From: an uncultured bacterium
GTDB lineage: Bacteria > Patescibacteriota > Minisyncoccia > Phycocordibacterales > CAIRYW01
DNA length: 64,000 nt
Assembly: GCA_963766885.1 (NCBI GenBank)
Contig: CAVYBO010000001.1
Span: 132,352-196,351 of the forward strand
Reading direction: 5' to 3'
Positions 1-64,000 of the stretch are shown piece after piece. The notes beneath the pieces were generated by a model. That model was given only the letters and a program-made list of their open reading frames with translations, was not told the origin of the DNA and did not search any database. The translations under genes and the position numbers were made by a program. Positions within the stretch are counted from its first letter, which is position 1. The number at the start of each line of letters is the position of its first letter.

Positions 1-200
1 TTGAAGAACTCCGAAAAGCTCTTCAAGATATCGGGGCAGATATGGGTACGGATGCTGATAATGCAGCAGAGAAACAAACTCAAAATCCAGAGCCAAAAAT
101 AGAATCAAAACCAATTGAGGCACCAAAAATAGAAGCTGAAGACCATTCAAAGAAAGAATTGCCAGAAGAAACTCTAAAGCGTGTGCTCGGTATAGAATAA
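1..200 (+). CDS. hypothetical protein, C-terminal fragment (gene begins upstream of window)
   Basis: An open frame (phase 3) runs from the window edge to TAA at 198-200. It translates to an acidic, Lys/Glu-rich tail (…EELRKALQDIGADMG…PKIEAEDHSKKELPEETLKRVLGIE). No domain was recognised. Confidence 0.3.
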   Translation, partial: EELRKALQDIGADMGTDADNAAEKQTQNPEPKIESKPIEAPKIEAEDHSKKELPEETLKRVLGIE

Positions 201-325
201 TATGATTTTATTTCTCCAAATTATAATCATTCTCATCGGTATTTCCGGTATTCTTTTTTTGAAAAGAAAAAAATGGAATAAAGAAGAAGTGAAAGCGACG
301 GATTTTCAAATTCAGGAAATAAAAG

Positions 326-1471
326 ATGGAGAATAAACCTAAAAAAAGAATATTGATTTTCTCTTTGGTTTACCTGCCAAAGTTTGTCGGCGGCGCAGAA
401 ATCGCTATCAAAGAAATCACAGATAGACTCGAAGAATTTGAATTTGATATGGTAACTTTGCGAGGAGATAATAAATCTCTGAGATTTGAAAAAGTTGGAA
501 ATATAAATGTTCACAGAATTGGCGGAAGTGTTCTTTGGATAAATAAATATTTGATGCCGTTTACTGGTTCTCTCAAAGCCAAGTCTTTAATCAAAGAAAA
601 TAAGTACGATTGTATTTGGTCTGTAATGGCAAGCTATAATTCTTTTGCAGCTTTGTTTACAAAAAATGCAAATCCTAGAATTCCTTGGCTTTTGACTTTG
701 CAAGAGGGTGATTCTTTGGAACATATAAAAAGGCGGGCACGCCCAGTCTGGCCGGTTTTTAAAAAGATTTTCAAGAAAGCTGATAAAGTCCAGACAATTT
801 CACACTTCCTGGCAGACTTTGCCAAGGAAATGGGAGCCAAAGATATTGATGTTGTTCCAAATGGTGTGGATGTTTCTTTATTTGAAAAAATCGATGAAGA
901 GAAAATTTTGGAGTGGAAAAATAAATTAGGTAAAAAGGATAAAGATATATTTTTGGTCACAGCATCGCGGCTCGTAGAGAAAAACGCAGTAGGAGATATT
1001 ATTTCTTCGCTCGCGTATTTGCCAGAGAATATAAAGTTTGTGGTTGCAGGTGTTGGCAAGCTCCAAATGCAGCTGAAGTTTCAAATAAAAAATCTTGGCC
1101 TGGAAGAAAGAGTAAAATTCTTAGGATTTACAGAACAAAAAGATTTACCAGCGCTTTTCAAAGCGTGTAATATTTTTGTTCGACCGTCGCTTTCAGAGGG
1201 CTTCGGTAATTCATTTGTGGAGGCAATGGCGGCAAGAATTCCTGTGATTGCAACACCTGTTGGGGGAATTGTAGATTTTATTAAGGATGAACAGACAGGC
1301 TTTTTTGTAGAAGTTAAAGATCCAGAATCGATTGCTCGGGAGGTAAAATATATTTTGGAAAATAAAGACATAACAGAACAAGCAATCCAAAACGCTTCCG
1401 CAATGGTCAAAAATAAGTATGATTGGAGTATTGTTGCAGAGGAAATGGGAGATATATTTACAAATATGTAA
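326..1471 (+). CDS. glycosyltransferase family 4 (GT-B fold, group 1)
   Basis: 381-aa ORF. The C-terminal sugar-nucleotide binding signature EGFGNSFVEAMAARIPVIATPVGG (the E-X7-E motif region of GT4 enzymes) is present. Confidence 0.8.
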   Translation: MENKPKKRILIFSLVYLPKFVGGAEIAIKEITDRLEEFEFDMVTLRGDNKSLRFEKVGNINVHRIGGSVLWINKYLMPFTGSLKAKSLIKENKYDCIWSVMASYNSFAALFTKNANPRIPWLLTLQEGDSLEHIKRRARPVWPVFKKIFKKADKVQTISHFLADFAKEMGAKDIDVVPNGVDVSLFEKIDEEKILEWKNKLGKKDKDIFLVTASRLVEKNAVGDIISSLAYLPENIKFVVAGVGKLQMQLKFQIKNLGLEERVKFLGFTEQKDLPALFKACNIFVRPSLSEGFGNSFVEAMAARIPVIATPVGGIVDFIKDEQTGFFVEVKDPESIAREVKYILENKDITEQAIQNASAMVKNKYDWSIVAEEMGDIFTNM

Positions 1472-1496
1472 ATGTGTGATAATCTCTGTTCAGACT

Positions 1497-1889
1497 ATGG
1501 ATACATTACCAATTCTTCTGCTGCAAACGTCGCCGGCTAGCATCGCATTATGCCTTATGGCGATTCGCTATGAAAAACTCGGGCTGGTAAGATTTCGCGA
1601 CTTTCGTGCATTCTTCGGTCTTGATGTTGAAGAGGCTGTTGTTGCTGGGGAACGACAACTCTTCATTACCGACACGTTCGGATTGCGATACGCGGACTCT
1701 CTCGAATTCAACGAGCGGCTTCGGATTAAAAATCCTGAACTCATTTCCGTCTGCTGCGACTCCGATGTTCAGGGGATGCATCGTGGTGAATTTGAGCGAA
1801 TCATTGATCGAGGCAAGGATGACTGGATTCAGCAATTTGCTTGGGTCATCCGCGACTTCCAGTCGGGCAAACTTCTCCGCGCTGCCTAA
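1497..1889 (+). CDS. hypothetical protein in GC-rich island (coding strand uncertain)
   Basis: A 131-aa ORF starts at ATG 1497, co-directional with its neighbours. The region is visibly GC-richer than the flanks and also carries a long antisense ORF (1548..1916). No recognisable domain; could alternatively be noncoding. Confidence 0.2.
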   Translation: MDTLPILLLQTSPASIALCLMAIRYEKLGLVRFRDFRAFFGLDVEEAVVAGERQLFITDTFGLRYADSLEFNERLRIKNPELISVCCDSDVQGMHRGEFERIIDRGKDDWIQQFAWVIRDFQSGKLLRAA

Positions 1890-1938
1890 AACAGATGCGG
1901 AATTTTTTATACTCAAAATATGTGCTAAATTTAAAGGA

Positions 1939-3279
1939 ATGGACTATAAAAAGTATTTCAAAGATAAAAAAATTACCATTATGGGCCTTGGGCTTTTAGG
2001 ACGTGGGCTTCAGGATGCTGTTTTTCTGGCTGAATGCGGGGCAGAACTGACAGTTACAGATTTGAGGTCAAAAGAGATTTTGCAGCCAAGTTTGAAAGCT
2101 TTGAAAAAGTTTAAGAATATCAAATATACTTTGGGCAGGCATGATTTTGCAGATTTTGAAGACAAAGATTTTATCCTTAAAGCTGCGGGAGTGCCTCTTG
2201 AATCGCCGTACATTGCTCATGCAATAAAGCATAATGTGCCAATTGAAATGGATGCCTCCTTATTCGCCAGACTTGCCGAGGGCGTGATTATTGTTGGCAT
2301 CACAGGGACAAGAGGAAAAACCACAACCACATCTTTAATATATAAACTTGTTTCAACCGCCCTTAGCAAACCATTTCAAAAAGTTTATCTTGCCGGCAAC
2401 ATCCGCGGCGCGGCGACATTGCCTTTGATAAAAAAAGTTAAAAGAGGAGATATCGTGGTGCTTGAGCTAGACAGCTGGCAGCTTCAGGGATTTGGCGATG
2501 CAAAAATTTCTCCGCATATCGCTGTTTTTACAAATTTCCTAGATGATCACCTCAATTATTATAAAGGCAACGTTTTGGCATACCTAAACGACAAGGCGCA
2601 GATTTTTTTGCATCAGAAGCAGAATGATTATCTAGTCTGCGGAGAAAAAATTGGACATTTGATTACGGCAAAATATTTTGAAAAGCTGCAAAATCCTGTA
2701 ATTGCTGCAAGTTCCTCTGAAATTCCAGATAACTGGAAGTTAAATATCATTGGAGAACACAATAGAGAGAATAGTGCTTTGGCCCTGAAGGTTGCAAGAA
2801 TCATGAAAATTCCAGATTCAGTCAGCAAAAAAGTAATTGAAAATTTCAAAAGCGTGGAAGGAAGATTGCAGAAGCTTAAAGTTTATAAAGGTATAACAAT
2901 CTGGAACGACAATAATTCTACGACGCCTGATTCGGCAATTGCAGCATTGAAAGCGCTGCCCCAAAAGGAAAATCAGCAGAAAAAAACCATTTTAATTATG
3001 GGCGGTGCGGACAAAAATCTAGATATGTCAAAATTGGTTGAAGAAATAAGAAACACCTGCAAAAAGGTGATTATATTGCCAGGGACTGGCACAGATAAAT
3101 TAAAAGGTGTAGAGGGAATCAAAGCCAAAGACCTGAAAGAGGCTGTAAAAATTGCAGTCAAATCTGCCGAAAAAGGCGACAATATTCTATTCAGTCCAGC
3201 GTTTGCGTCATTTGGATTATTCAAGAATGAGTATGATAGAAACGATCAGTTCGTGAAGATTATAAAAGGGTTAAAATAG
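1939..3279 (+). CDS. murD: UDP-N-acetylmuramoyl-L-alanine--D-glutamate ligase MurD
   Basis: The N-terminal Rossmann motif IMGLGLLGRG and the Mur-ligase P-loop GITGTRGKTTTTSLI are present. ATG 1939 is preceded by AAAGGA. The 1606 start in the ORF track is a spurious 5' extension through the GC-rich island. Confidence 0.85.
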   Translation: MDYKKYFKDKKITIMGLGLLGRGLQDAVFLAECGAELTVTDLRSKEILQPSLKALKKFKNIKYTLGRHDFADFEDKDFILKAAGVPLESPYIAHAIKHNVPIEMDASLFARLAEGVIIVGITGTRGKTTTTSLIYKLVSTALSKPFQKVYLAGNIRGAATLPLIKKVKRGDIVVLELDSWQLQGFGDAKISPHIAVFTNFLDDHLNYYKGNVLAYLNDKAQIFLHQKQNDYLVCGEKIGHLITAKYFEKLQNPVIAASSSEIPDNWKLNIIGEHNRENSALALKVARIMKIPDSVSKKVIENFKSVEGRLQKLKVYKGITIWNDNNSTTPDSAIAALKALPQKENQQKKTILIMGGADKNLDMSKLVEEIRNTCKKVIILPGTGTDKLKGVEGIKAKDLKEAVKIAVKSAEKGDNILFSPAFASFGLFKNEYDRNDQFVKIIKGLK

Positions 3280-3283
3280 ACGA

Positions 3284-4579
3284 ATGCTAGATTTTGATAA
3301 CGTAAAAAAAGCATATTTTTTGGGAATCGGAGGAATCGGTGTTTCTGCTGTGGCCAGAATGTTTTTACATGAAGGCAAAGCTGTTTCCGGTTCTGACTCG
3401 TATGCCTCAGAAATCACAGAAGAGCTTGAAAAATCCGGAGCTAAAATTTTTATAGGCCAGGATTTAGAGCATATTCCAAAAGACACGGATTTGGTGATCT
3501 ATTCAATCGCTTTGGATATATTTGCAGCGGATTTTATGAAGCAGGTTAGATTGAGAATTAAAAATGTGATTTCATATCCGGAAGCGCTTTCTGTGATTTC
3601 CAAAAATAAATTCACCATCGCAATTTCCGGAGCGCATGGCAAAACCACAACTACCGCAATGATTGCTAAAGTTTTGATTGACGCCGGACTTGATCCCACC
3701 GTAATCGTCGGCTCCAAGCTTTTGGGAGAAAATTCAAACTTTGTTGCTGGAAAATCGAAATACTTTATTGTTGAAGCGTGCGAATATTGCAGATCATTCT
3801 TGCAAATAAACCCGACTGTCGTGTGTGTCACAAATATTGATGCTGACCACTTGGATTATTACAAAGATATTAAGGATATAAAAAGCGCCTTTAAAGAATT
3901 TGTTGCCAAAGTTCCAAAAGACGGAGCACTTGTTGGAAACCTTAATGATGAAAAAATAAAAGAAGTTTTTGGTTCAAATTCTGTTGCCAAGCAAATTGAT
4001 TCTTCGGAATTTATGTTTAGCGATGATTTATTGATTCCTGGTGAACATAATAAAAAGAATGCCTCCATTGCTATGGCTGTTGCGTCTTTATTGGATATTG
4101 ATTTGGAAAAGGCAAAAGAAAGCTTGAAAAATTTTAAAGGCACGTGGCGAAGATTTGAGTATAAGGGCGAGACAAAGAAGGGCGCAAAAGTTTTTGATGA
4201 CTACGCTCATCATCCGACAGAAATTGAAGCTACGATTTCGGGTGCGCGCGAAAAGTTTCCTGACAAAAAAATAATTGCCGTTTTTCAACCTCACCTTTTT
4301 TCTCGAACTAAGGCTTTGCTGCCTGACTTCGCGCGCGCTCTATCAAACGCAGATGAAATTTTGCTTTTACCGATTTATCCCGCTCGGGAAGTTTTTGACG
4401 CAACAATTTCTTCCGAGACGGTTGTTGATTTAGTAGGAACTAAAGCAAAGTCTTTAAATAATTTTGAAGAGGCAAAAGAAATTCTATCAACAAAAAATTC
4501 AGCAAATAATTCGGATAGCGTAATCCTTATAATGGGAGCAGGAAGCATCGGTGAATTGCCAAAAATGATAATTAAATAA
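3284..4579 (+). CDS. murC: UDP-N-acetylmuramate--L-alanine ligase MurC
   Basis: N-terminal FLGIGGIGVSAVARMF, P-loop ISGAHGKTTTTAMIA and the DDYAHHPTEI motif typical of MurC. It sits immediately downstream of murD. Confidence 0.85.
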   Translation: MLDFDNVKKAYFLGIGGIGVSAVARMFLHEGKAVSGSDSYASEITEELEKSGAKIFIGQDLEHIPKDTDLVIYSIALDIFAADFMKQVRLRIKNVISYPEALSVISKNKFTIAISGAHGKTTTTAMIAKVLIDAGLDPTVIVGSKLLGENSNFVAGKSKYFIVEACEYCRSFLQINPTVVCVTNIDADHLDYYKDIKDIKSAFKEFVAKVPKDGALVGNLNDEKIKEVFGSNSVAKQIDSSEFMFSDDLLIPGEHNKKNASIAMAVASLLDIDLEKAKESLKNFKGTWRRFEYKGETKKGAKVFDDYAHHPTEIEATISGAREKFPDKKIIAVFQPHLFSRTKALLPDFARALSNADEILLLPIYPAREVFDATISSETVVDLVGTKAKSLNNFEEAKEILSTKNSANNSDSVILIMGAGSIGELPKMIIK

Positions 4580-5584
4580 ATGAAAAAAAATATTCTAATC
4601 GCAACTGGAATATATCCACCAGATATCGGAGGGCCGGCGGAATACGCAGCGGAGCTTGAAAAAGTATGGAAAAATCAGGGTTATAAAGTGACGGTTAAAT
4701 ATTTTTCTTTTGAAAAAAAACTTCCAACAGGTATAAGGCATATATTTTTTGCTCTCAAATCTATACCGGCCGTAATTTCAGCAGATTTTATTTTGGTTTT
4801 GGATACCTGGAGCGCAGCTATTCCCACAGCGTTTTTATGCAGAATTTTCGGCCAGAAATTTGTAATCAGAACAGGCGGAGATTTTTTATGGGAAAGTTAT
4901 TTGGAAAGGACAAAGAAAAAAGTGTTGTTTAAAAATTTTTATAATACAGAACTTGATAATTTGAATTCTAAAGAGAAGATTATTTTTAAAAAGACAAAAT
5001 GGGTTTTGAATCAAGCCGAGAAAATAGTTTTCTCTACTTCGTGGCAAAGAAACATTTGGCAGGAGCCTTATAAAATTAATATAGCAAAGACCACAATTAT
5101 AGAAAATTTTTATGGAGAAAAGGAAGTTGTTTCTGAATCGAAAGATAAAATTTTTATTGGCGCGGCCAGGCCGATTTATTTTAAAAGTGTTGATAATTTA
5201 AAACAGATTTTTGATACTGAAGAAATCAAAAAATCAGGGTTTGCTCTTGATTTAAAGACAAGCTCGAAAAAAGAATTATTGGATAGAATCAAAAAATCTT
5301 ATGCGGTAGTGCTTGCTTCTCTTGGAGACATAAGTCCCAATCTGATTTTGGATGCAATAAAATTAGACAAGCCATTTATTGTGACAGAAGAAACAGGAAT
5401 CAAAGACAGGATAAAAGATGTTGCGATTTTCGTAAATCCGCTGGATAAGCAGGATATAATTGAGAAAGTGCTGTGGCTAATGGATGAAAATAATTACAAA
5501 GCGCAACAAGAAAAATTGGCAAAATTTTCCTTTGTCCATACTTGGGACCAAATTGCAGATGAATTTTTAAATTTGAAAATATGA
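4580..5584 (+). CDS. glycosyltransferase, GT-B fold (GT4-like)
   Basis: The N-terminus ILIATGIYPPDIGGPAEYAAELEKVWKNQGYKV resembles the GT4 N-terminal Gly-rich loop. Its start abuts the murC stop. The C-terminal motif is degenerate. Confidence 0.55.
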   Translation: MKKNILIATGIYPPDIGGPAEYAAELEKVWKNQGYKVTVKYFSFEKKLPTGIRHIFFALKSIPAVISADFILVLDTWSAAIPTAFLCRIFGQKFVIRTGGDFLWESYLERTKKKVLFKNFYNTELDNLNSKEKIIFKKTKWVLNQAEKIVFSTSWQRNIWQEPYKINIAKTTIIENFYGEKEVVSESKDKIFIGAARPIYFKSVDNLKQIFDTEEIKKSGFALDLKTSSKKELLDRIKKSYAVVLASLGDISPNLILDAIKLDKPFIVTEETGIKDRIKDVAIFVNPLDKQDIIEKVLWLMDENNYKAQQEKLAKFSFVHTWDQIADEFLNLKI

Positions 5585-6669
5585 GTAAACTTTTAATGAT
5601 TTCCAGAGATCCAAAAGCTGTCGAAAAAGATTCTGCGGTTTACGAGCGACTTAAGGAATATAAAAAAATATTTGATGAAGTCCATGTGGTAGTAATGGCG
5701 AAGAGAAAATCAACACAAGAATTTCAGGAAGGCAATCTTTATATTTATCCGGCTTTTTCAAAGATTTCTTTTTTTGCTTTTTTGAGCTGCCTTTCATACG
5801 CTTTTGAAGCGGCTCGAAAAATTGGAAAGGATAAATGGATTTCGGTGCAGGATCCTTTTGAGGCGGGAATTGTTGGACTAATTGTTAAAAAAGTTTTTGG
5901 CGGAAAGCTCCAGGTGCAGATTCATACAGATTTGTTTTCTCCAATGTATAAAAAATCTGGATTGAAAGAAAGAAAGAATTTATTTTTGGCAGGACTGACT
6001 CTAACGGAGGCATATTCAATAAGAGTTGTCTCGGATAAAGTTCGAGACGATACAAAAAAATATCTTACAAAATATGCTAAGGAAATTCCTATGTATGTTT
6101 TGCCAATAATAGTTGATTTTGAAAAACTGGAAGAAATGAAAAAGAAAGCTATCAAAGAAAATTATGGAAATTACGATTCAACTGTTTTGGTTGTATCGCG
6201 CTTGGAAAAAGAAAAAAACGTTTCTTTGGCAATCAAGGCTTTTGCCGATTTGCGAAAATCTGGAGAGAACGCTGTTTTGGTTATTGCTGGCGAGGGAAGC
6301 GAAAGAGAAAAACTTAAACATCTTTCAGGGCGCCTTGAAATTGCTGAGCATGTCAAATTTCTTGGATTTGAAAATGATTTGTCCTCAGTTTATATTTCGA
6401 CTGATGTTTTGCTTTCAACGTCTTTGTATGAGGGATTCGGGATGGTTTTTTTGGAGGCCGCTCTATTTGGAAAACCTATTGTTTCTACTGATGTAGGTAT
6501 TGCCAAAGAAATTGGGGCACATATTGCCGATTGGAGCGCTGAAGATTTGGCACTCAAAATTAAAGAGGCTTTGACTGAAAAGCAAATAGATTATGATTTG
6601 TCAAAATTTAAGATTTCAAAAGATGAATACCTTAATCGTTTCAGAGAATCTTTTGATGTGTTAAAATAG
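5581..6669 (+). CDS. glycosyltransferase family 4
   Basis: EGFGMVFLEAALFGKPIVSTDVG, the GT4 C-terminal signature. Start overlaps the previous stop (ATGA). Confidence 0.8.
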   Translation: MSKLLMISRDPKAVEKDSAVYERLKEYKKIFDEVHVVVMAKRKSTQEFQEGNLYIYPAFSKISFFAFLSCLSYAFEAARKIGKDKWISVQDPFEAGIVGLIVKKVFGGKLQVQIHTDLFSPMYKKSGLKERKNLFLAGLTLTEAYSIRVVSDKVRDDTKKYLTKYAKEIPMYVLPIIVDFEKLEEMKKKAIKENYGNYDSTVLVVSRLEKEKNVSLAIKAFADLRKSGENAVLVIAGEGSEREKLKHLSGRLEIAEHVKFLGFENDLSSVYISTDVLLSTSLYEGFGMVFLEAALFGKPIVSTDVGIAKEIGAHIADWSAEDLALKIKEALTEKQIDYDLSKFKISKDEYLNRFRESFDVLK

Positions 6670-6676
6670 CGGCATT

Positions 6677-7369
6677 ATGAAATTATCAATAATAATTCCT
6701 GTTTTTAACGAAGAGAAAACTCTGGAAAAAATAATTGAGAAGGTGGAAAAAGTTTCTCTGCCAAATGATATTCCTAGGGAAATTATTGTTGTTGACGACT
6801 GCTCAAAAGATTCCACTCCCCAAATTATCAAAAAACTTCCAAAACATTTCAAGATCATTACTCACACATCTAATCAGGGCAAGGGTGCGTCAGTCAAAGA
6901 CGGGCTGATTGCTTCAACAGGAGATATCGTTTTGATTCAGGACGCCGATTTGGAGTATGATCCTGAAGAGTATCCACGCCTTTTGGCACCGATTATCAAA
7001 GGAGACGCGGATGTTGTGTATGGTTCAAGGTTTATAGGAGATCATCCTCATAGAGTGATTTATTTTTGGCATTATGTTGGCAATACAATCATTACGTTAT
7101 TTTCAAATATGATGTCCAATCTCAATCTATCTGATATGGAAACCTGCTATAAAGTTTTCACCAGAAAGGTTGTTGATGACATTAAATACAAAATTAGTTC
7201 CAAACGCTTTGGCATTGAGCCGGAAATAACAGCGTATGTGAAAAGATACCGCGTCTACGAAGTAGGAATTTCTTATAATGGGCGCACTTATGCCGAAGGC
7301 AAAAAAATCGGCTGGAGAGACGGAATTTCAGCATTTTGGATAATAATTAAAGCCAATCTTTTCTCATAA
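6677..7369 (+). CDS. glycosyltransferase family 2, polyprenol-phosphate sugar synthase (DPM1/GtrB-like)
   Basis: MKLSIIIPVFNEE…VVDDCSKDST…DADLEYDP: DXD-containing GT2-A fold typical of dolichol/undecaprenol-phosphate glycosyltransferases. Confidence 0.8.
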   Translation: MKLSIIIPVFNEEKTLEKIIEKVEKVSLPNDIPREIIVVDDCSKDSTPQIIKKLPKHFKIITHTSNQGKGASVKDGLIASTGDIVLIQDADLEYDPEEYPRLLAPIIKGDADVVYGSRFIGDHPHRVIYFWHYVGNTIITLFSNMMSNLNLSDMETCYKVFTRKVVDDIKYKISSKRFGIEPEITAYVKRYRVYEVGISYNGRTYAEGKKIGWRDGISAFWIIIKANLFS

Positions 7370-7375
7370 TTTTGT

Positions 7376-8404
7376 ATGAGACTTCTTATAATCACTCAAA
7401 AAATAGACCAGAACGATCCGGTGCTTGGATTTTTTGTTTCGTGGGTGAAAAAAATTTCTGAAAAATTTGAAAAAATCCAAGTTATCTGTTTAGAAAAAGG
7501 CGAGTATAATCTGCCAAAAAATGTTTCCGTATCTTCTTTGGGCAAGGAAAATAGAAAATCCAAAACAAAATACATTTGGAGATTTTATAAATATATTTGG
7601 CAGCAAAGAAAAAATTACGATGTGGTTTTTGTCCATATGAACCAAGAATATGTTTTGCTTGGCGGATTGCTTTGGAAAATTTTTGGCAAAAAAGTCGCAA
7701 TGTGGAGGAATCATTATGCGGGAAGTTTTCTAACCCAAATTGCAGGCAAGCTTTGCGACGAAGTTTATTACACATCTCCGCATTCTTTTACCGCTACATT
7801 TAAGAATGCAGTTCAGATGCCAGTTGGAGTTGATACGGATGTTTTTAAACCCAAAGATGATATTTTAGCTAAAGAAAATTCAATTCTTTTCGTCGGCAGA
7901 ATGTCTCCAGTTAAAAAGCCAGATGTTCTTTTGGAAGCTGAAAAAATTATCTTAAAAAATGGATATGAAATATCAGGATCCTTTTATGGAAATCCGGATT
8001 CGGCATCAGAATCTTTTTACAATCAAATGCTTGAAGAAAGCAAAAAACCACCTCTTGCCGGTAAGATTATTTTTTATGGAGGAATAAAATATGATGATCT
8101 AGCGGATGTTTATCGAAGGCATAAAGTATTCGTTAATTTGAGTCCTGATGGGATGTTTGACAAGACAATTTTTGAAGCAATGAGTAGCGGCGCTCTAGTC
8201 TTAGTTTCAAACAGTGCGCTTAAAAGTATTGTTCCGAAGGAATTTTTTTGCGATGCTGTAAATCCAAAAAACGTGGCAGAAAGGCTTAAAAATATTTTAG
8301 ATAATAAAGAAACTCTTAAAAAATATGATTTAAGAAAATTTGTGATTGAAAATCACTCTTTAGATTTGCTTGCAGAAGAGCTTCTTGATTCTCTCTCCAA
8401 ATAG
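7376..8404 (+). CDS. glycosyltransferase, GT-B fold (GT4-like)
   Basis: 342 aa. FEAMSSGALVLVSN matches the GT1/GT4 C-terminal donor-binding motif loosely. Confidence 0.55.
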   Translation: MRLLIITQKIDQNDPVLGFFVSWVKKISEKFEKIQVICLEKGEYNLPKNVSVSSLGKENRKSKTKYIWRFYKYIWQQRKNYDVVFVHMNQEYVLLGGLLWKIFGKKVAMWRNHYAGSFLTQIAGKLCDEVYYTSPHSFTATFKNAVQMPVGVDTDVFKPKDDILAKENSILFVGRMSPVKKPDVLLEAEKIILKNGYEISGSFYGNPDSASESFYNQMLEESKKPPLAGKIIFYGGIKYDDLADVYRRHKVFVNLSPDGMFDKTIFEAMSSGALVLVSNSALKSIVPKEFFCDAVNPKNVAERLKNILDNKETLKKYDLRKFVIENHSLDLLAEELLDSLSK

Positions 8405-9706
8405 AGAAAATATTCCGGCGCTTGCCAATAGCATAATGAACGGCTCTGCAATAAATCTGTAGCGGGCATTTGCTACAGGTCCGGCAAGAAGCGCCAGGAA
8501 GATCACTATAAAAAGTAAATAATAACCCAAAGGTCTTTTTCTATGTGTATATATTTCTGCAAAAACCATAATCCATATAAGAATTATGATTATACGTTCA
8601 ATGAATTTCCAAATCGGATGAGTGATTGAATATAAGAAGGAGGAGATATTACCGCGGGCGAGAGTGTCTATGGCACCAAGATTTGCAGAATCATTTTCGT
8701 TCATCATTAATTTATAATTATCAATCAGATATTCCGTATCGGAAGAAAAGAAAAACGCACTTGTTGTCAGTAGATGATATTTAGCGTATGAAAATATATT
8801 TGTCTTAAAAAACTGCGAGGTGTATTTTTCTATTGAAGGAGAATATTGGAGTTCATCCCATTGTTCAACTGGTACGTTGATTTGAGAAGAGATTTCTTGT
8901 CTTTCGATCGGAGCGGACGTTTTATTTTTTACTGCCAAAAACATCGGAGCGTTGTAATAGACAATGTTGTAGTAGGGAAGCGAAGTGAAAGCAAAGACGC
9001 CGGAAACATTTTTGTTCCGAATCATCCATGGTATGAGCATTAAAATTGTAATCAAAAGTATAAAGAACATTGCATAGAGCTTTTTTTGAATGTTAATTTT
9101 GGAAAGTAAAACTGGCACTGCGAATATTGGCAGAGCAAAAAGTCCCATGGGACGAACGTATAAAGCAAGGGCACAAATTATGCCAGAGGTTATTATTCCG
9201 AACCAAAATCTTTCTTTTATAGTATCTAGGCACACCCAAAAAAATAATAAGAATAGAAATAAAAAAAGCATATCGGACATTATTGTCAGGGAAAGTGTCA
9301 AAGTAATCGGATTTATAATAAAAAATATTGCGGCGAGACCGGCAATTTTTTCATCATAAAGAATGGATCCAATTTTCATTATTAAAAATGCTGAAAATAA
9401 AGCAAGTAAAATTTGTATAAAAGTTACAGCGAAATATGAACCAAAAAAGATTTCTTTTACGATTGCCAAAAAAACAGGGTAACCTGGGGTGCGAAAAGTG
9501 TTTGTCATGCCATCAATTGTAAAAGTTCCTGAGTTGATAATTGAATCGGATAGAGAAGCATATTCAGAAGAATCTTTTGGTATTACGGGGAAGGTTGGTA
9601 ATTTATGGAAAAATACTGTATATATCCAAAAAATAAAATATAGCGCAGTGCAAACTAAAATTATTTTTGAATAAATATTTGAAGATGATTTTGGTTGCAG
9701 CGACAT
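8360..9706 (-). CDS. GT-C fold glycosyltransferase (GT39/GT83, PMT/ArnT-like) membrane protein
   Basis: 448-aa polytopic membrane protein. The N-terminal loop …FRTPGYPVFLAIV… and overall topology resemble the PMT_2/ArnT family. Its 3' end overlaps the convergent gene 7376..8404 by 45 bp. Confidence 0.6.
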   Translation of the reverse strand: MSLQPKSSSNIYSKIILVCTALYFIFWIYTVFFHKLPTFPVIPKDSSEYASLSDSIINSGTFTIDGMTNTFRTPGYPVFLAIVKEIFFGSYFAVTFIQILLALFSAFLIMKIGSILYDEKIAGLAAIFFIINPITLTLSLTIMSDMLFLFLFLLFFWVCLDTIKERFWFGIITSGIICALALYVRPMGLFALPIFAVPVLLSKINIQKKLYAMFFILLITILMLIPWMIRNKNVSGVFAFTSLPYYNIVYYNAPMFLAVKNKTSAPIERQEISSQINVPVEQWDELQYSPSIEKYTSQFFKTNIFSYAKYHLLTTSAFFFSSDTEYLIDNYKLMMNENDSANLGAIDTLARGNISSFLYSITHPIWKFIERIIIILIWIMVFAEIYTHRKRPLGYYLLFIVIFLALLAGPVANARYRFIAEPFIMLLASAGIFSLFGERIKKLFCKQI

Positions 9707-9753
9707 TGCGACTATATGCTATCATTATAAGCACTTAATAAATATTTTCGTAA

Positions 9754-10176
9754 TTGGCAAAAATGATCAAAAAAATCTACGAGCTCCGGATTTTTCATTA
9801 TTTGGTAGCTGGTATAATCGGCTTTTCCGTTAATATTGGAGCACTCTATTTGCTAACTGATTATTTGAAAGTCTGGTATTTGGCTTCTTCAATTTTGGCG
9901 TATACAATCGCTTTTTCGGTGAGCTTTGTCTTGCAGAAATTCTGGACATTTAAGGTTTCGTCTTTTGAGAATTTAAAAAAAGAAATCACAATATACTTTA
10001 TAGTTTTTATTTTAGGGAATTTAGTAAATACAGCTTTGATTTATTTGTTTGTGGAATATATAAAGTTACATTATATTGTTGGAGCAGTACTGAGTAATAT
10101 ATTGATTGCTGCAATAAATTTTTTCTTATATAAAAATATTGTGTTCAAAAACAATTTGACATATAGTAATCAATAA
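9754..10176 (+). CDS. gtrA: GtrA family polysaccharide-synthesis flippase-like protein
   Basis: 140 aa with 4 predicted TM helices. …FSVSFVLQKFWTFK… is the GtrA signature. Confidence 0.75.
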   Translation: MAKMIKKIYELRIFHYLVAGIIGFSVNIGALYLLTDYLKVWYLASSILAYTIAFSVSFVLQKFWTFKVSSFENLKKEITIYFIVFILGNLVNTALIYLFVEYIKLHYIVGAVLSNILIAAINFFLYKNIVFKNNLTYSNQ

Positions 10177-10183
10177 TTAATTT

Positions 10184-10822
10184 ATGAAATCTCCAGACAC
10201 ATTGCTTCGTTCTGCTGAACACGCTGAAATTGCAAAGATTGCCTTGTTCGGGAAGGTTATTGATTTGGGAGGGGATAGAAAGTCTGAGTATCAGAAACTA
10301 TTTAAAGGGAAATTTGATATTACAATTCTTAACACTGATCTTTCCTGTAAACCAGATATTATTCATGATTTAGAAAAACCGTTTCTTATCGATGATGATT
10401 CTTATGACGGTGTCTTACTAATTAATGTTCTAGAGCATATTTATAACTATAAAGCTCTGCTCAACGAAAGCTCGCGAATCCTGAAAAAAAGGGGAATTAT
10501 TGTTGTGGTGGTACCGTTTCTTTTTCCGTACCATCCTTCACCACATGATTTTCATAGATATACCAAAGACACTTTGAGTATGGAAATGAAAGAACTAGGA
10601 TTGCAAGAGATACGCGTCGACCCTTTGGGTTACGGAGTTTTCTCAGCTTGCTTTCTTTTTGTAGATAGATTGATGCCATTACCTATAAGATATATTTTTC
10701 ATTTTTTTAATCCACTAGTTATATGTATAGATAGACTATTTGCTAGATTATCAAATGTTCTTGGAAAAAAATATAAGACCTCAGATTATGCTCTTGGGTA
10801 CGTGGTGGTAGCTAAAAAATAA
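10184..10822 (+). CDS. class I SAM-dependent methyltransferase
   Basis: VIDLGGD… (motif I-like) and LINVLEHIYNY…ILKKRGIIVV, a Methyltransf_11-like fold. Confidence 0.65.
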   Translation: MKSPDTLLRSAEHAEIAKIALFGKVIDLGGDRKSEYQKLFKGKFDITILNTDLSCKPDIIHDLEKPFLIDDDSYDGVLLINVLEHIYNYKALLNESSRILKKRGIIVVVVPFLFPYHPSPHDFHRYTKDTLSMEMKELGLQEIRVDPLGYGVFSACFLFVDRLMPLPIRYIFHFFNPLVICIDRLFARLSNVLGKKYKTSDYALGYVVVAKK

Positions 10823-10824
10823 AA

Positions 10825-12153
10825 ATGTCATTTTCTAAAAACAAAACAATTTTATATATAGTTATTTTATCTTTTTTTGCTTCGCTAGCTTTTTCTTTTT
10901 ATTTTCAGATCAAACCAGCTGTTGATGCGAAGGCTTATGATACAATCGCAAGAAATTTGGTGGTTGGAAACGGGTATCGTGAAGATATGACTGTGCCAAT
11001 AGCAAAAGATACCAGCATTATTCGTGCTGGCCCAGGATACGAATTTTTCTTGGCATCTATATACTGGGTTTTTGGACATAATATAAAAATAGTCTGGATA
11101 ATTCAGGCCTTCTTGCACGCAGCTACTGTCTACTTGGTTTATCTTTGCGCGTTGGATCTTTTTGAAGAAAAGAAGGAAGAGATAGCCACAGTAGCTGCAC
11201 TTTTTATTGGCTTTCATCCAGATTTAATAGAAATTTCTGCTATGTTGATGAGTGAAACCTTGTATTTGTTTTTTGTTGCTTTGGCTTTGCTTTTTTTAAT
11301 CAAGACGATTAAAAATACCGATTCGTTCAAGAATATTTTGTGGACTTCTTTTTTTATCAGCATTGCTTCTTTTACTAGACCGCCTGTACTTCTTTTTGAG
11401 TTAGTTTTTATTTTTATTCTTCTTTCTAAGAAGAAAATGTATTCGACAATTATTTCTCTTGGAATAATTGTCTTACTTTTTTTGCCGTGGACTATTAGAA
11501 ATTACGAGGTATATCATGAATTCATACCGGATTCTTTAGTTGATCAATACAATTTATGGGGAGGAAATTTTATTGGCAGTAGCGGAGGGCAAATATCAGA
11601 TATAAAAAATAATCCAACAGCTGCGTATCAGGATACACATACAATGGCTGAATTTAAAAATGAGGCAGAGAGACAATTTCTATCTTTCGTGTTTTACCAT
11701 CCAATTGTCTTTTTAGAATTAACTGGTCTTAGAATTGTACGCTATTTTAGTCTCATTCGGCCAATGGGATTTTGGTTCTATACATATGGAATAAAAAAAG
11801 ACCTTATTATTTTCTCATCATTTATTTTCAACTTAATACTTATGGTATGTGGTTATTCTGGAATATTTTATAAATGGAAAGAAAAAAATAAGCTCCAAAA
11901 ATATATTGCTCTTCTTGCCTTTACTGCGCCTCTGGCAATTATATTTGCTGTGGTGGAATCAAGGTATAGGTTTCAAATTTATCCATTTCTGGCTCTTTTT
12001 GGTGGCTACGCCCTCTTGGAAGTATATCCAGATTTTAGAGATAGATGGAAAAAAGTTTTTTTGCCATCAACAATGTATCTTGGGATTATAACTATTTTTG
12101 ATGTAATTATTTTTGGAGGAGTGGTAATTACTCACATTTTAAAAATTCTCTAG
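10825..12153 (+). CDS. GT-C fold glycosyltransferase (GT39/PMT_2-like) membrane protein
   Basis: 442-aa polytopic membrane protein and a paralog of 8360..9706, with a similar N-terminal architecture (loop after TM1, FFLASIYWVFG…). Confidence 0.6.
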   Translation: MSFSKNKTILYIVILSFFASLAFSFYFQIKPAVDAKAYDTIARNLVVGNGYREDMTVPIAKDTSIIRAGPGYEFFLASIYWVFGHNIKIVWIIQAFLHAATVYLVYLCALDLFEEKKEEIATVAALFIGFHPDLIEISAMLMSETLYLFFVALALLFLIKTIKNTDSFKNILWTSFFISIASFTRPPVLLFELVFIFILLSKKKMYSTIISLGIIVLLFLPWTIRNYEVYHEFIPDSLVDQYNLWGGNFIGSSGGQISDIKNNPTAAYQDTHTMAEFKNEAERQFLSFVFYHPIVFLELTGLRIVRYFSLIRPMGFWFYTYGIKKDLIIFSSFIFNLILMVCGYSGIFYKWKEKNKLQKYIALLAFTAPLAIIFAVVESRYRFQIYPFLALFGGYALLEVYPDFRDRWKKVFLPSTMYLGIITIFDVIIFGGVVITHILKIL

Positions 12154-13298
12154 TAGGAGAATGGTTTCAGAAAAGAAATTATCTCACCAACCTTTTTGTC
12201 CCAAGTAAAATTGATTACTTCATTTTTTGCTTTTTTTGCGAGCATTTTTTGAAGCTCATTATTTTTTGAAAGCATTAAAATCTTTTCCTTTAAATCTGCG
12301 ATATCATCTGGCTTAACAAATAGGGCATTAGACTCATTTAAAATTTCTCTAACACTTGGTAAATCAGAGGTGATAATCGGTCGCTCCGATGTCATATACT
12401 CAAACATTTTCATTGGAGACATATAGTAGGAATAATGATCGTTTTTTGGAAATGGCATAAGGAGCATATCGCAAGCTTTTTGATATAGAGCAAGTTCTTC
12501 CTGACTGGATTCTCCTTTGAACAAAACTTTCTTCTCTACCCCAAACTCTTTAGCCATTGAGGTATAGAAATCCAGGTCTTCTTGGTGTCCGCCGGCAGCA
12601 TAAAAAAGAAAATTATCCGGCAGATCTTTCATTGCTTCAAGGATGGCCGCTATACCTTTTTCCATTTTCATGGTTTTAAATCTTCCAAAATATCCTAGAA
12701 TGATTTTTTCTTTAGGTAAATTGGCCTTGTCTCGAGCTTCATCTTTTGAAATTTTTGTATCAAAAGTTGATAGGTCTATTGCACCATGCGAAACAATTAT
12801 TTTTTTTCTATCAACATCAAATTTAGATACTAAAGAGGATGCAAGATAGTAGGTTACCGCAATTATGCTATTGCTATGGCGAGCTGCAAACGCGTGAATT
12901 TTTGATTCTGATTTCAATATGTGCCAGTCTGAACAAATAATTATTTTCTTATAAATTAATTTATAGACAGCAAGAATTGATATGATGTACTTATCGTTCG
13001 ATATAAATACTATCTTTTCCTTGGTGGTGAGACCTTTTTTGATACTCTTATAAATTGACGGAAATTTAAGAAGAAAAGACATAGCCCGTCTTCGTCTTTT
13101 TTTGCATTCCCCAATACCTAAATTTAGACGTAGTACTTTATTGATTTTACCAAGCTCTTTATTAGAGAAATCGTAATTGATTGTAAGTAAGAAATTTCCT
13201 GGCAAAGCACGAGAAAAAGCTTCGGCCATTTTTTTGACGTATACATGGTCTGCTGTGCTGGCCGGGAACGTTTTGGTGCTTAGGTAGACTAGATACAT
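12150..13298 (-). CDS. glycosyltransferase family 4
   Basis: SPMKMFEYMTSERPIITSDLPSVREIL, the GT4 C-terminal motif. Paralog of 14200..15318. Confidence 0.8.
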   Translation of the reverse strand: MYLVYLSTKTFPASTADHVYVKKMAEAFSRALPGNFLLTINYDFSNKELGKINKVLRLNLGIGECKKRRRRAMSFLLKFPSIYKSIKKGLTTKEKIVFISNDKYIISILAVYKLIYKKIIICSDWHILKSESKIHAFAARHSNSIIAVTYYLASSLVSKFDVDRKKIIVSHGAIDLSTFDTKISKDEARDKANLPKEKIILGYFGRFKTMKMEKGIAAILEAMKDLPDNFLFYAAGGHQEDLDFYTSMAKEFGVEKKVLFKGESSQEELALYQKACDMLLMPFPKNDHYSYYMSPMKMFEYMTSERPIITSDLPSVREILNESNALFVKPDDIADLKEKILMLSKNNELQKMLAKKAKNEVINFTWDKKVGEIISFLKPFSY

Positions 13299-13358
13299 GG
13301 CAAAATGATACCATGAAATAATCTGATTTAAGCCAATAAGTTCAAGATATCATAAAAT

Positions 13359-14210
13359 ATGAACCCATTTTTGAAAAAGGTATTTCTCCAAATCTCTGTT
13401 ATTACCGGGATCAACTTTCTCCTAAGTCTTTTGCTTGAAGACTGCGTGTTTCTTGTTGGTTATCATAGTATTCGAAATAAAAATAACGAAGGTGTCTTTA
13501 AGCAAGAAAACTATGAACATGTTTCTATTTCTGAGGACAAGTTTAAAGAGCATTTGGAGTATCTCAAAAAAAGAGGTCATAATTTTGTTTCAGTTTCAGA
13601 ATTATCAGATGCGATAAACAAAAAAATCAAAAAACCAACAGTTATCTATTTTGATGATGGATATAAAGATACGTTGAGTAATGCGCTGCCCATTCTCGAA
13701 GAAAAAAACATACCAGCTACTGTTTTCCTTACCATTGATTTACTTAGTGGAAAAAAAAAGCTCTTAAGAGGATTTAAAGAAGATAAGGACCCTTTTTTTA
13801 CACCATTCTTAGACTGGAAAGGAGCTGAAGAGCTGGTCAAGAAAGGTGTGGATATTGGTTCCCATGGTATTAGTCACAAAAAGCTGACTAATTGCACCAA
13901 TTCAGAACTTGTAGACGAATTAACAGAAAGCAAAAGAATAATTGAAGAAAGGTTTGGCAGAAACGTAATCTCATTTTCTTACCCCCACGGACGAGCAAAC
14001 GACGAGGTGGTGGCAAGAGTAAAAGAGGTCGGGTACACGTGGGGACTAACCACAAGAGAGGGTATAAATACTCGAAATTATATTTTGGAAGAGCCTTATT
14101 TGCTAAATAAAGTAGAGCCGCGTCCAAAAGATACGTTGCTAGATTTTAAGTCGAAATTATATTCCGGAAGCATATTGGCTTTTATACGTAAAAAAATTAA
14201 TGGAAACTAA
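13359..14210 (+). CDS. polysaccharide deacetylase (NodB homology domain, CE4)
   Basis: VIYFDDGYKDT (the TFDDG motif region), …HGISHKKLT… and …SFSYPHG…, NodB motifs 1-3. Confidence 0.75.
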   Translation: MNPFLKKVFLQISVITGINFLLSLLLEDCVFLVGYHSIRNKNNEGVFKQENYEHVSISEDKFKEHLEYLKKRGHNFVSVSELSDAINKKIKKPTVIYFDDGYKDTLSNALPILEEKNIPATVFLTIDLLSGKKKLLRGFKEDKDPFFTPFLDWKGAEELVKKGVDIGSHGISHKKLTNCTNSELVDELTESKRIIEERFGRNVISFSYPHGRANDEVVARVKEVGYTWGLTTREGINTRNYILEEPYLLNKVEPRPKDTLLDFKSKLYSGSILAFIRKKINGN

Positions 14211-15318
14211 AAAGATACTCTACTTTGCAAACATTAGGCTGCCGACCGAAAAAGCTCACGGCATACAGATAATGAAAATGTGCGAGGCACTGGCTGAAAA
14301 TGGATCAGAAGTTCAGTTATTTTTACCTACCAAACCTAATCCGATAAAAGAAAACGCCTTTGATTATTATAAAGTAAGAAAAAATTTTTCAATAAAAAAA
14401 ATAAGTACGATTAGTCTAAATATACCGTGCAAAGTTTCTTTTCTGATTGAATACTCAGTGTACTCAATTATGGCTCTTTTTAATTCTTTTTTTTATGAAG
14501 CGGATATTATATATTCAAGAGATTTTTTAGTTATATATATAATAAGTCTATTTAATAAAAATACTGTTTGGGAAACTCATCGTGGTCAAAAAAATTTTTT
14601 GGTGAAAAATATGTTAAAGAGATTAAAGCTTGTAGTTTGCATAAGTTACGGGCTAAAAAAAACATATTTAGAACTAGGTATTCCTGAAGAGAAAATAATT
14701 GTTTCTCCGGACGCTGTTGATTTTTCAGAATTTAATGTTAAACAAAGTAGAGAAGAATGTAGAAAAAAACTTAACCTTCCGCTTGATAAAAAATTAGCAA
14801 TGTATGCGGGACACCTTTATGGGTGGAAAGGGGCAGATGTTTTCGCAGAATCTACAAAGTATTTTTCTCCAAATATACTTGCAATTTTAATTGGCGGCGA
14901 AAAAGAAGATTTGATTGTTTTTAGAGAAAAATTCAAGACCAATGATAATGTCTTGCTTTTAGGAGCGAAATTTCACAGTGAAATCCCTTTTTATTTAAAA
15001 GCCGCAGATGTTTTAATTTTACCTAATTCAGCAAAAAGTAAAATCTCAAAGACCTATACTTCACCAATGAAGATGTTTGAATATATGGCAAGCGGGGTGC
15101 CTATAATTGCTTCCAATCTGCCAAGTATAAGGGAAGTGTTGAGCGAGGAGAATGCTTTTTTTGTTGAGCCAGATGATTCTAAATCTTTGGGAGTTGCCAT
15201 TGATACTGTGTTGAATAATAATGGACTGGCATCGGAAAAGGCCAGAAGAGCCTTTGAAGATGTTAAACAATATACCTGGTATTCTAGAGCAGAAAAGATA
15301 TTGGAGTTTTTAAAATAA
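14200..15318 (+). CDS. glycosyltransferase family 4
   Basis: SPMKMFEYMASGVPIIASNLPSIREVL. Near-identical motif block to the inverted paralog at 12150..13298. Confidence 0.8.
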   Translation: METKKILYFANIRLPTEKAHGIQIMKMCEALAENGSEVQLFLPTKPNPIKENAFDYYKVRKNFSIKKISTISLNIPCKVSFLIEYSVYSIMALFNSFFYEADIIYSRDFLVIYIISLFNKNTVWETHRGQKNFLVKNMLKRLKLVVCISYGLKKTYLELGIPEEKIIVSPDAVDFSEFNVKQSREECRKKLNLPLDKKLAMYAGHLYGWKGADVFAESTKYFSPNILAILIGGEKEDLIVFREKFKTNDNVLLLGAKFHSEIPFYLKAADVLILPNSAKSKISKTYTSPMKMFEYMASGVPIIASNLPSIREVLSEENAFFVEPDDSKSLGVAIDTVLNNNGLASEKARRAFEDVKQYTWYSRAEKILEFLK

Positions 15319-15322
15319 ACTA

Positions 15323-16006
15323 ATGAGATCGCATTTTGAAAATCTTAAAGTAAATATTCCTAATCTGGAAGGTATGGAAATTCTTGATCTTGGTGCTGGA
15401 AAAGGAAAGTTTCTGATTGAACTTGCTTCAATAAAAATGAAAGCAAAGGGTGTGGAACTTTTTTTGGAATACATAGAAGAAGCAAAAAACTCTGCCTCTA
15501 TTCACGGCGTTTCGATTGATATTCAGAAGGGGGTTGGAGAGAAGTTGCCATTTGAAGACAAAAGTTTCGACTTTGTAAACATGTCTGAAGTTATTGAACA
15601 TGTTGATAATCCTGAAAAAGTTTTGAAAGAAACGAATAGAGTCTTAAGGAATGATGGAAAGGTTTATATAAGCGTGCCAAGCCGCTTCAGTATTAAAGAT
15701 ACGCACTTTCATTTGTATTTTGTAAATTGGGTTCCAAGAACATGGAGCGACACTTTTATTTCGATATTTGGCAGACATAAAAATTATTCAAAAGACGCAG
15801 GGAATCAAAAACTTAAAGATCTTCATTATTATACAAAAATGCAGTTTAAAAAACTTGCTAGCGAGACAGGTTTTGAAGTCGAGGATATCCGAGAATTAAA
15901 AATCAAAAAAGAACGTGGCTACAAGAAACTTTTGTTGCCGGTTTATATTTTGATTTCAGGATTTTATTTCAACACTTACCATTTTCTATTAACCAAAAAA
16001 TCCTAG
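15323..16006 (+). CDS. class I SAM-dependent methyltransferase
   Basis: ILDLGAGKGKF (motif I) and EVIEHVDNPEKVLKETNRVLRNDGKVYISVP (Methyltransf_11). Confidence 0.75.
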   Translation: MRSHFENLKVNIPNLEGMEILDLGAGKGKFLIELASIKMKAKGVELFLEYIEEAKNSASIHGVSIDIQKGVGEKLPFEDKSFDFVNMSEVIEHVDNPEKVLKETNRVLRNDGKVYISVPSRFSIKDTHFHLYFVNWVPRTWSDTFISIFGRHKNYSKDAGNQKLKDLHYYTKMQFKKLASETGFEVEDIRELKIKKERGYKKLLLPVYILISGFYFNTYHFLLTKKS

Positions 16007-17250
16007 GATTTTTTTCTTACTATATCGTAGGAATAAACGAGACGAAACAAGCGGCTTACAGATATTCCTATTATAAGCCCCATCAATCCCCAGAGCAGAC
16101 CAAAGGCTATTAAGGCAACCTGGAGAACTCCGCTTATAACATTGAAATAATAGAGTTCTTTTTTCTTTGCTTTGGCTTGCAATAATGTTGTTGGTATGAC
16201 GCTTGCGGTTGTCAGAAGAGAGATTGAATATATTTGTGATAAAAATATCGAGCTTGTGTATTGAGGAAATAATAGTTTATATATAAAAGGTGCGGCGATT
16301 ACATAAGCAATAACAATCAATGCCATACATCCTGTGAACCATAATATTTTATTAAGCATTGATCTGACAGCCATTTCGGAGTTTTGTTCTGAAAATTTTG
16401 GTTGAGCTATGTTGGATGCGCTTTTTGTCAAACCTTTTATTTGTTCTGGGATAGCAATGGCGAAGGAATAAATAGCCAAGTCTACGGGGCCAAGAAAATG
16501 GAATGTCAAAATACTGTCCGCTTTATCTACAAAACCATTGAGCACGCCCATAATGCTTAAATGGGTTCCATATTCTAGAGCGGTGTCGTCGATTTCATTA
16601 TTTGGTTTGTATACAAACCTTGCATAACAATAAATTATTACCTCGGTAATTAAGCTTGAAACCATATATGCTGAAATCAAAAGAATTACACTTTTGCTAA
16701 ACCATGCTGTGATCAAAGTTGAGAAAGTGATAATAAGCTGCGCTGATCCAGATGTTAAGGCGCTTCTTTTGAAATCTTTTTTTCCGGTAAAAAAAGAATC
16801 TGATAGTCCCGCACTTGAGTACAGGGGTGTGATTACGGCTATAACGAGTAAAGAAATTGCAATATAAGTATTTTTTTCTAGAAAATAATATCCAGCAAAA
16901 CCAATAAAAATAAGCAGCATTGGTATGCTCCATTTTAAATTTTTTCTAAAACCTAAAGAAAGCGTACCTTCAAATCCTTTTGATACAGAGTTAATTATTG
17001 CGGTGCTTAATCCCGTAAGTGAAAAAGAGCTTATAACTCCGGCAAGCGCCAAGATGTATTTATAAGTGCCGTATGTTTCTTTGCTCAAAAGTCTGGCAAA
17101 TCCCAAAGCTAGTATAAAAACAGCGAGCGAACTCAAAGTCTGGGACACAGTAACCCAAAACCCGCCTTTGGCCAGGTAGATCATATCAGTCTTGGTATAT
17201 TTTTCGGTTTTGCGGAGGAGATTATGGATTTTTATTTTTATGTTTTCCAT
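16003..17250 (-). CDS. polysaccharide biosynthesis protein / Wzx-like oligosaccharide flippase (MOP superfamily)
   Basis: 415 aa with about 12 TM segments and a polar N-terminal stretch. Sits in a glycan locus. This is a family-level call. Confidence 0.6.
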   Translation of the reverse strand: MENIKIKIHNLLRKTEKYTKTDMIYLAKGGFWVTVSQTLSSLAVFILALGFARLLSKETYGTYKYILALAGVISSFSLTGLSTAIINSVSKGFEGTLSLGFRKNLKWSIPMLLIFIGFAGYYFLEKNTYIAISLLVIAVITPLYSSAGLSDSFFTGKKDFKRSALTSGSAQLIITFSTLITAWFSKSVILLISAYMVSSLITEVIIYCYARFVYKPNNEIDDTALEYGTHLSIMGVLNGFVDKADSILTFHFLGPVDLAIYSFAIAIPEQIKGLTKSASNIAQPKFSEQNSEMAVRSMLNKILWFTGCMALIVIAYVIAAPFIYKLLFPQYTSSIFLSQIYSISLLTTASVIPTTLLQAKAKKKELYYFNVISGVLQVALIAFGLLWGLMGLIIGISVSRLFRLVYSYDIVRKKS

Positions 17251-17277
17251 TTTTATTTATGTGTTATAGTATAGCCC

Positions 17278-19731
17278 ATGAAAGTGGCATTTAAAAACAT
17301 TTTGAAATTTTTAATATTCGTCATTCCATTTCTGGTGCTTGTAGTTCCAGATGCAATGTTTTTTCCTTTTATAACCGGCAGGGCATTTCTGTTTAGGGTT
17401 GCTATTGATCTTGCCGTAGGAATTTATTTAGGACTGATTATTCTTGATAAAGATTCTCGGCCTAAAAATAATTTTCTCAACTGGTGCGTTTTCTCACTTG
17501 TTGTGGTGGCATTTGCAGCTGACTGCTTTGCATTTGTACCGTTAAAAGCCCTATGGAGCAATTATGAGAGAATGGAGGGATTTGCAACTATTGCTCATCT
17601 GGCTATTTTCTTTTTGATTTCTTCTACTATTTTTTCTGCCAAAGATTGGCGAAGATTTATTTATGTCTCTCTAGGGGTGGCAACTTTTATGGCCTACTAC
17701 TCGGGCATTCAGATGATTGGAGAAATTGGTATTGATCAAGGAAGTACAAGAATTGACGGTACTTTAGGAAACGCTGCATACTTAGCGATATTTTTTGCTT
17801 TCCACGCATTCTTTTTGCTTATGCTTTTGTTTGGCAAGCCTGGTAAAAAATTGAAAGGCATTGCGGAAAGCGTTGGCCTAGGCTCGTTGGCTTTTGTTGC
17901 TTTTTATATTTACAAAATGTCTGTATATAAACTTCATCCATCAGCAATCGGATGGTTGATGCTTGTGTTTGCCATAGCTCTTTCTGTTGTTTTGGCAATC
18001 CTCCGATATTTTGATTATGCTCCGGTAGACAAAAGAGAAAAAGTTGAAAAGATTGTTTCAACAGTTTTATATTTATTTGGCTTTGCGGTCTTTTCTTGGC
18101 TGGTTTATGAAACTCAAACCAGAGGCACAACACTCGGGCTTTTGGGTGGCCTTTTGGTTGCCTCAATTTACATTCTTGTAAGAGAAAAGCATGACAAAGC
18201 CATAAGAAAAATTTCTTGGGGCTATATTATTTTGCTTCTGGTTGTTGTTGGGGGATTTTTCATTATTAAAAACACTTCCTTTGTACAGAACAACCAAAGT
18301 CTGGATAGATTCGCTACAATTTCTTGGAGCGATTCAAGTAATCAAGCGAGGCAGTATATATGGCCAATGGCTGTCGAAGGTTCTTTTTCCTCAGTTAAGA
18401 CATCAATTATAGGTTGGGGACAAGAAGGATTTATTTATGTCTTTGCAAAATATTACGATCCTCGCCTTTGGAGTCAGGAGCCATGGTTTGACCGCGCACA
18501 CAACGAATTCTTAGATTGGCTAGTTGCGGGCGGACTGCTTGGATTCTTGGCCTACGTTTCAATTTACGTTGCCGCCGTAAGGATGGTTATTAAATCTCCG
18601 GAATTTCCAGAACAGGAAAAGGCCTTGATTATTGGGGCCATCGCCGCGTACGCATTTCATAATCTTTTTGTTTTTGACAATCTTTCAAGTTACATACTTT
18701 TCTTTACGCTGCTTGGTTTTATTATGAGTCGGCATCAAGGCGAGAGGGAATTGCATTCCGAAAAAGAAGAAAACCAAGCAAAAATATATCTTCCACTAGG
18801 ACTGGTTTTGGGAATCATTCTTGCTTTCTGGATAAATTTAAATCCTTATGAACAGAATATTACTTTGATCGACGCGCTTCGCCAGCTTCCGGCCCAAAAC
18901 GGGGTGCCGTATTCTTGCGTCAGCGTAACAGACAAAATTTCAAGCGACGGATCTGTGCAGGAAGTTTGCAACAATGCCGAGCCTACTTTGGATCTTTTCA
19001 AAAAAGCTCTTGCTTACAACACATTTGGCGAAGCGGAAACCAGGCAGTTTCTCTTGGAGACAGCTTCAAATGTTGATAGCGATCCAAATACATCCAATCA
19101 GTCCAAAGAAGACTTTGCGTTACTTGTTATTTCGGAATATCAAAAACAAATCAAGGAAAATCCTTATTTCGAAACCCCGTATTTTGATTTTGGCAGCTAT
19201 TTGGAGAGCATTGGCCAGTTTAATCAGGCCAAGACCGTGTTTGAGGCAGCAGTTAGTCTTTCTCCAACACGCCAGCTTCCTTATATGAAATTAGGAGAGA
19301 TTGATTTAGAGCAAAACGATATAAATGACGCAATAAGCTATTTCAAAAAGGCTTATGATTTGGATCACACATATCCTTTGGCGGAATCCGAATACGCCAT
19401 GAGTTTGGTTTACGGCAAGGATTTAAAGGATGCTCTGCCTTTGCTGGCGGATCTGCCTTACAAAGATGGTGGTATAACTCCTAACCTTGTTCAAATTCTT
19501 GGCCAGAGCGGCTACGGTTCTTATGCAGTTGCAATGCTTCAAAAAAGAATTTCAATTGCTCCACAAGATCAAAGCGCCTATGTTCTGCTTTCCGAGGTGT
19601 ATATTGCTCTCAAGGATCCTGCCGATTCAGCCAAGGTAATTAATTTACTTGAAGCAAAAAATCCAAAATTAGACACTGCAACACTGCAATATTTGGAAAC
19701 TTTGAGCTCAACTACTCCAAGCCAAGCTTAA
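17278..19731 (+). CDS. O-antigen ligase/polymerase-like (Wzy_C) membrane protein with C-terminal TPR domain
   Basis: An N-terminal polytopic region of about 500 aa carries the Wzy_C-type loop (…DRAHNEFLDWLVAGGLLGF…). The C-terminal roughly 250 aa are TPR-like repeats (…ISYFKKAYDLDHTYPLAESEYAMSLVY…). Confidence 0.65.
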   Translation: MKVAFKNILKFLIFVIPFLVLVVPDAMFFPFITGRAFLFRVAIDLAVGIYLGLIILDKDSRPKNNFLNWCVFSLVVVAFAADCFAFVPLKALWSNYERMEGFATIAHLAIFFLISSTIFSAKDWRRFIYVSLGVATFMAYYSGIQMIGEIGIDQGSTRIDGTLGNAAYLAIFFAFHAFFLLMLLFGKPGKKLKGIAESVGLGSLAFVAFYIYKMSVYKLHPSAIGWLMLVFAIALSVVLAILRYFDYAPVDKREKVEKIVSTVLYLFGFAVFSWLVYETQTRGTTLGLLGGLLVASIYILVREKHDKAIRKISWGYIILLLVVVGGFFIIKNTSFVQNNQSLDRFATISWSDSSNQARQYIWPMAVEGSFSSVKTSIIGWGQEGFIYVFAKYYDPRLWSQEPWFDRAHNEFLDWLVAGGLLGFLAYVSIYVAAVRMVIKSPEFPEQEKALIIGAIAAYAFHNLFVFDNLSSYILFFTLLGFIMSRHQGERELHSEKEENQAKIYLPLGLVLGIILAFWINLNPYEQNITLIDALRQLPAQNGVPYSCVSVTDKISSDGSVQEVCNNAEPTLDLFKKALAYNTFGEAETRQFLLETASNVDSDPNTSNQSKEDFALLVISEYQKQIKENPYFETPYFDFGSYLESIGQFNQAKTVFEAAVSLSPTRQLPYMKLGEIDLEQNDINDAISYFKKAYDLDHTYPLAESEYAMSLVYGKDLKDALPLLADLPYKDGGITPNLVQILGQSGYGSYAVAMLQKRISIAPQDQSAYVLLSEVYIALKDPADSAKVINLLEAKNPKLDTATLQYLETLSSTTPSQA

Positions 19732-19816
19732 TAGTTTGACTTCAGGCCTCAAAATGCTAAAATTTGGCTGTGAGTGGCAGAGTAATATTTGCAGACTCTA
19801 AAAGTAAACATCCGCA

Positions 19817-19845
19817 AAGCCCCGCTCCGGCGGGGTTTTGTGTTT
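19817..19845 (+). terminator. rho-independent terminator downstream of 17278..19731
   Basis: GC stem GCCCCGC / GCGGGG(T) with a 4-nt loop, followed by TTTTGTGTTT. Confidence 0.55.
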
Positions 19846-19884
19846 CTGGTAATTTTTTTTATTTTACGATATCCTTAGTTCCAG

Positions 19885-19968
19885 CGTTCTGCCAAGGCTG
19901 GCGGCTGCACTCACAAAATGATGTTTACTTTGGAGCTCGCACCCGCCAGCCTTGGCAGAACGTTTTTT
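19885..19968 (+). promoter_or_regulatory. 20-bp perfect inverted repeat (38-nt loop) plus T6, abutting murB start
   Basis: CGTTCTGCCAAGGCTGGCGG (19885-19904) pairs perfectly with CCGCCAGCCTTGGCAGAACG (19943-19962). TTTTTT follows at 19963-19968, and the murB ATG is at 19972. Confidence 0.45.
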
Positions 19969-19971
19969 AAT

Positions 19972-20988
19972 ATGAATCTTAAAATAATAGAAAATGTAGA
20001 ACTTGCAGAGCATACAACCTTCCGAGCTGGCGGTCGAGCAAAGTATTTTACAGAAATTGATTCTCTTGCAAATTTGGTTGAGGCGGTTGATTTTGCCAAA
20101 AAAAATAATTTAGAAATTCATATTCTGGGCGGAGGATCTAATACTCTTTTTAAAGACGGTTTGCATAATAAAATTTTCCTAAAAATCTGCATAAAAGGAA
20201 TTGAATTAAAAGAAGTTGGAGAAAACATTTTACTAAAAGCTGGAGGGGGGGAGAGCTGGGATAAGGTTGTAGAAATTTCTTCAGACAAGAATTTTTGGGG
20301 AATAGAAAACTTGTCGGCAATTCCTGGAACTGTCGGTGGAGCGGTTGTTCAAAACATTGGAGCTTATGGTGTAGAGCTCAAAGATGTGCTGGCTCTGGTT
20401 TCTGTTTTTGATATCAGAGAAAAAAAAGTAAAGATTCTTTCGGGTATTGATTGCCAGTTTGGATATCGAGAAAGTATTTTTAAGAAAAAAGAAGGCAAGA
20501 ATTTTATCGTGCTTGATGCGACCTTGATTATCTCTAAAAAACCTAATCTCCAGATTACTTACAAAGATTTGCAGAACTCTTTCGGTAACAAAACACCCCA
20601 GACATCTTTGGAAGTTAGAGAAGTTGTAATTGAAATAAGAAAAAATAAGTTTCCTGATTTAAAACAGTTTGGTACAGCAGGGTCTTTCTTTAAGAACCCT
20701 GTTGTTTCTAAAAACGAGTATGAAAATCTTTTGAAAAAATATCCAAATATTGCAGGACATGAATTTGGAGGAAAAATTAAACTTTCGGCAGCCTGGATTT
20801 TGGATAAAATTTTGAATTTAAAAGGATTTCAGGAAGAACAGGTGTGTTTGTGGAAAGATCAGCCGCTTGTGGTTGTAAATTTAGGCAATCAAAACGCAGA
20901 AAAAATAATTTCTTTTGCAAAAAAAATAAAAGAAAAAGTTTTTGAAGAAACGAAAATTAATTTTGAAGAAGAAGTAATCGTTCTTTGA
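19972..20988 (+). CDS. murB: UDP-N-acetylenolpyruvoylglucosamine reductase MurB
   Basis: …AEHTTFRAGGRAKYF…HILGGGSNTLF…, the MurB FAD-binding N-terminus. The true start is ATG 19972; the 19918 start in the ORF track reads through the hairpin. Confidence 0.85.
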   Translation: MNLKIIENVELAEHTTFRAGGRAKYFTEIDSLANLVEAVDFAKKNNLEIHILGGGSNTLFKDGLHNKIFLKICIKGIELKEVGENILLKAGGGESWDKVVEISSDKNFWGIENLSAIPGTVGGAVVQNIGAYGVELKDVLALVSVFDIREKKVKILSGIDCQFGYRESIFKKKEGKNFIVLDATLIISKKPNLQITYKDLQNSFGNKTPQTSLEVREVVIEIRKNKFPDLKQFGTAGSFFKNPVVSKNEYENLLKKYPNIAGHEFGGKIKLSAAWILDKILNLKGFQEEQVCLWKDQPLVVVNLGNQNAEKIISFAKKIKEKVFEETKINFEEEVIVL

Positions 20989-21054
20989 GTTATCCACATT
21001 TTTTTATTTTTATCTATTGCGATTTAATTGATAAAGAGAGATAATTTAAGTAGA

Positions 21055-21084
21055 AAAAGTTTTCCGAGGTCGCAGAAAACTTTT
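21055..21084 (+). terminator. possible weak terminator hairpin after murB
   Basis: AAAAGTTTTC / GAAAACTTTT, a perfect 10-bp AU-rich stem with a 10-nt loop. The T-tail comes from the stem itself. Confidence 0.25.
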
Positions 21085-21160
21085 AACTTATAAGAAATAA
21101 CCGGCTCATTCTTTTCCTCCAACTATTCATTTTCATAAGAAAAGATTAAGCCAAACTCAA

Positions 21161-21232
21161 ATGGCTGCAAAGAAAAAAAAGGCTAAGGCTTCAAAAAAGT
21201 CTAAGGCTAAGAAGACAAAAAAGAGAAAATAA
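21161..21232 (+). CDS. 23-codon lysine-rich micro-ORF (MAAKKKKAKASKKSKAKKTKKRK)
   Basis: ATG…TAA in an otherwise empty 350-bp intergenic region, followed by a small hairpin plus T-run at 21257-21292. No SD. May not be translated. Confidence 0.2.
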   Translation: MAAKKKKAKASKKSKAKKTKKRK

Positions 21233-21312
21233 TTTCTCTTTACCACTTAAACAAGGTCCCCGCTGTAGAAATACTTGGGGATTTTGTTTTTTATACAGGC
21301 GAGGAACATATT

Positions 21313-21327
21313 TGCAAATGATTTGCA
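21313..21327. promoter_or_regulatory. 7-1-7 palindrome TGCAAATgATTTGCA, candidate Fur-family (Zur) operator
   Basis: A perfect 15-bp 7-1-7 inverted repeat lies 20 bp upstream of the Fur-family regulator start. Same architecture as the Fur (TGATAATnATTATCA), PerR and Zur boxes. Confidence 0.5.
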
Positions 21328-21346
21328 TTTGGTGTAGGATATTTTA

Positions 21347-21772
21347 ATGAAAAAAGAAACAAATTTTACTGAGCTTTTGAGGAATGCTGGTTACAAAGCA
21401 ACTCCCTCCAGAATTCAAATTTTGGATGTGTTAGCCAAAGAACAACATCCTGTAAATATCGCTTTTTTATATAAGAAACTGAAAGGAAAAATGGATCAGA
21501 CCACAATTTACAGGACTTTAAACAGCTTGGTTGAATCAAAATTTGTTAACAAAACTCAGATTGATAATTTGGCGGCATACTTTGAACTTGCTCTGGGAAG
21601 AGCGCATCATCATCACATTGTCTGTACCAGTTGCCAAAAAATTGAAGACTTTATGGTTTCCGATGAAGAGCGTTTGGAAAAGCAGGCCCTTCAGAAATCA
21701 AAGTCATTCTCAAAAATTACCAGCCACACTTTTGAACTTTATGGTCTCTGTAATTTTTGCGCAAAATTATAA
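21347..21772 (+). CDS. zur: Fur family transcriptional regulator, probable zinc uptake regulator Zur
   Basis: Fur-family winged-helix N-terminus. Metal site …HHHHIVCTSCQKIEDF… and CxxC …CNFC. Directly precedes znuACB. Confidence 0.75.
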   Translation: MKKETNFTELLRNAGYKATPSRIQILDVLAKEQHPVNIAFLYKKLKGKMDQTTIYRTLNSLVESKFVNKTQIDNLAAYFELALGRAHHHHIVCTSCQKIEDFMVSDEERLEKQALQKSKSFSKITSHTFELYGLCNFCAKL

Positions 21773-21786
21773 ATTTAAAATAAAAC

Positions 21787-22710
21787 ATGAGTAAAAAAAG
21801 TATCGTAGTTCTTGTTGTCGTAATCATTTTGGTTGGTGTCGGAATTTTTTTTGGAATTTCAAATAATCCGAAAACTGCAAGCCAAAATTCCAGTGTTATT
21901 AAAGTTGTAGCTGCCGAGAACTTTTGGGGAAGTTTGATTAGTCAGCTTGGTGGAGATAAAGTTTCGGTGGTCAGCGTTGTTTCGGATCCAAACGCCGATC
22001 CGCATGAATACGAAAGCAACACACAAACCGCTCTAGATTTTGCGAATGCAAATTACATTATCTTAAACGGCGCGGGCTACGACAGCTGGGGAGATAAGTT
22101 AATCAGCGCAGATCCCAATCCAAATCAAAAAGTTTTGAAAGTTTCTGATTTGCTCGGCAAAAAGGAGGGTGACAATCCGCATTTTTGGTACAGTCCTGAA
22201 TATGTCAACACAGTGGTACTTCAAATGAAAAAAGACCTTGAAACAATTGATCCAAAAGACACTCCATATTTTGAAAGCCAGTACCAAACCCTGACAAATT
22301 CGCTATTGGGATATCAAAACCGCATTAAAGAAATAAAACAGCAGTTCGGTGGAACAAAGGTTGCTGCCACAGAAAGCATATTTGTCTACCTTGCAAACGC
22401 TTCCGGCCTAGACCTTGTTTCTCCTCCAGATTTTATTGAAGCTGTGGCTGAAGGCAACGATCCTCCAGCTCAAAGTGTTGTGGAATTTCAAAATCAACTC
22501 CAAAGTGGAGGTATGAAAGTATTGGTTTATAACGAGCAGACTGTCACTCCAATTACCGAAAATATGAAAAAGATTGCCGCGGACAAAGGAATTCCTGTCA
22601 TAGGAATCACCGAAACAATCCAGCCACCGGATGTTTCGTTTCAAGACTGGATGAACAGTGAATTGATTAATCTGACAAATGCGCTCAATGCCAATGCGCT
22701 GGGACAATAA
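21787..22710 (+). CDS. znuA: metal ABC transporter substrate-binding protein (ZnuA/TroA family)
   Basis: N-terminal signal/TM, then …VVAAENFWGSL… and …DPHEYE…NPHFWYSP…, the TroA-like cluster A-I SBP. Confidence 0.8.
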   Translation: MSKKSIVVLVVVIILVGVGIFFGISNNPKTASQNSSVIKVVAAENFWGSLISQLGGDKVSVVSVVSDPNADPHEYESNTQTALDFANANYIILNGAGYDSWGDKLISADPNPNQKVLKVSDLLGKKEGDNPHFWYSPEYVNTVVLQMKKDLETIDPKDTPYFESQYQTLTNSLLGYQNRIKEIKQQFGGTKVAATESIFVYLANASGLDLVSPPDFIEAVAEGNDPPAQSVVEFQNQLQSGGMKVLVYNEQTVTPITENMKKIAADKGIPVIGITETIQPPDVSFQDWMNSELINLTNALNANALGQ

Positions 22711-22728
22711 ATAAGAGATAATTAGTTA

Positions 22729-23563
22729 ATGGAATCCAAGAACAATTTACAGCAAAGTTCAGAAATAATTCTCGCAAGAAATCTTTCTTCTGGTTATAAA
22801 AATCACATAGTTTGGCAGAACGCGAGTTTTGAAGTTTCGCGCGGAGAATTTGTAGGAATTTTGGGGCCGAACGGCGCGGGCAAAACTACGCTTTTCAAAA
22901 TGCTTTTGGGTTTGCAGGATCCGATTGCTGGGGAACTAAAAATTTTTGGAAAAGAGCCGATGCGCGGCAATCCGCGCATCGGCTACATTCCCCAGCGCAG
23001 GCCTGTGGACAGCGAGATGAAAATTGAGGCCATTGAAATCGTGCGTCTTGGCCTTATGCAAAATTATTGGAGTTGCTTTTCTACTGAAAGTTCTTCAAAA
23101 CAAATTGAAAAATCGATGCAGGCGCTCAAGGACTGTGGATGCGGAAAATTTGGCGCATCGCTCGCTTGGCACGCTCTCCGGCGGCGAACTGCAAAGAGTG
23201 TTTTTGGCGCAGGCTCTTGTCGGAGATCCGGAGATTCTTTTGCTTGACGAGCCACTGACAAATCTGGATATCAAAAGAGAATCAGAATTAGTTTCTTTGG
23301 TGCATTCAATTGTCCATTCCAAATGCGTCACGGCGCTTTTGATTGCCCACAACATCAATCCGCTTTTACCGTTTTTGGACAAAGTGATTTACATAACAAA
23401 CGGCAGGGTGGCGGAAGGCAATCCAAAAGAGGTTTTGACTTCGGAATCTTTATCGGCTCTATATGACGCGCCGGTGGAAGTGCTCAAAGATTCTCACGGC
23501 CGGGTGGCCATAATTGGTGGGGAAGAAGGCGGACATTATCACGATCACAACCACAAAATATGA
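22729..23563 (+). pseudogene. znuC: metal ABC transporter ATP-binding protein ZnuC, interrupted by a frameshift near 23131
   Basis: Walker A (GPNGAGKTT) and Q-loop are in frame 1 to about …KSMQALK. The ABC signature LSGGELQRV, Walker B ILLLDEP and H-loop continue in a different frame (ORF 23024..23563), with one extra nucleotide around 23131 (aag|g|act). His-rich C-terminus …GGHYHDHNHKI. Confidence 0.6.
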
Positions 23564-24384
23564 ATCCAATTTTTAGCATAAATTTAATATCAGATTTTCA
23601 AACGATGTGGCAGTACGATTTTATGCAGCATGCTTTTGAAGCCGGCACGATTGTTGCAATCATTGCAGGAGTAATCGGGTATTTTGTGGTGCTTCGCAAA
23701 TCTTCTTTTGCTTCCCACGCGCTTTCGCACGTAGGCTTTACGGGCGCGGCTGGCGCGGTGCTGTTCGGACTTGATCCGCTCTTGGGGCTTTTTGTTTTTA
23801 CGATGAGCGGCGGAATTTTTATGGCAGTTCTCAGCAAAAAAGCCAAAAATCTGGACGTACAAATTGGTGCTGTGCTGGCGTTTATGCTCGGTCTTGGCGT
23901 GCTGTTTATTTCACTCTACAAAGGCTATGCCACAGAGGCTTATTCTATTTTGTTTGGAGAAATTTTGGGCATAAGCCAAAATGATGTGCTCATTACCCTT
24001 GTCGCCGGAATAATAGTGCTTATCGTTTTTGTTTTTTCTTACAAGCCGCTTTTATTTACGTCTTTGGACGAAGAAGTGGCAGAGGCCAAAGGCATTTCAA
24101 TTGCCACGACAAACCTTTTGTTTATGCTTCTGGTGGCTGCGGCAACATCAATTTCAGTGCAGGTTGTCGGCGTGCTTTTGATATTCGCTTTGATGATTAC
24201 ACCCGCTGCCGCTGCAGAGAGAATTTCCAAAAAGCCGATCAACGGGCTTTTGCTTTCTGTCCTGATTGCTCTGCTTTCCACATGGCTCGGGCTTTTTGTG
24301 GCGTTTTATCTGCCATATCCGGTGAGTTTTTTCATCACAACAATCACTTTTGTAATTTATCTGGTTACTCGCATTTTTGCATAA
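23560..24384 (+). CDS. znuB: metal ABC transporter permease (ZnuB-like)
   Basis: 274 aa with 8-9 TM helices. ABC-3 family pattern (…LDEEVAEAKGIS…). ATG overlaps the znuC stop (ATGA). A start at 23605 is also possible. Confidence 0.8.
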   Translation: MNPIFSINLISDFQTMWQYDFMQHAFEAGTIVAIIAGVIGYFVVLRKSSFASHALSHVGFTGAAGAVLFGLDPLLGLFVFTMSGGIFMAVLSKKAKNLDVQIGAVLAFMLGLGVLFISLYKGYATEAYSILFGEILGISQNDVLITLVAGIIVLIVFVFSYKPLLFTSLDEEVAEAKGISIATTNLLFMLLVAAATSISVQVVGVLLIFALMITPAAAAERISKKPINGLLLSVLIALLSTWLGLFVAFYLPYPVSFFITTITFVIYLVTRIFA

Positions 24385-24476
24385 CTATTTTGTAATCTTT
24401 TGCATGCACCAGCGTCATAGGAAATGGCGTAATTTTTAATGTTACAATACTAGCCTAATAAATAATTAAAAAGTTT

Positions 24477-25115
24477 ATGAAAATCACAAAAATAGGCCAT
24501 TGCTGCTTGATATTGGAAGACAACGGCGTTAAATTTATGACGGACCCAGGAAATTTTACCATTGAAGAGCAGGAAAAAATCACCGGTCTGGATGCAATTA
24601 TAATTACACATGAGCATCAGGATCATTTTCACTCAGATTCAGTCAAAAAACTTTTGGCCAAAAATCCAAATGCTGTGGTGGTGACCAATACTGCTGTGGG
24701 CAAACTGCTTGCCGATATGGGAATCACGCACACACGAGTTGGCGACAAAGAATCAGCTGAAGTCAAAGGAGTCAAAATTGAAGGCTTCGGCAAAGAACAC
24801 GCGCCGATTTATCAAACAATGGGCGCGTGTGAAAACACTGGTTACTTTATTTTTGATAAATTTTATTTTCCTGGAGATAATTTTTATGCGCCAGAAAAAC
24901 CCGTGGACGTATTAGCGCTCCCTGTTGCTGCGCCTTGGATGAAAATGTCTGAGGCAATAGACTTTGCCAAAAAAGTAAAAGCCAAAAAGGCATTCGGTGT
25001 GCACGACGGAATGATACAGCCAATGTTCCGCGGGTTTGTTGGCATGGCGCTCAAGATGTTCGTCCCAGAAACGGAATATACTACTCTACAAGATGGCGGA
25101 AGCAAGGAGTTTTAG
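24477..25115 (+). CDS. MBL-fold metallo-hydrolase
   Basis: ITHEHQDHF is an HxHxDH motif of the metallo-beta-lactamase superfamily. Confidence 0.7.
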   Translation: MKITKIGHCCLILEDNGVKFMTDPGNFTIEEQEKITGLDAIIITHEHQDHFHSDSVKKLLAKNPNAVVVTNTAVGKLLADMGITHTRVGDKESAEVKGVKIEGFGKEHAPIYQTMGACENTGYFIFDKFYFPGDNFYAPEKPVDVLALPVAAPWMKMSEAIDFAKKVKAKKAFGVHDGMIQPMFRGFVGMALKMFVPETEYTTLQDGGSKEF

Positions 25116-25137
25116 TACAACTAATAAAATAAATATT

Positions 25138-25887
25138 ATGAACATGATCAAAGACAAAATTACAATTGTAACTGGCGCATCAAGCGGTATTGGAGAAGCC
25201 ACAGCCAGATCTTTGGCAAAGGAGGGTGCAAAGGTTGTTCTTGTTGCTAGGCGCAAAGACAGAATTGATACCTTGGCAAAAGAAATAGAAAAAACAGGAG
25301 GAACAGTGTGGGCGATTGCAACTGATATTAATGACAGAAAAAACTGTGAAGAGGTAGTGAAGCAGGTGAAAGAAAAATGGACGACAATAGATATTCTTGT
25401 TAACAATGCCGGAGTTATGCTTTTGGGTCCTGCTATTGGTGCGCCTATTGAAGAATGGGAAGAGATGGTTAAAGTGAATCTCCTTGCACTTATGTATATG
25501 ACGCACGAAGTGTTGCCTATTATGAAGGAGAAAAACAGCGGCCATATTATAAATGTTTCAAGCGTTGCCGGTAGAACCACCAGTCCAATAAGCGCTGTTT
25601 ATAATGCTACGAAGTGGGGTGTGAATGCTTTTACAGAAGCGCTTAGGCAAGAGTTCTCGGCAGGAAAATTGGCTATTCGCACGACAATCATTGAGCCAGG
25701 CGCAGTGATTACTGAACTTGCAAGTCATAACAGACCAGAGATTCAGGAGGGAATGAAAGAGCGGTTTGCAAAAATGAAAAGACTTGAAGTTGACGACATT
25801 GCTCGTTCTATTATTTATGCAGTAAGCCAACCAGCACATGTGAATGTTAACGAAATTCTCATCAGACCTACGGATCAGCCAAATTAG
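25138..25887 (+). CDS. SDR family NAD(P)-dependent oxidoreductase
   Basis: TGASSGIGEATARSLAKEGAKVVL (the TGxxxGIG motif) and NNAG…; the Y-x3-K region is present. The 25036 start in the track is a TTG-initiated 5' extension; ATG 25138 is more plausible. Confidence 0.8.
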   Translation: MNMIKDKITIVTGASSGIGEATARSLAKEGAKVVLVARRKDRIDTLAKEIEKTGGTVWAIATDINDRKNCEEVVKQVKEKWTTIDILVNNAGVMLLGPAIGAPIEEWEEMVKVNLLALMYMTHEVLPIMKEKNSGHIINVSSVAGRTTSPISAVYNATKWGVNAFTEALRQEFSAGKLAIRTTIIEPGAVITELASHNRPEIQEGMKERFAKMKRLEVDDIARSIIYAVSQPAHVNVNEILIRPTDQPN

Positions 25888-25912
25888 TTTTTAGGAATTG
25901 TTTTTTGAATAT

Positions 25913-25937
25913 AAAAAATTCCCCAAAAGTTTTGGGG
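25913..25937. terminator. bidirectional terminator between convergent genes
   Basis: Palindrome CCCCAAAA g TTTTGGGG, flanked by an A-run on the plus side (a T-run for the minus-strand gene ending at 25971). Confidence 0.45.
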
Positions 25938-25970
25938 AGCGAAGGATGTTACAAGGCGATTGTACCCAGC

Positions 25971-26381
25971 TTACTTCTTGTTCAAAAGTATTATTGCGGC
26001 AGTGGCACAGCCAAACCCGACAACTTTGGCTAAGGATACACCTCTATCCATCGCGATCTGGTAACAAGCAGTCACGATTGCTTGAATCACGACCATAAGA
26101 ATGACGAGCAGTCCAACAGATGACTGACTACTCGACGCAAGGTAACTTGTCATACACATCATTCCTATTGCGCTAACAGCCGCAGAGCCGAGGAGCATCC
26201 GCCAATCTGCTCCAGCTAGGTTTTTTATCTGGCCTGTAGCAAATGGAAAGATGAACATGAAGACAGCGAATGTGAAAACCGCTGCCATGATGTTTCCGCC
26301 AAGCTTGCTCTTGTTGAGAAGCAGCGGGTAAATGCCGAACATGAGTCCAGCAAGGACCGCTTGGATTTGTGATTTGTCCAC
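25971..26381 (-). CDS. small polytopic membrane protein (4 TM, DMT/EamA-half-like)
   Basis: 136 aa, hydrophobic with 4 predicted helices. No specific motif recognised. GC-richer than the genome background. Confidence 0.45.
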   Translation of the reverse strand: MDKSQIQAVLAGLMFGIYPLLLNKSKLGGNIMAAVFTFAVFMFIFPFATGQIKNLAGADWRMLLGSAAVSAIGMMCMTSYLASSSQSSVGLLVILMVVIQAIVTACYQIAMDRGVSLAKVVGFGCATAAIILLNKK

Positions 26382-26506
26382 GTTTTCCTTTCTTGTTTGG
26401 TTGAAATTGAACTAATTAAATACCGCGAGATTGTGACATTTATACACAATTGTGTCAATATTGGTCTCAATTGCTTTGGGCGAATACAGTAGAACTTGTT
26501 TTGGGT

Positions 26507-26539
26507 AAAAAAATTGCTCAAAGCTGCGGGGCTTTGAGC
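26507..26539 (-). terminator. rho-independent terminator for 26544..26813 (minus strand)
   Basis: GCTCAAAG/CTTTGAGC 8-bp stem with an 8-nt loop. A7 on the plus strand (T-run on the minus strand) lies immediately 3' of the hairpin relative to the minus-strand gene. Confidence 0.5.
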
Positions 26540-26543
26540 GAAA

Positions 26544-26813
26544 TTAGCGGATTACCGCATTGCTGTCAAAATGGAACGTCGGTTCTTCGTCATCTCCGCT
26601 GGTGCGCTCGGCGGGATGGGTTTTTCCATCGGTACTGACGACGAGGTGTTTCCCATCTTGATACCCTTGGTAAACCACTTTACAATTTCGCAGATATTCT
26701 CCTGTTTGAGAAACAGCGTCGTAGGCGTGACCGATTGCGGGCTGGGTTCTTGAGACTAATAAGTCTTGGTTCATAACTGGTTGAAAGATTACAATAATAA
26801 TCTGGTTTGTCAA
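26544..26813 (-). CDS. hypothetical protein
   Basis: 89-aa ORF (alternative start 26774). No recognisable domain. Divergent from the DUF1059 gene, with the conserved 33-nt motif in between. Confidence 0.35.
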   Translation of the reverse strand: MTNQIIIVIFQPVMNQDLLVSRTQPAIGHAYDAVSQTGEYLRNCKVVYQGYQDGKHLVVSTDGKTHPAERTSGDDEEPTFHFDSNAVIR

Positions 26814-26837
26814 ATTTCGTTTTGGGTAAGACTAAAG

Positions 26838-26870
26838 GTAGTCTAACGTCAAAGATAGAGTTATCATTAA
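26838..26870 (+). promoter_or_regulatory. conserved 33-nt motif copy A (GTAGTCTAACGTCAAAGATAGAGTTATCATTAA)
   Basis: 30/33 identical to 29471..29503. Located 40 nt upstream of the DUF1059 gene ATG. Confidence 0.4.
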
Positions 26871-26910
26871 GGTCGGCATTATTAGTTTAATAGTTTAATT
26901 ATTTAATTTT

Positions 26911-27126
26911 ATGAAAACAATGACATGCGCTCAAATGGGCGGAGAATGCGATGCAAAGATCAGCGGAAGCACTCCAGATGAAATGATTACCAATGGTATG
27001 AAGCATCTAGAAGAATCTCATCCAGAAATGGCTGAGGATGTGAAGAAATCAGATCCAAAAGACCCTATGATGGTGGAATGGAAAAACAAGTTTGACAAGG
27101 ATTTTGCCGCAGCTCAGGAAATGTAA
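26911..27126 (+). CDS. DUF1059 family small protein
   Basis: MKTMTCAQMGGECDAKISGSTPDEM… matches the DUF1059 N-terminal signature (MKxxxCxxxGxxCD). Confidence 0.6.
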   Translation: MKTMTCAQMGGECDAKISGSTPDEMITNGMKHLEESHPEMAEDVKKSDPKDPMMVEWKNKFDKDFAAAQEM

Positions 27127-27154
27127 CAAAGCCGCGAAAGCGGCTCAATAAAAA

Positions 27155-27514
27155 TTACAGTTCCTCGGAGTCGGTTAAATGGTCAGGATTCAATTTTGTC
27201 AAAGGTTCAATATCTAGACAAACACTTTTGAATAAATTTTCATCAAAATCGCCAAATTTTTGTTTTATTTTATTTCTTAAATCTTCTGAATCTGTCTTCC
27301 CAAAATTCAGAAAATTTTCTAATACTTCTATTTTATATTTTGTGCGGACCATTACTTCCTCTCTGGTTTGATTTTTTGGTATTTCTTGATTGTCTCTGTA
27401 TCTTTGAAGTCTTTCTTTGTAATCTGCCAGCTTATCTTCCAGATACGAAAATGTTTTCATTTTTCGGGCTTGTTCTGTTGGGTCTACAATACCATCATCT
27501 TTGATTTCAAACAT
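27155..27514 (-). CDS. hypothetical protein
   Basis: 119-aa ORF, charged and probably helical. No domain recognised. Confidence 0.4.
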   Translation of the reverse strand: MFEIKDDGIVDPTEQARKMKTFSYLEDKLADYKERLQRYRDNQEIPKNQTREEVMVRTKYKIEVLENFLNFGKTDSEDLRNKIKQKFGDFDENLFKSVCLDIEPLTKLNPDHLTDSEEL

Positions 27515-27558
27515 AACAAAATATTATCACGTTTATAATTTTTATTTTAACCTGGGGA

Positions 27559-28488
27559 TTATACTTTTGCCAAAAGATTTTCAATTTCTGTTTTTAACTT
27601 TAAATCGTTTAGCCATTCAGATGGAAGAGAATCTATACCATTTGCTATGCCAATAATTGTTCCAAGCACTAATCCTCGCGCGGAGCTATCTCCGCCGGCA
27701 AGTGCATTGATGCGCAAAATGTCCGCGCTGTCTTTGGTGTTGATAATAAGCAAAAACATTACTGCAATGAAAGCATCAGGAAGCGCGCACGACTGGCCAA
27801 TTTCTTTTATAGCTTGCCGAGGATCCATAGAAAGTTCTGCGTAATGAGTTGCCTTTGCAAAGCTTTCTTTTATCATCTTTGAATCTGATTTTTCGGCAAC
27901 AGTCTTAATTGTTGTCTGGATATCAGTTTGATTTTCTGACAAAGAATAACAAACTTCGCTAAGATATTTTGTGGTTTCTTTTACAAGTTCGGAGTTGTGG
28001 GTGAGGCTGGCTTGAAGCATTACAGCATCAACTGCTTCTTTTTCTGATTTCTGCAAATATGAGTACAAAGGAGCAATAAAAAGTCCTCGTGCTACTCCTG
28101 CTAATTCTTCGCTTGAAGAAGCTGCTTGGGTTAGAGGTTTTCCCGCCGCGATGTTTTCTAAAGTATCTTTTGTCGCGTGGTCTTTATAGCTTTGTGTTCC
28201 TGACTGCCAAAATTCCAGCCAAGATTTCATAAAAGATTCTGCATCAAATACACCCCCGTTTTCCATACAGTTTTTCAAAACCAAAAATGCCTGGTCGCCA
28301 ATGTGCGTCTGGTCTCCTTTTGTCTTGCCTGGATGGTAGGAAGTTCCAGGCGCAGACAATACATCAAGAGTGGGAAATTTTTTATCAATCTCTGCGGTGT
28401 CATAGATCCAATGAGGACCTAGAGCTAGACTATCGGCAATAAAGGCTCCAAAAACCCCGTTTTCAAATGTGTTTTTTGATTTATTCAT
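27559..28488 (-). CDS. ADP-ribosylglycohydrolase family protein
   Basis: N-terminus GVFGAFIADSLALGPHWIYD and C-terminal …ALAGGDSSARGLVLGTIIGI… are typical of the ARH/DraG fold. The start is placed at the internal Met (MNKSKNTF…); the upstream extension in the track is probably spurious. Confidence 0.65.
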   Translation of the reverse strand: MNKSKNTFENGVFGAFIADSLALGPHWIYDTAEIDKKFPTLDVLSAPGTSYHPGKTKGDQTHIGDQAFLVLKNCMENGGVFDAESFMKSWLEFWQSGTQSYKDHATKDTLENIAAGKPLTQAASSSEELAGVARGLFIAPLYSYLQKSEKEAVDAVMLQASLTHNSELVKETTKYLSEVCYSLSENQTDIQTTIKTVAEKSDSKMIKESFAKATHYAELSMDPRQAIKEIGQSCALPDAFIAVMFLLIINTKDSADILRINALAGGDSSARGLVLGTIIGIANGIDSLPSEWLNDLKLKTEIENLLAKV

Positions 28489-28571
28489 ATTTATATTATA
28501 GCAAATAAGAAGTTGGAAATTTTTGTATAAAAATTGAGAAACTTTTCTTTGTGTGCTAAAAAGGTGTTTGC

Positions 28572-29189
28572 ATGAGTACTTTAGATATTTCTTCAGATGT
28601 CGATTTGGAAGCAATCGCCCAAAGAATCAAAGCCAGAGACCAGGAAGCAATGGGACAGCTGGTGATATCCCTTCAGACGATTGTCACCGCTATCATCATG
28701 AAAGTTGTTCATAATCAGCATGATTCGGAGGATGTTTTCTCCGAGGTAATGGTGCAAGTCTGGGACCTCATCGATAACTTCAACCCCAGCAAAGGCAAAT
28801 TTATGGGTTGGATCGTTACGCTGGCTCGTCGTCGGGCTATTGACAGGCTGCGGGCAAAGCAGACCTTCCACAGGTATCACGACGAATTAGCAAGGGAGCA
28901 GTCATTCCTTGAAGGGAGTCTTTCTGATTTCTCTGAAATGATTGATCTCGATGAAGATGTGCGCGAGAGAGTTCGTCAACTGATAAATAGCGAAGGGATT
29001 CCTGTGGCACAGAGGGAGGCGCTCTACCTTGCTTTCTTTGGCGGCCTTAGCCATAGGGAGATTGCTCTACGGACAGGCAAGCCGCTTGGCACAATCAAGA
29101 CTCGCTTGGAGCTTGGCATGGCCAAAGTCGAAAGCCTGATTCGGAACGATTCAATCTGCAAAGATTGGATCCTTGCAGACAGTATGTGA
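28572..29189 (+). CDS. ECF-type RNA polymerase sigma factor (sigma-70 regions 2 and 4)
   Basis: Region 2 …FSEVMVQVWDLIDNFNPSKGKFMGWIVTLARRRAIDRLR… and region 4 …AQREALYLAFFGGLSHREIALRTGKPLGTIKTRLELGMAKV. GC-richer than the flanks. No obvious anti-sigma factor gene adjacent. Confidence 0.8.
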   Translation: MSTLDISSDVDLEAIAQRIKARDQEAMGQLVISLQTIVTAIIMKVVHNQHDSEDVFSEVMVQVWDLIDNFNPSKGKFMGWIVTLARRRAIDRLRAKQTFHRYHDELAREQSFLEGSLSDFSEMIDLDEDVRERVRQLINSEGIPVAQREALYLAFFGGLSHREIALRTGKPLGTIKTRLELGMAKVESLIRNDSICKDWILADSM

Positions 29190-29214
29190 GACCGAAAGGT
29201 CTCAATTTTTTTTA
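29188..29214 (+). terminator. rho-independent terminator after ECF sigma gene
   Basis: GAGACC GAAA GGTCTC hairpin followed by AATTTTTTTT. Confidence 0.7.
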
Positions 29215-29470
29215 TTTAAAAATCTTGAAATGAAAATTTAATTATAAAAAATTCGCCCAGAGTGAGCGATTAAAACGGCAAAATAGGATAACGAAACAAT
29301 AGGTAAAGAATGATGCAGCATGCCACCTCTGCACATAAAACGTGTCCTGGTCTTCCAGTGAAAAGTCGTAATTCAAGAAGGAGATGATCCTTCTGTTCCG
29401 CTAAAGTTTTAAAGAGCTTCATATAAACAATTTTCCACGTATCTGTACAAATGTCAATGTTTTAAATTGA

Positions 29471-29503
29471 GTAGTTAAACGTCAAAGATAGAGTTATTAT
29501 TAA
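29471..29503 (+). promoter_or_regulatory. conserved 33-nt motif copy B (GTAGTTAAACGTCAAAGATAGAGTTATTATTAA)
   Basis: 30/33 identical to copy A. Ends 3 nt before the ATG of the DHFR-like gene and contains TATTAT, a -10-like element. Confidence 0.4.
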
Positions 29504-29506
29504 TAT

Positions 29507-30121
29507 ATGAGAAAAATAATTACCACAACATTTTTAACTTTAGACGGCGTGATGCAAGCGCCAGGCGGACAGGAAGAAGATAAAACAGGCGGCTTTGCAT
29601 ATGGCGGCTGGAGTATGAAGTATTGGGACGAAGTGGGAGGAAATATTATGACCGGCTTTATGAATCTGCCGTTTGAACTGCTTTTAGGGAGAAAAACATA
29701 TGATATTTTTGCAGCTTATTGGCCAACTTCAAATCAAGACTCCGTAGTGGCAAATCCGTTTAACTCTACCAAAAAATATGTTGTTTCAAATAATCCAGAT
29801 ACAAAGACTCCTTGGCAGAATTCAACACTCGTGACAGGCGACGTGGTGGCAGAAATCCAAAAACTCAAAGCCATGGACGGCCCGGATTTGTGGGTGCATG
29901 GCAGCGGCAACCTTATCCAAACTCTGCTTCAAAATAATCTGATAGACCGAATGCATATTTGGATATGCCCATGCACGGTTGGCGGAGGCAAGCGCTTGTT
30001 TGCAGAAGGCACACAACCAGAAGACTTTAAACTTGTTGACTCCAAAATCTCCAAGACTGGCGTGATTATTGCTACATACGAACCCGCCGGCCCGCTCAAA
30101 ACCGGCTCATTCGCGGGGTAA
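29507..30121 (+). CDS. dihydrofolate reductase family protein (RibD C-terminal domain-like)
   Basis: MRKIITTTFLTLDGVMQAPGG… and …WVHGSGNLIQTLL…, the RibD_C/DHFR-like fold (YwjB/YyaP type). Confidence 0.65.
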   Translation: MRKIITTTFLTLDGVMQAPGGQEEDKTGGFAYGGWSMKYWDEVGGNIMTGFMNLPFELLLGRKTYDIFAAYWPTSNQDSVVANPFNSTKKYVVSNNPDTKTPWQNSTLVTGDVVAEIQKLKAMDGPDLWVHGSGNLIQTLLQNNLIDRMHIWICPCTVGGGKRLFAEGTQPEDFKLVDSKISKTGVIIATYEPAGPLKTGSFAG

Positions 30122-30172
30122 TTGTTTGTGGTAAAATATTGGCTATAAATTAAAAGCTAAGAAGAAAAAGTG

Positions 30173-30310
30173 ATGGATTTTGAAGAACTGGAAGAAAAAA
30201 TTGACTCTCTTGAAGAAGAAATTAGAGTCTTAAAAGACAAGGTTATGTGGATAGAAATTATCGGTTTTATCTACATTCTCATAGTTCTATTTATAACCCA
30301 TACTATTTAG
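30173..30310 (+). CDS. 45-aa tail-anchored peptide (N-terminal coiled coil, C-terminal TM helix)
   Basis: MDFEELEEKIDSLEEEIRVLKDKVMWIEIIGFIYILIVLFITHTI. A purine-rich stretch precedes the ATG. Not in the 60-aa ORF track. Confidence 0.3.
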   Translation: MDFEELEEKIDSLEEEIRVLKDKVMWIEIIGFIYILIVLFITHTI

Positions 30311-30399
30311 GATAATTAACATAGTGTAGTTATTTTAAAAATTTAAGGTAAGAAGTAGATTTAACTTTACAAAACCATTTTTTATGAGATTATTTCCCC

Positions 30400-30999
30400 A
30401 TGGAATTTCAATGGCAATCTCTACATAATCTTGACTCCTATAGCTATCTTTGCGGCTACTGTGGTAATTCTTTAGCCTCAGCACTGGGTTATTCGGCGGC
30501 CCACTTTAATGTTCCAGGACTTCCTTCGGGTCGTCACGCGTTTATATACATATGTCATCATTGTCAGAAACCAACATTTTTTAACATAAATTACAGCGAA
30601 CAAACACCTGGTGTAAAATTTGGTAATTATGTAAAAGATATAACTGATGAAAAAGTAGCTTCTCTCTATGATGAAGCCAGAAGATGTTTTTCACAGAATG
30701 CTTTCACATCTGTTGTTTTAGCTTGTAGAAAACTTTTAATGCACATAGCCGTAGAGAAAGGTGCGCCGGCCGGAAAGAATTTTATTGAATATGTTGAATA
30801 TCTATCAACTCAAAATTATATTCCACCCGATGCAAAAGATTGGGTTGATCATATAAGAAAAAAAGGAAATGAAGCGAATCATGAAATTACGGTTATGTCT
30901 GAAGAAGATGCAAAAGATCTACTTGGTTTTTCAGAAATGCTACTGAAATTAGTGTATGAATTCCCGGCTAATATTAAGAAAAAAACAGCGAAACCTTAA
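30400..30999 (+). CDS. Zn-ribbon-like N-terminus plus DUF4145 (HEPN-like) domain protein
   Basis: N-terminus CGYCGN…CHHCQ (2x CxxC). The C-terminal half …KVASLYDEARRCFSQNAFTSVVLACRKLLMHIAV…IPPDAKDWVDHIRKKGNEANHEITVMSEEDAKDLLGFSEMLLKLVYEF matches the DUF4145 pattern (helical, conserved R…GN..aH). Confidence 0.5.
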   Translation: MEFQWQSLHNLDSYSYLCGYCGNSLASALGYSAAHFNVPGLPSGRHAFIYICHHCQKPTFFNINYSEQTPGVKFGNYVKDITDEKVASLYDEARRCFSQNAFTSVVLACRKLLMHIAVEKGAPAGKNFIEYVEYLSTQNYIPPDAKDWVDHIRKKGNEANHEITVMSEEDAKDLLGFSEMLLKLVYEFPANIKKKTAKP

Positions 31000-31007
31000 T
31001 TTCAAAT

Positions 31008-31847
31008 ATGGAGGCAACAACATCAATCGCAATAGCTGATCTTATTAATTTGTCGCAAGGACTAGCTAGTACTAACCTAGGATATTTAGAAGTTGCTGTT
31101 GCTATAATTGCTATTATTATAGCATTATTGGGAACCGCTTTTTATGTTTTCAATTTTAAACCTCTAAAAGACCTACTTGATAAACAAGAGGATGCCATTA
31201 AAGATTTGAAGAAAGAGGTCAAAGATAGTTTTGATAAGGCAGAAGGGTCATTAAATAAAACTACCGCTGAATTTAAGGATAGTTATTCGAAGGAAATATC
31301 AACAACTTTAGAAAGTAGAGAAGAAAAACTTCTATCAGATGTTAAATCTCAGATAGCAATTTTAGATAAAAATTTATCTCAAAAAATTGAAGATGTTACA
31401 AAAATAAAAGATGATAACCTAAAAACCGTAGTCTTATCAGAGATTGGTAGCCAACTACGTGCTTTGGAAAAGAGTCTAATTGCCAACGTTGCTGAGTACA
31501 AAGAATCAAACATCAAAGAATTGTCTACATTAAAATCTGATTTAGATTCAGGTTTAAGAGAATTGAAAATGAAAGTTAAGGAATTAGAGGCTTTTAAATA
31601 CCACACTGAAGGAAAAATGGGAGGGATTCTATATTTAATGGATGTACTTGAAGATTATATTAAATATAAACCGCATTTACTTGAATTTAGGTTAGAAGAA
31701 ATCAAAGAAAGAATAGGTCAATACTCTTTAACTAAGGAAAGAAGTGACAGGTTAAAAGCAATTCTAAATAAAATAAAAGGTAAAGAGTACGATAAAATAA
31801 TTGCTGAAATTGAAAGCGCAATTGTCTTAGAAGAAGAAAAAAAATAA
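31008..31847 (+). CDS. membrane-anchored coiled-coil protein (hypothetical)
   Basis: One N-terminal TM helix (LEVAVAIIAIIIALLGTAFYVF), then about 250 aa of K/E-rich heptad-like sequence. Starts 8 nt after the DUF4145 gene. Confidence 0.45.
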   Translation: MEATTSIAIADLINLSQGLASTNLGYLEVAVAIIAIIIALLGTAFYVFNFKPLKDLLDKQEDAIKDLKKEVKDSFDKAEGSLNKTTAEFKDSYSKEISTTLESREEKLLSDVKSQIAILDKNLSQKIEDVTKIKDDNLKTVVLSEIGSQLRALEKSLIANVAEYKESNIKELSTLKSDLDSGLRELKMKVKELEAFKYHTEGKMGGILYLMDVLEDYIKYKPHLLEFRLEEIKERIGQYSLTKERSDRLKAILNKIKGKEYDKIIAEIESAIVLEEEKK

Positions 31848-31851
31848 TTTT

Positions 31852-32994
31852 CTAATGATGTGAATGGCCGCCGGAAGTTTTTTCTCCTGGTTTTAGGAAA
31901 TAGGTTGCGATGAGTGTGGTGATTGGTACGCAAAGGATTAGACCTATGGAGCCTATGAGAATTCGGACGATTTCTGTGGCAAAGATTTCTTTATTAATGG
32001 TGTAAGCCAATCCGTAAGTAGAACTTTGTGCCAAAAGCAGGATTGGAAGTGCTGCGCCCACGTAGGCGATTGCCAAAGTGTTGACCAACGCGCCGATGTG
32101 TTCGCGGCCAATGCGGATGGCGCGTTTGTAAATTTGCTTCTTGTTTACATTGCTATTCATTTCATTGCTGTGTGTATTTGCTGCATTCAATAATTCTTCC
32201 ACGGCCACAGCTTGGCCTATACTGATGTCGTAGAGCACTCCAAGAAGTCCAATCATAATTGCGCCAAAGAGAAGGCCAACCAAATCAATTGTGCCGCTGG
32301 AATTAAAATTCAAGAAAGAAGCTTCTTCACTGTTGTAGCCTGTCAGGTTGGCGGCGTGGATAAAATAATAGGCTGCGAGTCCTGTGATGATGACGGTGAT
32401 AATCATTCCCACAACTGCGGCTGAGGTGGTGCGGTTGAATCCGTGGGTGATGTATGAGCCGACGATTATGATGAGCGATGCAATACCTATGCTAAGAAAC
32501 GCGGGCGAGTATCCAGCAAGGATTCCTGGAATGAGGAGATAAAAAATAATAATCATACTGCCACAAAGGCTCACAAATCCGCGCACACCTTGGATGCCGC
32601 CAAAAATAATTGTCAGCGCTAAAAATATTAATGCCAAAACCAAAAGAACATTGAGGCGATATGGATCCGAAACAGAATACTCATCTTGATTGCCGTCGGT
32701 TGTGTGATGCAGATAAAACTCATCTCCGGTTTTGAGCTGCACGTAGTCGTTATCAAAAATAATTGTGCGGCCAGCATCAACTCCACTCATCACGTATGCT
32801 TTGAGAGTTTGGATTTGGGAAACTGTGTTTGTGCCAGCGACTGTAGAAGTGCCTTGATTTGAAACACCCACAACTTGAGCTTTTTCTATAACATCAAGCG
32901 TGCCTTGCGGGGCAGAAGTTGTGGCTGTTTGAGCGAAGGCGTTTGAGGCGTCAAAAATTAAAAACAAATAGAAAAAAATCAACGCGTTTTTCAT
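31852..32994 (-). CDS. YibE/F family membrane protein
   Basis: Signal peptide, a soluble N-domain, then a polytopic region with …GFNRTTSAAVVGMIIT… and …RIGREHIGALVNTLAIAYVGAALPILLL…, typical of YibE/F. Confidence 0.7.
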   Translation of the reverse strand: MKNALIFFYLFLIFDASNAFAQTATTSAPQGTLDVIEKAQVVGVSNQGTSTVAGTNTVSQIQTLKAYVMSGVDAGRTIIFDNDYVQLKTGDEFYLHHTTDGNQDEYSVSDPYRLNVLLVLALIFLALTIIFGGIQGVRGFVSLCGSMIIIFYLLIPGILAGYSPAFLSIGIASLIIIVGSYITHGFNRTTSAAVVGMIITVIITGLAAYYFIHAANLTGYNSEEASFLNFNSSGTIDLVGLLFGAIMIGLLGVLYDISIGQAVAVEELLNAANTHSNEMNSNVNKKQIYKRAIRIGREHIGALVNTLAIAYVGAALPILLLAQSSTYGLAYTINKEIFATEIVRILIGSIGLILCVPITTLIATYFLKPGEKTSGGHSHH

Positions 32995-33029
32995 TATTTT
33001 AGTATAACATTTTAGAATAATAAACTTCG

Positions 33030-33476
33030 CTATTCAGCTCTTGCAGAAGTTTGGTAGAGAGTAACAGCTTGTTCCAAAAGTTTATCTTTAGCAAAATCAA
33101 CGTCGGTATCGCCTTGCAATTCTTTTACGGCAACAAAGACAAAATTACTATTAACTCTTTTGTACATCTTTTTACTTGCCACAAGCGTCCTGACTTGGCA
33201 GTCATCGATATAAAGTTTTCCTTTTAAAGAATCTAAAACCGTTTTTGCCATATTATCCACATCTCGGGTATCGTAATCTTTCTTGAGCAGGAAGAATTGC
33301 AGTATAAAAACCACAACTTCTTTTTTGGATGGAAAAGTGGGCAGGTTTATTATTTCTCTGGTAATTGTTTTATCAACCAAAGTTTTAAATGCAGAAACTT
33401 TTTCACCCTCTCTGTCATCTTGCTTTGAGGGGATTATTTCAGTAAGTCCGAACCTGTAGTCAAAATATTTAGACAT
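33030..33476 (-). CDS. rusA: RusA-like Holliday junction resolvase (endodeoxyribonuclease RusA family)
   Basis: The motif DVDNMAKTVLDSLKGKLYIDDCQVRTLVASKKM fits the RusA catalytic signature DxDNxxKxxxDAL…DDxQV…K. Confidence 0.5.
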   Translation of the reverse strand: MSKYFDYRFGLTEIIPSKQDDREGEKVSAFKTLVDKTITREIINLPTFPSKKEVVVFILQFFLLKKDYDTRDVDNMAKTVLDSLKGKLYIDDCQVRTLVASKKMYKRVNSNFVFVAVKELQGDTDVDFAKDKLLEQAVTLYQTSARAE

Positions 33477-33632
33477 TTAATGCTTCTTTGCTTGAAATTT
33501 CACGCGAGTTTCAACAGGAACTTTTTCTTTTGCTACAAACTTAACTTTTTCTCCAGTCTTAGTGTAAAGACTCACCTGAACTGGCTTGTTTTTATATTGA
33601 GTTGCTATAAATGTTACAGTTTTTTTATTCAT
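33477..33632 (-). CDS. 51-aa basic protein, translationally coupled to rusA-like gene
   Basis: MNKKTVTFIATQYKNKPVQVSLYTKTGEKVKFVAKEKVPVETRVKFQAKKH. Its stop TAA directly abuts the ATG of the downstream gene. Confidence 0.3.
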   Translation of the reverse strand: MNKKTVTFIATQYKNKPVQVSLYTKTGEKVKFVAKEKVPVETRVKFQAKKH

Positions 33633-33742
33633 AGATTTAATTTAATTATATATCACTTTAAAATCAATTGAAAGATACTAATAATAACGTTTGTTTAGTG
33701 GAAAAGTTGCATAAAAAAATCGCTTCCCATTTGCATGAGAAG

Positions 33743-34024
33743 CTAGTGCGCCGGAGCGGGGATGAGGACTTTTTCGTGTTCGGTACCGTCTCCAAGACGG
33801 TAAACCTCGACGACTTCTCCGTTGGCCTTGCGGCCGACGCAGTTCTCCTGCTCTTGGAATAGGAAGCCGTAGTTTCCGTGGCCGAATTCAGCGGTCATAC
33901 GCTGGTTGAAGTCTTTCATTTCGTTGTTGGAGTCCCGGTCCACTTTCTTGAGTTCTTGAGGAATTCCATAGCCGAAAATCCAAATGCATGCGCCCAACAG
34001 TAAGACACAAAAGATCACTTTCAT
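33743..34024 (-). CDS. putative lipoprotein (hypothetical)
   Basis: MKVIFCVLLLGAC: signal peptide with an L-G-A-C lipobox. GC-rich coding sequence. Confidence 0.4.
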   Translation of the reverse strand: MKVIFCVLLLGACIWIFGYGIPQELKKVDRDSNNEMKDFNQRMTAEFGHGNYGFLFQEQENCVGRKANGEVVEVYRLGDGTEHEKVLIPAPAH

Positions 34025-34123
34025 ATGCTTATAAACTACAATACTAATTACAAAAGTCAATATATTCAATAAAAATCTACATTTTAATTCAAACGTCTTT
34101 CAAAATATGCTAAACTAGCGCTT

Positions 34124-36700
34124 ATGTCAGTTTTGCAAACATTATTTGGCGATGCCACAGGCAAATTCATCAAAGCCGCTGAGCCGATAGTCAAAAAAAT
34201 AAACGATCTTGAGCCTGATTTTCAAAAGCTTACAGATGCTGAATTGAAACAGAAAACTGTTGAATTTAAAGAACGCTTAAATAAAGGAGAGACTTTTGAT
34301 GATATTTTGCCGGAAGCATTTGCTCTAGTGCGCGAAGCATCCAAGAGGACTTTGGGTTTGAGGCATTTTGACGTGCAGCTTATCGGAGGACTGGCGCTTC
34401 ACAAAGGAAAGATTGCCGAAATGCGCACAGGAGAAGGTAAGACATTGGTGGCAACATTGCCGCTGTATCTTAATGCCTTAAATGGAAAAGGTGTGCATTT
34501 GGTGACTGTGAACGATTATCTTTCTCGAAGAGACGCAGTCTGGATGGGACAGATTTTTGATTTTCTTGGACTTACTGTGGGAGTTATCAATCACGACTCT
34601 TCATATTTGTATGACTCAACGCACACAGAACTGGATGAAAAAAGAGATGAAGTGGCCACATACAAAGTCGTCTACGAATTTCTACGACCAATAACTAGAC
34701 CTGAAGCATACAGAGCAGACATTACTTATGGAACCAACAATGAATTCGGGTTTGATTATTTGCGCGATAATATTTCATATAACGTTACTGATTTAAGACA
34801 GAGAGAATTTGAATATGCGATTGTGGATGAGATTGACTCTATTTTGATTGATGAAGCAAGAACGCCTTTGATAATTTCTGGACCCGCTGCGCAGGCGGAA
34901 AATTTGTATGTGGTTTTTGCCAAGATTGCAGAAAAACTTCACGAAGGAGAAGATTTTGAAATTGATCACAAAAGGCGAACAGTGTCTTTGACGGACGCGG
35001 GAATTGAAAAAGCGGAAAAAGCCCTTGGAGTGGATAATATTTATACTGAAAAAGGAATCAAGTACGTGCATCATTTGGAAACTGCGGTCAAAGCCAAAGG
35101 GCTTTTTCATTTGGACAAAGAATACGTGGTGCGCGACGGCGAGGTGATGATTGTGGATGAATTTACAGGACGCATGCAGCCGGGCAGAAGATGGAGCGAA
35201 GGCTTGCATCAGGCAATTGAAGCCAAAGAAGGAGTAAAGATAAAAGAAGAAACTCGCACATACGCATCGGTGACATATCAAAATTATTTTAGACTCTACA
35301 AAAAACTTGCTGGAATGACAGGAACAGCCAAAACATCAGCGGAAGAGTTTATGAAAGTGTACAAGCTTGAAACAATTGAAGTGCCAACGCACGTGCAGGT
35401 GCAGAGAACGGATCATCACGATTTGATTTTCCAGAGCGAAGACGGCAAATTCAGCGCCATTGCAAAACGCGTCAAAGAAATTCATCAAAAGGGCCAGCCG
35501 ATTCTTATTGGTACGGTTTCGATTGATAGAAACGAACTTTTGAGCGAGAGATTGAGACGTGAAGGAATTCCTCACCAGATTTTGAATGCAAAAAATCACG
35601 AAAGAGAAGGTGAAATTATTGCAGGCGCAGGAAATAAAGGTGCTGTGACGATTGCCACAAACATGGCGGGAAGAGGAGTGGACATCAAACTTGGAGGATT
35701 GCCCTACAGTGATGAAAAGGCCGAGGAAGTCAAAAAACTTGGCGGACTTTTTGTGCTTGGAACAGAGCGACACGAAGCTAGAAGAATTGATAATCAGCTG
35801 CGAGGACGATCCGGACGACAGGGAGATTCTGGCGAGACGCAGTTTATGGTATCTCTAGAAGATAGTTTGATGAAAGCATTTCCAACCGACACAATCAAAA
35901 GAGTGATGCAGATGGGATTCCAACCTGATGAGCCGATAAAAAGCAGAATCGTGTCGCATTCTATTGAAAGCGCTCAGACCAAGATTGAAGGTTTGCATTT
36001 TGACGCCAGGAAACACGTGCTTGAATTTGACGATGTGCTGAACCATCAGCGAAGCGTGATTTACGGACGCCGCAGAAAAATTTTAACAGGAACAGAAGAA
36101 GACGTGCGCGAGGAACTTAATGAAATGTTATCAGGATCTCAGGGTCACAGTCTTCGTTCGCCGTTGGCGAAGTCGCCTGTGACGCCTTCGATCCTACCTA
36201 AAGCCGAGGAAGTGCAAGGATTCGAGTCTGTTTTGAAAGAAAAAGAAAAGCAAATTGGCACGGATGCTTTTGTTGCGGGTGTGCGGGCTTTGATGCTGCA
36301 AGCGATTGATTTTTTCTGGATGGATCACTTGGAGATGATGGATTATTTGCGAGGCAGTGTGAACTTGCGCGCATATGGCCAGAGAGATCCGCTTGTTGAA
36401 TACAAAAAAGAAGGACTGATTCTTTTCCGAAACATGGAAGTGTCAATTGCAAATATGGTTGCTGAAGCTCTGCCAAATATGTCTGGACCGATTAAATTGG
36501 AAGCAATCAAAAACACTGTAGAAGTCCACGAAGGACCAACTGCTGAAGCGCCTCAAGCTCCAAAACCGATAGCTGTAGAAGCTAAAGTTGGCCGAAACGA
36601 TCCTTGCCCCTGCGGAAGCGGAAAGAAATACAAAAAATGCGGGGAATTAAACACCGAAGAACACAGAAACCTGATGGCCCAGAAGATGGCAGGTAAGTAG
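34124..36700 (+). CDS. secA: preprotein translocase subunit SecA
   Basis: DEAD motor motifs (…MRTGEGKTLVATLP…, …DEIDSILIDEARTPLIISG…), the helical scaffold, and the C-terminal zinc finger CPCGSGKKYKKC. Confidence 0.9.
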   Translation: MSVLQTLFGDATGKFIKAAEPIVKKINDLEPDFQKLTDAELKQKTVEFKERLNKGETFDDILPEAFALVREASKRTLGLRHFDVQLIGGLALHKGKIAEMRTGEGKTLVATLPLYLNALNGKGVHLVTVNDYLSRRDAVWMGQIFDFLGLTVGVINHDSSYLYDSTHTELDEKRDEVATYKVVYEFLRPITRPEAYRADITYGTNNEFGFDYLRDNISYNVTDLRQREFEYAIVDEIDSILIDEARTPLIISGPAAQAENLYVVFAKIAEKLHEGEDFEIDHKRRTVSLTDAGIEKAEKALGVDNIYTEKGIKYVHHLETAVKAKGLFHLDKEYVVRDGEVMIVDEFTGRMQPGRRWSEGLHQAIEAKEGVKIKEETRTYASVTYQNYFRLYKKLAGMTGTAKTSAEEFMKVYKLETIEVPTHVQVQRTDHHDLIFQSEDGKFSAIAKRVKEIHQKGQPILIGTVSIDRNELLSERLRREGIPHQILNAKNHEREGEIIAGAGNKGAVTIATNMAGRGVDIKLGGLPYSDEKAEEVKKLGGLFVLGTERHEARRIDNQLRGRSGRQGDSGETQFMVSLEDSLMKAFPTDTIKRVMQMGFQPDEPIKSRIVSHSIESAQTKIEGLHFDARKHVLEFDDVLNHQRSVIYGRRRKILTGTEEDVREELNEMLSGSQGHSLRSPLAKSPVTPSILPKAEEVQGFESVLKEKEKQIGTDAFVAGVRALMLQAIDFFWMDHLEMMDYLRGSVNLRAYGQRDPLVEYKKEGLILFRNMEVSIANMVAEALPNMSGPIKLEAIKNTVEVHEGPTAEAPQAPKPIAVEAKVGRNDPCPCGSGKKYKKCGELNTEEHRNLMAQKMAGK

Positions 36701-36765
36701 CTGAGCACACCGTCAGTCTAGGCTTCGCCTATCACTTCTGAAACTGCCGCGAGAGCGGCAAACCG

Positions 36766-36798
36766 GCGGCTCGATTAATTTCGAGCCGCTATTTTTAT
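36766..36798 (+). terminator. rho-independent terminator after secA
   Basis: GCGGCTCGA TTAATT TCGAGCCGC, a 9-bp GC-rich stem, followed by TATTTTTAT. Confidence 0.7.
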
Positions 36799-36895
36799 AA
36801 TTAATTCTGCTTGACATCTGCAGCTTTTGTAAAAGTTTTTTGGTTTTTTGCACCCGAGAGACAAATAAATTCGAATAAAGTATTATGTACATACT

Positions 36896-38056
36896 ATGAT
36901 GACAGTGATTTTGCTCATTTATCTTTTTATTATGTTCTTTATCATATTCTTTACGATATTCCTGACATTTTTTTTAATTCTTCGATACAACCGTCGTTTA
37001 AAGGATAAAAAAAATAAAAAACATGAGCGAACTCTGGAGCGATACGAGGCTAACCCTGTCATAGCCCCGATTTCTTACAGAAAATGGGAAGACATGGGCA
37101 CATTTAATCCCGCTGCCATAAAAGACGACGAGGGATTTGTCCACCTGCTCTATCGCGCTGTTGGAAGCGATGGAGTGTCCACAATCGGCCATGCCAAAAG
37201 CCAGACTGAAGACGGATTAAAATTTAATAATAGAACAGCCTATCCAATATTTGTCTCAAGGCCGACAAGTTTCAAAGAAGACAATAAAAATAGTTTGGGA
37301 AATGCCTTGCAAATTTACAGTCCACACATGTATGCCTCTGGGGGTAGCTGGGGAGGAGCTGAAGATCCGCGAGCGGTGGTTATTGATGGTCGCGTTTACA
37401 TGACGTACACATCTTTTGACGGCTGGGAGTCTGTTCGAATTGCAGCCACATCAATTTCTATGGAAGATCTTAAGCAAGAGCGCTGGAATTGGAAGCAGCC
37501 GAGATTCATATCACCTCCTGGAGAAATAAATAAAAACTGGGTGCTTTTTCCAGAAAAAATAAACGGTAAATTTGCAGTGTTGCACAGCGTATCTCCGGAA
37601 ATAAAAATAGCTTATCTGGACAATCTAAATATTCAAGACAACAATTATATAGAGAGTTCAGCGCCATCCGGCGGCAGGGAGGGTAGCTGGGATAATTGGA
37701 TGCGCGGCGCAGGATCGCCGCCGATAAAGACGGTGCTCGGCTGGCTTGTTTTGTATCACGCTATGGACAAAAACGATCCAAACAAATACAAGCTCGGATG
37801 CATGGTCTTGGATCTTAAAAATCCAACCAAAATTCTTTACCGTTCTCCAACGCCGATAATGGAACCGGAAAAAGTTTATGAAAATGACTGGAAGCCCGGA
37901 GTGGTTTACGCTTCAGGAGCTTTGATTATTAAAGACGATCTTGTTGTATATTATGGAGGTGGCGATAAATATGTTTGCGTTGCCAAAACTCCACTCAAAC
38001 CGCTCTTAGCTTGGCTTGTAAATTATGGCCTGCCTGCGGAGGCAGGAAAAGTATAA
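36896..38056 (+). CDS. GH130-family (DUF377) beta-propeller glycosidase/phosphorylase-like protein with N-terminal TM anchor
   Basis: Motifs FNPAAI, YRAVGSDG, GAEDPR and YYGGGD, typical of the 5-bladed GH130 fold. The N-terminal 35 aa are hydrophobic. Confidence 0.55.
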   Translation: MMTVILLIYLFIMFFIIFFTIFLTFFLILRYNRRLKDKKNKKHERTLERYEANPVIAPISYRKWEDMGTFNPAAIKDDEGFVHLLYRAVGSDGVSTIGHAKSQTEDGLKFNNRTAYPIFVSRPTSFKEDNKNSLGNALQIYSPHMYASGGSWGGAEDPRAVVIDGRVYMTYTSFDGWESVRIAATSISMEDLKQERWNWKQPRFISPPGEINKNWVLFPEKINGKFAVLHSVSPEIKIAYLDNLNIQDNNYIESSAPSGGREGSWDNWMRGAGSPPIKTVLGWLVLYHAMDKNDPNKYKLGCMVLDLKNPTKILYRSPTPIMEPEKVYENDWKPGVVYASGALIIKDDLVVYYGGGDKYVCVAKTPLKPLLAWLVNYGLPAEAGKV

Positions 38057-38061
38057 AAATC

Positions 38062-39966
38062 ATGTTCACCTTAAATAGATCAAAACATAATCCGATTTTG
38101 TCCGCAGTAAAAGAGCATCCGTGGGAAGCGGAAGCAGCGTTCAACGGTTGCCCTATAGTTAAAGGAGATAAAACTTACATATTATACAGAGCAATGTCCG
38201 AGCCTGATCCGCTTCGGGAGCCGCATCTTGGCACCTCAGTTATTGGCATTGCGGATTCACGCGACGGCATTAATTTTGAAAACAGAAAAGCGATCTTTGG
38301 TCCGAGCGAAGAATATGACAAATTTGGCTGCGAAGATCCGAGGATTACAGAAATAGATGGAACATATTATATATTTTACACTGCGCTTAGCGGCTATCCG
38401 TTTTCTGCAGACAATATCAAAGTTGCTGTTGCGCTGAGTGATAATTTGGAATCAATAAAAGAAAAGCATCTGGTTACGCCGTTTAATGCTAAGGCCACGG
38501 CGCTTTTTCCAGAAAAAATAAACGGCAAGATGGCTGCGCTTGTGACTGTAAACACTGATAGAAGGCCTGCTGACATTTGCTATATGGAATTTGATAAGCC
38601 GGAAGACATTTGGTCGGAGGAATACTGGAAAAATTGGATGAACTCTGGATTGGATGCACATAAAATAAATCTGCGGCGGTTTGACAGCGATCAAGTGGAG
38701 CTCGGCGCTCCGCCAGTCAAAACAGACAAAGGTTGGCTAGTTGTTTATTCGCATATTCAGGATTACGGAGGATTAAATACGGTATTTGGAATTGAGGCTG
38801 TGCTATTGGATTTGGAAAATCCTAGGCGTATTGTAGGACGCACCAGAGGTCCATTTATGGTGCCTGATGAATATTATGAAAAAACAGGACAGGTGAGCAA
38901 TGTGGTTTTTCCTTCCGGAGCGCTGCTAAGAGGAGATAAATTGGAAATATATTACGGCGCAGCTGATACGCATTGCGCTGTGGCTTCGTTATATTTGGAT
39001 AATTTGATAGACAATATGCTTGATTCCAAAAAATCTCACTTCAAACGCTTTTCAGGAAATCCGATAATATCTCCAAGGCCGGGATTTGCCTGGGAAGCTG
39101 GAGGCACACTTAATCCAGCCGCTATTAATTTGAATGGCAAAACTCATATAATATACAGAGCAGCTTCGCCGAAAAATGTTTCGGTTCTTGGCTATGCTGT
39201 GAGCAGCGACGGATTTAATATCGATGAGCGCTTGAATGAGCCTGTATATTTACCGCGCGCAGATTTCGAATCAAAACCAGGGACTGATTCCAATTTCGGC
39301 TGCGAAGATCCGCGCATTGTTGTAATTGGCGATAAACTTTATATGACTTACACCGGATACAACTGCGTAACACCCAGAGTGGCAGTAACTTATATAGCAA
39401 TTGATGATTTTTTAAACAGGAGATGGAATATGTGGTCAGTGCCGAGCGCAATTACTCCGCCGAATATTCCAGACAAAGACGCGGTTATATTGCCGGAAGC
39501 GATAAATGGAAAGTATATGATAATCCACAGAGTGGGAGAGAGTATCTGCGCGGATTTTTTATCTTCGCTTGATTTTTCAAAGGAACAGATAAATAAATGC
39601 ATAGAAATAATCAATCCGCGTCCAGGAATGTGGGACAGTGTCAAGGTTGGCATTGCGGGACCGCCAATAAAAACGGATCTTGGCTGGCTTTCGCTTTATC
39701 ATGGAATTTCAAAAAACAAAAAATATCGTGTTGGGGCGCTTTTACTTGATCTGAATGATCCGACAATTGTAAAAGCCCGTACGGCTGTGCCGGTTTTTGA
39801 GCCGGAAGAAATTTATGAGAAGAACGGCTTGGTGCCGAATGTGGTTTTTCCATGCAGCTTTGTTGTGCGTGATAAAACAGCTTTCATATACTATGGCGCG
39901 GCAGACAGTGTAGTGGGTGTGGCCACAGTTGGAGTAGATGAACTTTTAAATATGCTTAGAACATAA
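38062..39966 (+). CDS. tandem double GH130-like beta-propeller protein
   Basis: Two successive GH130-like halves. Each has the motif set: first half NPIL…YRAMSEP…CEDPRITEI…YYGAAD; second half NPIISP…LNPAAI…YRAASP…CEDPRIVVI…YYGAAD. ATG 38062 directly follows the upstream stop. Confidence 0.55.
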   Translation: MFTLNRSKHNPILSAVKEHPWEAEAAFNGCPIVKGDKTYILYRAMSEPDPLREPHLGTSVIGIADSRDGINFENRKAIFGPSEEYDKFGCEDPRITEIDGTYYIFYTALSGYPFSADNIKVAVALSDNLESIKEKHLVTPFNAKATALFPEKINGKMAALVTVNTDRRPADICYMEFDKPEDIWSEEYWKNWMNSGLDAHKINLRRFDSDQVELGAPPVKTDKGWLVVYSHIQDYGGLNTVFGIEAVLLDLENPRRIVGRTRGPFMVPDEYYEKTGQVSNVVFPSGALLRGDKLEIYYGAADTHCAVASLYLDNLIDNMLDSKKSHFKRFSGNPIISPRPGFAWEAGGTLNPAAINLNGKTHIIYRAASPKNVSVLGYAVSSDGFNIDERLNEPVYLPRADFESKPGTDSNFGCEDPRIVVIGDKLYMTYTGYNCVTPRVAVTYIAIDDFLNRRWNMWSVPSAITPPNIPDKDAVILPEAINGKYMIIHRVGESICADFLSSLDFSKEQINKCIEIINPRPGMWDSVKVGIAGPPIKTDLGWLSLYHGISKNKKYRVGALLLDLNDPTIVKARTAVPVFEPEEIYEKNGLVPNVVFPCSFVVRDKTAFIYYGAADSVVGVATVGVDELLNMLRT

Positions 39967-40008
39967 AAATACTGCAACTTTTTTATTTTCCAAACGGTAT
40001 ACATAAGT

Positions 40009-40701
40009 ATGAACATAAAAAATAAAATAGTTATCGTTACTGGAGCGTCGCAAGGAATTGGTAAAGCTACAGCAGAAATTTTGGCGTCCAAAGGGGCAAA
40101 GGTTGTGCTTGCCGCGCGCTCCAAAGCCGCTCTTAGTAAACTAGAAAAAGAATTGCCAAATTCCTTGGCGGTTGCTGCTGATATGACCAAAAACGCTGAT
40201 GTCAAAAAACTTGTCAAGAAAACACTGGATAAATATGGTCGTGTGGATATTTTGATAAATAATGCAGGGCAGGGGCTTTACGGGCCGGTTGAAGAAATTG
40301 ACATTGATGATTACAAAAATATTGTTGATTTGAACGTATATGGTCCGCTTCGAGCCATGAAAGAGGTGATTCCTCAGATGAAAAAACAAGGGGGAGGAAT
40401 GATTATCAATGTAAGCTCCCGGGTTTCCAAAAATCATTTTCCAATGCTCGCCGCGTATGCTTCTACCAAATATGCTCTAAACGCGATTTCATTTACTGCT
40501 CGTGAAGAATTGAGCGAACATAATATTATTGTCAGCACGATGCATCCAAAAATGACTGCAACAAATTTCGGCAAAAATTCAAAAGGCGGCTCGGCATCTG
40601 ATTTTACAAGGCGTCCCGGCGCGGAGGTGGACACTCCCGAAGCAGTGGCAGAAAAAATCCTTGAACTTATAGAATCGGAAGATGCAGAAGCGGAGATGTA
40701 G
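40009..40701 (+). CDS. SDR family NAD(P)-dependent oxidoreductase
   Basis: TGASQGIGKATAEILASKGAKVVL and NNAGQG. Paralog of 25138..25887. Confidence 0.8.
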   Translation: MNIKNKIVIVTGASQGIGKATAEILASKGAKVVLAARSKAALSKLEKELPNSLAVAADMTKNADVKKLVKKTLDKYGRVDILINNAGQGLYGPVEEIDIDDYKNIVDLNVYGPLRAMKEVIPQMKKQGGGMIINVSSRVSKNHFPMLAAYASTKYALNAISFTAREELSEHNIIVSTMHPKMTATNFGKNSKGGSASDFTRRPGAEVDTPEAVAEKILELIESEDAEAEM

Positions 40702-40720
40702 ATAGTGGTATAATTTTCCT

Positions 40721-41341
40721 GTGATTAAAAGTAAAAAAATTTCTGGTATCGTTTTTGACTTGGGAGGAGTTGTGCTTGAGAGTTTTGAATTTGATTTCTA
40801 CAAAGAAGCCGGAAAAAAATTATTGATATCCCCGGATAAATTATCGAAGGCATCTGAAAATGATTGGACCCTGTTGGAGTTGGGAGAAGAGACAAATAAT
40901 AAACTATGGCAAAGAGTATCTGAGAAATTAAGTTTAGATAATTTTTCTAGTAAAGTTCTTGCTTCTTTGTGGTTAAAACATTACAAACAAGGAGCAAAAA
41001 TAAAAAAAGATACTCTTTCCATAATAAAGGTCCTTGGAAAGAATTATAAATTGGGAGTTATTTCAAATACTCAAAAAGAGCACAGTGCTATAAATAAGAA
41101 AAGAGGTTTATTCAAATATTTTAATGTTGTTGTTTTGTCTAATGAAGTCGGCTTTAGAAAACCTCAAAAAGAAATTTTTGAATTAGTGTCAAAAAAGATG
41201 AAAATTCCATTTCAAAATTTATTATTTGTTGATGATGATATTCGTTGGGTAAAAGTTGCTAAAAAATATGGTTTGATGGCAATATTATTCAAATCAGCAA
41301 TACTTTTGAACAAAGACTTAAAGAAAGTGGGGTTAATTTAA
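40721..41341 (+). CDS. HAD family hydrolase (subfamily IA-like)
   Basis: Motif I GIVFDLGGVVL…, motif III K near …RKPQKEIF…, and motif IV FVDDD. Confidence 0.6.
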   Translation: MIKSKKISGIVFDLGGVVLESFEFDFYKEAGKKLLISPDKLSKASENDWTLLELGEETNNKLWQRVSEKLSLDNFSSKVLASLWLKHYKQGAKIKKDTLSIIKVLGKNYKLGVISNTQKEHSAINKKRGLFKYFNVVVLSNEVGFRKPQKEIFELVSKKMKIPFQNLLFVDDDIRWVKVAKKYGLMAILFKSAILLNKDLKKVGLI

Positions 41342-41353
41342 AATAAATATCAC

Positions 41354-41569
41354 ATGCTTAAACTTGGAAAATATAAACATTACAAAGGTAACGAATACCG
41401 AGTTATTTGTATTGCCAAACATACTGAAACAAATGAAGATTTGGTAATTTATGAAGCTTTGTACGAAAACCTAGAAAGCAAAATCTGGGCGCGCCCATTA
41501 AAAATGTTTTTAGAAGAAGTTGAAGTTGACGGTAAGAAGATTCCAAGATTTGAATATATTGGAGAATAA
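41354..41569 (+). CDS. DUF1653 family protein
   Basis: YKHYKGNEYRVICIAKHTETNEDLVIYEALY…WARPLKMF matches the DUF1653 consensus. Confidence 0.6.
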   Translation: MLKLGKYKHYKGNEYRVICIAKHTETNEDLVIYEALYENLESKIWARPLKMFLEEVEVDGKKIPRFEYIGE

Positions 41570-41573
41570 TTTT

Positions 41574-42107
41574 ATGCAAATTCATAAAATAAAAATCGGG
41601 ACCAAAAATAAAGCCAAGATTGAAGCGATTGAGGAAATAATTAAAGATTATTCACATCTTGCTTCTGCAACAGTTGAAGGTGTTGAAACAAATTCTGGAG
41701 TTTCTGATCAGCCAAAAAGTTTGGATGAAACCATCAAAGGTGCAATCAACCGCGCCAGAAATTCTTTTAGGGATTGTGATTTGAGTTTTGGAATTGAGTC
41801 CGGGCTTATGCAAGTACCAGAAACCAAAAGCGGATATATGGATGTTTGTGTCTGCGCAATTTACGACGGAAAAGAATTTCATCTTGGACTTTCTTCGGCT
41901 TGGGAATTTCCGGACAAAAATATTATTGGAATGATGCTAGATGAGGGTCTTGATATGACTCAAGCTGTAAACAAAGCTGGACTTACAAATAATCCTACAA
42001 TCGGCTCGGCTGAAGGGGCGATAGGAATCCTAACAAAAGGCAGATTGGATAGAAAAGCTTACACAAAACAGGCAATCCAAACAGCATTAATTCATGTGGA
42101 TTTGTAG
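41574..42107 (+). CDS. inosine/xanthosine triphosphatase (YjjX/NTPase family)
   Basis: …KIKIGTKNKAKIEAI…ATVEGVETNSGVSDQPKSLDETIKGAINRARNS… matches the YjjX/DUF84 signature. GGAGAA lies 7 nt upstream of ATG 41574. The 41520 start in the track is an extension. Confidence 0.65.
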   Translation: MQIHKIKIGTKNKAKIEAIEEIIKDYSHLASATVEGVETNSGVSDQPKSLDETIKGAINRARNSFRDCDLSFGIESGLMQVPETKSGYMDVCVCAIYDGKEFHLGLSSAWEFPDKNIIGMMLDEGLDMTQAVNKAGLTNNPTIGSAEGAIGILTKGRLDRKAYTKQAIQTALIHVDL

Positions 42108-42220
42108 ATTTTGCCGCGGTTTTTGAGTAGGGTACAACTTTATTTGCTGAGCGAAGCGATTTGTACCGCGCTCGGGTATCAACTGCTGTTGCAAATAAGG
42201 CCTTGTGTTATAATTAATCA

Positions 42221-43276
42221 ATGCAAGAGAAACGCCTTGAGATATATCTCTTTTTCATCCTACTGGCGATCGCGCTGTATTTTTCGTACGAAGTTTTGCT
42301 GCCGTATCTGCAGGTGCTTTCTTTGGCGCTTGTCTTTGCTGTTGTTTTTGAGCCTCTTTATAAAAAAGTCGCCAAGCATATAAAAGTTCATGAATCTATT
42401 TCAGCAATAATTACCGTACTCATTGTCTCTTTGATTATTCTTGTACCTCTAACACTTTACGGAATGGCGCTGACAAACGAAATCAAAGATTTGTATCAGA
42501 CGTTTTTCTCATCCACAAATTCTTCAAACATCATTGATCAACTGACCAACAACGCCAATCAATTTGTAGAGCATTATTCTTGGACCGAGGTGCATGCGCC
42601 AGTTTTCAATAGTGTCGATACAGAAAATTACATTTTTTCGGTATTGGCGTGGATTCGCGGACACTTCGGAGATATTTTTTCCGGACTTACAAAATTTTTT
42701 ATCAGCCTATTTTTGTTTATTGTTTCTTTTTACTTTTTACTTCGAGATGGGGACAATTTGAAAAGCGCTGTAATAAAAATCAGTCCGTTTACGGATAATA
42801 GGGATGAAGAAATTTTAAACAGATTGAAAAATGCCGTGATGTCTGTAGTAAAAGGCTCGCTTTTAGTGGCTTTGGTGCAAGGAATCCTAACTGGAGTAGG
42901 ATTTTATCTTTTTAATATTCCATCTGCATTGCTTTGGGGTGGAGTTGCCGGGGTGACTTCATTGGTTCCTGGCATAGGCACATCTCTGGTGATTGTTCCA
43001 GGAATTATTTATCTTTTTCTTGCCGGACAAATTGGAAATGGCATCGGTCTTGCGGTGTGGGGAGTTTTGTCTGTAACATTCATAGACAACATTCTGGCTT
43101 CTTATCTTGTAGGCAGAGGAGCCAAAGTCCATCCGCTTCTGATAATGCTTTCTGCAATCGGAGGAATCGGGTTTTTCGGCCCGCTTGGATTTATTTTCGG
43201 CCCCGTAGTTATCAGTTTCCTTTTTGCTTTGTTTGATATTTACAAGACTATTCTTGTCAAAGACGCTCTGAAATAA
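42221..43276 (+). CDS. AI-2E family transporter (PerM/UPF0118)
   Basis: 351 aa with 8 TM helices and the characteristic N-terminal helices plus a central soluble loop (…LLRDGDNLKSAVIKISPFTDNRDEEIL…). Confidence 0.7.
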   Translation: MQEKRLEIYLFFILLAIALYFSYEVLLPYLQVLSLALVFAVVFEPLYKKVAKHIKVHESISAIITVLIVSLIILVPLTLYGMALTNEIKDLYQTFFSSTNSSNIIDQLTNNANQFVEHYSWTEVHAPVFNSVDTENYIFSVLAWIRGHFGDIFSGLTKFFISLFLFIVSFYFLLRDGDNLKSAVIKISPFTDNRDEEILNRLKNAVMSVVKGSLLVALVQGILTGVGFYLFNIPSALLWGGVAGVTSLVPGIGTSLVIVPGIIYLFLAGQIGNGIGLAVWGVLSVTFIDNILASYLVGRGAKVHPLLIMLSAIGGIGFFGPLGFIFGPVVISFLFALFDIYKTILVKDALK

Positions 43277-43278
43277 AT

Positions 43279-44007
43279 ATGTTCGTAATTGAGACCGAAA
43301 ATTTAGTAAAAAAATTTGGTGATTTTATCGCTGTTGACGGATTATCGTTGCAGATTGAGGAAGGAAAAATCACAGCTCTGCTTGGTCCAAATGGCGCTGG
43401 CAAAACCACCACTATCCAAATGCTTTTGGATATCATCACGCCGACTTCTGGAAGCATAAAATTTTTCGGTAAGAATTTTAAAGATAACAAAGAAGAAATT
43501 CTCTCACAAATAAATTTCTCTTCTCCATATGTGGCGCTCCCATCCAATCTAACGGTAATGGAAAACTTGCTGACATTTGCCAGGCTCTATGGAGTCAAAC
43601 AGCCAAAGGCGAAAATAGAAGAGCTTGCTGATTTTTTTGAAATCAGAAATTTGCTTTCTCGCATGACAACTTCACTTTCTACCGGTCAATTAACACGCGT
43701 CAATTTGACCAAAGCTTTTGTAAACAATCCAAAAATTTTGCTTTTGGATGAAGCTACAGCATCTTTGGATCCCTACATTGCTGACAAAACACTGACTGTT
43801 TTAAAAAGGATGCAAGAGCAAAATGGCACGACGATTCTTTACACTTCTCACAATATGGCTGAAATCGAAAGGCTTTGTGACCGTGTTATCTTTATAAATA
43901 AAGGTGCAGTGCGAGACGACGGTACGCCATCCGAGCTTATACACAAATTTGGTCACAAAGACTTAAACGACGTGTTTATCAGCATTGCAACTGAAGATGA
44001 GGATTAA
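43279..44007 (+). CDS. ABC transporter ATP-binding protein (ABC-2 type)
   Basis: Walker A GPNGAGKTTT, signature LSTGQLTRV, Walker B LLLDEATASLD. Confidence 0.8.
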   Translation: MFVIETENLVKKFGDFIAVDGLSLQIEEGKITALLGPNGAGKTTTIQMLLDIITPTSGSIKFFGKNFKDNKEEILSQINFSSPYVALPSNLTVMENLLTFARLYGVKQPKAKIEELADFFEIRNLLSRMTTSLSTGQLTRVNLTKAFVNNPKILLLDEATASLDPYIADKTLTVLKRMQEQNGTTILYTSHNMAEIERLCDRVIFINKGAVRDDGTPSELIHKFGHKDLNDVFISIATEDED

Positions 44008-44011
44008 AAAT

Positions 44012-44806
44012 ATGAATGCAGGAAGAATCAAAGCTATTATTATACGACACTTGTATCTCTATAAAGGCAGAAGCTTGCCGCGTTTTATGGATATTTTCTT
44101 TTGGCCGGTGATGACGCTTTTGACTTGGGGATTCTTTAGTGTTTATTTGAATAAATTCAATCTTTCAAATGTTAACTTTTTCTCTGTCTTGCTTGGAGCT
44201 GTTGTGTTTTGGGAAGTCGTTCAGACTTCTCAGCAGGCTGTGTCTGTTTATTTTTTGGAAGATGTTTGGGAAAAGAATTTCTTGAATATTTTTGTTACCC
44301 CATTAACCCTTGGAGAATTTTTTGTTGCTACTGCGATTCTTGCAATAATCAAACTTTGCATTACCTGCAGTGTGCTTTTTATTGTTGCCTTTCTTTTTTA
44401 TCATTACAGTGTTTTTTCTTTAGGTTTCGCTTTTATTCCTTATGTCATTAATCTTTTTGCTTTTGGGATGACCGTCGCGGTATTTATTAACGGCATAATT
44501 TTGCGTTTCGGCACATCGGCTCAAGTGCTTGCCTTCGGCATCATCCTTATCTTGCAGCCTCTGAGCGCTGTATTTTATCCTGTTTCAGCCCTTCCAGGAT
44601 TCTTGCATCCAATCTCGTATGCGTTGCCGATTACGTATGTTTTTGAATCAATGAGAGCAACGATTGCAGGGATGCCTTTTGATTTTCATTCATTCTGGAT
44701 TTCTGCGCTATTAAATATTGTTTATTTCACAGCGGCATGCCTTTTCTTCAGAGGTATGTTTTTGAGCGTCAAACGAAAAGGAATTCTTCTTAAGGTGCAA
44801 AACTAA
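44012..44806 (+). CDS. ABC-2 family transporter permease
   Basis: 6 TM helices. Cognate to the upstream ATPase. Start chosen at the first ATG after the upstream stop. Confidence 0.65.
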   Translation: MNAGRIKAIIIRHLYLYKGRSLPRFMDIFFWPVMTLLTWGFFSVYLNKFNLSNVNFFSVLLGAVVFWEVVQTSQQAVSVYFLEDVWEKNFLNIFVTPLTLGEFFVATAILAIIKLCITCSVLFIVAFLFYHYSVFSLGFAFIPYVINLFAFGMTVAVFINGIILRFGTSAQVLAFGIILILQPLSAVFYPVSALPGFLHPISYALPITYVFESMRATIAGMPFDFHSFWISALLNIVYFTAACLFFRGMFLSVKRKGILLKVQN

Positions 44807-44812
44807 ATACAA

Positions 44813-45718
44813 ATGTTATTTTCAAAAAAGAAAACAATAGTTACTCACAATGGAAGTTTTCACGCGGATGATGTTTTTGCTGTGGCAACGCTTATACTTG
44901 CGTTTCCAAAAGAGAAATTTGAAATTGTGCGAACTCGTGACGATGAAAAAATTCAAAAAGCTGATTTTGTGGTGGATGTTGGCAGAATTTATGATTCCTC
45001 AAAGCAGCGTTTTGATCACCATCAGGGTGGTGGAGCAGGAAAGAGAAGTTCGGAAAATAGCACAGGAATTCCTTATGCGTCGTTCGGGTTAGTTTGGAAA
45101 GAATACGGCGCCAAAATTTGTGGCAGGGAAGAAGCATATATTGTTGATCAAGGGTTAGCCTCTTTTCTTGATGCGGCAGACAACGGCGTGGATTTATTTG
45201 AAAGTAAAAGAGGGATAAGTAATTATTCATTGGCAAGTGTTGTTGGAGCTTTTAATTCAACAAGTTTAGAAGAAGACAGGAACGATAAAACTTTTTTGGA
45301 TATTATTTGGCTTGGCAAAAAAATCATTGAAAGAGAGATTGCTTCGGCCAAGGAATTTATTTATGGGAAAAATGAGATAAAAAAAGAATATGAAAGATCA
45401 AAGGATAAAAGGTTTTTGGTTTTGGATGAAAAAATAGAAAAAGAGGTGATCTATAAAGTTCTGGGAGATTATCAGGAAGTGCTTTTTGTTGTCCACCCGT
45501 ATCAAGGGCAATGGGCGCTTAGGGCAGCAAGAAAAGAAGCAAATAGTTTTGAGAGTAGAAAGCTTCTGCCAGAGGAATGGGGCGGTAAGGAAGCAGCAGA
45601 GCTTCAAAAGATTACTGGCGTTAAAGATATTCTTTTTTGTCACAATGCTAGGTTTATAGCGAGCGCGGGAAGCAAAGAAGGGGCGATTAAATTAGCAGAA
45701 CTGGCGATAAAAGAATAA
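44813..45718 (+). CDS. MYG1/UPF0160 family metal-dependent hydrolase
   Basis: THNGSFHADDVFA…EIVRTRD…VVDVG…FDHHQ matches the MYG1 N-terminal motif set. Confidence 0.75.
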   Translation: MLFSKKKTIVTHNGSFHADDVFAVATLILAFPKEKFEIVRTRDDEKIQKADFVVDVGRIYDSSKQRFDHHQGGGAGKRSSENSTGIPYASFGLVWKEYGAKICGREEAYIVDQGLASFLDAADNGVDLFESKRGISNYSLASVVGAFNSTSLEEDRNDKTFLDIIWLGKKIIEREIASAKEFIYGKNEIKKEYERSKDKRFLVLDEKIEKEVIYKVLGDYQEVLFVVHPYQGQWALRAARKEANSFESRKLLPEEWGGKEAAELQKITGVKDILFCHNARFIASAGSKEGAIKLAELAIKE

Positions 45719-45724
45719 AGAAAT

Positions 45725-46693
45725 ATGTTAGTAGATGAAATCAAATTATTTCTGAGAGCGGGAAAAGGTGGGGACGGCGTGGTGCGTTGGAGACACGAAA
45801 AAAGTATTGAATTTGGCGGTCCATCTGGAGGCAATGGCGGCAGAGGTGGAGCGGTTTATATTGAAGCTGTGCCTGATATTTCTATTCTTTCAAAATACAA
45901 ATCCAAGAAATCTTTTATGGCCGAAAACGGCACTGACGGCTTCAGGGATTCAGAGCACGGCAAGCAGGGGGATGATTTTGTCTTGAAGCTGCCGATTGGA
46001 AGCGTGGTTAAAAATTTATCTACCGGAGAAATATTTAATCTTTTAAAGGCAGGAGAAAAAAAGCAGGTGCTTTCTGGTGGACGCGGAGGAGTTGGCAACG
46101 AAGCTTTCAAATCTTCCAGAAACGTTTCTCCAGACAAAGCAACTTTGGGAGAAAAAGGCGAGCAGGCAGACTTTTTTATTGAGCTTGAACTTTTTGCTGA
46201 TGTGGGATTGATTGGACTTCCAAATGCTGGCAAGAGTTCGCTCTTGAACCACATAACAAACGCTGAGGCTAAAGTGGGTAACTACGCTTTCACAACAATT
46301 GAGCCGAATCTTGGGGCGCTTTATGAATTTGTTTTGGCAGATATTCCGGGATTGATTGAAGGCGCGGCTGATGGCAAAGGATTGGGAGATAAGTTTCTTA
46401 AGCATATTAGACGCACAAAAATTTTGGTGCATCTAATTTCTGCCGAAAACGAAGATATCAAAAAAACTTACAAAACAATCCGCGATGAACTTGGAAAGTT
46501 TGACAAAGAGCTTTTGGAAAAGGAAGAGGTAATCGTTCTCAGTAAAACCGACGTGACAGACGAAAAGGAAATCGAAAAGAAACTGAAAGAAATAAAAAAA
46601 CTTAAGAAACCGTTTTTTGCAATCTCAATAATTGATGACAAAGCAATCAAAAACTTCCGCGACGAACTGGTTAAAATTTTGAGAAAGAAATAA
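45725..46693 (+). CDS. obg: GTPase Obg
   Basis: Obg fold N-domain (…AGKGGDGVVRWRHEKSIEFGGPSGGNGGRGG…). GTPase motifs G1 GLPNAGKSSLL, G3 DIPG and G4 SKTD. Confidence 0.85.
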   Translation: MLVDEIKLFLRAGKGGDGVVRWRHEKSIEFGGPSGGNGGRGGAVYIEAVPDISILSKYKSKKSFMAENGTDGFRDSEHGKQGDDFVLKLPIGSVVKNLSTGEIFNLLKAGEKKQVLSGGRGGVGNEAFKSSRNVSPDKATLGEKGEQADFFIELELFADVGLIGLPNAGKSSLLNHITNAEAKVGNYAFTTIEPNLGALYEFVLADIPGLIEGAADGKGLGDKFLKHIRRTKILVHLISAENEDIKKTYKTIRDELGKFDKELLEKEEVIVLSKTDVTDEKEIEKKLKEIKKLKKPFFAISIIDDKAIKNFRDELVKILRKK

Positions 46694-46770
46694 ATTTTAG
46701 AATTTTATATAAAAATTGACCTACGGCTACAAGTAGCTTTCGGTCTGTTTTAACTTACCCTACATAGGGA

Positions 46771-47529
46771 TTAATGATAGGCTCCGTGACGATAATCGAA
46801 GCTGTCGTAAACTCTCGCCAACTCGACTGCGATTCTGTCCAGAGCCAGGCCCTTGCGGATAATGACTGGTGGTTGCCCGTTCAGTTTACCTTCGTCGTTG
46901 ACGAAAGAAACCATAACGCCTTGCGCCATGCGCGTAGTTTCGTCAGCCTCGGGTTGCTGGCAGTGAACGTAGTCGTCAGCCTCGATGATGAAATCGGCAC
47001 CGTCAAGTATCGCATCGCCGACACCTTCCAGTTTACCCCGATTTCCTTGGCCGGTTGGATTTGCCGATGAAGCAAACACAAGTCTGTGGTGGTTTCTCCA
47101 CATTGTTTCGCAAATCAACTCCGACGGGGCGCCGAAGCGTACGACAAAGCAGCTTGTGTCGCGGCCGTCCATCACCAGTTCCCGCGAACCGTCGTTGGGA
47201 ATGTACTTATCCGCTGCGTCTTTCCTCCACGGAAGAATACAGCCGAGAAGTATGTCCTTCTTGTAGCAGCTTTTATAGAGCGCTAGAATTTTTTCATCAA
47301 TCTCGGCCAACGAGAGGATTTGACTAATTCCCTCGCAAAGAACGACGCCGGGTTTACTGCGAGGACGTCCCTTCAGTTGGAATTTCTTGTCGAGACCGAT
47401 TCGGTCGCTTGTGGCGATAATGTAGCCGACCTTTGTCGGTGTAACTATCGCATTGCTCCCTTCAAGAAGAAGCTTGACCGCTGATGGGATGCCTTCTTCT
47501 TTTCCACCCCAATGAATCTGTGTTTTCAT
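46771..47529 (-). CDS. Sua5/YciO/YrdC/YwlC family protein (threonylcarbamoyl-AMP synthase-like)
   Basis: …SNAIVTPTKVGYIIATSD…KGRPRSKPGVVLC… resembles the YrdC double-stranded RNA-binding fold motifs. GC-rich relative to neighbours. Confidence 0.45.
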   Translation of the reverse strand: MKTQIHWGGKEEGIPSAVKLLLEGSNAIVTPTKVGYIIATSDRIGLDKKFQLKGRPRSKPGVVLCEGISQILSLAEIDEKILALYKSCYKKDILLGCILPWRKDAADKYIPNDGSRELVMDGRDTSCFVVRFGAPSELICETMWRNHHRLVFASSANPTGQGNRGKLEGVGDAILDGADFIIEADDYVHCQQPEADETTRMAQGVMVSFVNDEGKLNGQPPVIIRKGLALDRIAVELARVYDSFDYRHGAYH

Positions 47530-47709
47530 AATTTGATTTAATGTGCTGTGTTTGGTTGAGTTTTACCTGGATCAGCTCCAGTTGCTTGGTTATTTAGACC
47601 GCTGGATATCAAGATTACAGATTTATATTTATAAGTCAAAATTAATTTCCAAATTTATTTAAAATAAAAAAGTTTAAATTTCCTTAAAAAATGATAGGAT
47701 ATTGCTGTT

Positions 47710-49254
47710 ATGCCAGAAAATAAAGCGGAAAAGACTTATTACACCACAATCGGTTTGGAGATACATGCGGAGGTTAATACCAAGACCAAGATGTTTTGTG
47801 CTTGCAAAAATGATCCAGACGAAGAGCGGCCGAACGCCAATATTTGTCCTGTGTGTATGGGACACCCTGGCACGCTCCCAAGACCAAACAAGGAAGCAAT
47901 AAAGCAAGTGTTGAGAGTTGGAACCGCTGTTGGAGGCAAGCTTGCTTTGGAGTACACAGAATTTGATAGGAAGAATTATTTTTATCCTGATATTCCAAAA
48001 GGCTATCAATTATCACAATACAAATTTCCGCTGGTTAGCGGAGGAAATTTAAACGGCGTTGAATTGACACGCGTGCATATTGAAGAAGATACAGGTACAT
48101 CTTTGCATGAAGAGGGCCAAGGAAATGATCAGTACTCGTTGCTAAATTACAATCGCGCTGGAGTGCCTTTGATGGAACTTGTAACTGAGCCTGTGATAAC
48201 TTCTGCCAAACAAGCTTCAGAGTTTGCAAAAGAACTGCAGTTGCTTCTTCGAACTCTTGGAGCAAGCAATGCAAATATGGAAAAAGGCGAGATGCGCGTT
48301 GAAGCAAATATTTCTATTTCCGATGACCCAAAAAAATTCGGTACAAAAGTTGAAGTCAAAAACCTGAACTCTTTTAAAGCTGTTGAAAAGGCGATTGAGT
48401 ATGAGCTTGAACGCCACAAACAAATTTTAGAAAAAGGAGAAAAGCTGAATCAAGAAACTCGCGGCTGGGATGAAAACAAAAACGCAACCTTTTCTCAAAG
48501 GCAGAAGGAAGACGCGCACGACTATAGATATTTTCCTGATCCGGATATTCCCAAGCTGAAGCTCGGAGAAGTTGAAGGATTTGCTGAAAGCGAATTGAAA
48601 AATTCTTTACCTGAATTGCCGAGGGAGAAAAGAGAACGTCTTTTGCAACTGGGAGTTAATAAAGAATATGTGGAAACATTTTTGTCACGTGTTGAATTAG
48701 GAATATTTTTTGATGAAGTTCTAGCGACATTAAATCCTCAGGGTCACGCGCTTCGTTTTGCTTCGCAAAAGTCGCGCGCAACGCCTTCGGATTTAACGAC
48801 CGAGGGATTACAGGCGACTTCGCCAGCGGTGAACGAAGACTGTGATTCCGAGGCCATTATTCTTGCTTCAAATTATGCTGGTACCGATGTTGTTTCTATA
48901 AAAGAAAAAACAGGTAAGATGCCGGAAGCAGAAAGTTTTGCCAAAACAATTATCCTTTTGAAAAATGGCAAAATTTCTTCGCGCGCTGCAAAAGATATTT
49001 TGGGAATTCTTGCGGCAGAAGGCGGTGATCCACAAAAAATTGCAGAAGAGAAGAAATTATTGCAAGTCAGCGATGAAGCCGCGATCAAAGAAATAGTGCA
49101 AAAAATCATTTCTGCCAATCCAAAGGTGGTTGAGGAATTCAAAGCCGGAAAAACAAGCTCGGTGCAGTTTTTGGTGGGGCAGGCAATGAAGGAAACTAAG
49201 GGTTCAGCCAACCCGCAAATGCTCCAAAAGCTATTTTCAGAAGCTCTGAAATAG
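47710..49254 (+). CDS. gatB: Asp-tRNA(Asn)/Glu-tRNA(Gln) amidotransferase subunit B
   Basis: N-terminus YTTIGLEIHAEVNTKTKMFC, and …CPVCMGHPGTLP… Contains a GC-rich in-frame insertion of about 40 aa in the tail domain. Confidence 0.85.
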   Translation: MPENKAEKTYYTTIGLEIHAEVNTKTKMFCACKNDPDEERPNANICPVCMGHPGTLPRPNKEAIKQVLRVGTAVGGKLALEYTEFDRKNYFYPDIPKGYQLSQYKFPLVSGGNLNGVELTRVHIEEDTGTSLHEEGQGNDQYSLLNYNRAGVPLMELVTEPVITSAKQASEFAKELQLLLRTLGASNANMEKGEMRVEANISISDDPKKFGTKVEVKNLNSFKAVEKAIEYELERHKQILEKGEKLNQETRGWDENKNATFSQRQKEDAHDYRYFPDPDIPKLKLGEVEGFAESELKNSLPELPREKRERLLQLGVNKEYVETFLSRVELGIFFDEVLATLNPQGHALRFASQKSRATPSDLTTEGLQATSPAVNEDCDSEAIILASNYAGTDVVSIKEKTGKMPEAESFAKTIILLKNGKISSRAAKDILGILAAEGGDPQKIAEEKKLLQVSDEAAIKEIVQKIISANPKVVEEFKAGKTSSVQFLVGQAMKETKGSANPQMLQKLFSEALK

Positions 49255-49307
49255 CTATTTTGTCAATGTTTTAATTATTGCTGGTTTGGTTTACTATTTA
49301 GGAACTT

Positions 49308-50147
49308 ATGGCTAAACAAAAAACAAAGGCAAAAATTGAAGAAGAGGGAGATGAGAAAAAATACTATTTTATTGCCGGCCTTCCGCGCGCCGGATCAACT
49401 TTGCTTTGCAATATTCTGGCTCAAAATCCAAGATTTCTGACAACCGCAACTTCGGGGATCATGGATGTAATGTTTGGGGTCAGAAACACTTGGGACAACT
49501 TGATTGAATTCAAAGCCAATCCAAATCCTGATGCAAAGCTTCGCGTGCTTCGCGGAATTTTGGATTCATATTACGCAGATTCAGACAAGAGCGTGGTTTT
49601 TGATAAATGCCGCGGATGGCTTTCGCTTTTGGAAATGGCGGAATCAGTGCTTGGACACAAGGCAAAAGTTTTGGTGCCGGTTCGCGATATCCGAGATGTG
49701 CTTGCCAGCTTTGAAAAACTTTGGCGAGAAGCATCAAAGAGCAAGCAAATCGGGCAGGAGGGCGCAAATTATTTTGCGTTTCAAACCGTGGAAGGCAGAA
49801 CTGAAACCTGGCTTCGTCCGGACCAGCCGGTTGGATTGGCTTACAACAGAATCAAGGACGCAATCAACAGAGGCTACGCGGACAGAATGTTACTTGTGGA
49901 CTTTGAAGATTTGACGGCGCGGCCGGAACAGACCATGCAGGTGATTTATGAATTTTTGGGAGAAAAATTTTATCGGCACGATTTTGAGAATGTAAAGCAA
50001 GTGACTTTTGAGGATGATTCTGTTCACGGTATTCCAAATCTTCACACAATCAAATCAAAAGTGCGTCCGATGCCTCCTCAATGGCCGCTCATACTTGGCC
50101 CCTTTGCTGAAAAATACGGTCAGCTCAATTTTTGGAATAAAAAATAA
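49308..50147 (+). CDS. sulfotransferase family protein
   Basis: 5'-PSB P-loop-like GLPRAGSTLL and a 3'-PB-like VRDIRDVLAS, Sulfotransfer_3-type. Confidence 0.5.
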   Translation: MAKQKTKAKIEEEGDEKKYYFIAGLPRAGSTLLCNILAQNPRFLTTATSGIMDVMFGVRNTWDNLIEFKANPNPDAKLRVLRGILDSYYADSDKSVVFDKCRGWLSLLEMAESVLGHKAKVLVPVRDIRDVLASFEKLWREASKSKQIGQEGANYFAFQTVEGRTETWLRPDQPVGLAYNRIKDAINRGYADRMLLVDFEDLTARPEQTMQVIYEFLGEKFYRHDFENVKQVTFEDDSVHGIPNLHTIKSKVRPMPPQWPLILGPFAEKYGQLNFWNKK

Positions 50148-50150
50148 AAA

Positions 50151-51056
50151 ATGCCAAAGTATGCGGTATTTGTGATAAACGGGTTGCCAGAAAAAGATTT
50201 TTTGGGCACGGCCGTTATTGCTCAATACAAAAAAGAAAATCCAAATCAAAAAATAATTGTTTTGAGCCGCAATCCATATATTTGGATGCACAACACGGAT
50301 GTTTGGAGAATTTACGACAGCTCTCGAACCCAATATTTCCATGATGATTTTATTGCGGGTGGCCAGTCCAAAATTTTCGCGGAAGACCCATATATTTCAA
50401 CCGACTATATTTCACATGGTATGCATGTTATTGATGCTTGGGCCAAATTGATTGGTGTAGCCAAGCCGGAGCATAAGCCTAAGGTTTTTTTGACGCAGAG
50501 GGAATTTGAAGTCACAGAACGCCTGCTAGGGCAGTACAAGCCGTTTTGCATTATTTCCACAGAGGGTGAAGCTTTTCTGCCAAAAGGAGCGTCAACATGG
50601 GTCAAGAAAATACCCCGGCAATTAAGCGAATTTTTGGCTTCAGAAATGAAAAAAAGCGGTATTAATGTGCTTCACGCTATGCTTCCAAATGAGCAGCCTC
50701 TGCCGTTTTCAACACCAATAAATTTTGAGCCGAGAATTTTGATTGGAGCTCTTAAGGCTGCTGACGCAAGAATTTTGACGAATTCTTTTTTGGCTCACGC
50801 TTCTGCGGCTCTTGAAATTAATTCCACTGTAATTTATTCCGATGCATTGCCTCTGCAAACGGGTTATGAGATTAATTCAAATTTTTATCCAGAAAATTTG
50901 CCACCTCAGCAAAAAGATATTGTAGAAAATTATTATCCGGCGATTGATGTTGGCAATTTCCGCTCACTCCAAAGAGTTAACCTTGCTGGAACTTATAAAG
51001 TGGAAGCAATTTTGAAATCAACATTGGATCAAATAAAAAATAAAGCAAAAAATTAA
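50151..51056 (+). CDS. glycosyltransferase family 9-like (heptosyltransferase fold)
   Basis: N-terminal strand YAVFVINGLP…, …IIVLSRNPYIWMHN… and a C-terminal …HASAAL… region parallel the GT9 layout. Paralog of the next gene. Confidence 0.45.
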   Translation: MPKYAVFVINGLPEKDFLGTAVIAQYKKENPNQKIIVLSRNPYIWMHNTDVWRIYDSSRTQYFHDDFIAGGQSKIFAEDPYISTDYISHGMHVIDAWAKLIGVAKPEHKPKVFLTQREFEVTERLLGQYKPFCIISTEGEAFLPKGASTWVKKIPRQLSEFLASEMKKSGINVLHAMLPNEQPLPFSTPINFEPRILIGALKAADARILTNSFLAHASAALEINSTVIYSDALPLQTGYEINSNFYPENLPPQQKDIVENYYPAIDVGNFRSLQRVNLAGTYKVEAILKSTLDQIKNKAKN

Positions 51057-51060
51057 ACAG

Positions 51061-51942
51061 ATGAGAAAAAATATTTTATTTATGGTCGCAGGAGGAGTCG
51101 GCAAAAATATTTTGGCTACTGCTGTGGTGCGGGCAATCAACAAAAAATATCCGAGCCATAATATTATTGTTTTGACGCCTTATGGATTTGTCTGGAAAAA
51201 CAACCCGCGAGTCTCGCAGATTCTCAATCCAGAAGAAGAGCCGGATCTTTATGGGAAATACATCAAAGACCACGATACGATTATAATGTTTCAAGAGCCG
51301 TATATGTCTGATGATTTTTTTAACAGACGAAAGCATCTGACTGAAATCTGGTGTCAGCTTTGCAGCGTGTCATCAGACAGATTTGAGCCCGAGCTTTATT
51401 ATCCCAAAAAAGAATTGGAAGAAATAAAAAAGAAAATAGGAATTTCTTCGTCGCCGATTTTTATGATTCAAACTAGCGGCGGACACGAAAGCCAAAAATA
51501 TCCGATTTCTTGGACGCGAGATTTGCCGCTCAATATTGCAGAACAAGTTGTAGAAAAAATGAATCAGAAAGGATACAGAACGGTGCATATCAGAAGAGAA
51601 AATCAATATGCGCTTCCAAACACTTTGCATTTGGATCTTACAACCAGAGAAATGATCGGCTCTGTTTGTTTTGCTGACAAGCTGCTCTTAATAGATTCTG
51701 TGGCAATGCACGCCGCTGCGGCATTTGGCAAGAAAGCCGTTGTCACATGGGTTGGCAATCCGAGCACAATTTTTGGCTACGGAATGCACAAAAATATTTA
51801 TACAAAAGTTCCGATGAGCTTCAGGCACTTCCCCAACGCTTTTTTGGATAAATACGATATTACAGGCAACATAACGGAGTGCCCGTTTGATACAAATGAT
51901 CTTTTTGACGCTGATGAATTGGTAAATCTCCTCGATCAATAA
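51061..51942 (+). CDS. glycosyltransferase family 9-like (heptosyltransferase fold)
   Basis: ILFMVAGGVGKNILATAVV…IIVLTPYGFVWKNNP… and LLIDSVAMHAAAAFGKKAVVTWVGNPSTIFGYG parallel WaaC/WaaF (…VDTGLSHLTAALDRP…YGPTDP…). Confidence 0.55.
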   Translation: MRKNILFMVAGGVGKNILATAVVRAINKKYPSHNIIVLTPYGFVWKNNPRVSQILNPEEEPDLYGKYIKDHDTIIMFQEPYMSDDFFNRRKHLTEIWCQLCSVSSDRFEPELYYPKKELEEIKKKIGISSSPIFMIQTSGGHESQKYPISWTRDLPLNIAEQVVEKMNQKGYRTVHIRRENQYALPNTLHLDLTTREMIGSVCFADKLLLIDSVAMHAAAAFGKKAVVTWVGNPSTIFGYGMHKNIYTKVPMSFRHFPNAFLDKYDITGNITECPFDTNDLFDADELVNLLDQ

Positions 51943-52015
51943 TTCCCAAAGACTTTTCCCCATATTTCGCACACATTTCCTGCAAATAAATGCTAAAATA
52001 ACCTCGTTCTCTAAT

Positions 52016-55000
52016 ATGAAAAACAGTCCAACTTTCAAATCTAAGATTGTCAAACTCTCTTTCTCCGCTGTTATCATCACCTTGGTAGCAAAAGGTGTTG
52101 CTATTCCTCTCTCCAAAGAATACTTTTCATACCTTTTTGAAAGAAAAGATCAATCTATCGCTTTACTTACCAATTTCCCAATCATTCCAGGTAGGGAAGG
52201 TGGAAAAAACACTCTGACAGTCCAGAGCAAGGAATCTCCTCTAACCACAGGCCAACTAATTGGCCTATTAACCTTTGCCAACTCTGCATATGCAGAGAAT
52301 ATTAATTCAACAAATAATCCAGGATTTCTCTCCAGCATCACATCCTTCTACAAACCACTCTTCACCCAATCTATTAATACATATTCAGATATTGGTAACG
52401 GATTTTTGAATCAAACATCAAATGTTGCTGCTCCGGGAGGAATCTTTAATACTATCTGGTCATCAATTTCCAATCTCTTCTCTCCACAACCGACTCCAAC
52501 TGTTATCACTTCCACTGTTACTCCACCACCTGTTGATCACATCCCAGAGCATGTCATTCTTCCAGCGGCAACTACAACAATCAACACTACAAACGTCACA
52601 GACACCACAGACAACAATCAAACCACAGTAGTCTCTCTTCCTCCACCTCTACCAACACAGACAGTTGTCTATCAACCAACAAACAATACTCCGTATCTAT
52701 TACAACTCTCTTCAGAAATTTCTTCCATATCAAATCAAATCGCAAACATCAAACCAGTTGTAAATGATTACACAACAATTGGCGGAGGCGGAGGAGCAGG
52801 TCCAAGTATTATTGGAGTAACAGATTCAATTACACAAAACTCAAACAATATTTCAAATCTTCAGTCTGGAAACTTTTCCGGAGACATCACTGCTTCTGGA
52901 ACCGGTACTTCCACCTTTGCTGGTGCTGTCACTGCTACAGCTTTCTATGGAGATGGATCACACCTAACTGGAATTAGCGCAGGATCTTCTTTCTCAACCT
53001 CTACAACCAGGGGAGTGTTTTCTGCAACTGGACCTCTGGCATATTCCACGACGACCGGAGTGATCTCTATGACTGCAGGAACAAACGGTCAAATACTCCA
53101 GACTGTTTCAGGCACTCCAACTTGGGTGGCAACATCGAGTCTTGGAATTTCTGCAGGTCTTACCAACAATGCTACGGGAAATTCTGCTATTGCTTTAGGT
53201 TGCGGCAGTCTTGCTCCAAGTAGCGATTCGTCGGCGTTTGGATATGAAAATAATGCTTGCTGTGGTTATGCGTCGGCTATTGGTTCATACAACACCGCTT
53301 CTGGTTATCGCTCTGGCGCTTTTGGATATGGTAATACTGCTTCAGGATGTCATTCCTCAGCTTCTGGTTATTACAACCACGCTGCAGATAATTTCGCTTC
53401 AGCTTTTGGTAGTTGTAATAGTGCTTCAGGAAACTACTCCTCCGCTTTTGGTTATCACAACTCGGCATCGGCGTGTTGCTCTTCCGTCTTCGGTTCCAAC
53501 ATCTGCAACACCACCGCATGTTCCGTAGAAATCGGAGCCGACAACGCAGACAAACTTCAAATCTCCTCAGCTGGCGGAGTGAACTTTGTCACTGCATCAA
53601 GTACAGCAGGATTCTGTGTTAATGGAGTGAAAGTGGGAGGGTCATCTTTCTCAACTTCATGCCTTAACTGTCTTTCACAAAATGCAGTTGGGTACGAGAA
53701 CTGCGTAGGTACACTTGGATTGAACGCTTCTACTTTTGGAGGATATAACAGTGCTTCTGGATTTGTTTCTTCAGCTTTTGGATACAATAACAGTGCTTCT
53801 GGATGCAAATCTAATGCTTTTGGTTTTAGTAATAGTGCTTCTGCCTACTATTCACAAGCCTTTGGTGCTAACAACACTGCTTGTGGTGTATGTTCTTCCG
53901 TTTTTGGTGTCAATAACACCGCCTCTGGCAACTACTCCTCCGCTTTCGGTTCTAATAACACCGCCTCTGGATACTGTTCCATCGCCTCCGGTTTCTACAA
54001 CACCGCTTCTGGTTATTGTTCCTCTGCTTTTGGCTATCGCAACACCGCCTCTTGCAACAACGCCTCTGCTTTTGGCTATCGCAACACCGCCTCTTGCAAC
54101 AACGCCTCTGCTTTTGGCGATTGCAACATCGCCTGTGGCAACTACTCCAATGCCTCTGGCTATCGCAACACTGCTTCTGGTCAATACTCCTCTGCCTTTG
54201 GTAACTACAACACCGCCTCTTGCAACAACGCCTCCGCCTCTGGTAACTACAACACCGCCTCTGGCATCTGCTCCTCCGCCTTTGGTAACTCCAACACCGC
54301 CTCTGGCAACTACTCCTCTGCCTCTGGTTACTCCAACTCCGCCTCTGGTCAACAATCCTCCGTCTTTGGCTATCGCAACTCCGCCTCTTGCAACAACGCC
54401 TCCGCCTTTGGTAACTCCAACACCACCTCTGGCAACTACTCCTCCGCCTTTGGTAACTCCAACACCGCCTGTGGCTACTACTCCTCTGCCTCTGGTTACT
54501 CCAACACCACCTCTGGCAACAACGCCTCTGCCTTTGGTTACAACAATACTGCCTCTGGCAACAACGCCTCCGCCTTTGGTTACAACAATACTGCCTCTGG
54601 CATCTCCTCCTCTGCTTCTGGTTATTGCAACACTGCCTCTGGCAACTACTCCTCCGCTTCTGGTTATTGCAACATCGCCTGTGGATGTTATTCCTCCTCT
54701 GCCTTTGGTTACAACAATACTGCCTCTGGCCCCGCCTCCTCTGCCTTTGGTTACAACAATACTGCCTCTGGCATCTCCTCCTCTGCTTCTGGTTATTGCA
54801 ACATCGCCTGTGGCAACTACTCCTCTGCCTTCGGCTCCTGCCTGACAAACAGTACAGCCTGCTCCACAATGCTCGGCTACTGCAACGCCTGGATGAGAAT
54901 CAATCCAGACAAATCCGTCTGCTTCTCAAACGGTGGTTGTATCTCTTCCACTGGTGTAGGCTCATTCGCATCAGACAGAAACATCAAGGACAACTTCACC

Positions 55001-55804
55001 CCAATCAATCAACAAACCATATTAAACTCAATAGACAATCTACCTATCACACAGTGGAACTACATAGCAGATGCAAGCAATACTCCATACATTGGACCAG
55101 TTGCCCAAGACTTCTATGCAGCATTCGGAGGTCTAGGAGGCTCATCTACCACTATCCCTGAGTTTGAACCTGGAGCTATTGCTCTTGTGGGTGTACAGGC
55201 ATTGTCACAGAATTTGGCTTCGACGACGGCACAAGTTCAAACTATCCAAACAGAACTTAATGTTCTGACAGACACATCTACCTCAACCCCTTCATCAGAT
55301 ACTCTCTCTTCAATGACAAGCTGGTTCTCTGGAGTAGGTACAGATATCCAAAACGGTATTACTTATCTTTCTAGTCTCTTTGTTGAGAAGTTGACTGTGG
55401 GATCGGCAAGTAAGCCCACTGGTATTACTTTGTATGACAAGACAACCGGTGAACCGTATTGTTTGGAAATAAATAATGGTACCCCTGAGGCAAAAGCTGG
55501 GGATTGTGACGATGACAGCTCATCGAATGTTTCTTCAGGACAAAGCGGAGGAGGTTCTTCATCAGGATCTAGTGACAATACAAGCACAAGTACAGATTCA
55601 GATTCAACATCTACAAGTGACACATCAGGAGACAATTCAGTTTCTTCTTCAACCCCTTCATCTGACACATCAACATCTACAGATTCTGTAAGTGGTTCAG
55701 GTAATTCAAATTCAACCTCAAGTTCCACGCCAATAAGTAGCACACCAAGCAGTAGTTCTGGTGATTCATCAGATTCGTCAGGTACAAGTACTTCATCCTC
55801 TTAA
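52016..55804 (+). CDS. giant surface fibre protein: N-terminal anchor, about 80 YadA-head-like (Hep_Hag-type) heptad repeats, C-terminal peptidase S74 intramolecular chaperone domain, Ser/Thr-rich tail
   Basis: 1262 aa. The N-terminus is hydrophobic (MKNSPTFKSKIVKLSFSAVIITLVAKG). Residues 390-945 or so are 7-aa repeats [ST]A[FS]G[YN]xN / TASGNxS arranged as 14-aa units. …SFASDRNIKDNFTPINQ…IGPVAQDFYAAFGG… matches the S74 autoproteolytic chaperone motif (SDxRxKxNI). The final 150 aa or so are S/T/D low complexity. Confidence 0.7.
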   Translation: MKNSPTFKSKIVKLSFSAVIITLVAKGVAIPLSKEYFSYLFERKDQSIALLTNFPIIPGREGGKNTLTVQSKESPLTTGQLIGLLTFANSAYAENINSTNNPGFLSSITSFYKPLFTQSINTYSDIGNGFLNQTSNVAAPGGIFNTIWSSISNLFSPQPTPTVITSTVTPPPVDHIPEHVILPAATTTINTTNVTDTTDNNQTTVVSLPPPLPTQTVVYQPTNNTPYLLQLSSEISSISNQIANIKPVVNDYTTIGGGGGAGPSIIGVTDSITQNSNNISNLQSGNFSGDITASGTGTSTFAGAVTATAFYGDGSHLTGISAGSSFSTSTTRGVFSATGPLAYSTTTGVISMTAGTNGQILQTVSGTPTWVATSSLGISAGLTNNATGNSAIALGCGSLAPSSDSSAFGYENNACCGYASAIGSYNTASGYRSGAFGYGNTASGCHSSASGYYNHAADNFASAFGSCNSASGNYSSAFGYHNSASACCSSVFGSNICNTTACSVEIGADNADKLQISSAGGVNFVTASSTAGFCVNGVKVGGSSFSTSCLNCLSQNAVGYENCVGTLGLNASTFGGYNSASGFVSSAFGYNNSASGCKSNAFGFSNSASAYYSQAFGANNTACGVCSSVFGVNNTASGNYSSAFGSNNTASGYCSIASGFYNTASGYCSSAFGYRNTASCNNASAFGYRNTASCNNASAFGDCNIACGNYSNASGYRNTASGQYSSAFGNYNTASCNNASASGNYNTASGICSSAFGNSNTASGNYSSASGYSNSASGQQSSVFGYRNSASCNNASAFGNSNTTSGNYSSAFGNSNTACGYYSSASGYSNTTSGNNASAFGYNNTASGNNASAFGYNNTASGISSSASGYCNTASGNYSSASGYCNIACGCYSSSAFGYNNTASGPASSAFGYNNTASGISSSASGYCNIACGNYSSAFGSCLTNSTACSTMLGYCNAWMRINPDKSVCFSNGGCISSTGVGSFASDRNIKDNFTPINQQTILNSIDNLPITQWNYIADASNTPYIGPVAQDFYAAFGGLGGSSTTIPEFEPGAIALVGVQALSQNLASTTAQVQTIQTELNVLTDTSTSTPSSDTLSSMTSWFSGVGTDIQNGITYLSSLFVEKLTVGSASKPTGITLYDKTTGEPYCLEINNGTPEAKAGDCDDDSSSNVSSGQSGGGSSSGSSDNTSTSTDSDSTSTSDTSGDNSVSSSTPSSDTSTSTDSVSGSGNSNSTSSSTPISSTPSSSSGDSSDSSGTSTSSS
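53170..54850 (+). repeat. coding tandem repeats (21/42-bp period) encoding heptad beta-roll units
   Basis: Near-identical units such as ctctgcttttggctatcgcaacaccgcctcttgcaacaacgc recur. This causes long spurious ORFs in all other frames (e.g. 53736..54845 plus, 53952..54869 minus). Confidence 0.8.
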
Positions 55805-55825
55805 TTTTTTTGGTATAATTTCTGT

Positions 55826-56917
55826 ATGACTAAAACAAAAATCGCCATCAACGGCGCAGGGCGAATCGGAAGAGCTTTTTATAAACTAGCATCAAAAATA
55901 GAAGATGTTGAGATTGTTGCCATAAACGATTTGGCTGATATCGGCAACATTGCATATCTGCTCAAATACGACAGTGTATATGGCCGAAGCGATCTAGATG
56001 TTAAAGTCGGTGATGATAAAAAAACTCTTTTTATAAACGGAAAAGCTACAAAATATTTAAGTGAAAAAGATCCTGCAAATCTGCCCTGGAAAGATTTGGC
56101 TGTGGACGTGGTACTTGAATCAACAGGGCTTTTTACCAGCCGTGAAAAAGCAGAATTGCACATCAAGGCCGGAGCCAAAAGAGTGGTTATTACAGCGCCT
56201 TCCAAAGACGCAGCTGGCGCTCCGCAAGCCGCAACAATTTTGATGGGTCTTAACGAAGACAGATTCAAAACTTGTCCTGTCACTTCAAACGCATCTTGTA
56301 CAACTAACGCTGCAAGCCCTTTGATGGCGATTTTGGACGAAGCTATTGGAATTGAAAAAGCTGTTTTGAGCACTGTTCACGGATACACCGCATCGCAATC
56401 AATTGTTGATGGTCCGGCCAAAAAAGATTGGAAAGAGGGAAGAGCCGGTGCGCACAATATTGTGCCAACTTCCACAGGAGCTGCAATTGCTGTAACTCTT
56501 GCTCTGCCGCAACTCAAAGACAAATTTGACGGTGTGTCGCTTCGAGTTCCTGTGATTGCAGGATCAATTGTTGATGTGACTTTTATTTCCAAAAGATCGA
56601 CAACAGTTGAAGAAATAAACAATGCACTAAAAGCCGCAGCAACAAATCCAAGATGGCAGAAAGTTTTTTCTGTAACGGATGAGCCTCTTGTTTCATCAGA
56701 CATAATCGGCTCAAATTTTGCATCAATTGCTGATTTAGGATTGACTAGAGTTGTGGATGGAAATTTGGTAAAAGTTTTTGCTTGGTATGACAACGAAATG
56801 GGGTACACCCACGCACTGCTTGTGCACGTACTTGCAGCGGCCGCTGTGCCTTTTGAAATACCTGTTTCTAATCCAGAGCAACCAAAAGACGAAGTAACCA
56901 CTCCAAAATATGCCTAA
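55826..56917 (+). CDS. gap: type I glyceraldehyde-3-phosphate dehydrogenase
   Basis: NGAGRIGR Rossmann motif. Active-site ASCTTNA(A)SP. 363 aa. Confidence 0.9.
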   Translation: MTKTKIAINGAGRIGRAFYKLASKIEDVEIVAINDLADIGNIAYLLKYDSVYGRSDLDVKVGDDKKTLFINGKATKYLSEKDPANLPWKDLAVDVVLESTGLFTSREKAELHIKAGAKRVVITAPSKDAAGAPQAATILMGLNEDRFKTCPVTSNASCTTNAASPLMAILDEAIGIEKAVLSTVHGYTASQSIVDGPAKKDWKEGRAGAHNIVPTSTGAAIAVTLALPQLKDKFDGVSLRVPVIAGSIVDVTFISKRSTTVEEINNALKAAATNPRWQKVFSVTDEPLVSSDIIGSNFASIADLGLTRVVDGNLVKVFAWYDNEMGYTHALLVHVLAAAAVPFEIPVSNPEQPKDEVTTPKYA

Positions 56918-57356
56918 AATTCTTATTGCTACAGATCATGCTGGTTTTGAACTAAAAGAAAAACTGGTAGTGTTTTTAAAAAGTCTTGGATATGAAGTAG
57001 AGGATTTTGGCGCGCATACTTATGATCCCAAAGATGATTATCCGGATTTTATCGAGCCTTTGGCAAAAGAAATTTCTGCTAATCCAAGCCTCAAAGGAAT
57101 TATTCTTGGCGGCTCAGGAGAAGGCGAAGAAATCGTAGCAAATAGATTCAAAGGTGTCAGGGCGGTTGAATATTACGGCGGCGATTTGAGAGTTATTACT
57201 TTTTCAAGAGAACATAATGATGCAAATGTTTTGTCTCTCGGTGCCAGGTTTTTAAACGAGGAGGATGCAAAGGCGGCGGTAAAATTGTGGCTGGAAACTC
57301 CTTTTTCAGATGAAATCAGGCATATCGGCAGAATTCAAAAAATGGATAATATTTAA
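56910..57356 (+). CDS. rpiB: ribose 5-phosphate isomerase B (RpiB/LacA/LacB family), Glu-type active site
   Basis: IATDHAGFELKE…GIILGGSGEGEEIVANR…SREHNDANVL. The canonical Cys position is Gly and a Glu follows, as in the M. tuberculosis-type RpiB. Confidence 0.75.
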   Translation: MPKILIATDHAGFELKEKLVVFLKSLGYEVEDFGAHTYDPKDDYPDFIEPLAKEISANPSLKGIILGGSGEGEEIVANRFKGVRAVEYYGGDLRVITFSREHNDANVLSLGARFLNEEDAKAAVKLWLETPFSDEIRHIGRIQKMDNI

Positions 57357-57357
57357 A

Positions 57358-58038
57358 ATGCTTGAAATAATTCCAGCCATACTTCCAAAAAGTTTTGATG
57401 ATTTAAAAAATCATCTTGAACGCATCCAGAGTATTGGCGGTTTTGTGCAAATTGATGTCGTGGACGGCGAGTTTGCAGGCAAACCAAGCTGGCCGTTTGT
57501 TGGGGATGCTGGGCAATGGAGCGCGCTTCGCCGCGAAGAACTAGGATTGCCGTTTTGGGAAGATTTCGATTTTGAAATTGATTTGATGTGTAATGATCCT
57601 TTTGGGTATGTGAAAGACTGGGTTGCGGCGGGAGCAGCAAGAATTGTATTTCATGTTGAGGCAATTAATTTTGACGACGATCAACTGGCTTTTGAGCAGC
57701 TTCGCTCAGAAGGCACGGTGGATATTGGATTTGCTATAAGTATCGGCACAGAAAATGATGTTTTGGATGAATTAATTCCTTATGCAGATTTTATCCAGAT
57801 AATGGGTATTGATCCAATCGGCGCGCAAAAACAGCCTTTTGAAAAGAGGTGTTTAGAAAAAATCCAATTTTTTAGACAGAATTATCCCGAACTTTCAATT
57901 TCTGTTGACGGTGGAATGAATCCGGAAACCGCAGCGCTTGTAATTGATGCGGGCGCAAATCGCATTATTGCAGGATCGTTTATATTTGATTCAGTCGATC
58001 CATGGGAAGCGATAAATGAATTGCAGAGTTTGGTATAA
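57358..58038 (+). CDS. rpe: ribulose-phosphate 3-epimerase-like (RPE barrel with insertion)
   Basis: IDVVDGEF…, …EIDLMCNDP…, AGAARIVFHVEA, IMGIDPIGAQKQPF, SVDGGMN and AGANRIIAGSFIF parallel the RPE motifs. There is a 25-aa insertion after the first motif. Confidence 0.6.
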   Translation: MLEIIPAILPKSFDDLKNHLERIQSIGGFVQIDVVDGEFAGKPSWPFVGDAGQWSALRREELGLPFWEDFDFEIDLMCNDPFGYVKDWVAAGAARIVFHVEAINFDDDQLAFEQLRSEGTVDIGFAISIGTENDVLDELIPYADFIQIMGIDPIGAQKQPFEKRCLEKIQFFRQNYPELSISVDGGMNPETAALVIDAGANRIIAGSFIFDSVDPWEAINELQSLV

Positions 58039-58057
58039 TTCAGCAGTATAAATCAGA

Positions 58058-58927
58058 ATGGAAACACTGACAGACGCAAAAATAAAATTTCTGGAAGAGA
58101 CTGCCAACAATATCCGCCAGTCGATTATTGAAATGCTTTTGGAGGCGGGAAGCGGGCATACAGCTGGACCATTAGGGATGGCGGATGTTTTTACAGCACT
58201 GTTTTTTCATTGCTTGAAGCATGATTCCAAGAATCCGTTTTGGCAAGACCGCGACAGGGTAGTGCTTTCTAATGGCCACATTTGCCCAGTTTATTACGCT
58301 ACACTTGCTCACGCTGGATATTTGCCGATTGAAGAATTAAAAACTTTGCGAAAATTTGGCAGCCGACTGCAAGGTCATCCACACAGAGAGTTTTTGGATA
58401 TTTTGGAGACAAGCTCTGGGCCTTTAGGTTGCGGACTTTCTCAGGCTGTTGGAATGGCTTTGGCGGATAGGATGCAAAACGGGGTCTCTAGCGGCAAACA
58501 ATTTTACGCACTACTTAGCGATGGAGAACACGACGAAGGTAATATTTGGGAAGCCTATCTTTTGGCTGGCAAAGAAAAATTGCAAAATCTGACGATAATA
58601 ATTGATAGAAATAATATTCAAATTGACGGCTACACCGAAAATATTATGCCATTAGAAAATTTTAGAAATAAAATCGAGGCTTTTAATATGCATGTTCAAG
58701 AAATCGATGGCAATGATATGAGGCAGATTGTTGAGGCCATAGGCCGCGCGCAGGCGGAATTTAGTAAGCCGTCAGTAATAATTGCAAACACTATTCCCGG
58801 CAAAGGTGTTGCGGAATTTGAGCGCAAATACGAGTGGCACGGCAAACCGCCAAATAAGGAAGAGGCAGAAATGGCACTCAAGGAGCTTAGAACTTTGGGT
58901 GGCAAAATAAGAAGCGAACATGAATAA
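58058..58927 (+). CDS. transketolase, N-terminal (TPP-binding) subunit
   Basis: …EAGSGHTAGPLGMADVF…, …SNGHICPVYYA… and GDGEHDEGNIWEA, the TPP pyrophosphate-binding motifs. Split-gene arrangement. Confidence 0.85.
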   Translation: METLTDAKIKFLEETANNIRQSIIEMLLEAGSGHTAGPLGMADVFTALFFHCLKHDSKNPFWQDRDRVVLSNGHICPVYYATLAHAGYLPIEELKTLRKFGSRLQGHPHREFLDILETSSGPLGCGLSQAVGMALADRMQNGVSSGKQFYALLSDGEHDEGNIWEAYLLAGKEKLQNLTIIIDRNNIQIDGYTENIMPLENFRNKIEAFNMHVQEIDGNDMRQIVEAIGRAQAEFSKPSVIIANTIPGKGVAEFERKYEWHGKPPNKEEAEMALKELRTLGGKIRSEHE

Positions 58928-59030
58928 GAATCTAAATCCAAAAATATTTGATAAAGATGTTGAACAAGTGCCAATCCGCAAAGGTTTTGGCGAAGGACTT
59001 TTGATTGCGGGTGGTAAGGACTAAAAAATC

Positions 59031-59909
59031 GTGGCTCTTTGCGCGGATCTGACAGAATCCACGCAGATGAATCTTTTCAGGGATAAATTTCCGGAACGAT
59101 TTGTAGAAATCGGCGTGGCAGAACAAAACTTGGCTGCAGTGGCTAGCGGAATGGCAGCGATGGGAATGATGCCTGTGATTTCCTCTTATGCGATGTTTAG
59201 TCCTGGAAGAAACTGGGAGCAGATCCGGACCACAATTGCCTACAACAACAGAAAAGTTTTGATTGCAGGAAGCCACGCTGGAGTGTCTGTGGGTCCAGAT
59301 GGCGGCACGCACCAAGCAGTTGAAGACATTGCAATCACGCGTGTAATTCCAAATATGACAGTAATTTCTCCGTGCGACGCCATTGAAGCTAGAAAGGCCA
59401 CGATTGCGGCGTTGAGTAGTAAAATCAAGACACCTGTGTATTTGAGGCTTGCTCGCGAAAAAACCCCAATCATTACAACAGAAGATTCGGAGTTTGAAAT
59501 TGGCAAAGCGGAAGTTTTATATGAGTCAGACAAACCGGAGGTGGCAATAATTGCAACCGGAGCATTAGTTTACAAAGCATTAGTTGCAGCCAAAGAAATG
59601 GAAGAAAATGATGGAGTGGGTTCAATTGTTATTAACCTCCACACAATCAAACCGATTGATGAAAAAACCATTATTGAAGCGGCTCAAAAATGTGGAGCAG
59701 TGGTGACAGTAGAAGAGCATCAAGTGGCCGGAGGGATGGGTTCTGCAGTTGCGGAAGTTTTGGCCAAGAATTTTCCCGTGCCAGTAGAATTTGTTGGCGT
59801 TCAAAATGTATTTGGTCAATCAGGTACTCCTGAAGAATTGATTGAACACTACGGAATGGGAGTTAGGGCGATACAAGAAGCTGTTTCAAAAGTAATTTCT
59901 AGAAAATAA
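59031..59909 (+). CDS. transketolase, C-terminal (pyrimidine-binding) subunit. The conserved N-terminal 34 codons (58920..59021) are cut off by an in-frame TAA at 59022-59024.
   Basis: …FVEIGVAEQNLAAVASGMAAMGMMPV… and …GPDGGTHQAVEDIAI… The upstream in-frame segment MNKNLNPKIFDKDVEQVPIRKGFGEGLLIAGGKD* also matches the subunit N-terminus. GTG 59031 is the first possible restart codon. Confidence 0.7.
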   Translation: MALCADLTESTQMNLFRDKFPERFVEIGVAEQNLAAVASGMAAMGMMPVISSYAMFSPGRNWEQIRTTIAYNNRKVLIAGSHAGVSVGPDGGTHQAVEDIAITRVIPNMTVISPCDAIEARKATIAALSSKIKTPVYLRLAREKTPIITTEDSEFEIGKAEVLYESDKPEVAIIATGALVYKALVAAKEMEENDGVGSIVINLHTIKPIDEKTIIEAAQKCGAVVTVEEHQVAGGMGSAVAEVLAKNFPVPVEFVGVQNVFGQSGTPEELIEHYGMGVRAIQEAVSKVISRK

Positions 59910-59918
59910 TTATTTATA

Positions 59919-60143
59919 TTAAAGCCGAGGTTTTCCTAGTTTGGTTTTAATTCTTGTTATTCCTTGCTGCACTTCTTCTAAAAGTCTTTTGGATCTTGGA
60001 TTATTATTTTTTATAAGGCCAAGAAGCCTTATTACTTCTCGGATTTCATGGTTAAGTTCCTCGTCAGAATTAGATTTTTTTAAAGATCCCAGTCGGTCAG
60101 ATATAGGATTATAAGATTCTTTTTTTATATTGCCTTGTTCCAT
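59919..60143 (-). CDS. hypothetical small protein
   Basis: 74-aa ORF immediately downstream of thrS on the same strand. No domain recognised. Confidence 0.3.
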   Translation of the reverse strand: MEQGNIKKESYNPISDRLGSLKKSNSDEELNHEIREVIRLLGLIKNNNPRSKRLLEEVQQGITRIKTKLGKPRL

Positions 60144-60155
60144 CGAGTTTTTTTA

Positions 60156-61949
60156 TTAAATTTTCCTTGATTTTATTTCTTCCGTCAAGAGCACAATTGC
60201 CTTTTCAACCGGCATTACGCCAAGTGAGCCAGTTCTTTTTTCCAAAGTAACAGAATTATCTTCCACTTCTTTTTTGCCAATTACTGCCAGGTATGGAATC
60301 TTTCCCACTTTGGCCTCACGGATTTTTTTGCCCAAAGTTTCGCTGTCCTTGTTTATTTCAAATCTGATATTATTTTCTTCCAAAAGTTTTCCAAATTTCT
60401 CTGCAAATTCAATTTCTGCTTCTCCGATCGGTAAAATTTTGACCTGCACCGGCGCAAGCCAAAGCGGGAAGTGTCCAGCAAAGTGTTCAATAAGAAAACC
60501 AATAAATCTTTCATGCGTGCCAAGCGGCGCGCGATGAATGACCGCTGGGATTTTTTTCTTGCCATCCGAGTCTGTGTATTCAAGACCAAAAGCTTTGCCC
60601 ATATAAAGATCTAATTGATTAGTAGAAGCGGTAAACATACGGCCGGTTGAGGAACGAATTTGGAAGTCCATTTTTGGCCCGTAAAAAGCAGCACCTTCAT
60701 TTACGATTGTGTAAGGAACACCAGATTTCTCCATTGCCTCAATAGTCATCTGTTCCGCTTCTTTCCAATCGTTTTCATCGCCGTGGTATTTGTCTAATTT
60801 TTTAGGATCACGAAGAGCAAGTTCCATCTGGTAATCGTTGATACCAAGTATTTTGTAATAATATTCGTGGAGTTTGATGACGTTTACAAATTCTTCCACA
60901 GCTTTTTCCTTCTGGATATAGATATGAGCGTCATTCATTTGCATGCCTCGAACGCGCATCAAGCCGAAAAGACTTCCAGAGTCTTCGTAGCGATGACACC
61001 AGCCGTATTCAGCAAGTCTGACAGGTAAATCTTTGTAGCTTTTTGGTCTTGCGGCAAAAGTTTTGTGATGGAAAGGGCAGTTCATTGGTTTGATGTAATA
61101 GTTTTCTTCTTCAATTACAATCGGTGCGTACATTGAATCTTTATAAAGAGGCAAGTGTCCGGAAGTATAAAAGAGATTTTCTTTTGTAATTATCGGTGTT
61201 GTTACGCGCTGGTAACCCCATTTTCTTTCGGTTTCTTTTGCCCATTCTTCAATCTCTTCTTTGATGATATTTCCTTTTGGAAGCCAAATTGGAAGGCCTT
61301 TGCCGATCGATTCATCAAAGTGAAAAAGATCCAATTCCTGTCCAAGCTTTCGATGATCTCTTTTTTCTGCTTCAGCTTGTTGTTTTTCGTAAGCATCCAG
61401 TTCTTCTTTTGTATCAAAAGCTAGTCCGTAAATACGAGTTAGCATTTTCTTTTTTTCATCTCCGCGCCAGTATGCTCCAGCAACGCGGGATAATTTGAAA
61501 GAATCAGAAGAGATTTCCTTTGCTGGAAATTCAGTGTGCCCGCCGCGGCAAAGATCGGTAAAGTTATTGCAAGTATAAAATGTTATTTTCTCACCCTTGG
61601 AAACAATTTCATCAATAAGTTCAAGTTTGTATGGATTATTTTTGAAATATTCTTTTGCTTCCTTTTCCGTTTTTTCTTCGTGAGAAAATTCCTTCCAATT
61701 ATTGATTTGCTTTCGCATTTCTTTTTGGATGTCTTTGAGATTTTCTTCGTTAATTGGAGTTTTGAATTCAAAATCGTAATAAAAACCGTTGTCTATTGTA
61801 GGACCTATTGTGTTTAGAGTTTCTGGATAAAGCTTCAATACTGCAGAGGCCAAAAGGTGGGCCAATGTATGCCGCTTATGCTCTAGCATTTCTTTGAGTT
61901 CTTTATTGTCTTTCATATTCATAAAGGATAGATTATCACAATAATACAA
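60156..61949 (-). CDS. thrS: threonine--tRNA ligase
   Basis: Second additional domain with HxxxH (…HKRHTLAHLLASAV…). Class II motifs (…FHHKTFAARPKSYKDLPVRLAEYGWCHRYE…, …GAAFYGPKMDF…) and a C-terminal anticodon-binding domain. The N-terminal TGS domain is absent. Confidence 0.85.
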   Translation of the reverse strand: MYYCDNLSFMNMKDNKELKEMLEHKRHTLAHLLASAVLKLYPETLNTIGPTIDNGFYYDFEFKTPINEENLKDIQKEMRKQINNWKEFSHEEKTEKEAKEYFKNNPYKLELIDEIVSKGEKITFYTCNNFTDLCRGGHTEFPAKEISSDSFKLSRVAGAYWRGDEKKKMLTRIYGLAFDTKEELDAYEKQQAEAEKRDHRKLGQELDLFHFDESIGKGLPIWLPKGNIIKEEIEEWAKETERKWGYQRVTTPIITKENLFYTSGHLPLYKDSMYAPIVIEEENYYIKPMNCPFHHKTFAARPKSYKDLPVRLAEYGWCHRYEDSGSLFGLMRVRGMQMNDAHIYIQKEKAVEEFVNVIKLHEYYYKILGINDYQMELALRDPKKLDKYHGDENDWKEAEQMTIEAMEKSGVPYTIVNEGAAFYGPKMDFQIRSSTGRMFTASTNQLDLYMGKAFGLEYTDSDGKKKIPAVIHRAPLGTHERFIGFLIEHFAGHFPLWLAPVQVKILPIGEAEIEFAEKFGKLLEENNIRFEINKDSETLGKKIREAKVGKIPYLAVIGKKEVEDNSVTLEKRTGSLGVMPVEKAIVLLTEEIKSRKI

Positions 61950-61954
61950 ATATT

Positions 61955-64000
61955 TTAAACAGACCTTATCTTATCTGCCACGATGCTCAAGGAATTATTG
62001 CGGTTTGAAATTTTACCCTCGATTGCCAGGCATTTTTCACTTGTGATTTTGCCTTTCATATCTTCGTATAATCCATTAAAAATCACTACTTCTATTGAAG
62101 AAGAAAAATCTGAAACTGTCAGAAACGCCATCAGCTCATTTTTTTTGGTTCTGATTTCTTTTATTTCTCCTGGAACTCCGATGACTAAAACTTTAGTTCC
62201 TTCTTTTGCGGTCTTAACTTTTTCAATGGAAATATCTTTTTGAATCATTTTGTCTTTCAGCCTGTCCAAAGGATGTCCAGAAATAAATAATCCCAGCAGT
62301 TCTTTTTCCCAGCCTAGCTTTTCACTTTGAGTTGCGTTTGGAGCTTCTTTCATTTGAATTGATCCTCCAGAAGAACCAAAAAGTGAATCTTGATTTTTGG
62401 CTTTGCCGTGAATTTCCTTATTGAATGTAAGCAGGTTTTCTAGATTTGCCAAAAGCACTCCGCGGTCTGCAAATTCATCAAGAGATCCGCTTTTAATCAG
62501 TGCTTCAAGGGATTTTTTGTTTAGATTTTTGTCGCCGATGCGTGTCAAAAAATCTTCAACAGAAGCAAACTTGCCGTTTTGTTTTCTTTCTTCAATTATT
62601 GTTGCTCCAATTCCTTCACCGAAGTTTTTGATTGATGTTAATCCGAAACGGATCTCTTCTCTCCCTGATTCATTTTTGACAACTGTAAAAACTCCAAAAC
62701 TTTCATTGACACTTGGTGGCAGCACTTCAATTCCTGTTCTTTTGCATTCCTTCACGGATTCTGCAACTTTATCCACGTCTCCAGCTTCGTGAGTCAAAAC
62801 GCTTGCCATATATTCCGCGGGGAAATTGGCTTTCAAATATGCCGTGATGTACGCTACCCAACCATAAGAAACGGAGTGGGCTTTGTTGAATCCATACGCA
62901 GCAAATGGTTCAATCCAACCCCAGATTTCTTTGGCCTTTTCCTTGCTCCAGCCGGAATGCTCGGTACATCCTTTGATGAATTTTTCTTTTTGCTCGGCCA
63001 TTTCTTTGGGAATTTTTTTGCCCACAGCTTTTCGGAATTTATCCACCTCGCCCCAAGAATATCCGGCCAAATTGTGCGCCATCATCAAAAGGTCGTCTTG
63101 GTAGACAAGAATCCCATATGTTTTTTGAAGGATCGGTTCAAGGGCTGGATCAAGATATATAATTTTTGAAGGATCGTGCTTTCGGGAAATGTATTCGGGG
63201 ATAAATTGAATTGGTCCTGGACGATAAAGCGCCACCATCGCGTTGATGTCGTGGATAGTTGTTGGTTTGAGATCAATCAGAAACTTCGTCATGCCTTCAC
63301 CGTTTAACTGAAATGTGTCGGCGGTTTCTCCGCGCGCAAGCATTTCAAAAGTTTTTTTATCATCAATTGGAATGGTATCAACATCCAAGTCTATATTTTT
63401 TAATTTTTTAACCAAGTTTATGGTGTCAGATACTATTGAAAGATTTTTCAGGCCAAGAAAATCAAATTTAAGAAGTCCGATCCCTCCATATTCATCTGTT
63501 ATGGAATACATATCATACTGGGTGATGATTTTATTTTCACCTTTTGTATCAAACTGAAGGGGAGTAAAGTCAATCAAAGGAGTAGGAGCCATCACCACTC
63601 CTGCGGCGTGCACAGAAATATGGCGAGCAGAGCCTTCAATTTTCTTAGCCATATCAATTATCCTTTTTGTGTCTTCTTCTTTTTTATACGCTTCGGCAAG
63701 TTCAGGAGTAATTTCTAAAGCGTGTTCAATAGTCATTGGAAATCCCTGGCTGCCCATTGGAATCATTTTGGATATTCTGTCGCCCGTGGCCACAGAATAT
63801 CCAAGCGCTCTTGCTACGTCGCGAACAGAACCTCTTGCCGCCATTGTTCCGAATGTTCCAATCTGGGCCACTTTATCCGCGCCGTATTTTTGTTTGGCGT
63901 ATTCCACCATTTCATCGCGCCTGTCATCAGCAAAGTCCATATCAATATCTGGAGCGCTCGGTCTGTCTGGGTTTAGAAATCTTTCAAAAGGAATTTCGTA
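61955..64000 (-). CDS. dnaE: DNA polymerase III alpha subunit (DnaE), C-terminal part (5' end beyond window)
   Basis: The frame is open to the window edge. Finger/thumb region …FDFLGLKNL…, …AYGFNKAHSVSYGWVAYITAYLKANFPAEYMASVL…, and a C-terminal OB-fold. Confidence 0.85.
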   Translation of the reverse strand, partial: YEIPFERFLNPDRPSAPDIDMDFADDRRDEMVEYAKQKYGADKVAQIGTFGTMAARGSVRDVARALGYSVATGDRISKMIPMGSQGFPMTIEHALEITPELAEAYKKEEDTKRIIDMAKKIEGSARHISVHAAGVVMAPTPLIDFTPLQFDTKGENKIITQYDMYSITDEYGGIGLLKFDFLGLKNLSIVSDTINLVKKLKNIDLDVDTIPIDDKKTFEMLARGETADTFQLNGEGMTKFLIDLKPTTIHDINAMVALYRPGPIQFIPEYISRKHDPSKIIYLDPALEPILQKTYGILVYQDDLLMMAHNLAGYSWGEVDKFRKAVGKKIPKEMAEQKEKFIKGCTEHSGWSKEKAKEIWGWIEPFAAYGFNKAHSVSYGWVAYITAYLKANFPAEYMASVLTHEAGDVDKVAESVKECKRTGIEVLPPSVNESFGVFTVVKNESGREEIRFGLTSIKNFGEGIGATIIEERKQNGKFASVEDFLTRIGDKNLNKKSLEALIKSGSLDEFADRGVLLANLENLLTFNKEIHGKAKNQDSLFGSSGGSIQMKEAPNATQSEKLGWEKELLGLFISGHPLDRLKDKMIQKDISIEKVKTAKEGTKVLVIGVPGEIKEIRTKKNELMAFLTVSDFSSSIEVVIFNGLYEDMKGKITSEKCLAIEGKISNRNNSLSIVADKIRSV

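Follow-up and report, generated by a model that had tools for sequence, protein, structure and literature searches.

The islet and its reading frames

In the window, by which we mean the whole 64,000-nucleotide stretch of bacterial DNA that was analysed, an AT-rich islet of 1.7 kb lies where RibD_C (the DHFR-like gene) and YibE/F converge with their 3' ends. It carries three reading frames, here called g1, g2 and g3, with the following features.

30122–31851, no strand: islet with g1, g2 and g3; AT-rich and compositionally foreign, flanked by the converging 3' ends of RibD_C and YibE/F
30173–30310, plus strand: g1, a 45-aa open reading frame with an acidic, heptad-like N terminus and a hydrophobic C-terminal tail (frame present; predicted by a gene caller on an independent Logan contig)
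30366–30393, plus strand: promoter-like site, TTTACA, 16 nt, TG-GATTAT (consensus match only)
30400–30999, plus strand: g2, a RAZR-like (PD-T7-4 family) zinc-ribbon and DUF4145/HEPN protein of 199 aa (Pfam, PADLOC, family profile, hhalign, AlphaFold)
30400–30582, plus strand: N-terminal Cys4 zinc-ribbon domain of g2, residues 1–61 (invariant cysteines, predicted β-strands, alignment to RAZR)
30649–30990, plus strand: C-terminal DUF4145/HEPN helical domain of g2, residues 84–197
30856–30882, plus strand: putative RNase active-site motif of g2, R153-x3-N157-x3-H161 (RKKGNEANH; conservation, alignment to RAZR)
31008–31847, plus strand: g3, a membrane-anchored protein of 279 aa with a long helix and, at the C terminus, a compact helical domain (homologues, AlphaFold)

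A preliminary description of this DNA had reported three co-directional frames at these positions, near DHFR-like, YibE/F, RusA and ECF sigma factor genes, and all of these are indeed present. The GC content of the islet is 31 %, against 44–45 % in the flanking genes, and GC3 stands at 0.30 in g1, 0.23 in g2 and 0.20 in g3, compared with 0.44 and 0.46 in the flanks. From the RibD_C stop to g1 there are 51 bp, from g1 to g2 89 bp and from g2 to g3 just 8 bp; the g3 stop lies 4 bp from the convergent stop of YibE/F. Because the g2–g3 gap is so short, the three frames probably share one transcript here. The promoter-like site ends 7 nt before the g2 start codon, and since such sites are no commoner in the region than in shuffled sequence, we treat it as a lead and not as evidence.

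The independent Logan contig (1815 bp) is identical to window positions 30093–31907, which means that this other assembly is broken at either edge of the islet. Neither direct repeats (att-like ones included) nor inverted repeats were found flanking the islet, and the window has no tRNA gene. A metagenome scan for YibE/F relatives, aimed at reconstructing the site as it was before the islet, returned none; the nearest YibE/F homologues are only 63–66 % identical, and three of the contigs that carry them lack synteny with the window. Nor is the window itself a defence island, the neighbourhood of g2 being RibD_C, YibE/F and SecA.

g2 and the RAZR family

The second gene had been described as a zinc-ribbon protein with a DUF4145, HEPN-like domain, on the strength of its CGYCGN and CHHCQ motifs and the segment HIRKKGNEANHE, and this description held up well. 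Pfam DUF4145 (PF13643), the hit expected for 30400–30999, matches g2 residues 92–178 over model positions 2–87 of 88 (E 3.2e-13, 50.0 bits against a gathering cutoff of 23.1). Four cysteines, C18 (30451–30453), C21 (30460–30462), C52 (30553–30555) and C55 (30562–30564), are invariant in 69/69 homologues. The AlphaFold model (pLDDT 93.8) gives the N-terminal domain five β-strands and the C-terminal domain an α-helical HEPN fold. The R…H pair that had been singled out is R153/H161, a conserved pair of catalytic type: R153 is kept in 63, N157 in 66 and H161 in 67 of the 69 homologues. Its spacing, R-x7-H with a conserved N midway, does not conform to the canonical HEPN Rx4-6H motif; it is the divergent form present in RAZR, where it is catalytic (PMC13017515). 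The zinc ribbon is the less conserved of the two domains, with a mean pairwise identity of 0.32 among homologues against 0.45 for the HEPN domain.

It had also been said that the locus matches no named system. For g2, at least, there is such a system: PD-T7-4, a single-gene abortive-infection RNase since renamed RAZR (PMC13017515). The PADLOC PD-T7-4 model matches g2 residues 13–174 (E 9.7e-7), although at 26.5 bits and 74 % coverage of the model an automatic defence finder may or may not call it. A profile built from the 69 homologues matches the RAZR chain 9y9c_OA through both domains (E 5.2e-5; profile positions 12–167, chain residues 9–163), and a profile comparison with hhalign gives 96.5 % probability over 141 columns (E 8.8e-10). 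In the 9y9c_OA alignment R153 pairs with R146 and H161 with H154, so that RKKGNEANH of g2 lies against RIVGNQAVH of RAZR; in both the profile search and hhalign the cysteine pairs of g2 fall on the RAZR zinc-finger motifs CPHCG and CSHCG. The two proteins are far apart, with about 21 % identity between g2 and E. coli RAZR. Pairwise BLAST between them is confined to the HEPN domain (E 0.001), Foldseek of the g2 model against 9y9c_OA is weak (E 0.018, TM 0.35), and a single-sequence phmmer search of the PDB with g2 brought up noise only, CALHM1 for example; it was the family profile that reached RAZR. Taken together, these alignments indicate that g2 is a distant homologue of RAZR and a new member of that known defence family.

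That g2 is a real gene is indicated by its 1889 homologues. The clade of g2 is separate from RAZR, and those of its members that bear a name come from several phyla, Patescibacteria included. Temperate phages and plasmids carry homologues too, and an IMG/VR scan with the single g2 protein found one viral contig, its match being 41 % identical. GC content was measured for 14 loci, and in 13 of them the homologue lies below its own flanks. We examined 30 genome loci and two further contigs, relatives at 71–75 % identity among them, and no neighbouring gene is conserved across these 32 contexts. As far as genomic evidence goes, then, g2 appears to behave as a single gene.

Among the genes directly beside these homologues are restriction genes (type I HsdS/HsdR, a type IIG restriction-modification enzyme, a restriction-like helicase of type IV) as well as serine recombinases, Fic/Doc toxins, a SocA antitoxin and a GajA/AbiL-like ATPase. 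One could read g2 as an accessory or regulatory part of a restriction-modification system, like the DUF4145 that is fused to HsdR, a reading to which we give very little credence. One homologue does sit between hsdS and hsdR (locus L029), restriction genes of type IIG or type IV adjoin others, fusions of DUF4145 with restriction and helicase modules have been described (PMC3710099), and g2 itself matches the N terminus of a type I HsdR model weakly (E 3.8e-4). The preliminary description had placed DUF4145 at the C terminus of type I R subunits; in the matched model it is N-terminal, at positions 15–113 of 1123. Against this reading, most of the homologue loci have no restriction-modification gene as a neighbour, no such gene is present among the open reading frames of window positions 27000–35000 (those scanned with Pfam gave none), and in its zinc-ribbon architecture g2 follows stand-alone RAZR rather than the HsdR fusions.

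The predicted HEPN fold of g2 resembles HepT toxins, and this likeness, with the Fic/Doc and SocA genes near some homologues, could suggest a toxin–antitoxin pair with g2 as its HEPN toxin and g1 or g3 as its antitoxin. We find this hardly credible: the window contains no MNT nucleotidyltransferase gene and the homologue loci neither that nor any other recurrent partner, g1 and g3 do not accompany g2 in other genomes, and the combination of R-x7-H spacing with a zinc ribbon belongs to DUF4145/RAZR and not to HepT. Hardly more credible is that g2 is a zinc-ribbon DNA-binding protein in which catalysis plays no part. The label 'DNA binding protein' is carried by phrog_1305 and two phage records that hold g2 homologues, but as annotation without a test behind it, and the R/N/H motif is 91–97 % conserved across the family; moreover, the RAZR residues equivalent to R153 and H161, R146 and H154, are required for defence (PMC13017515).

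What we consider probable is that g2 stands alone as an anti-phage gene of the zinc-ribbon and DUF4145/HEPN type and was acquired horizontally. In favour are its homology to RAZR across both domains, conserved metal ligands and catalytic residues, a HEPN fold, no conserved partner, a foreign or mobile context, and the defence genes and recombinases beside some of its homologues. In RAZR the zinc-finger domain is the more variable part and sets specificity, and the triggers are large ring assemblies such as phage portal proteins (PMC13017515). By analogy, the variable Cys4 zinc ribbon of g2 would sense a phage protein; binding of this trigger would rearrange g2 oligomers, so that paired HEPN domains build an active R153/H161 RNase site, and the site would then cleave single-stranded RNA, halt translation and abort the infection. 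That g2 cuts RNA, what triggers it and that infection is aborted are all inferred from a homologue only 21 % identical to it. We know of no phage of this host.

g1, g3 and the question of a module

The first frame does have the makings of the small coiled-coil and transmembrane peptide it had been taken for: 45 aa from the ATG (46 aa from a GTG at 30170), with a tail that reaches a maximum Kyte–Doolittle hydrophobicity of 2.5. No homologue of g1 was found, nor any relative adjoining homologues of g2 or g3, and its family matches are weak and compositional (XhlA, E 0.022; phrog_35006, E 0.0014). It is an unconserved small frame, a possible gene at best, and lies outside the g2 system.

By contrast with g1, g3 is marked as a real gene by its 13 homologues. 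As had been proposed it is a single-pass membrane protein, with one hydrophobic segment at residues ~27–47; AlphaFold predicts ~150 residues of long helix and then a compact C-terminal helical domain, the only part that is modelled with confidence. The family numbers 14 proteins including g3 (the homologues are 32–61 % identical, and the two named members are Patescibacteria) and shares the motifs NLGYL, KPLKD and EGKMGG. Searches of Pfam, PADLOC, NCBIfam and PHROG gave no match above noise, and scans of IMG/VR and INPHARED gave no member of the family. A fold search of the PDB with the g3 model gave no meaningful match, its C-terminal domain included, the best being designed helical proteins at E 0.38. 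Matches of g3 to DUF948, ZorA, DrmD and ATP synthase b were below threshold and look like coiled-coil compositional matches.

Could the three genes be one module for abortive infection or toxicity, with g2 as its nuclease effector and the membrane proteins as sensors or anchors? So the preliminary description had proposed, and the frames are co-directional, g2 and g3 almost touch, all three have the same foreign, AT-rich composition, and the independent contig covers exactly these genes, which is compatible with their gain or loss in one block. The proposal did not survive the synteny check. None of the 32 g2-homologue contexts has a relative of g1 or g3, even at 71–75 % identity to g2, and none of the six independent g3-homologue contexts has a DUF4145 gene. 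Small hydrophobic or membrane frames that might be analogous rather than homologous to g1 do not recur beside g2 homologues either, and upstream of the g3 homologues a g1-like frame occurs in a single locus (L034), where 95 aa of similar coiled-coil and transmembrane architecture have no sequence similarity to g1. RAZR, the characterised homologue, acts as a single gene (PMC13017515). A module is thus very unlikely, and because the genes do not co-occur elsewhere we reject that interpretation; on comparative grounds the trio is an accident of adjacency and no system.

We regard g3 instead as a separate accessory gene, foreign-looking in composition and independent of its neighbour g2. Every member of the family occupies a sharp GC trough of its own, one gene wide, and in many cases a tRNA gene comes shortly before it: three of the six contexts begin 30–210 bp after one, with no att-like direct repeats found around these tRNA-adjacent homologues, and a fourth lies in a tRNA-bounded island beside a ThaI restriction-modification pair. 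Because of these troughs, the tRNA-adjacent contexts and the ThaI neighbour, one might see in the islet a two-gene mini defence island, the g3 family being an independently mobile single-gene membrane factor, for example of superinfection exclusion or abortive infection; this we hold to be unlikely. In a rarer variant, g3 could tether or modulate the RAZR-like RNase at the membrane, in this lineage only.

g2 among known defence systems

The islet brings no new kind of system; what g2 adds is a further instance of a defence gene already known. It is a RAZR-type zinc-ribbon HEPN gene with all catalytic and metal-binding residues intact, and the genes of the genome that carries it have their nearest relatives in Patescibacteria. 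RAZR is thereby shown to be part of a family far larger and more diverse than the enterobacterial examples studied to date, with members in phages and on plasmids. Some 1900 proteins now called 'DUF4145 domain-containing' or 'DNA binding' gain a testable annotation, and their divergent zinc-ribbon sensors offer a set with which to ask whether activation by phage rings is general.

Several known systems invite comparison. HepT/MNT differs from g2, which has no MNT antitoxin gene, R-x7-H in place of the canonical Rx4-6H, and an extra, putative sensing domain. The HsdR, restriction and helicase fusions, BxaP and Ishtar1 share with g2 the same Pfam HEPN-like domain and a defence context (PMC3710099, PMC10799925, 10.64898/2026.07.06.735840), but they are large multidomain proteins or have other partner domains, and none combines the N-terminal Cys4 zinc ribbon with a 200-aa stand-alone form. 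DS-38, a validated single-protein defence system, likewise has HEPN and zinc-finger domains in one protein, a likeness to g2 that we draw from its description only; it is reported to align with PD-T7-4 in the HEPN domain only and to use a different zinc finger (10.1101/2025.01.08.631726), so a common architecture is no guarantee of a common trigger. The closest counterpart is RAZR, formerly PD-T7-4, of E. coli UMB1727 (Vassallo et al. 2022, PMC9519451; Zhang et al. 2026, PMC13017515; PDB 9y9c). Each is a single gene whose product, ~200 aa long, runs from a Cys4 zinc ribbon at the N terminus through a linker to a DUF4145/HEPN domain at the C terminus; R-x7-H aligns residue for residue; the zinc ribbon is the most variable domain; and both are carried on mobile elements and prophages. 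They differ in that g2, at its low identity, falls into a large clade of its own, with at least 326 clusters (50 % identity, E < 1e-30), and the higher-order oligomers, activation by ring proteins and cleavage of single-stranded RNA that characterise RAZR would extend to g2 by analogy only.

The islet and its genes

Between a RibD_C/DHFR-like gene and a YibE/F gene of the window, and bounded by the stop codons of both, lie three co-directional ORFs (30170-31850), which we call g1, g2 and g3 and which are present exactly as the preliminary description had them.

Genes of the islet and its surroundings
28572-29189, ECF sigma factor gene, nearby
29507-30121, RibD_C/DHFR-like gene, its stop codon bounding g1-g3 on one side
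30173-30310, g1, 45 aa; other possible start GTG at 30170
30400-30999, g2, 199 aa, co-directional with g1
31008-31847, g3, 279 aa, co-directional with g1 and g2
31852-32994, YibE/F gene, convergent, its stop codon bounding g1-g3 on the other side
33030-33476, RusA-like gene, nearby

Homologues known from elsewhere show that g2 and g3 are real genes. The g1 ORF was also predicted by a gene caller on an independent contig; no homologue of it was found, its matches to small coiled-coil/transmembrane proteins being weak and compositional only. The short distance of 8 bp from g2 to g3 points to co-transcription of the two in the window, and a promoter-like site (a consensus match only) ends 7 nt 5' of the g2 start.

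The whole islet (30122-31851) is AT-rich, with a GC content of 31 % against 44-45 % in the flanking genes, and synonymous sites tell the same story, with GC3 values of 0.30, 0.23 and 0.20 for g1, g2 and g3 compared with 0.44 for RibD_C and 0.46 for YibE/F. An independent 1815-bp Logan contig (L037, ERR11630394) is 100 % identical to window positions 30093-31907 and, because it ends there, the Logan assembly breaks about 30 bp beyond each islet edge. With the Logan k-mer size of 31, contig ends at these positions are what presence-absence polymorphism for the islet among strains would give, and they may reflect such a polymorphism within the population. Neither repeats flanking the window islet nor a close relative that could reveal the empty site were found. 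The acquisition of g1, g2 and g3 may have been a single event or stepwise.

Several features of the surroundings are worth recording. The RusA-like resolvase gene (region 33030-33632; Pfam E 1.5e-8, phrog_140 E 1.4e-9) has a GC3 of 0.32, below YibE/F and SecA, and a 51-aa ORF abuts its start codon. It had been taken for part of a prophage remnant, which is at most a candidate reading, as a scan of neighbouring ORFs matched no other phage family. At 48 % (GC3 0.53), GC in the ECF sigma factor gene exceeds the window average of 39 %. As listed, this gene overlaps a divergent ADP-ribosylglycohydrolase long ORF (27559-28614) by 43 bp; the latter gene probably begins in truth at an internal ATG, that of MNKSKNTF. 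ARAGORN detected no tRNA or tmRNA genes in the whole 64-kb window (1-64000).

g2 and the RNase RAZR

PD-T7-4 was discovered through functional selection in Escherichia coli (PMC9519451) and renamed RAZR, for ring-activated zinc-finger RNase, in 2026 (PMC13017515). It is a single-gene abortive-infection protein in which an N-terminal Cys4 zinc finger precedes a DUF4145 domain, a divergent HEPN RNase, at the C-terminus; its defence requires R146 and H154 (PMC13017515). The preliminary description knew of no named system that matched the islet; g2 matches this one, published in 2022 and 2026.

The zinc-ribbon plus DUF4145 architecture proposed for g2 held up well. With 50 bits (E 3.2e-13), g2 clears the Pfam DUF4145 cutoff of 23.1, and it matches the PADLOC PD-T7-4 model over residues 13-174 (E 9.7e-7). 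We aligned 69 diverse homologues (A1), and the resulting family profile found the RAZR chain 9y9c_OA across both domains (E 5.2e-5); hhalign gave 96.5 % probability (E 8.8e-10, 141 columns, 21 % identity). RKKGNEANH of g2 aligns with RIVGNQAVH of RAZR, so that R153 corresponds to R146 and H161 to H154. Cysteines 18, 21, 52 and 55 are invariant among the 69 homologues, and R153 is kept in 63, N157 in 66 and H161 in 67. In the AlphaFold model, which is confident (pLDDT 93.8), a linker joins an N-terminal domain of five strands to a C-terminal domain of five helices; Foldseek ranked RAZR second with this model, weakly (E 0.018). That g2 might instead be a plain DNA-binding protein, zinc ribbon and all, strikes us as very improbable. 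The family is large, with 1889 matches in a 90 % clustered collection and 326 members at E < 1e-30 in a 50 % identity representative library.

The company g2 and g3 keep elsewhere

The three genes had been proposed to form a module, a proposal staked on their co-occurrence in related genomes. In the contexts sampled they do not occur together. Our sample of g2 homologues covered 30 genome loci at 33-75 % identity, from phyla including Patescibacteria, Acidobacteriota, Proteobacteria, Planctomycetota, Chloroflexota and Firmicutes. By tblastn, no g1 or g3 relatives lay near these 30 loci (best E about 0.4-3), and all-against-all ORF clustering revealed no neighbour family common to more than two to three related genomes. 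Recurrent small hydrophobic ORFs beside g2 homologues were likewise not found, and g3 was absent from two further contigs with g2 homologues at 74-75 % identity. Looked at from the other side, six independent contexts of g3 homologues (L031, L032/33, L034, L035/36, L043 and L044) held no DUF4145 gene or g1-like ORF. With zero co-occurrence from either direction, a three-gene module has little chance of being right, for all that the genes are neighbours in the window. g2 behaves as a single gene, and its lack of conserved partners fits what is known of RAZR, which works as a single-gene system.

The genes immediately beside g2 homologues vary and often have defence, toxin-antitoxin or mobile-element functions: a type IV restriction-like or PbeA-like helicase (L001), a type IIG R-M enzyme with a serine recombinase (L005), a resolvase (L002), a recombinase (L042), Fic/Doc toxins (L007, L009), an ORF6N protein (L008), a GajA/AbiL/AriA-like ATPase (L010), type I hsdS and hsdR on either side (L029) and a SocA/Panacea antitoxin (L030). 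Some are housekeeping genes such as SpoIID. Restriction enzymes in this varied list might make g2 an accessory of an R-M system, which we consider most unlikely; the Fic/Doc and SocA/Panacea genes might make it the toxin of a toxin-antitoxin pair, for which the chances seem equally slim. g2 homologues are also mobile, occurring in temperate phages (Terrisporobacter phage TVCOM_ph1, 49 %; Lactobacillus phage KC5a orf31, 42 %; phrog_1305, E 4e-24) and on plasmids, with GC below the flanks in 13 of 14 loci measured.

Two arrangements merit separate mention. At L029 (2039-7593, an Acutalibacteraceae MAG), the hsdS/hsdR type I operon encloses the g2 homologue and an unannotated 207-aa ORF; this is a defence gene nested within another defence system. 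Two loci from Acidobacteriota share an order in which the g2 homologue directly follows a SpoIID-domain gene and is itself directly followed by a conserved hydrophobic ORF of 31 aa (MKFSRNQIIGSLILLG...; L011 4571-4666, L027 4591-4686), a lineage-specific synteny seen only in these two.

The g3 family numbers 14 proteins, of which the two named are Patescibacteria. Its N-terminus bears a conserved segment (DLINLS..LA..NLGYL), one transmembrane helix and a basic juxtamembrane motif (FN.KPLKD); beyond the membrane, the alignment and AlphaFold give a long helix of about 150 residues, a conserved EGKMGG and a compact helical C-terminal domain. Nothing rose above noise against curated families, and the model had no fold match in the PDB.

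Copies of the g3 family
Window, 31008-31847
L031, 4001-4810
L032, 3437-4282
L034, 4001-4822
L035, 4001-4843
L043, 3001-3822
L044, 3001-3840

Of the six contexts outside the window, five have a g3 homologue with GC3 clearly below that of its neighbours (for example 0.35 against 0.72-0.85 in L031, 0.42 against 0.59-0.69 in L035, and 0.37 against 0.62-0.68 in three adjoining genes of L044); in L043 the gap is slight. The GC trough was limited to the single g3-family gene in all four loci profiled. In three of the six contexts a tRNA gene, each time a different one (Tyr, Phe, Leu), precedes the start of the homologue by 30-210 bp, and in L043 it sits just 3' of a ThaI endonuclease and methyltransferase pair, within a segment that has tRNA genes at its borders. 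Neither an integrase nor att-like repeats were found at g3-family loci. Given the low GC3 and the tRNA-adjacent or tRNA-bounded contexts, g3 looks like an independently moving accessory gene. The homologues of L031 and L044, 61 % and 33 % identical to window g3 (family alignment A2), both have glyoxalase-like and AHSA1/Polyketide_cyc2 genes just downstream (L031 4857-6298, L044 3913-5046), which suggests either a place where insertion recurs or a long stay in spite of the foreign composition.

A probable RAZR-like role for g2

We think it probable that g2 acts on its own as an abortive-infection RNase of the RAZR type, and this reading has the best support. The variable zinc ribbon of g2 would detect an assembly of phage proteins, rearrangement of the g2 oligomer would turn on a composite R153/H161 HEPN site, and the activated protein would degrade RNA and block translation. 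The analysis shows the kinship with RAZR, the metal-binding and catalytic residues, the fold, the single-gene behaviour and the mobility; the activity, trigger and outcome we infer from a homologue only 21 % identical. If correct, RAZR-type defence reaches a large divergent clade and a genome whose genes resemble those of Patescibacteria; a by-product is the g3 family, with its AT-rich islets of one gene next to tRNA genes.

The zinc-ribbon and DUF4145 combination already featured in a 2013 survey of HEPN proteins (PMC3710099). In RAZR it is the zinc-finger domain that binds the phage ring, made of a portal protein or putative recombinase; RAZR forms a 24-mer around the ring and then cuts single-stranded RNA non-specifically (PMC13017515). 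Mean pairwise identity in the g2 family is 0.32 for the zinc ribbon against 0.45 for the HEPN domain, and in RAZR the zinc-finger domain is likewise the more variable. DS-38 is another validated zinc-finger and HEPN protein, the zinc finger of which is said to differ from that of PD-T7-4, so trigger logic may differ among such proteins. g2 is a new, distant member of the already known RAZR-type kind of defence.

What the first reader, a model, noticed from the sequence alone, without database searches (positions are those of the whole stretch)
52016..55804. Giant surface fibre protein with about 80 YadA-head-like heptad repeats, a phage-tailspike-type S74 autoproteolytic chaperone domain, and an S/T-rich tail
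The repeat region is built from SA(F/S)GY(N/R)NTASGN(Y/N)S units with a 7/14-residue period. This is the Hep_Hag/YadA-head type that forms left-handed beta-rolls in trimeric adhesins and some phage fibres.

It is followed by a clear peptidase S74 intramolecular chaperone motif (SDRNIKDNF…IGPVAQDF…). That domain normally trimerises the fibre and then cleaves itself off. Unusually, a further 150 residues or so of S/T/D low complexity follow the S74 domain. The N-terminus looks like a membrane anchor rather than an autotransporter.

In a probable episymbiotic CPR cell this is a strong candidate for a host-attachment fibre or a major surface layer. The repeats are near-identical at DNA level, which points to recent expansion and possible length variation.
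Basis: partly seen in the sequence, partly recalled or inferred. Interest (0 to 1): 0.7.

Follow-up and report, generated by a model that had tools for sequence, protein, structure and literature searches.

The report
Paceibacteria surface fibre with self-cleaving chaperone
This is a real 1262-residue gene for a cell-surface fibre of an ultrasmall (CPR/Paceibacteria) bacterium. It joins an adhesin-type beta-roll shaft to a phage-type self-cleaving folding domain, belongs to a conserved but unstudied family, and sits next to two sugar-transferase genes.

Summary
**Observation.** The ORF (52016-55804, +, 1262 aa) is real. It carries:
- one N-terminal hydrophobic segment;
- about 71 YadA-head-type heptads (Pfam PF05658, E=2e-18; PDB BpaC, CbpF and UspA1 heads);
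- a Peptidase_S74 chaperone domain (PF13884, E=4.7e-9) with an invariant S986/D987/K991 motif.

- The repeats are not near-identical. The 42-nt units average 68% identity and the longest exact repeat is 61 nt.
- The sequence after S74 is not 150 residues of low complexity. It is a helix, then a conserved roughly 67-residue two-cysteine module that no Pfam model covers, then a 96-residue Ser/Thr tail. A profile of the module hits 1747 protein clusters.

**Context.**
- Orthologous loci in at least four other Patescibacteria contigs hold the same architecture.
- All of them also hold an adjacent pair of paralogous GT9-fold glycosyltransferases. Four of the five loci have a sulfotransferase.
- The flanking genes are housekeeping genes, so this is not a prophage. 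There is no YadA anchor, so it is not an autotransporter.

**Best reading.** A Sec-exported, N-terminally tethered trimeric fibre. The C-terminal chaperone nucleates folding and then cuts itself off. The closest studied analogue is the Bdellovibrio MAT fibre family. Host attachment and glycosylation of the fibre are inferences.

**Verdict.** A new variant of a known kind, of moderate to high interest.

The parts
52016..52114 (+). N-terminal Sec signal or signal-anchor, residues 1-33. A Lys-rich n-region is followed by the hydrophobic stretch LSFSAVIITLVAKGVAIPL.
   Evidence: This is the only Kyte-Doolittle-19 peak above 1.6 in the protein, at residues 11-33. The same feature is present in homologues P0018, P0020, P0021, P0023, P0024 and P0026.
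52115..52477 (+). Conserved N-proximal region, residues 34-154. Candidate cell-proximal or tethering domain; no known family.
   Evidence: The conservation with P0018 over this stretch is read by eye from the BLASTP alignment; the whole N-terminal segment is 52% identical over 383 columns. No Pfam or NCBIfam hit.
52478..52690 (+). Pro/Thr-rich linker, residues 155-225. Probably extended and wall-spanning.
   Evidence: Composition and sequence. This segment is divergent between the window protein and P0018, while the flanking segments are conserved.
52691..53176 (+). Short helix, a Gly run, and tail-fibre-like motifs (FYGDGSHLTGI, STSTTRGVFS...), residues 226-387.
   Evidence: Sequence. The same motifs recur in P0018, P0021, P0023, P0024 and L007.
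53177..53533 (+). YadA-head-like repeat block A, about 17 heptads, residues 388-506.
   Evidence: Seven-residue register. Direct-repeat families D2 and D3.
53534..53710 (+). Neck-like connector, residues 507-565 (VEIGADNADKLQISSAGGVNFVT...FCVNGVKVGG).
   Evidence: The same connector recurs, sometimes several times, between repeat blocks in P0019, P0020, P0022 and P0026.
53711..54850 (+). YadA-head-like repeat block B, 27 units of 14 residues (consensus NTASGxxSSAFGxx), Cys-rich, residues 566-945.
   Evidence: Pfam PF05658. PDB BpaC, CbpF and UspA1 heads. TRF period 42, 21.8 copies, 79% matches. Per-position composition.
54851..54970 (+). Pre-chaperone beta segment with 5 cysteines (C949, C956, C969, C975 and nearby), residues 946-985. 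Predicted distal end of the mature fibre.
   Evidence: Conserved 'CLxNSTAxSTMxGYCNAWxRI' in P0001, P0018, P0023, P0024 and P0026. Predicted strands with pLDDT 83-86.
54971..55285 (+). Peptidase_S74 intramolecular chaperone, residues 986-1090. Core is 986-1038 and the long helix is about 1052-1087. Catalytic Ser986 is at nt 54971-54973 and Lys991 at nt 54986-54988.
55313..55513 (+). Post-chaperone module, residues 1100-1166. An amphipathic helix is followed by a beta-hairpin with invariant C1149 and C1164. Not annotated in any library searched.
   Evidence: Alignment A5. The profile hits 1747 cluster representatives at E<=1e-3 and 468 at E<=1e-10. The hairpin region has pLDDT 78-87. No Pfam or NCBIfam hit.
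55514..55804 (+). Ser/Thr/Asp/Gly low-complexity tail (residues 1167-1262) and the stop codon.
   Evidence: Composition is S 49%, T 17%, G 10%, D 10%. Homologues have equivalent S/T- or P/E/T-rich tails. None of 150 module-bearing proteins has a hydrophobic C-terminal segment, and one has LPxTG.
50151..51942 (+). Two adjacent paralogous GT9-fold glycosyltransferase-like genes (50151-51056, 301 aa; 51061-51942, 293 aa). They lie next to the fibre gene in all five loci examined.
   Evidence: The paralogues are 26% identical, E=7e-29. AF2 model pLDDT 90.5. Foldseek top hits are GT9 3tov (E=3e-12), WaaF 1psw, TibC 4rap and WaaC. Synteny is seen in L001, L003, L004 and L007.
49308..50147 (+). Sulfotransferase gene, linked to the fibre locus in four of five loci.
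   Evidence: Pfam Sulfotransfer_1/3. Also present in L001, L003 and L004.

Best explanation
This is a chromosomal gene of a Paceibacteria (CPR) bacterium that encodes a trimeric cell-surface fibre.

**Proposed mechanism**
1. The N-terminal signal or signal-anchor takes the chain through Sec. The N-terminal end stays at the cell, either through the uncleaved hydrophobic segment or through the conserved N-proximal region. A Pro/Thr linker spans the wall.
2. Outside the cell, three chains are brought into register by the C-terminal S74 intramolecular chaperone. This nucleates C-to-N folding of the pre-chaperone beta segment and of the two YadA-head-type beta-roll blocks. The result is a long, Cys-rich shaft.
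3. Once the trimer has formed, the Ser986/Lys991 dyad cuts the chain at Ser986. This releases a fragment of about 277 residues (chaperone, post-chaperone module and Ser/Thr tail) and exposes the distal tip.
4. The fibre then mediates contact with another surface, most plausibly the host bacterium.
5. The adjacent pair of cytoplasmic GT9-fold enzymes, and the sulfotransferase, probably modify the fibre or a glycan that works with it.

**Shown:** the domain content, the catalytic motif, family conservation, synteny and the non-phage context.

**Inferred:** export, trimerisation, cleavage, orientation, target and glycosylation.
For: **Domains**
- PF05658 and PF13884 both score above their thresholds.
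- Solved YadA-type heads match residues 584-933.
- The SDxxxK motif is invariant.
- The model's best structural match by two methods is an S74-type ICA domain. The family profile also finds it by sequence.
- There is a single N-terminal hydrophobic segment.

**Family**
- At least 15 clusters combine PF13884 with PF05658.
- Close family members share the N-terminal segment, tail-fibre-like motifs, Cys-rich repeats, S74, the module and a low-complexity tail.

**Cellular, not viral**
- The neighbours are GatB, Obg and MYG1 upstream and GAPDH, RpiB and Rpe downstream.
- The same housekeeping synteny is seen in L004 and L007.

**Precedent**
- Bdellovibrio MAT fibres have a signal peptide, a conserved N-terminal domain, a trimeric fibre and a C-terminal S74 domain with SDxxxK. 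Self-cleavage was demonstrated experimentally and abolished by Ser-to-Ala mutation (PMC10769870).

**Neighbouring enzymes**
- The GT9 pair sits next to the fibre gene in five of five loci and has a GT9 fold.
- TibC-type GT9 relatives heptosylate serines in adhesin beta-helices (PMC4358343).
Against: - There is no expression, localisation or cleavage data.
- Typical S74 proteins end 107-126 residues after the catalytic Ser. This family continues for 240-290 residues.
- In related proteins the part after the chaperone carries folded Ig-like domains. That is odd for a fragment that is simply discarded.
- Anchor versus cleaved signal peptide is unresolved.
- The GT9 link rests on gene adjacency only, and the enzymes lack the size of BAHT enzymes and their known add-ons.
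- The exact repeat number in 54026-54830 has not been checked against reads. An independent k-mer assembly breaks at 54050.
Confidence: 0.6

Rival explanations
1. The S74 domain acts as a trimerisation-dependent release switch, as in MyRF, or is not cleaved at all. In that case the conserved post-chaperone module and tail are the functional end (wall-associated or distal tip) rather than waste. The fibre would then be shed from the cell, or held by its C-terminal part.
For: - The module is conserved in 1747 clusters and always lies after a chaperone-type domain.
- In some relatives it is followed by Bact_surface_Ig-like domains.
- P/E/T/S-rich tails resemble the wall-spanning segments of Gram-positive surface proteins (own knowledge).
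- Homologues have AxA-like signal-peptidase motifs, which suggests the N-terminus may not be an anchor.
- The best structural match is MyRF ICA. In MyRF the chaperone stays with the membrane-bound C-terminal part (own knowledge).
Against: - None of 150 module-bearing proteins has a hydrophobic C-terminal segment, and only one has LPxTG.
- The catalytic Ser, Asp and Lys are strictly conserved, which argues that cleavage happens.
- No wall-binding domain was recognised.
Confidence: 0.17
2. It is a surface coat or secreted matrix component, for example a protective or S-layer-like fibre carpet, possibly heavily glycosylated or sulfated. It would not be a specific host-attachment adhesin.
For: - The first 20 kb of the window holds a large surface-glycan gene cluster.
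- A GT9 pair and a sulfotransferase lie next to the gene.
- The repeats are Ser-rich and the tail is Ser/Thr-rich.
- There is no recognisable ligand-binding tip domain.
Against: - YadA-type heads in solved relatives are adhesive (own knowledge of the proteins matched).
- The studied cellular S74 fibres (MAT) act in prey recognition.
- The architecture is a fibre, not a lattice-forming S-layer protein.
Confidence: 0.15
3. It is a phage or prophage tail-fibre gene, that is, a virion component sitting in the chromosome.
For: - S74 is typical of phage tailspikes and tail fibres, and NCBI names relatives 'tail fiber domain-containing protein'.
- The FxGDGSxLTGI-type motifs are tail-fibre-like (own knowledge).
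- Weak PHROG hits.
Against: - The flanks are housekeeping genes, with conserved synteny in at least four other genomes.
- The N-terminus has a Sec-type hydrophobic segment.
- The PHROG hits cover only the repeats and belong to families of unknown function.
- Viral contigs and cultured phages match only the S74 core, not the module.
- No tRNA gene and no phage-type protein family among the ORFs of 200 aa or more scanned with Pfam.
Confidence: 0.04
4. The repeat block, and so the length of the protein, is an assembly collapse or expansion artefact.
For: - An independent Logan (k-mer) contig from run ERR11630394 stops at window position 54050, inside a pair of near-identical 42-nt units.
- The homologue in L001 is cut by a contig end within its repeats.
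Against: - That contig is 100% identical over 50138-54050.
- The units average 68% identity, and no 77-mer is repeated.
- The frame stays open for 3.8 kb and runs into a conserved C-terminus.
- Homologues have comparable or longer repeat arrays.
- At most a few units in 54026-54830 could be miscounted.
Confidence: 0.04

Closest known systems
Bdellovibrio bacteriovorus MAT (mosaic adhesive trimer) fibres, S74 subgroup, e.g. Bd3182 (PMC10769870)
   Same: - A chromosomal, cell-surface fibre of a bacterium that lives on other bacteria, not a virion part.
- An N-terminal export signal followed by a conserved cell-proximal region.
- A fibre of about 1000 residues.
- A C-terminal S74 chaperone/protease with the SDxxxK motif.
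- In MAT, self-cleavage and surface location were shown by experiment.
   Different: - The shaft here is a Cys-rich YadA-head beta-roll, not the intertwined beta-helix described for Bd3182.
- The organism is a CPR bacterium. That it has a single membrane is assumed from knowledge of the group, not tested here.
- About 175 extra residues follow the chaperone (module and low-complexity tail).
- A GT9 pair and a sulfotransferase are linked to the gene.
- Homology of the N-terminal domains was not tested.
Phage tailspike and tail-fibre proteins with a C-terminal intramolecular chaperone (K1F endosialidase, T5 pb1; Pfam PF13884 / MEROPS S74)
   Same: - The S74 domain scores above threshold and has the Ser-x4-Lys dyad.
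- It lies directly after a trimeric beta-structure.
- Tail-fibre-like motifs occur in the N-terminal third.
   Different: - It is not in a phage context.
- It has a Sec signal instead of a virion-attachment domain.
- It has YadA-type repeats.
- It has an extra post-chaperone module that was not found after S74 in viral contigs or cultured phages.
Type Vc trimeric autotransporter adhesins (YadA, UspA1, BpaC, Fusobacterium CbpF)
   Same: - The head repeats are recognisably homologous: PF05658, with PDB E-values down to 9e-19.
- There is a neck-like connector between the repeat blocks.
   Different: - No YadA_anchor beta-barrel and no YadA_stalk.
- The polarity is reversed: the anchor or signal is at the N-terminus and the trimerising element is at the C-terminus.
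- Cysteine content is 3.1% here. The median is 0.035% among the S74-less proteins in the same hit list, most of which are classical TAAs.
MyRF (myelin regulatory factor) ICA domain, PDB 7dc3
   Same: - It is the best structural and profile match to the chaperone region.
- It has the same S74-type fold and dyad.
   Different: - It is a eukaryotic membrane-bound transcription factor, and the similarity is limited to the ICA/S74 domain.
TibC/AAH autotransporter heptosyltransferases (BAHT; PMC4358343) with TibA/AIDA-I
   Same: - A GT9-related GT-B enzyme is encoded next to a Ser-rich beta-helical adhesin gene.
- TibC is among the top fold matches of the 293-aa neighbour (E=3e-9).
- TibC modifies serines in the adhesin repeats.
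   Different: - The neighbours are about 300 aa, so they are too short to hold the N-terminal beta-barrel in addition to the catalytic domain. The beta-hairpin thumb and four-Cys iron finger were not looked for.
- The best match is a generic GT9 enzyme (3tov).
- The acceptor and donor are unknown.
- No ADP-heptose pathway gene was seen in the window.

Membership tests
Peptidase S74 / C-terminal intramolecular chaperone domain (PF13884) | Match to the family profile above the curated threshold | tested here: met
   PF13884 scores 36.8 bits against a cut-off of 22, E=4.7e-9, residues 986-1038.
Peptidase S74 / C-terminal intramolecular chaperone domain (PF13884) | Catalytic Ser-Lys dyad in an SDxxxK motif | tested here: met
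   S986-D987-R-N-I-K991. The S, D and K are invariant in 18 aligned sequences. The motif definition is taken from PMC10769870.
Peptidase S74 / C-terminal intramolecular chaperone domain (PF13884) | S74/ICA fold | tested here: inconclusive
Peptidase S74 / C-terminal intramolecular chaperone domain (PF13884) | Autoproteolytic release after trimerisation | not testable with these tools
   This needs expression of the wild type and the S986A/K991A mutants.
Peptidase S74 / C-terminal intramolecular chaperone domain (PF13884) | The chaperone forms the extreme C-terminus (about 110-150 residues after the Ser) | tested here: not met
   277 residues follow S986. Non-CPR relatives end 107-126 residues after the Ser.
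Type Vc trimeric autotransporter adhesin | C-terminal YadA_anchor beta-barrel (PF03895) | tested here: not met
   No hit at E<=1. The classical hits carry PF03895, and this protein does not.
Type Vc trimeric autotransporter adhesin | YadA_head / Hep_Hag repeats | tested here: met
   PF05658, E=2e-18. PDB head domains match.
Type Vc trimeric autotransporter adhesin | YadA_stalk / coiled-coil stalk (PF05662) | tested here: not met
   No hit.
Bdellovibrio MAT superfamily | Signal peptide followed by a conserved beta-rich N-terminal domain of about 130 aa | not tested
   An N-terminal hydrophobic segment and a conserved region of about 120 aa exist. No MAT N-terminal sequence was available for comparison.
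Bdellovibrio MAT superfamily | Long trimeric fibre ending in S74 (13 of 21 members) with SDxxxK | tested here: met
   The trimeric state itself is inferred.
Phage or prophage tail fibre | Located among phage structural or morphogenesis genes | tested here: not met
   The neighbours are GatB, Obg, MYG1, a sulfotransferase, GT9-like genes, GAPDH, RpiB and Rpe. The synteny is conserved in L004 and L007.
BAHT (TibC/AAH) heptosyltransferases, for the two neighbouring genes | GT9-like GT-B catalytic fold | tested here: met
   Model pLDDT 90.5. Hits are 3tov (E=3e-12), 1psw, 4rap (E=3e-9) and 2h1h.
BAHT (TibC/AAH) heptosyltransferases, for the two neighbouring genes | N-terminal beta-barrel, beta-hairpin thumb and four-Cys iron finger (PMC4358343) | tested here: inconclusive
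   The proteins are 293 and 301 aa, against 371-390 residues for the TibC chains listed, which argues against an extra N-terminal barrel. The features are defined. The thumb and iron finger were not searched for, and the TibC match covers only about 264 aligned columns.

The most novel reading that the evidence does not exclude
The roughly 67-residue two-cysteine module and the low-complexity tail that follow the chaperone form a previously undescribed C-terminal cassette. It is used by more than 1,700 clusters of large proteins (up to 6,480 aa). Among the 79 genome loci listed in the scan of species-representative genomes, only the three Patescibacteria loci cover it.

In this reading the cassette has its own function, for example transient tethering to the wall or quality control. 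S74 cleavage would then be a regulated maturation or release step for a whole class of CPR host-interaction fibres. These fibres would be glycosylated in the cytoplasm by dedicated GT9-fold enzymes, as TibC does for autotransporters.
Probability: 0.2. Interest if true: 0.8.

Novelty: new variant of a known kind. Interest (0 to 1): 0.58.

Why it matters
How CPR/Patescibacteria cells recognise and hold on to their hosts is largely unknown. The papers found here deal with type IV pili. No paper in the library linked Patescibacteria to endosialidase or S74-type fibres.

This locus gives a concrete, conserved candidate:
- a fibre family built like the prey-recognition fibres of Bdellovibrio, but with an adhesin-type, cysteine-rich beta-roll shaft;
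- a widespread, unannotated C-terminal module;
- a linked pair of GT9-fold enzymes and a sulfotransferase.

Each part can be tested directly by self-cleavage assays, trimer structures and glycoproteomics. The module profile is also a handle for finding such proteins in metagenomes.

Tried and rejected
- **Exact look-ups:** the fibre and the GAPDH protein were not found in the assembly index. The genome was reached instead through the 293-aa neighbour (P0138 and L005).
- **Downstream assembly check:** the Logan contig carrying RpiB (L006) starts inside GAPDH, so it does not test the 3' half of the repeat array.
- **RNA genes:** the Rfam and tRNA scans of the window found nothing.
- **Promoters and terminators:** the counts were at chance level and uninformative.
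- **Cluster look-up:** it gave almost no names.
- **Structure job on locus-derived homologues:** The job was redone with database homologues.
- **Viral scan with the module alignment:** The scan with the whole C-terminal alignment matched only S74 cores. Cultured phages gave one S74-core match.
- **Rejected, autotransporter:** there is no anchor domain.
- **Rejected, prophage tail fibre:** the context is housekeeping genes.
- **Rejected, antifreeze or ice-binding protein:** the LbR_Ice_bind hit scores 26 bits, below its cut-off of 30, and lies within the repeat region (residues 694-785).
- **Rejected, overlapping ORFs:** the long ORFs in other frames at 53736-54845 (+) and 53952-54869 (-) lie entirely inside the repeat block and are probably by-products of it.
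- **Rejected, C-terminal membrane or sortase anchoring:** none of 150 module-bearing proteins has a hydrophobic C-terminus.

Full report

The ORF 52016..55804 (+) exists as described: 1262 codons with an ATG start.

- *Repeats.* Pfam finds YadA_head (PF05658, E=2e-18, 9 stretches). A sequence search of the PDB matches residues of about 584-933 to solved YadA-type heads: BpaC 7o23 (E=9e-19), Fusobacterium CbpF 9u93 (E=8e-18), a second surface protein 9gh4, and UspA1 3pr7.
- *Chaperone.* Pfam finds Peptidase_S74 (PF13884, 36.8 bits against a cut-off of 22) at residues 986-1038.
- *Repeat count.* In register, the repeats form two blocks. Block A (residues 388-506) has about 17 heptads. Block B (residues 566-945) has 27 units of 14 residues with the consensus N-T-A-S-G-x-x-S-S-A-F-G-x-x.
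- *Connector.* The blocks are separated by a neck-like connector (residues 507-565). It recurs between repeat blocks in homologues.
- *Cysteines.* The protein has 39 cysteines, 37 of them in the repeat, connector and pre-chaperone regions. The S74-bearing relatives listed have a median of 2.0% Cys (0.24-3.57%). The S74-less proteins in the same hit list, most of which are classical YadA-type adhesins, have a median of 0.035%.

**2.

- *DNA repeats.* The DNA repeats are not near-identical.
  - The 42-nt units average 68% pairwise identity, with a maximum of 95%. Only eight pairs reach 90%.
  - The longest exact repeat is 61 nt, and no 77-mer occurs twice.
  - TRF reports 79% matches at period 42 and 80% at a higher-order period of 168.
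  - This is an old, diverged array with a few local duplications. It is not a recently expanded one.
- *C-terminus.* The sequence after the S74 core is not 150 residues of low complexity. It consists of:
  - the helical remainder of the chaperone, up to about residue 1090;
  - a short linker;
  - a conserved module at residues 1100-1166, made of a helix and a beta-hairpin with invariant C1149 and C1164;
  - a 96-residue tail that is 49% Ser and 17% Thr.

**3. Is it an assembly artefact?**

- An independent Logan contig from run ERR11630394 (L005) is 100% identical to window 50138-54050.
- It ends at 54050, exactly where two adjacent 42-nt units are nearly the same. So the 5' 2 kb of the gene and its upstream neighbours are confirmed. 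The break is what a k-mer assembler does at a local duplication.
- The 3' part of the array could not be checked independently.
- The unbroken frame, the conserved C-terminus that it runs into, and homologues with similar or longer arrays make an ORF-level artefact very unlikely. A miscount of a few units remains possible.

**4. Whose gene is it, and is it phage?**

- *Window content.* The window is cellular. It holds Mur ligases, MurB, SecA, a large glycan-synthesis cluster and ABC transporters.
- *Immediate flanks.* Upstream lie MYG1, Obg, a Sua5-like gene, GatB, a sulfotransferase and two unknown genes of about 300 aa. Downstream lie GAPDH, RpiB and Rpe.
- *Orthologous loci.* L004 (JGI metagenome) has MYG1-Obg-GatB-sulfotransferase, the pair of 300-aa genes, and the fibre. 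L007, named 'Candidatus Paceibacteria bacterium', has the fibre, a GT4 gene, the pair, GAPDH and RpiB. Its GAPDH is 66% identical to the window's. L001 and L003 (GCA_964627085.1) also share the fibre, the pair and a sulfotransferase.
- *Names.* Named relatives are Patescibacteria, Paceibacteria, Vogelbacteria and Taylorbacteria.
- *Phage signals.* No phage-type protein family was hit among the ORFs of 200 aa or more scanned with Pfam. The PHROG hits cover only the repeats and belong to families of unknown function.
- *Conclusion.* This is a chromosomal gene of a Paceibacteria-type CPR bacterium, in a locus conserved across genomes.

**5. The family**

- *Breadth.* A full-length search found at least 15 protein clusters that combine PF13884 with PF05658.
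- *Close members.* These are P0018-P0024, P0026, P0027 and the ORFs in L001 and L007. They share the whole plan:
  - an N-terminal hydrophobic segment;
  - a Pro/Thr-rich stretch;
  - tail-fibre-like motifs (FYGDGSHLTGI, STSTTRG.FS);
  - Cys-rich 14-residue repeats, with connectors in some;
  - a conserved 'CLxNSTAxSTM.GYCNAW' pre-chaperone segment;
  - S74, the module, and a low-complexity tail.
- *Closest relative.* P0018 (1557 aa) comes from the same sequencing run.
  - Its N-terminal region is 52% identical over 383 aligned columns.
  - Its C-terminal region is 49% identical over 490 columns.
  - It has a different middle section of about 600 residues and fewer repeats.
  - So the family is modular: the ends are conserved and the shafts are variable, as in phage fibres and Bdellovibrio MAT proteins.
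- *S74 distribution.* The S74 subtype itself is very widespread. A scan of species-representative genomes gave 598 confirmed loci. The 79 distinct loci listed include Verrucomicrobia, Acidobacteria, Bacteroidetes, Deinococcales and CPR. Among those 79, only three Patescibacteria loci extend over the module.

**6. The chaperone**

- S986, D987 and K991 are invariant in an 18-sequence alignment. This matches the SDxxxK motif that defines active S74 domains (PMC10769870).
- An AF2 model of residues 940-1170 is moderate overall (pLDDT 67.7) but has pLDDT 72-90 over the S74 core.
- The family profile finds the same entry and a phage tail-fibre protein, 8jov, by sequence.
The structural support is modest, however, and only a monomer was modelled.

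**7. The post-chaperone module (a new observation)**

- *Length after the Ser.* Ordinary S74 proteins in the hit list end 107-126 residues after the catalytic Ser. This family continues for 240-290 residues.
- *Distribution.* A profile of the 72-position module was searched against 1.84 billion cluster representatives. It finds 1747 proteins at E<=1e-3 and 468 at E<=1e-10. The best 150 range from 101 to 6480 aa.
- *Position.* In the 108 of the top hits where the module could be located by pattern, all but one have 44-248 residues after it; in one it ends the protein.
- *What precedes it.* Of the top 141 hits, 76 have an S74 core, in most cases about 95-130 residues upstream. Among hits my HMM missed, Pfam finds divergent S74 domains in five (P0185, P0203, P0213, P0222 and P0228). 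It also finds a sub-threshold Peptidase_G2 autoproteolytic chaperone domain in one, P0221.
- *What follows it.* A P/T/S/E/D-rich tail follows. In some proteins a Bact_surface_Ig-like domain follows as well.
- *No C-terminal anchor.* None of 150 module-bearing proteins has a hydrophobic C-terminal segment, and only one has LPxTG.
- *Not annotated, not viral.* No Pfam or NCBIfam model covers the module. It was not seen after S74 in viral contigs or cultured phages.
- *Function.* Unknown. I favour 'an enlarged chaperone fragment that is cut off'. The conservation, and the folded domains downstream in relatives, keep a functional role open.

**8. The neighbours (a new observation)**

- The two genes directly upstream (50151-51056 and 51061-51942) are paralogues (26% identity, E=7e-29) with no Pfam hit.
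- Using 27 database homologues and the window's own paralogue (29 rows in all), all of them unannotated, AF2 gives a confident model (pLDDT 90.5).
- Its top PDB matches are all GT9 enzymes:
  - a Veillonella GT9 enzyme, 3tov (E=3e-12);
  - WaaF, 1psw;
  - the autotransporter heptosyltransferase TibC, 4rap (E=3e-9);
  - WaaC.
- The pair lies next to the fibre gene in all five loci. A sulfotransferase is present in four, and a GT4 gene in two.
- As I recall, CPR bacteria have no LPS core, which is the classical GT9 acceptor.
- TibC-type GT9 relatives heptosylate serines in the beta-helix repeats of adhesins (PMC4358343).
- A fibre-modifying role is therefore an attractive hypothesis. It rests on adjacency and fold only. 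The proteins are too short to hold TibC's N-terminal barrel in addition to the catalytic domain, and the thumb and iron finger were not looked for.

**9. Most likely mechanism**

- *Export (inferred).* The single N-terminal hydrophobic segment directs Sec export.
- *Tethering (inferred).* The N-terminal end is held at the cell. The Pro/Thr linker and the tail-fibre-like segment lead into two YadA-type beta-roll blocks.
- *Folding and cleavage (inferred from family knowledge and the MAT experiments).* The C-terminal S74 domain trimerises, templates folding of the shaft from the C-terminal end, and then cuts at Ser986. This releases a fragment of about 277 residues.
[quoted passage not shown] My recollection of T5 pb1 and MyRF puts the cut just before the Ser.
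- *Target (inferred).* The mature distal end would be the Cys-rich segment at residues 946-985. The target is most plausibly the host cell surface.
- *Unresolved.* Whether the N-terminal segment is an anchor or a cleaved signal peptide is open. Homologues show AKA|S-type motifs after it, and the window protein has ...VAKGVA|IPLS.

**10. Comparison with known systems**

- It works most like the S74 subgroup of Bdellovibrio MAT fibres.
- It passes the sequence tests for S74 membership but not the 'chaperone is the extreme C-terminus' feature.
- It shares the head repeats of trimeric autotransporters but fails their defining anchor and stalk tests.
- It is not a phage tail fibre by context.
- I found no paper connecting Patescibacteria with S74 or endosialidase-type fibres. 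The only paper that mentions both Peptidase_S74 and YadA concerns polinton-like viruses of protists.

**11. Verdict**

- The repeat-dynamics claim is rejected, and the description of the C-terminus is corrected.
- The protein is a new variant of a known kind: a cellular S74-matured surface fibre.
- Three features are worth following up: the Cys-rich YadA-type shaft, the widespread unannotated post-chaperone module, and the conserved GT9 pair with its sulfotransferase.
- Interest is 0.58. Confidence in the general mechanism is 0.6.

Noticed in passing
window 55313-55513 (fibre residues 1100-1166): A conserved, unannotated module of about 67 residues (a helix, then a beta-hairpin with two invariant Cys) follows the S74 chaperone. 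Its profile hits 1747 cluster representatives; the best 150 range from 101 to 6480 aa. Where the module could be located it lies near the C-terminus, and more than half of the top hits have an S74 core upstream.
   Followed up: yes
window 50151-51056 and 51061-51942: Two paralogous genes of about 300 aa with no Pfam hit have a confident GT9 glycosyltransferase fold (top matches 3tov, WaaF, TibC and WaaC). They sit next to the fibre gene in all five loci examined.
   Followed up: yes
window 49308-50147: A sulfotransferase gene is linked to the fibre and GT9 locus here and in L001, L003 and L004. This suggests sulfated surface glycans or glycoproteins.
   Followed up: partly
L003 10001-14398 (P0019) and P0020: Two homologous fibres carry an intein (Pfam Intein_splicing/PT-HINT; sequence 'CIAAETRF...VAHN') inserted in the N-terminal third, just before the repeat region.
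   Followed up: no
window 54026-54109; L005 end: An independent Logan contig of run ERR11630394 is identical to window 50138-54050 and stops at 54050, inside two near-identical adjacent 42-nt units. The unit count downstream has not been verified against reads.
   Followed up: partly
window 52001-56000: The fibre gene has reversed GC skew (-0.18 to -0.23, against a mostly positive skew elsewhere) and raised GC content (0.43-0.47). The consensus repeat units are C-rich, which probably explains this. The repeats also create long spurious ORFs in other frames (53736-54845 + and 53952-54869 -).
   Followed up: partly
window 326-19731: A large surface-glycan gene cluster lies next to Mur ligases and MurB. 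It holds six GT4-type (Glycos_transf_1) glycosyltransferases, one GT2, two PMT_2-type glycosyltransferases, a polysaccharide deacetylase, methyltransferases, a Wzx-type flippase and an 817-aa Wzy_C/O-antigen-ligase-like protein with TPR repeats.
   Followed up: partly
L002 (P0018, 1557 aa; run ERR11630394): A second fibre from the same sequencing run shares the N-terminal region (52% identity) and the C-terminal region (49% identity) with the window protein, but has a different middle section of about 600 residues. It is either a paralogue in the same genome or the orthologue of a co-occurring relative.
   Followed up: partly
L004 7426-8056: In the orthologous locus a MazE/Fic toxin-antitoxin pair is inserted between the sulfotransferase and the GT9 pair.
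   Followed up: no
L009 1353-8960: A 2535-aa ORF in a Candidatus Vogelbacteria contig ends in the same S74-plus-module cassette. This shows that the cassette also serves much larger proteins.
   Followed up: no
window 36896-39966: Two adjacent GH130 (beta-1,4-mannooligosaccharide phosphorylase-like) genes, one of them 663 aa with two matched stretches to the GH130 profile.
   Followed up: no
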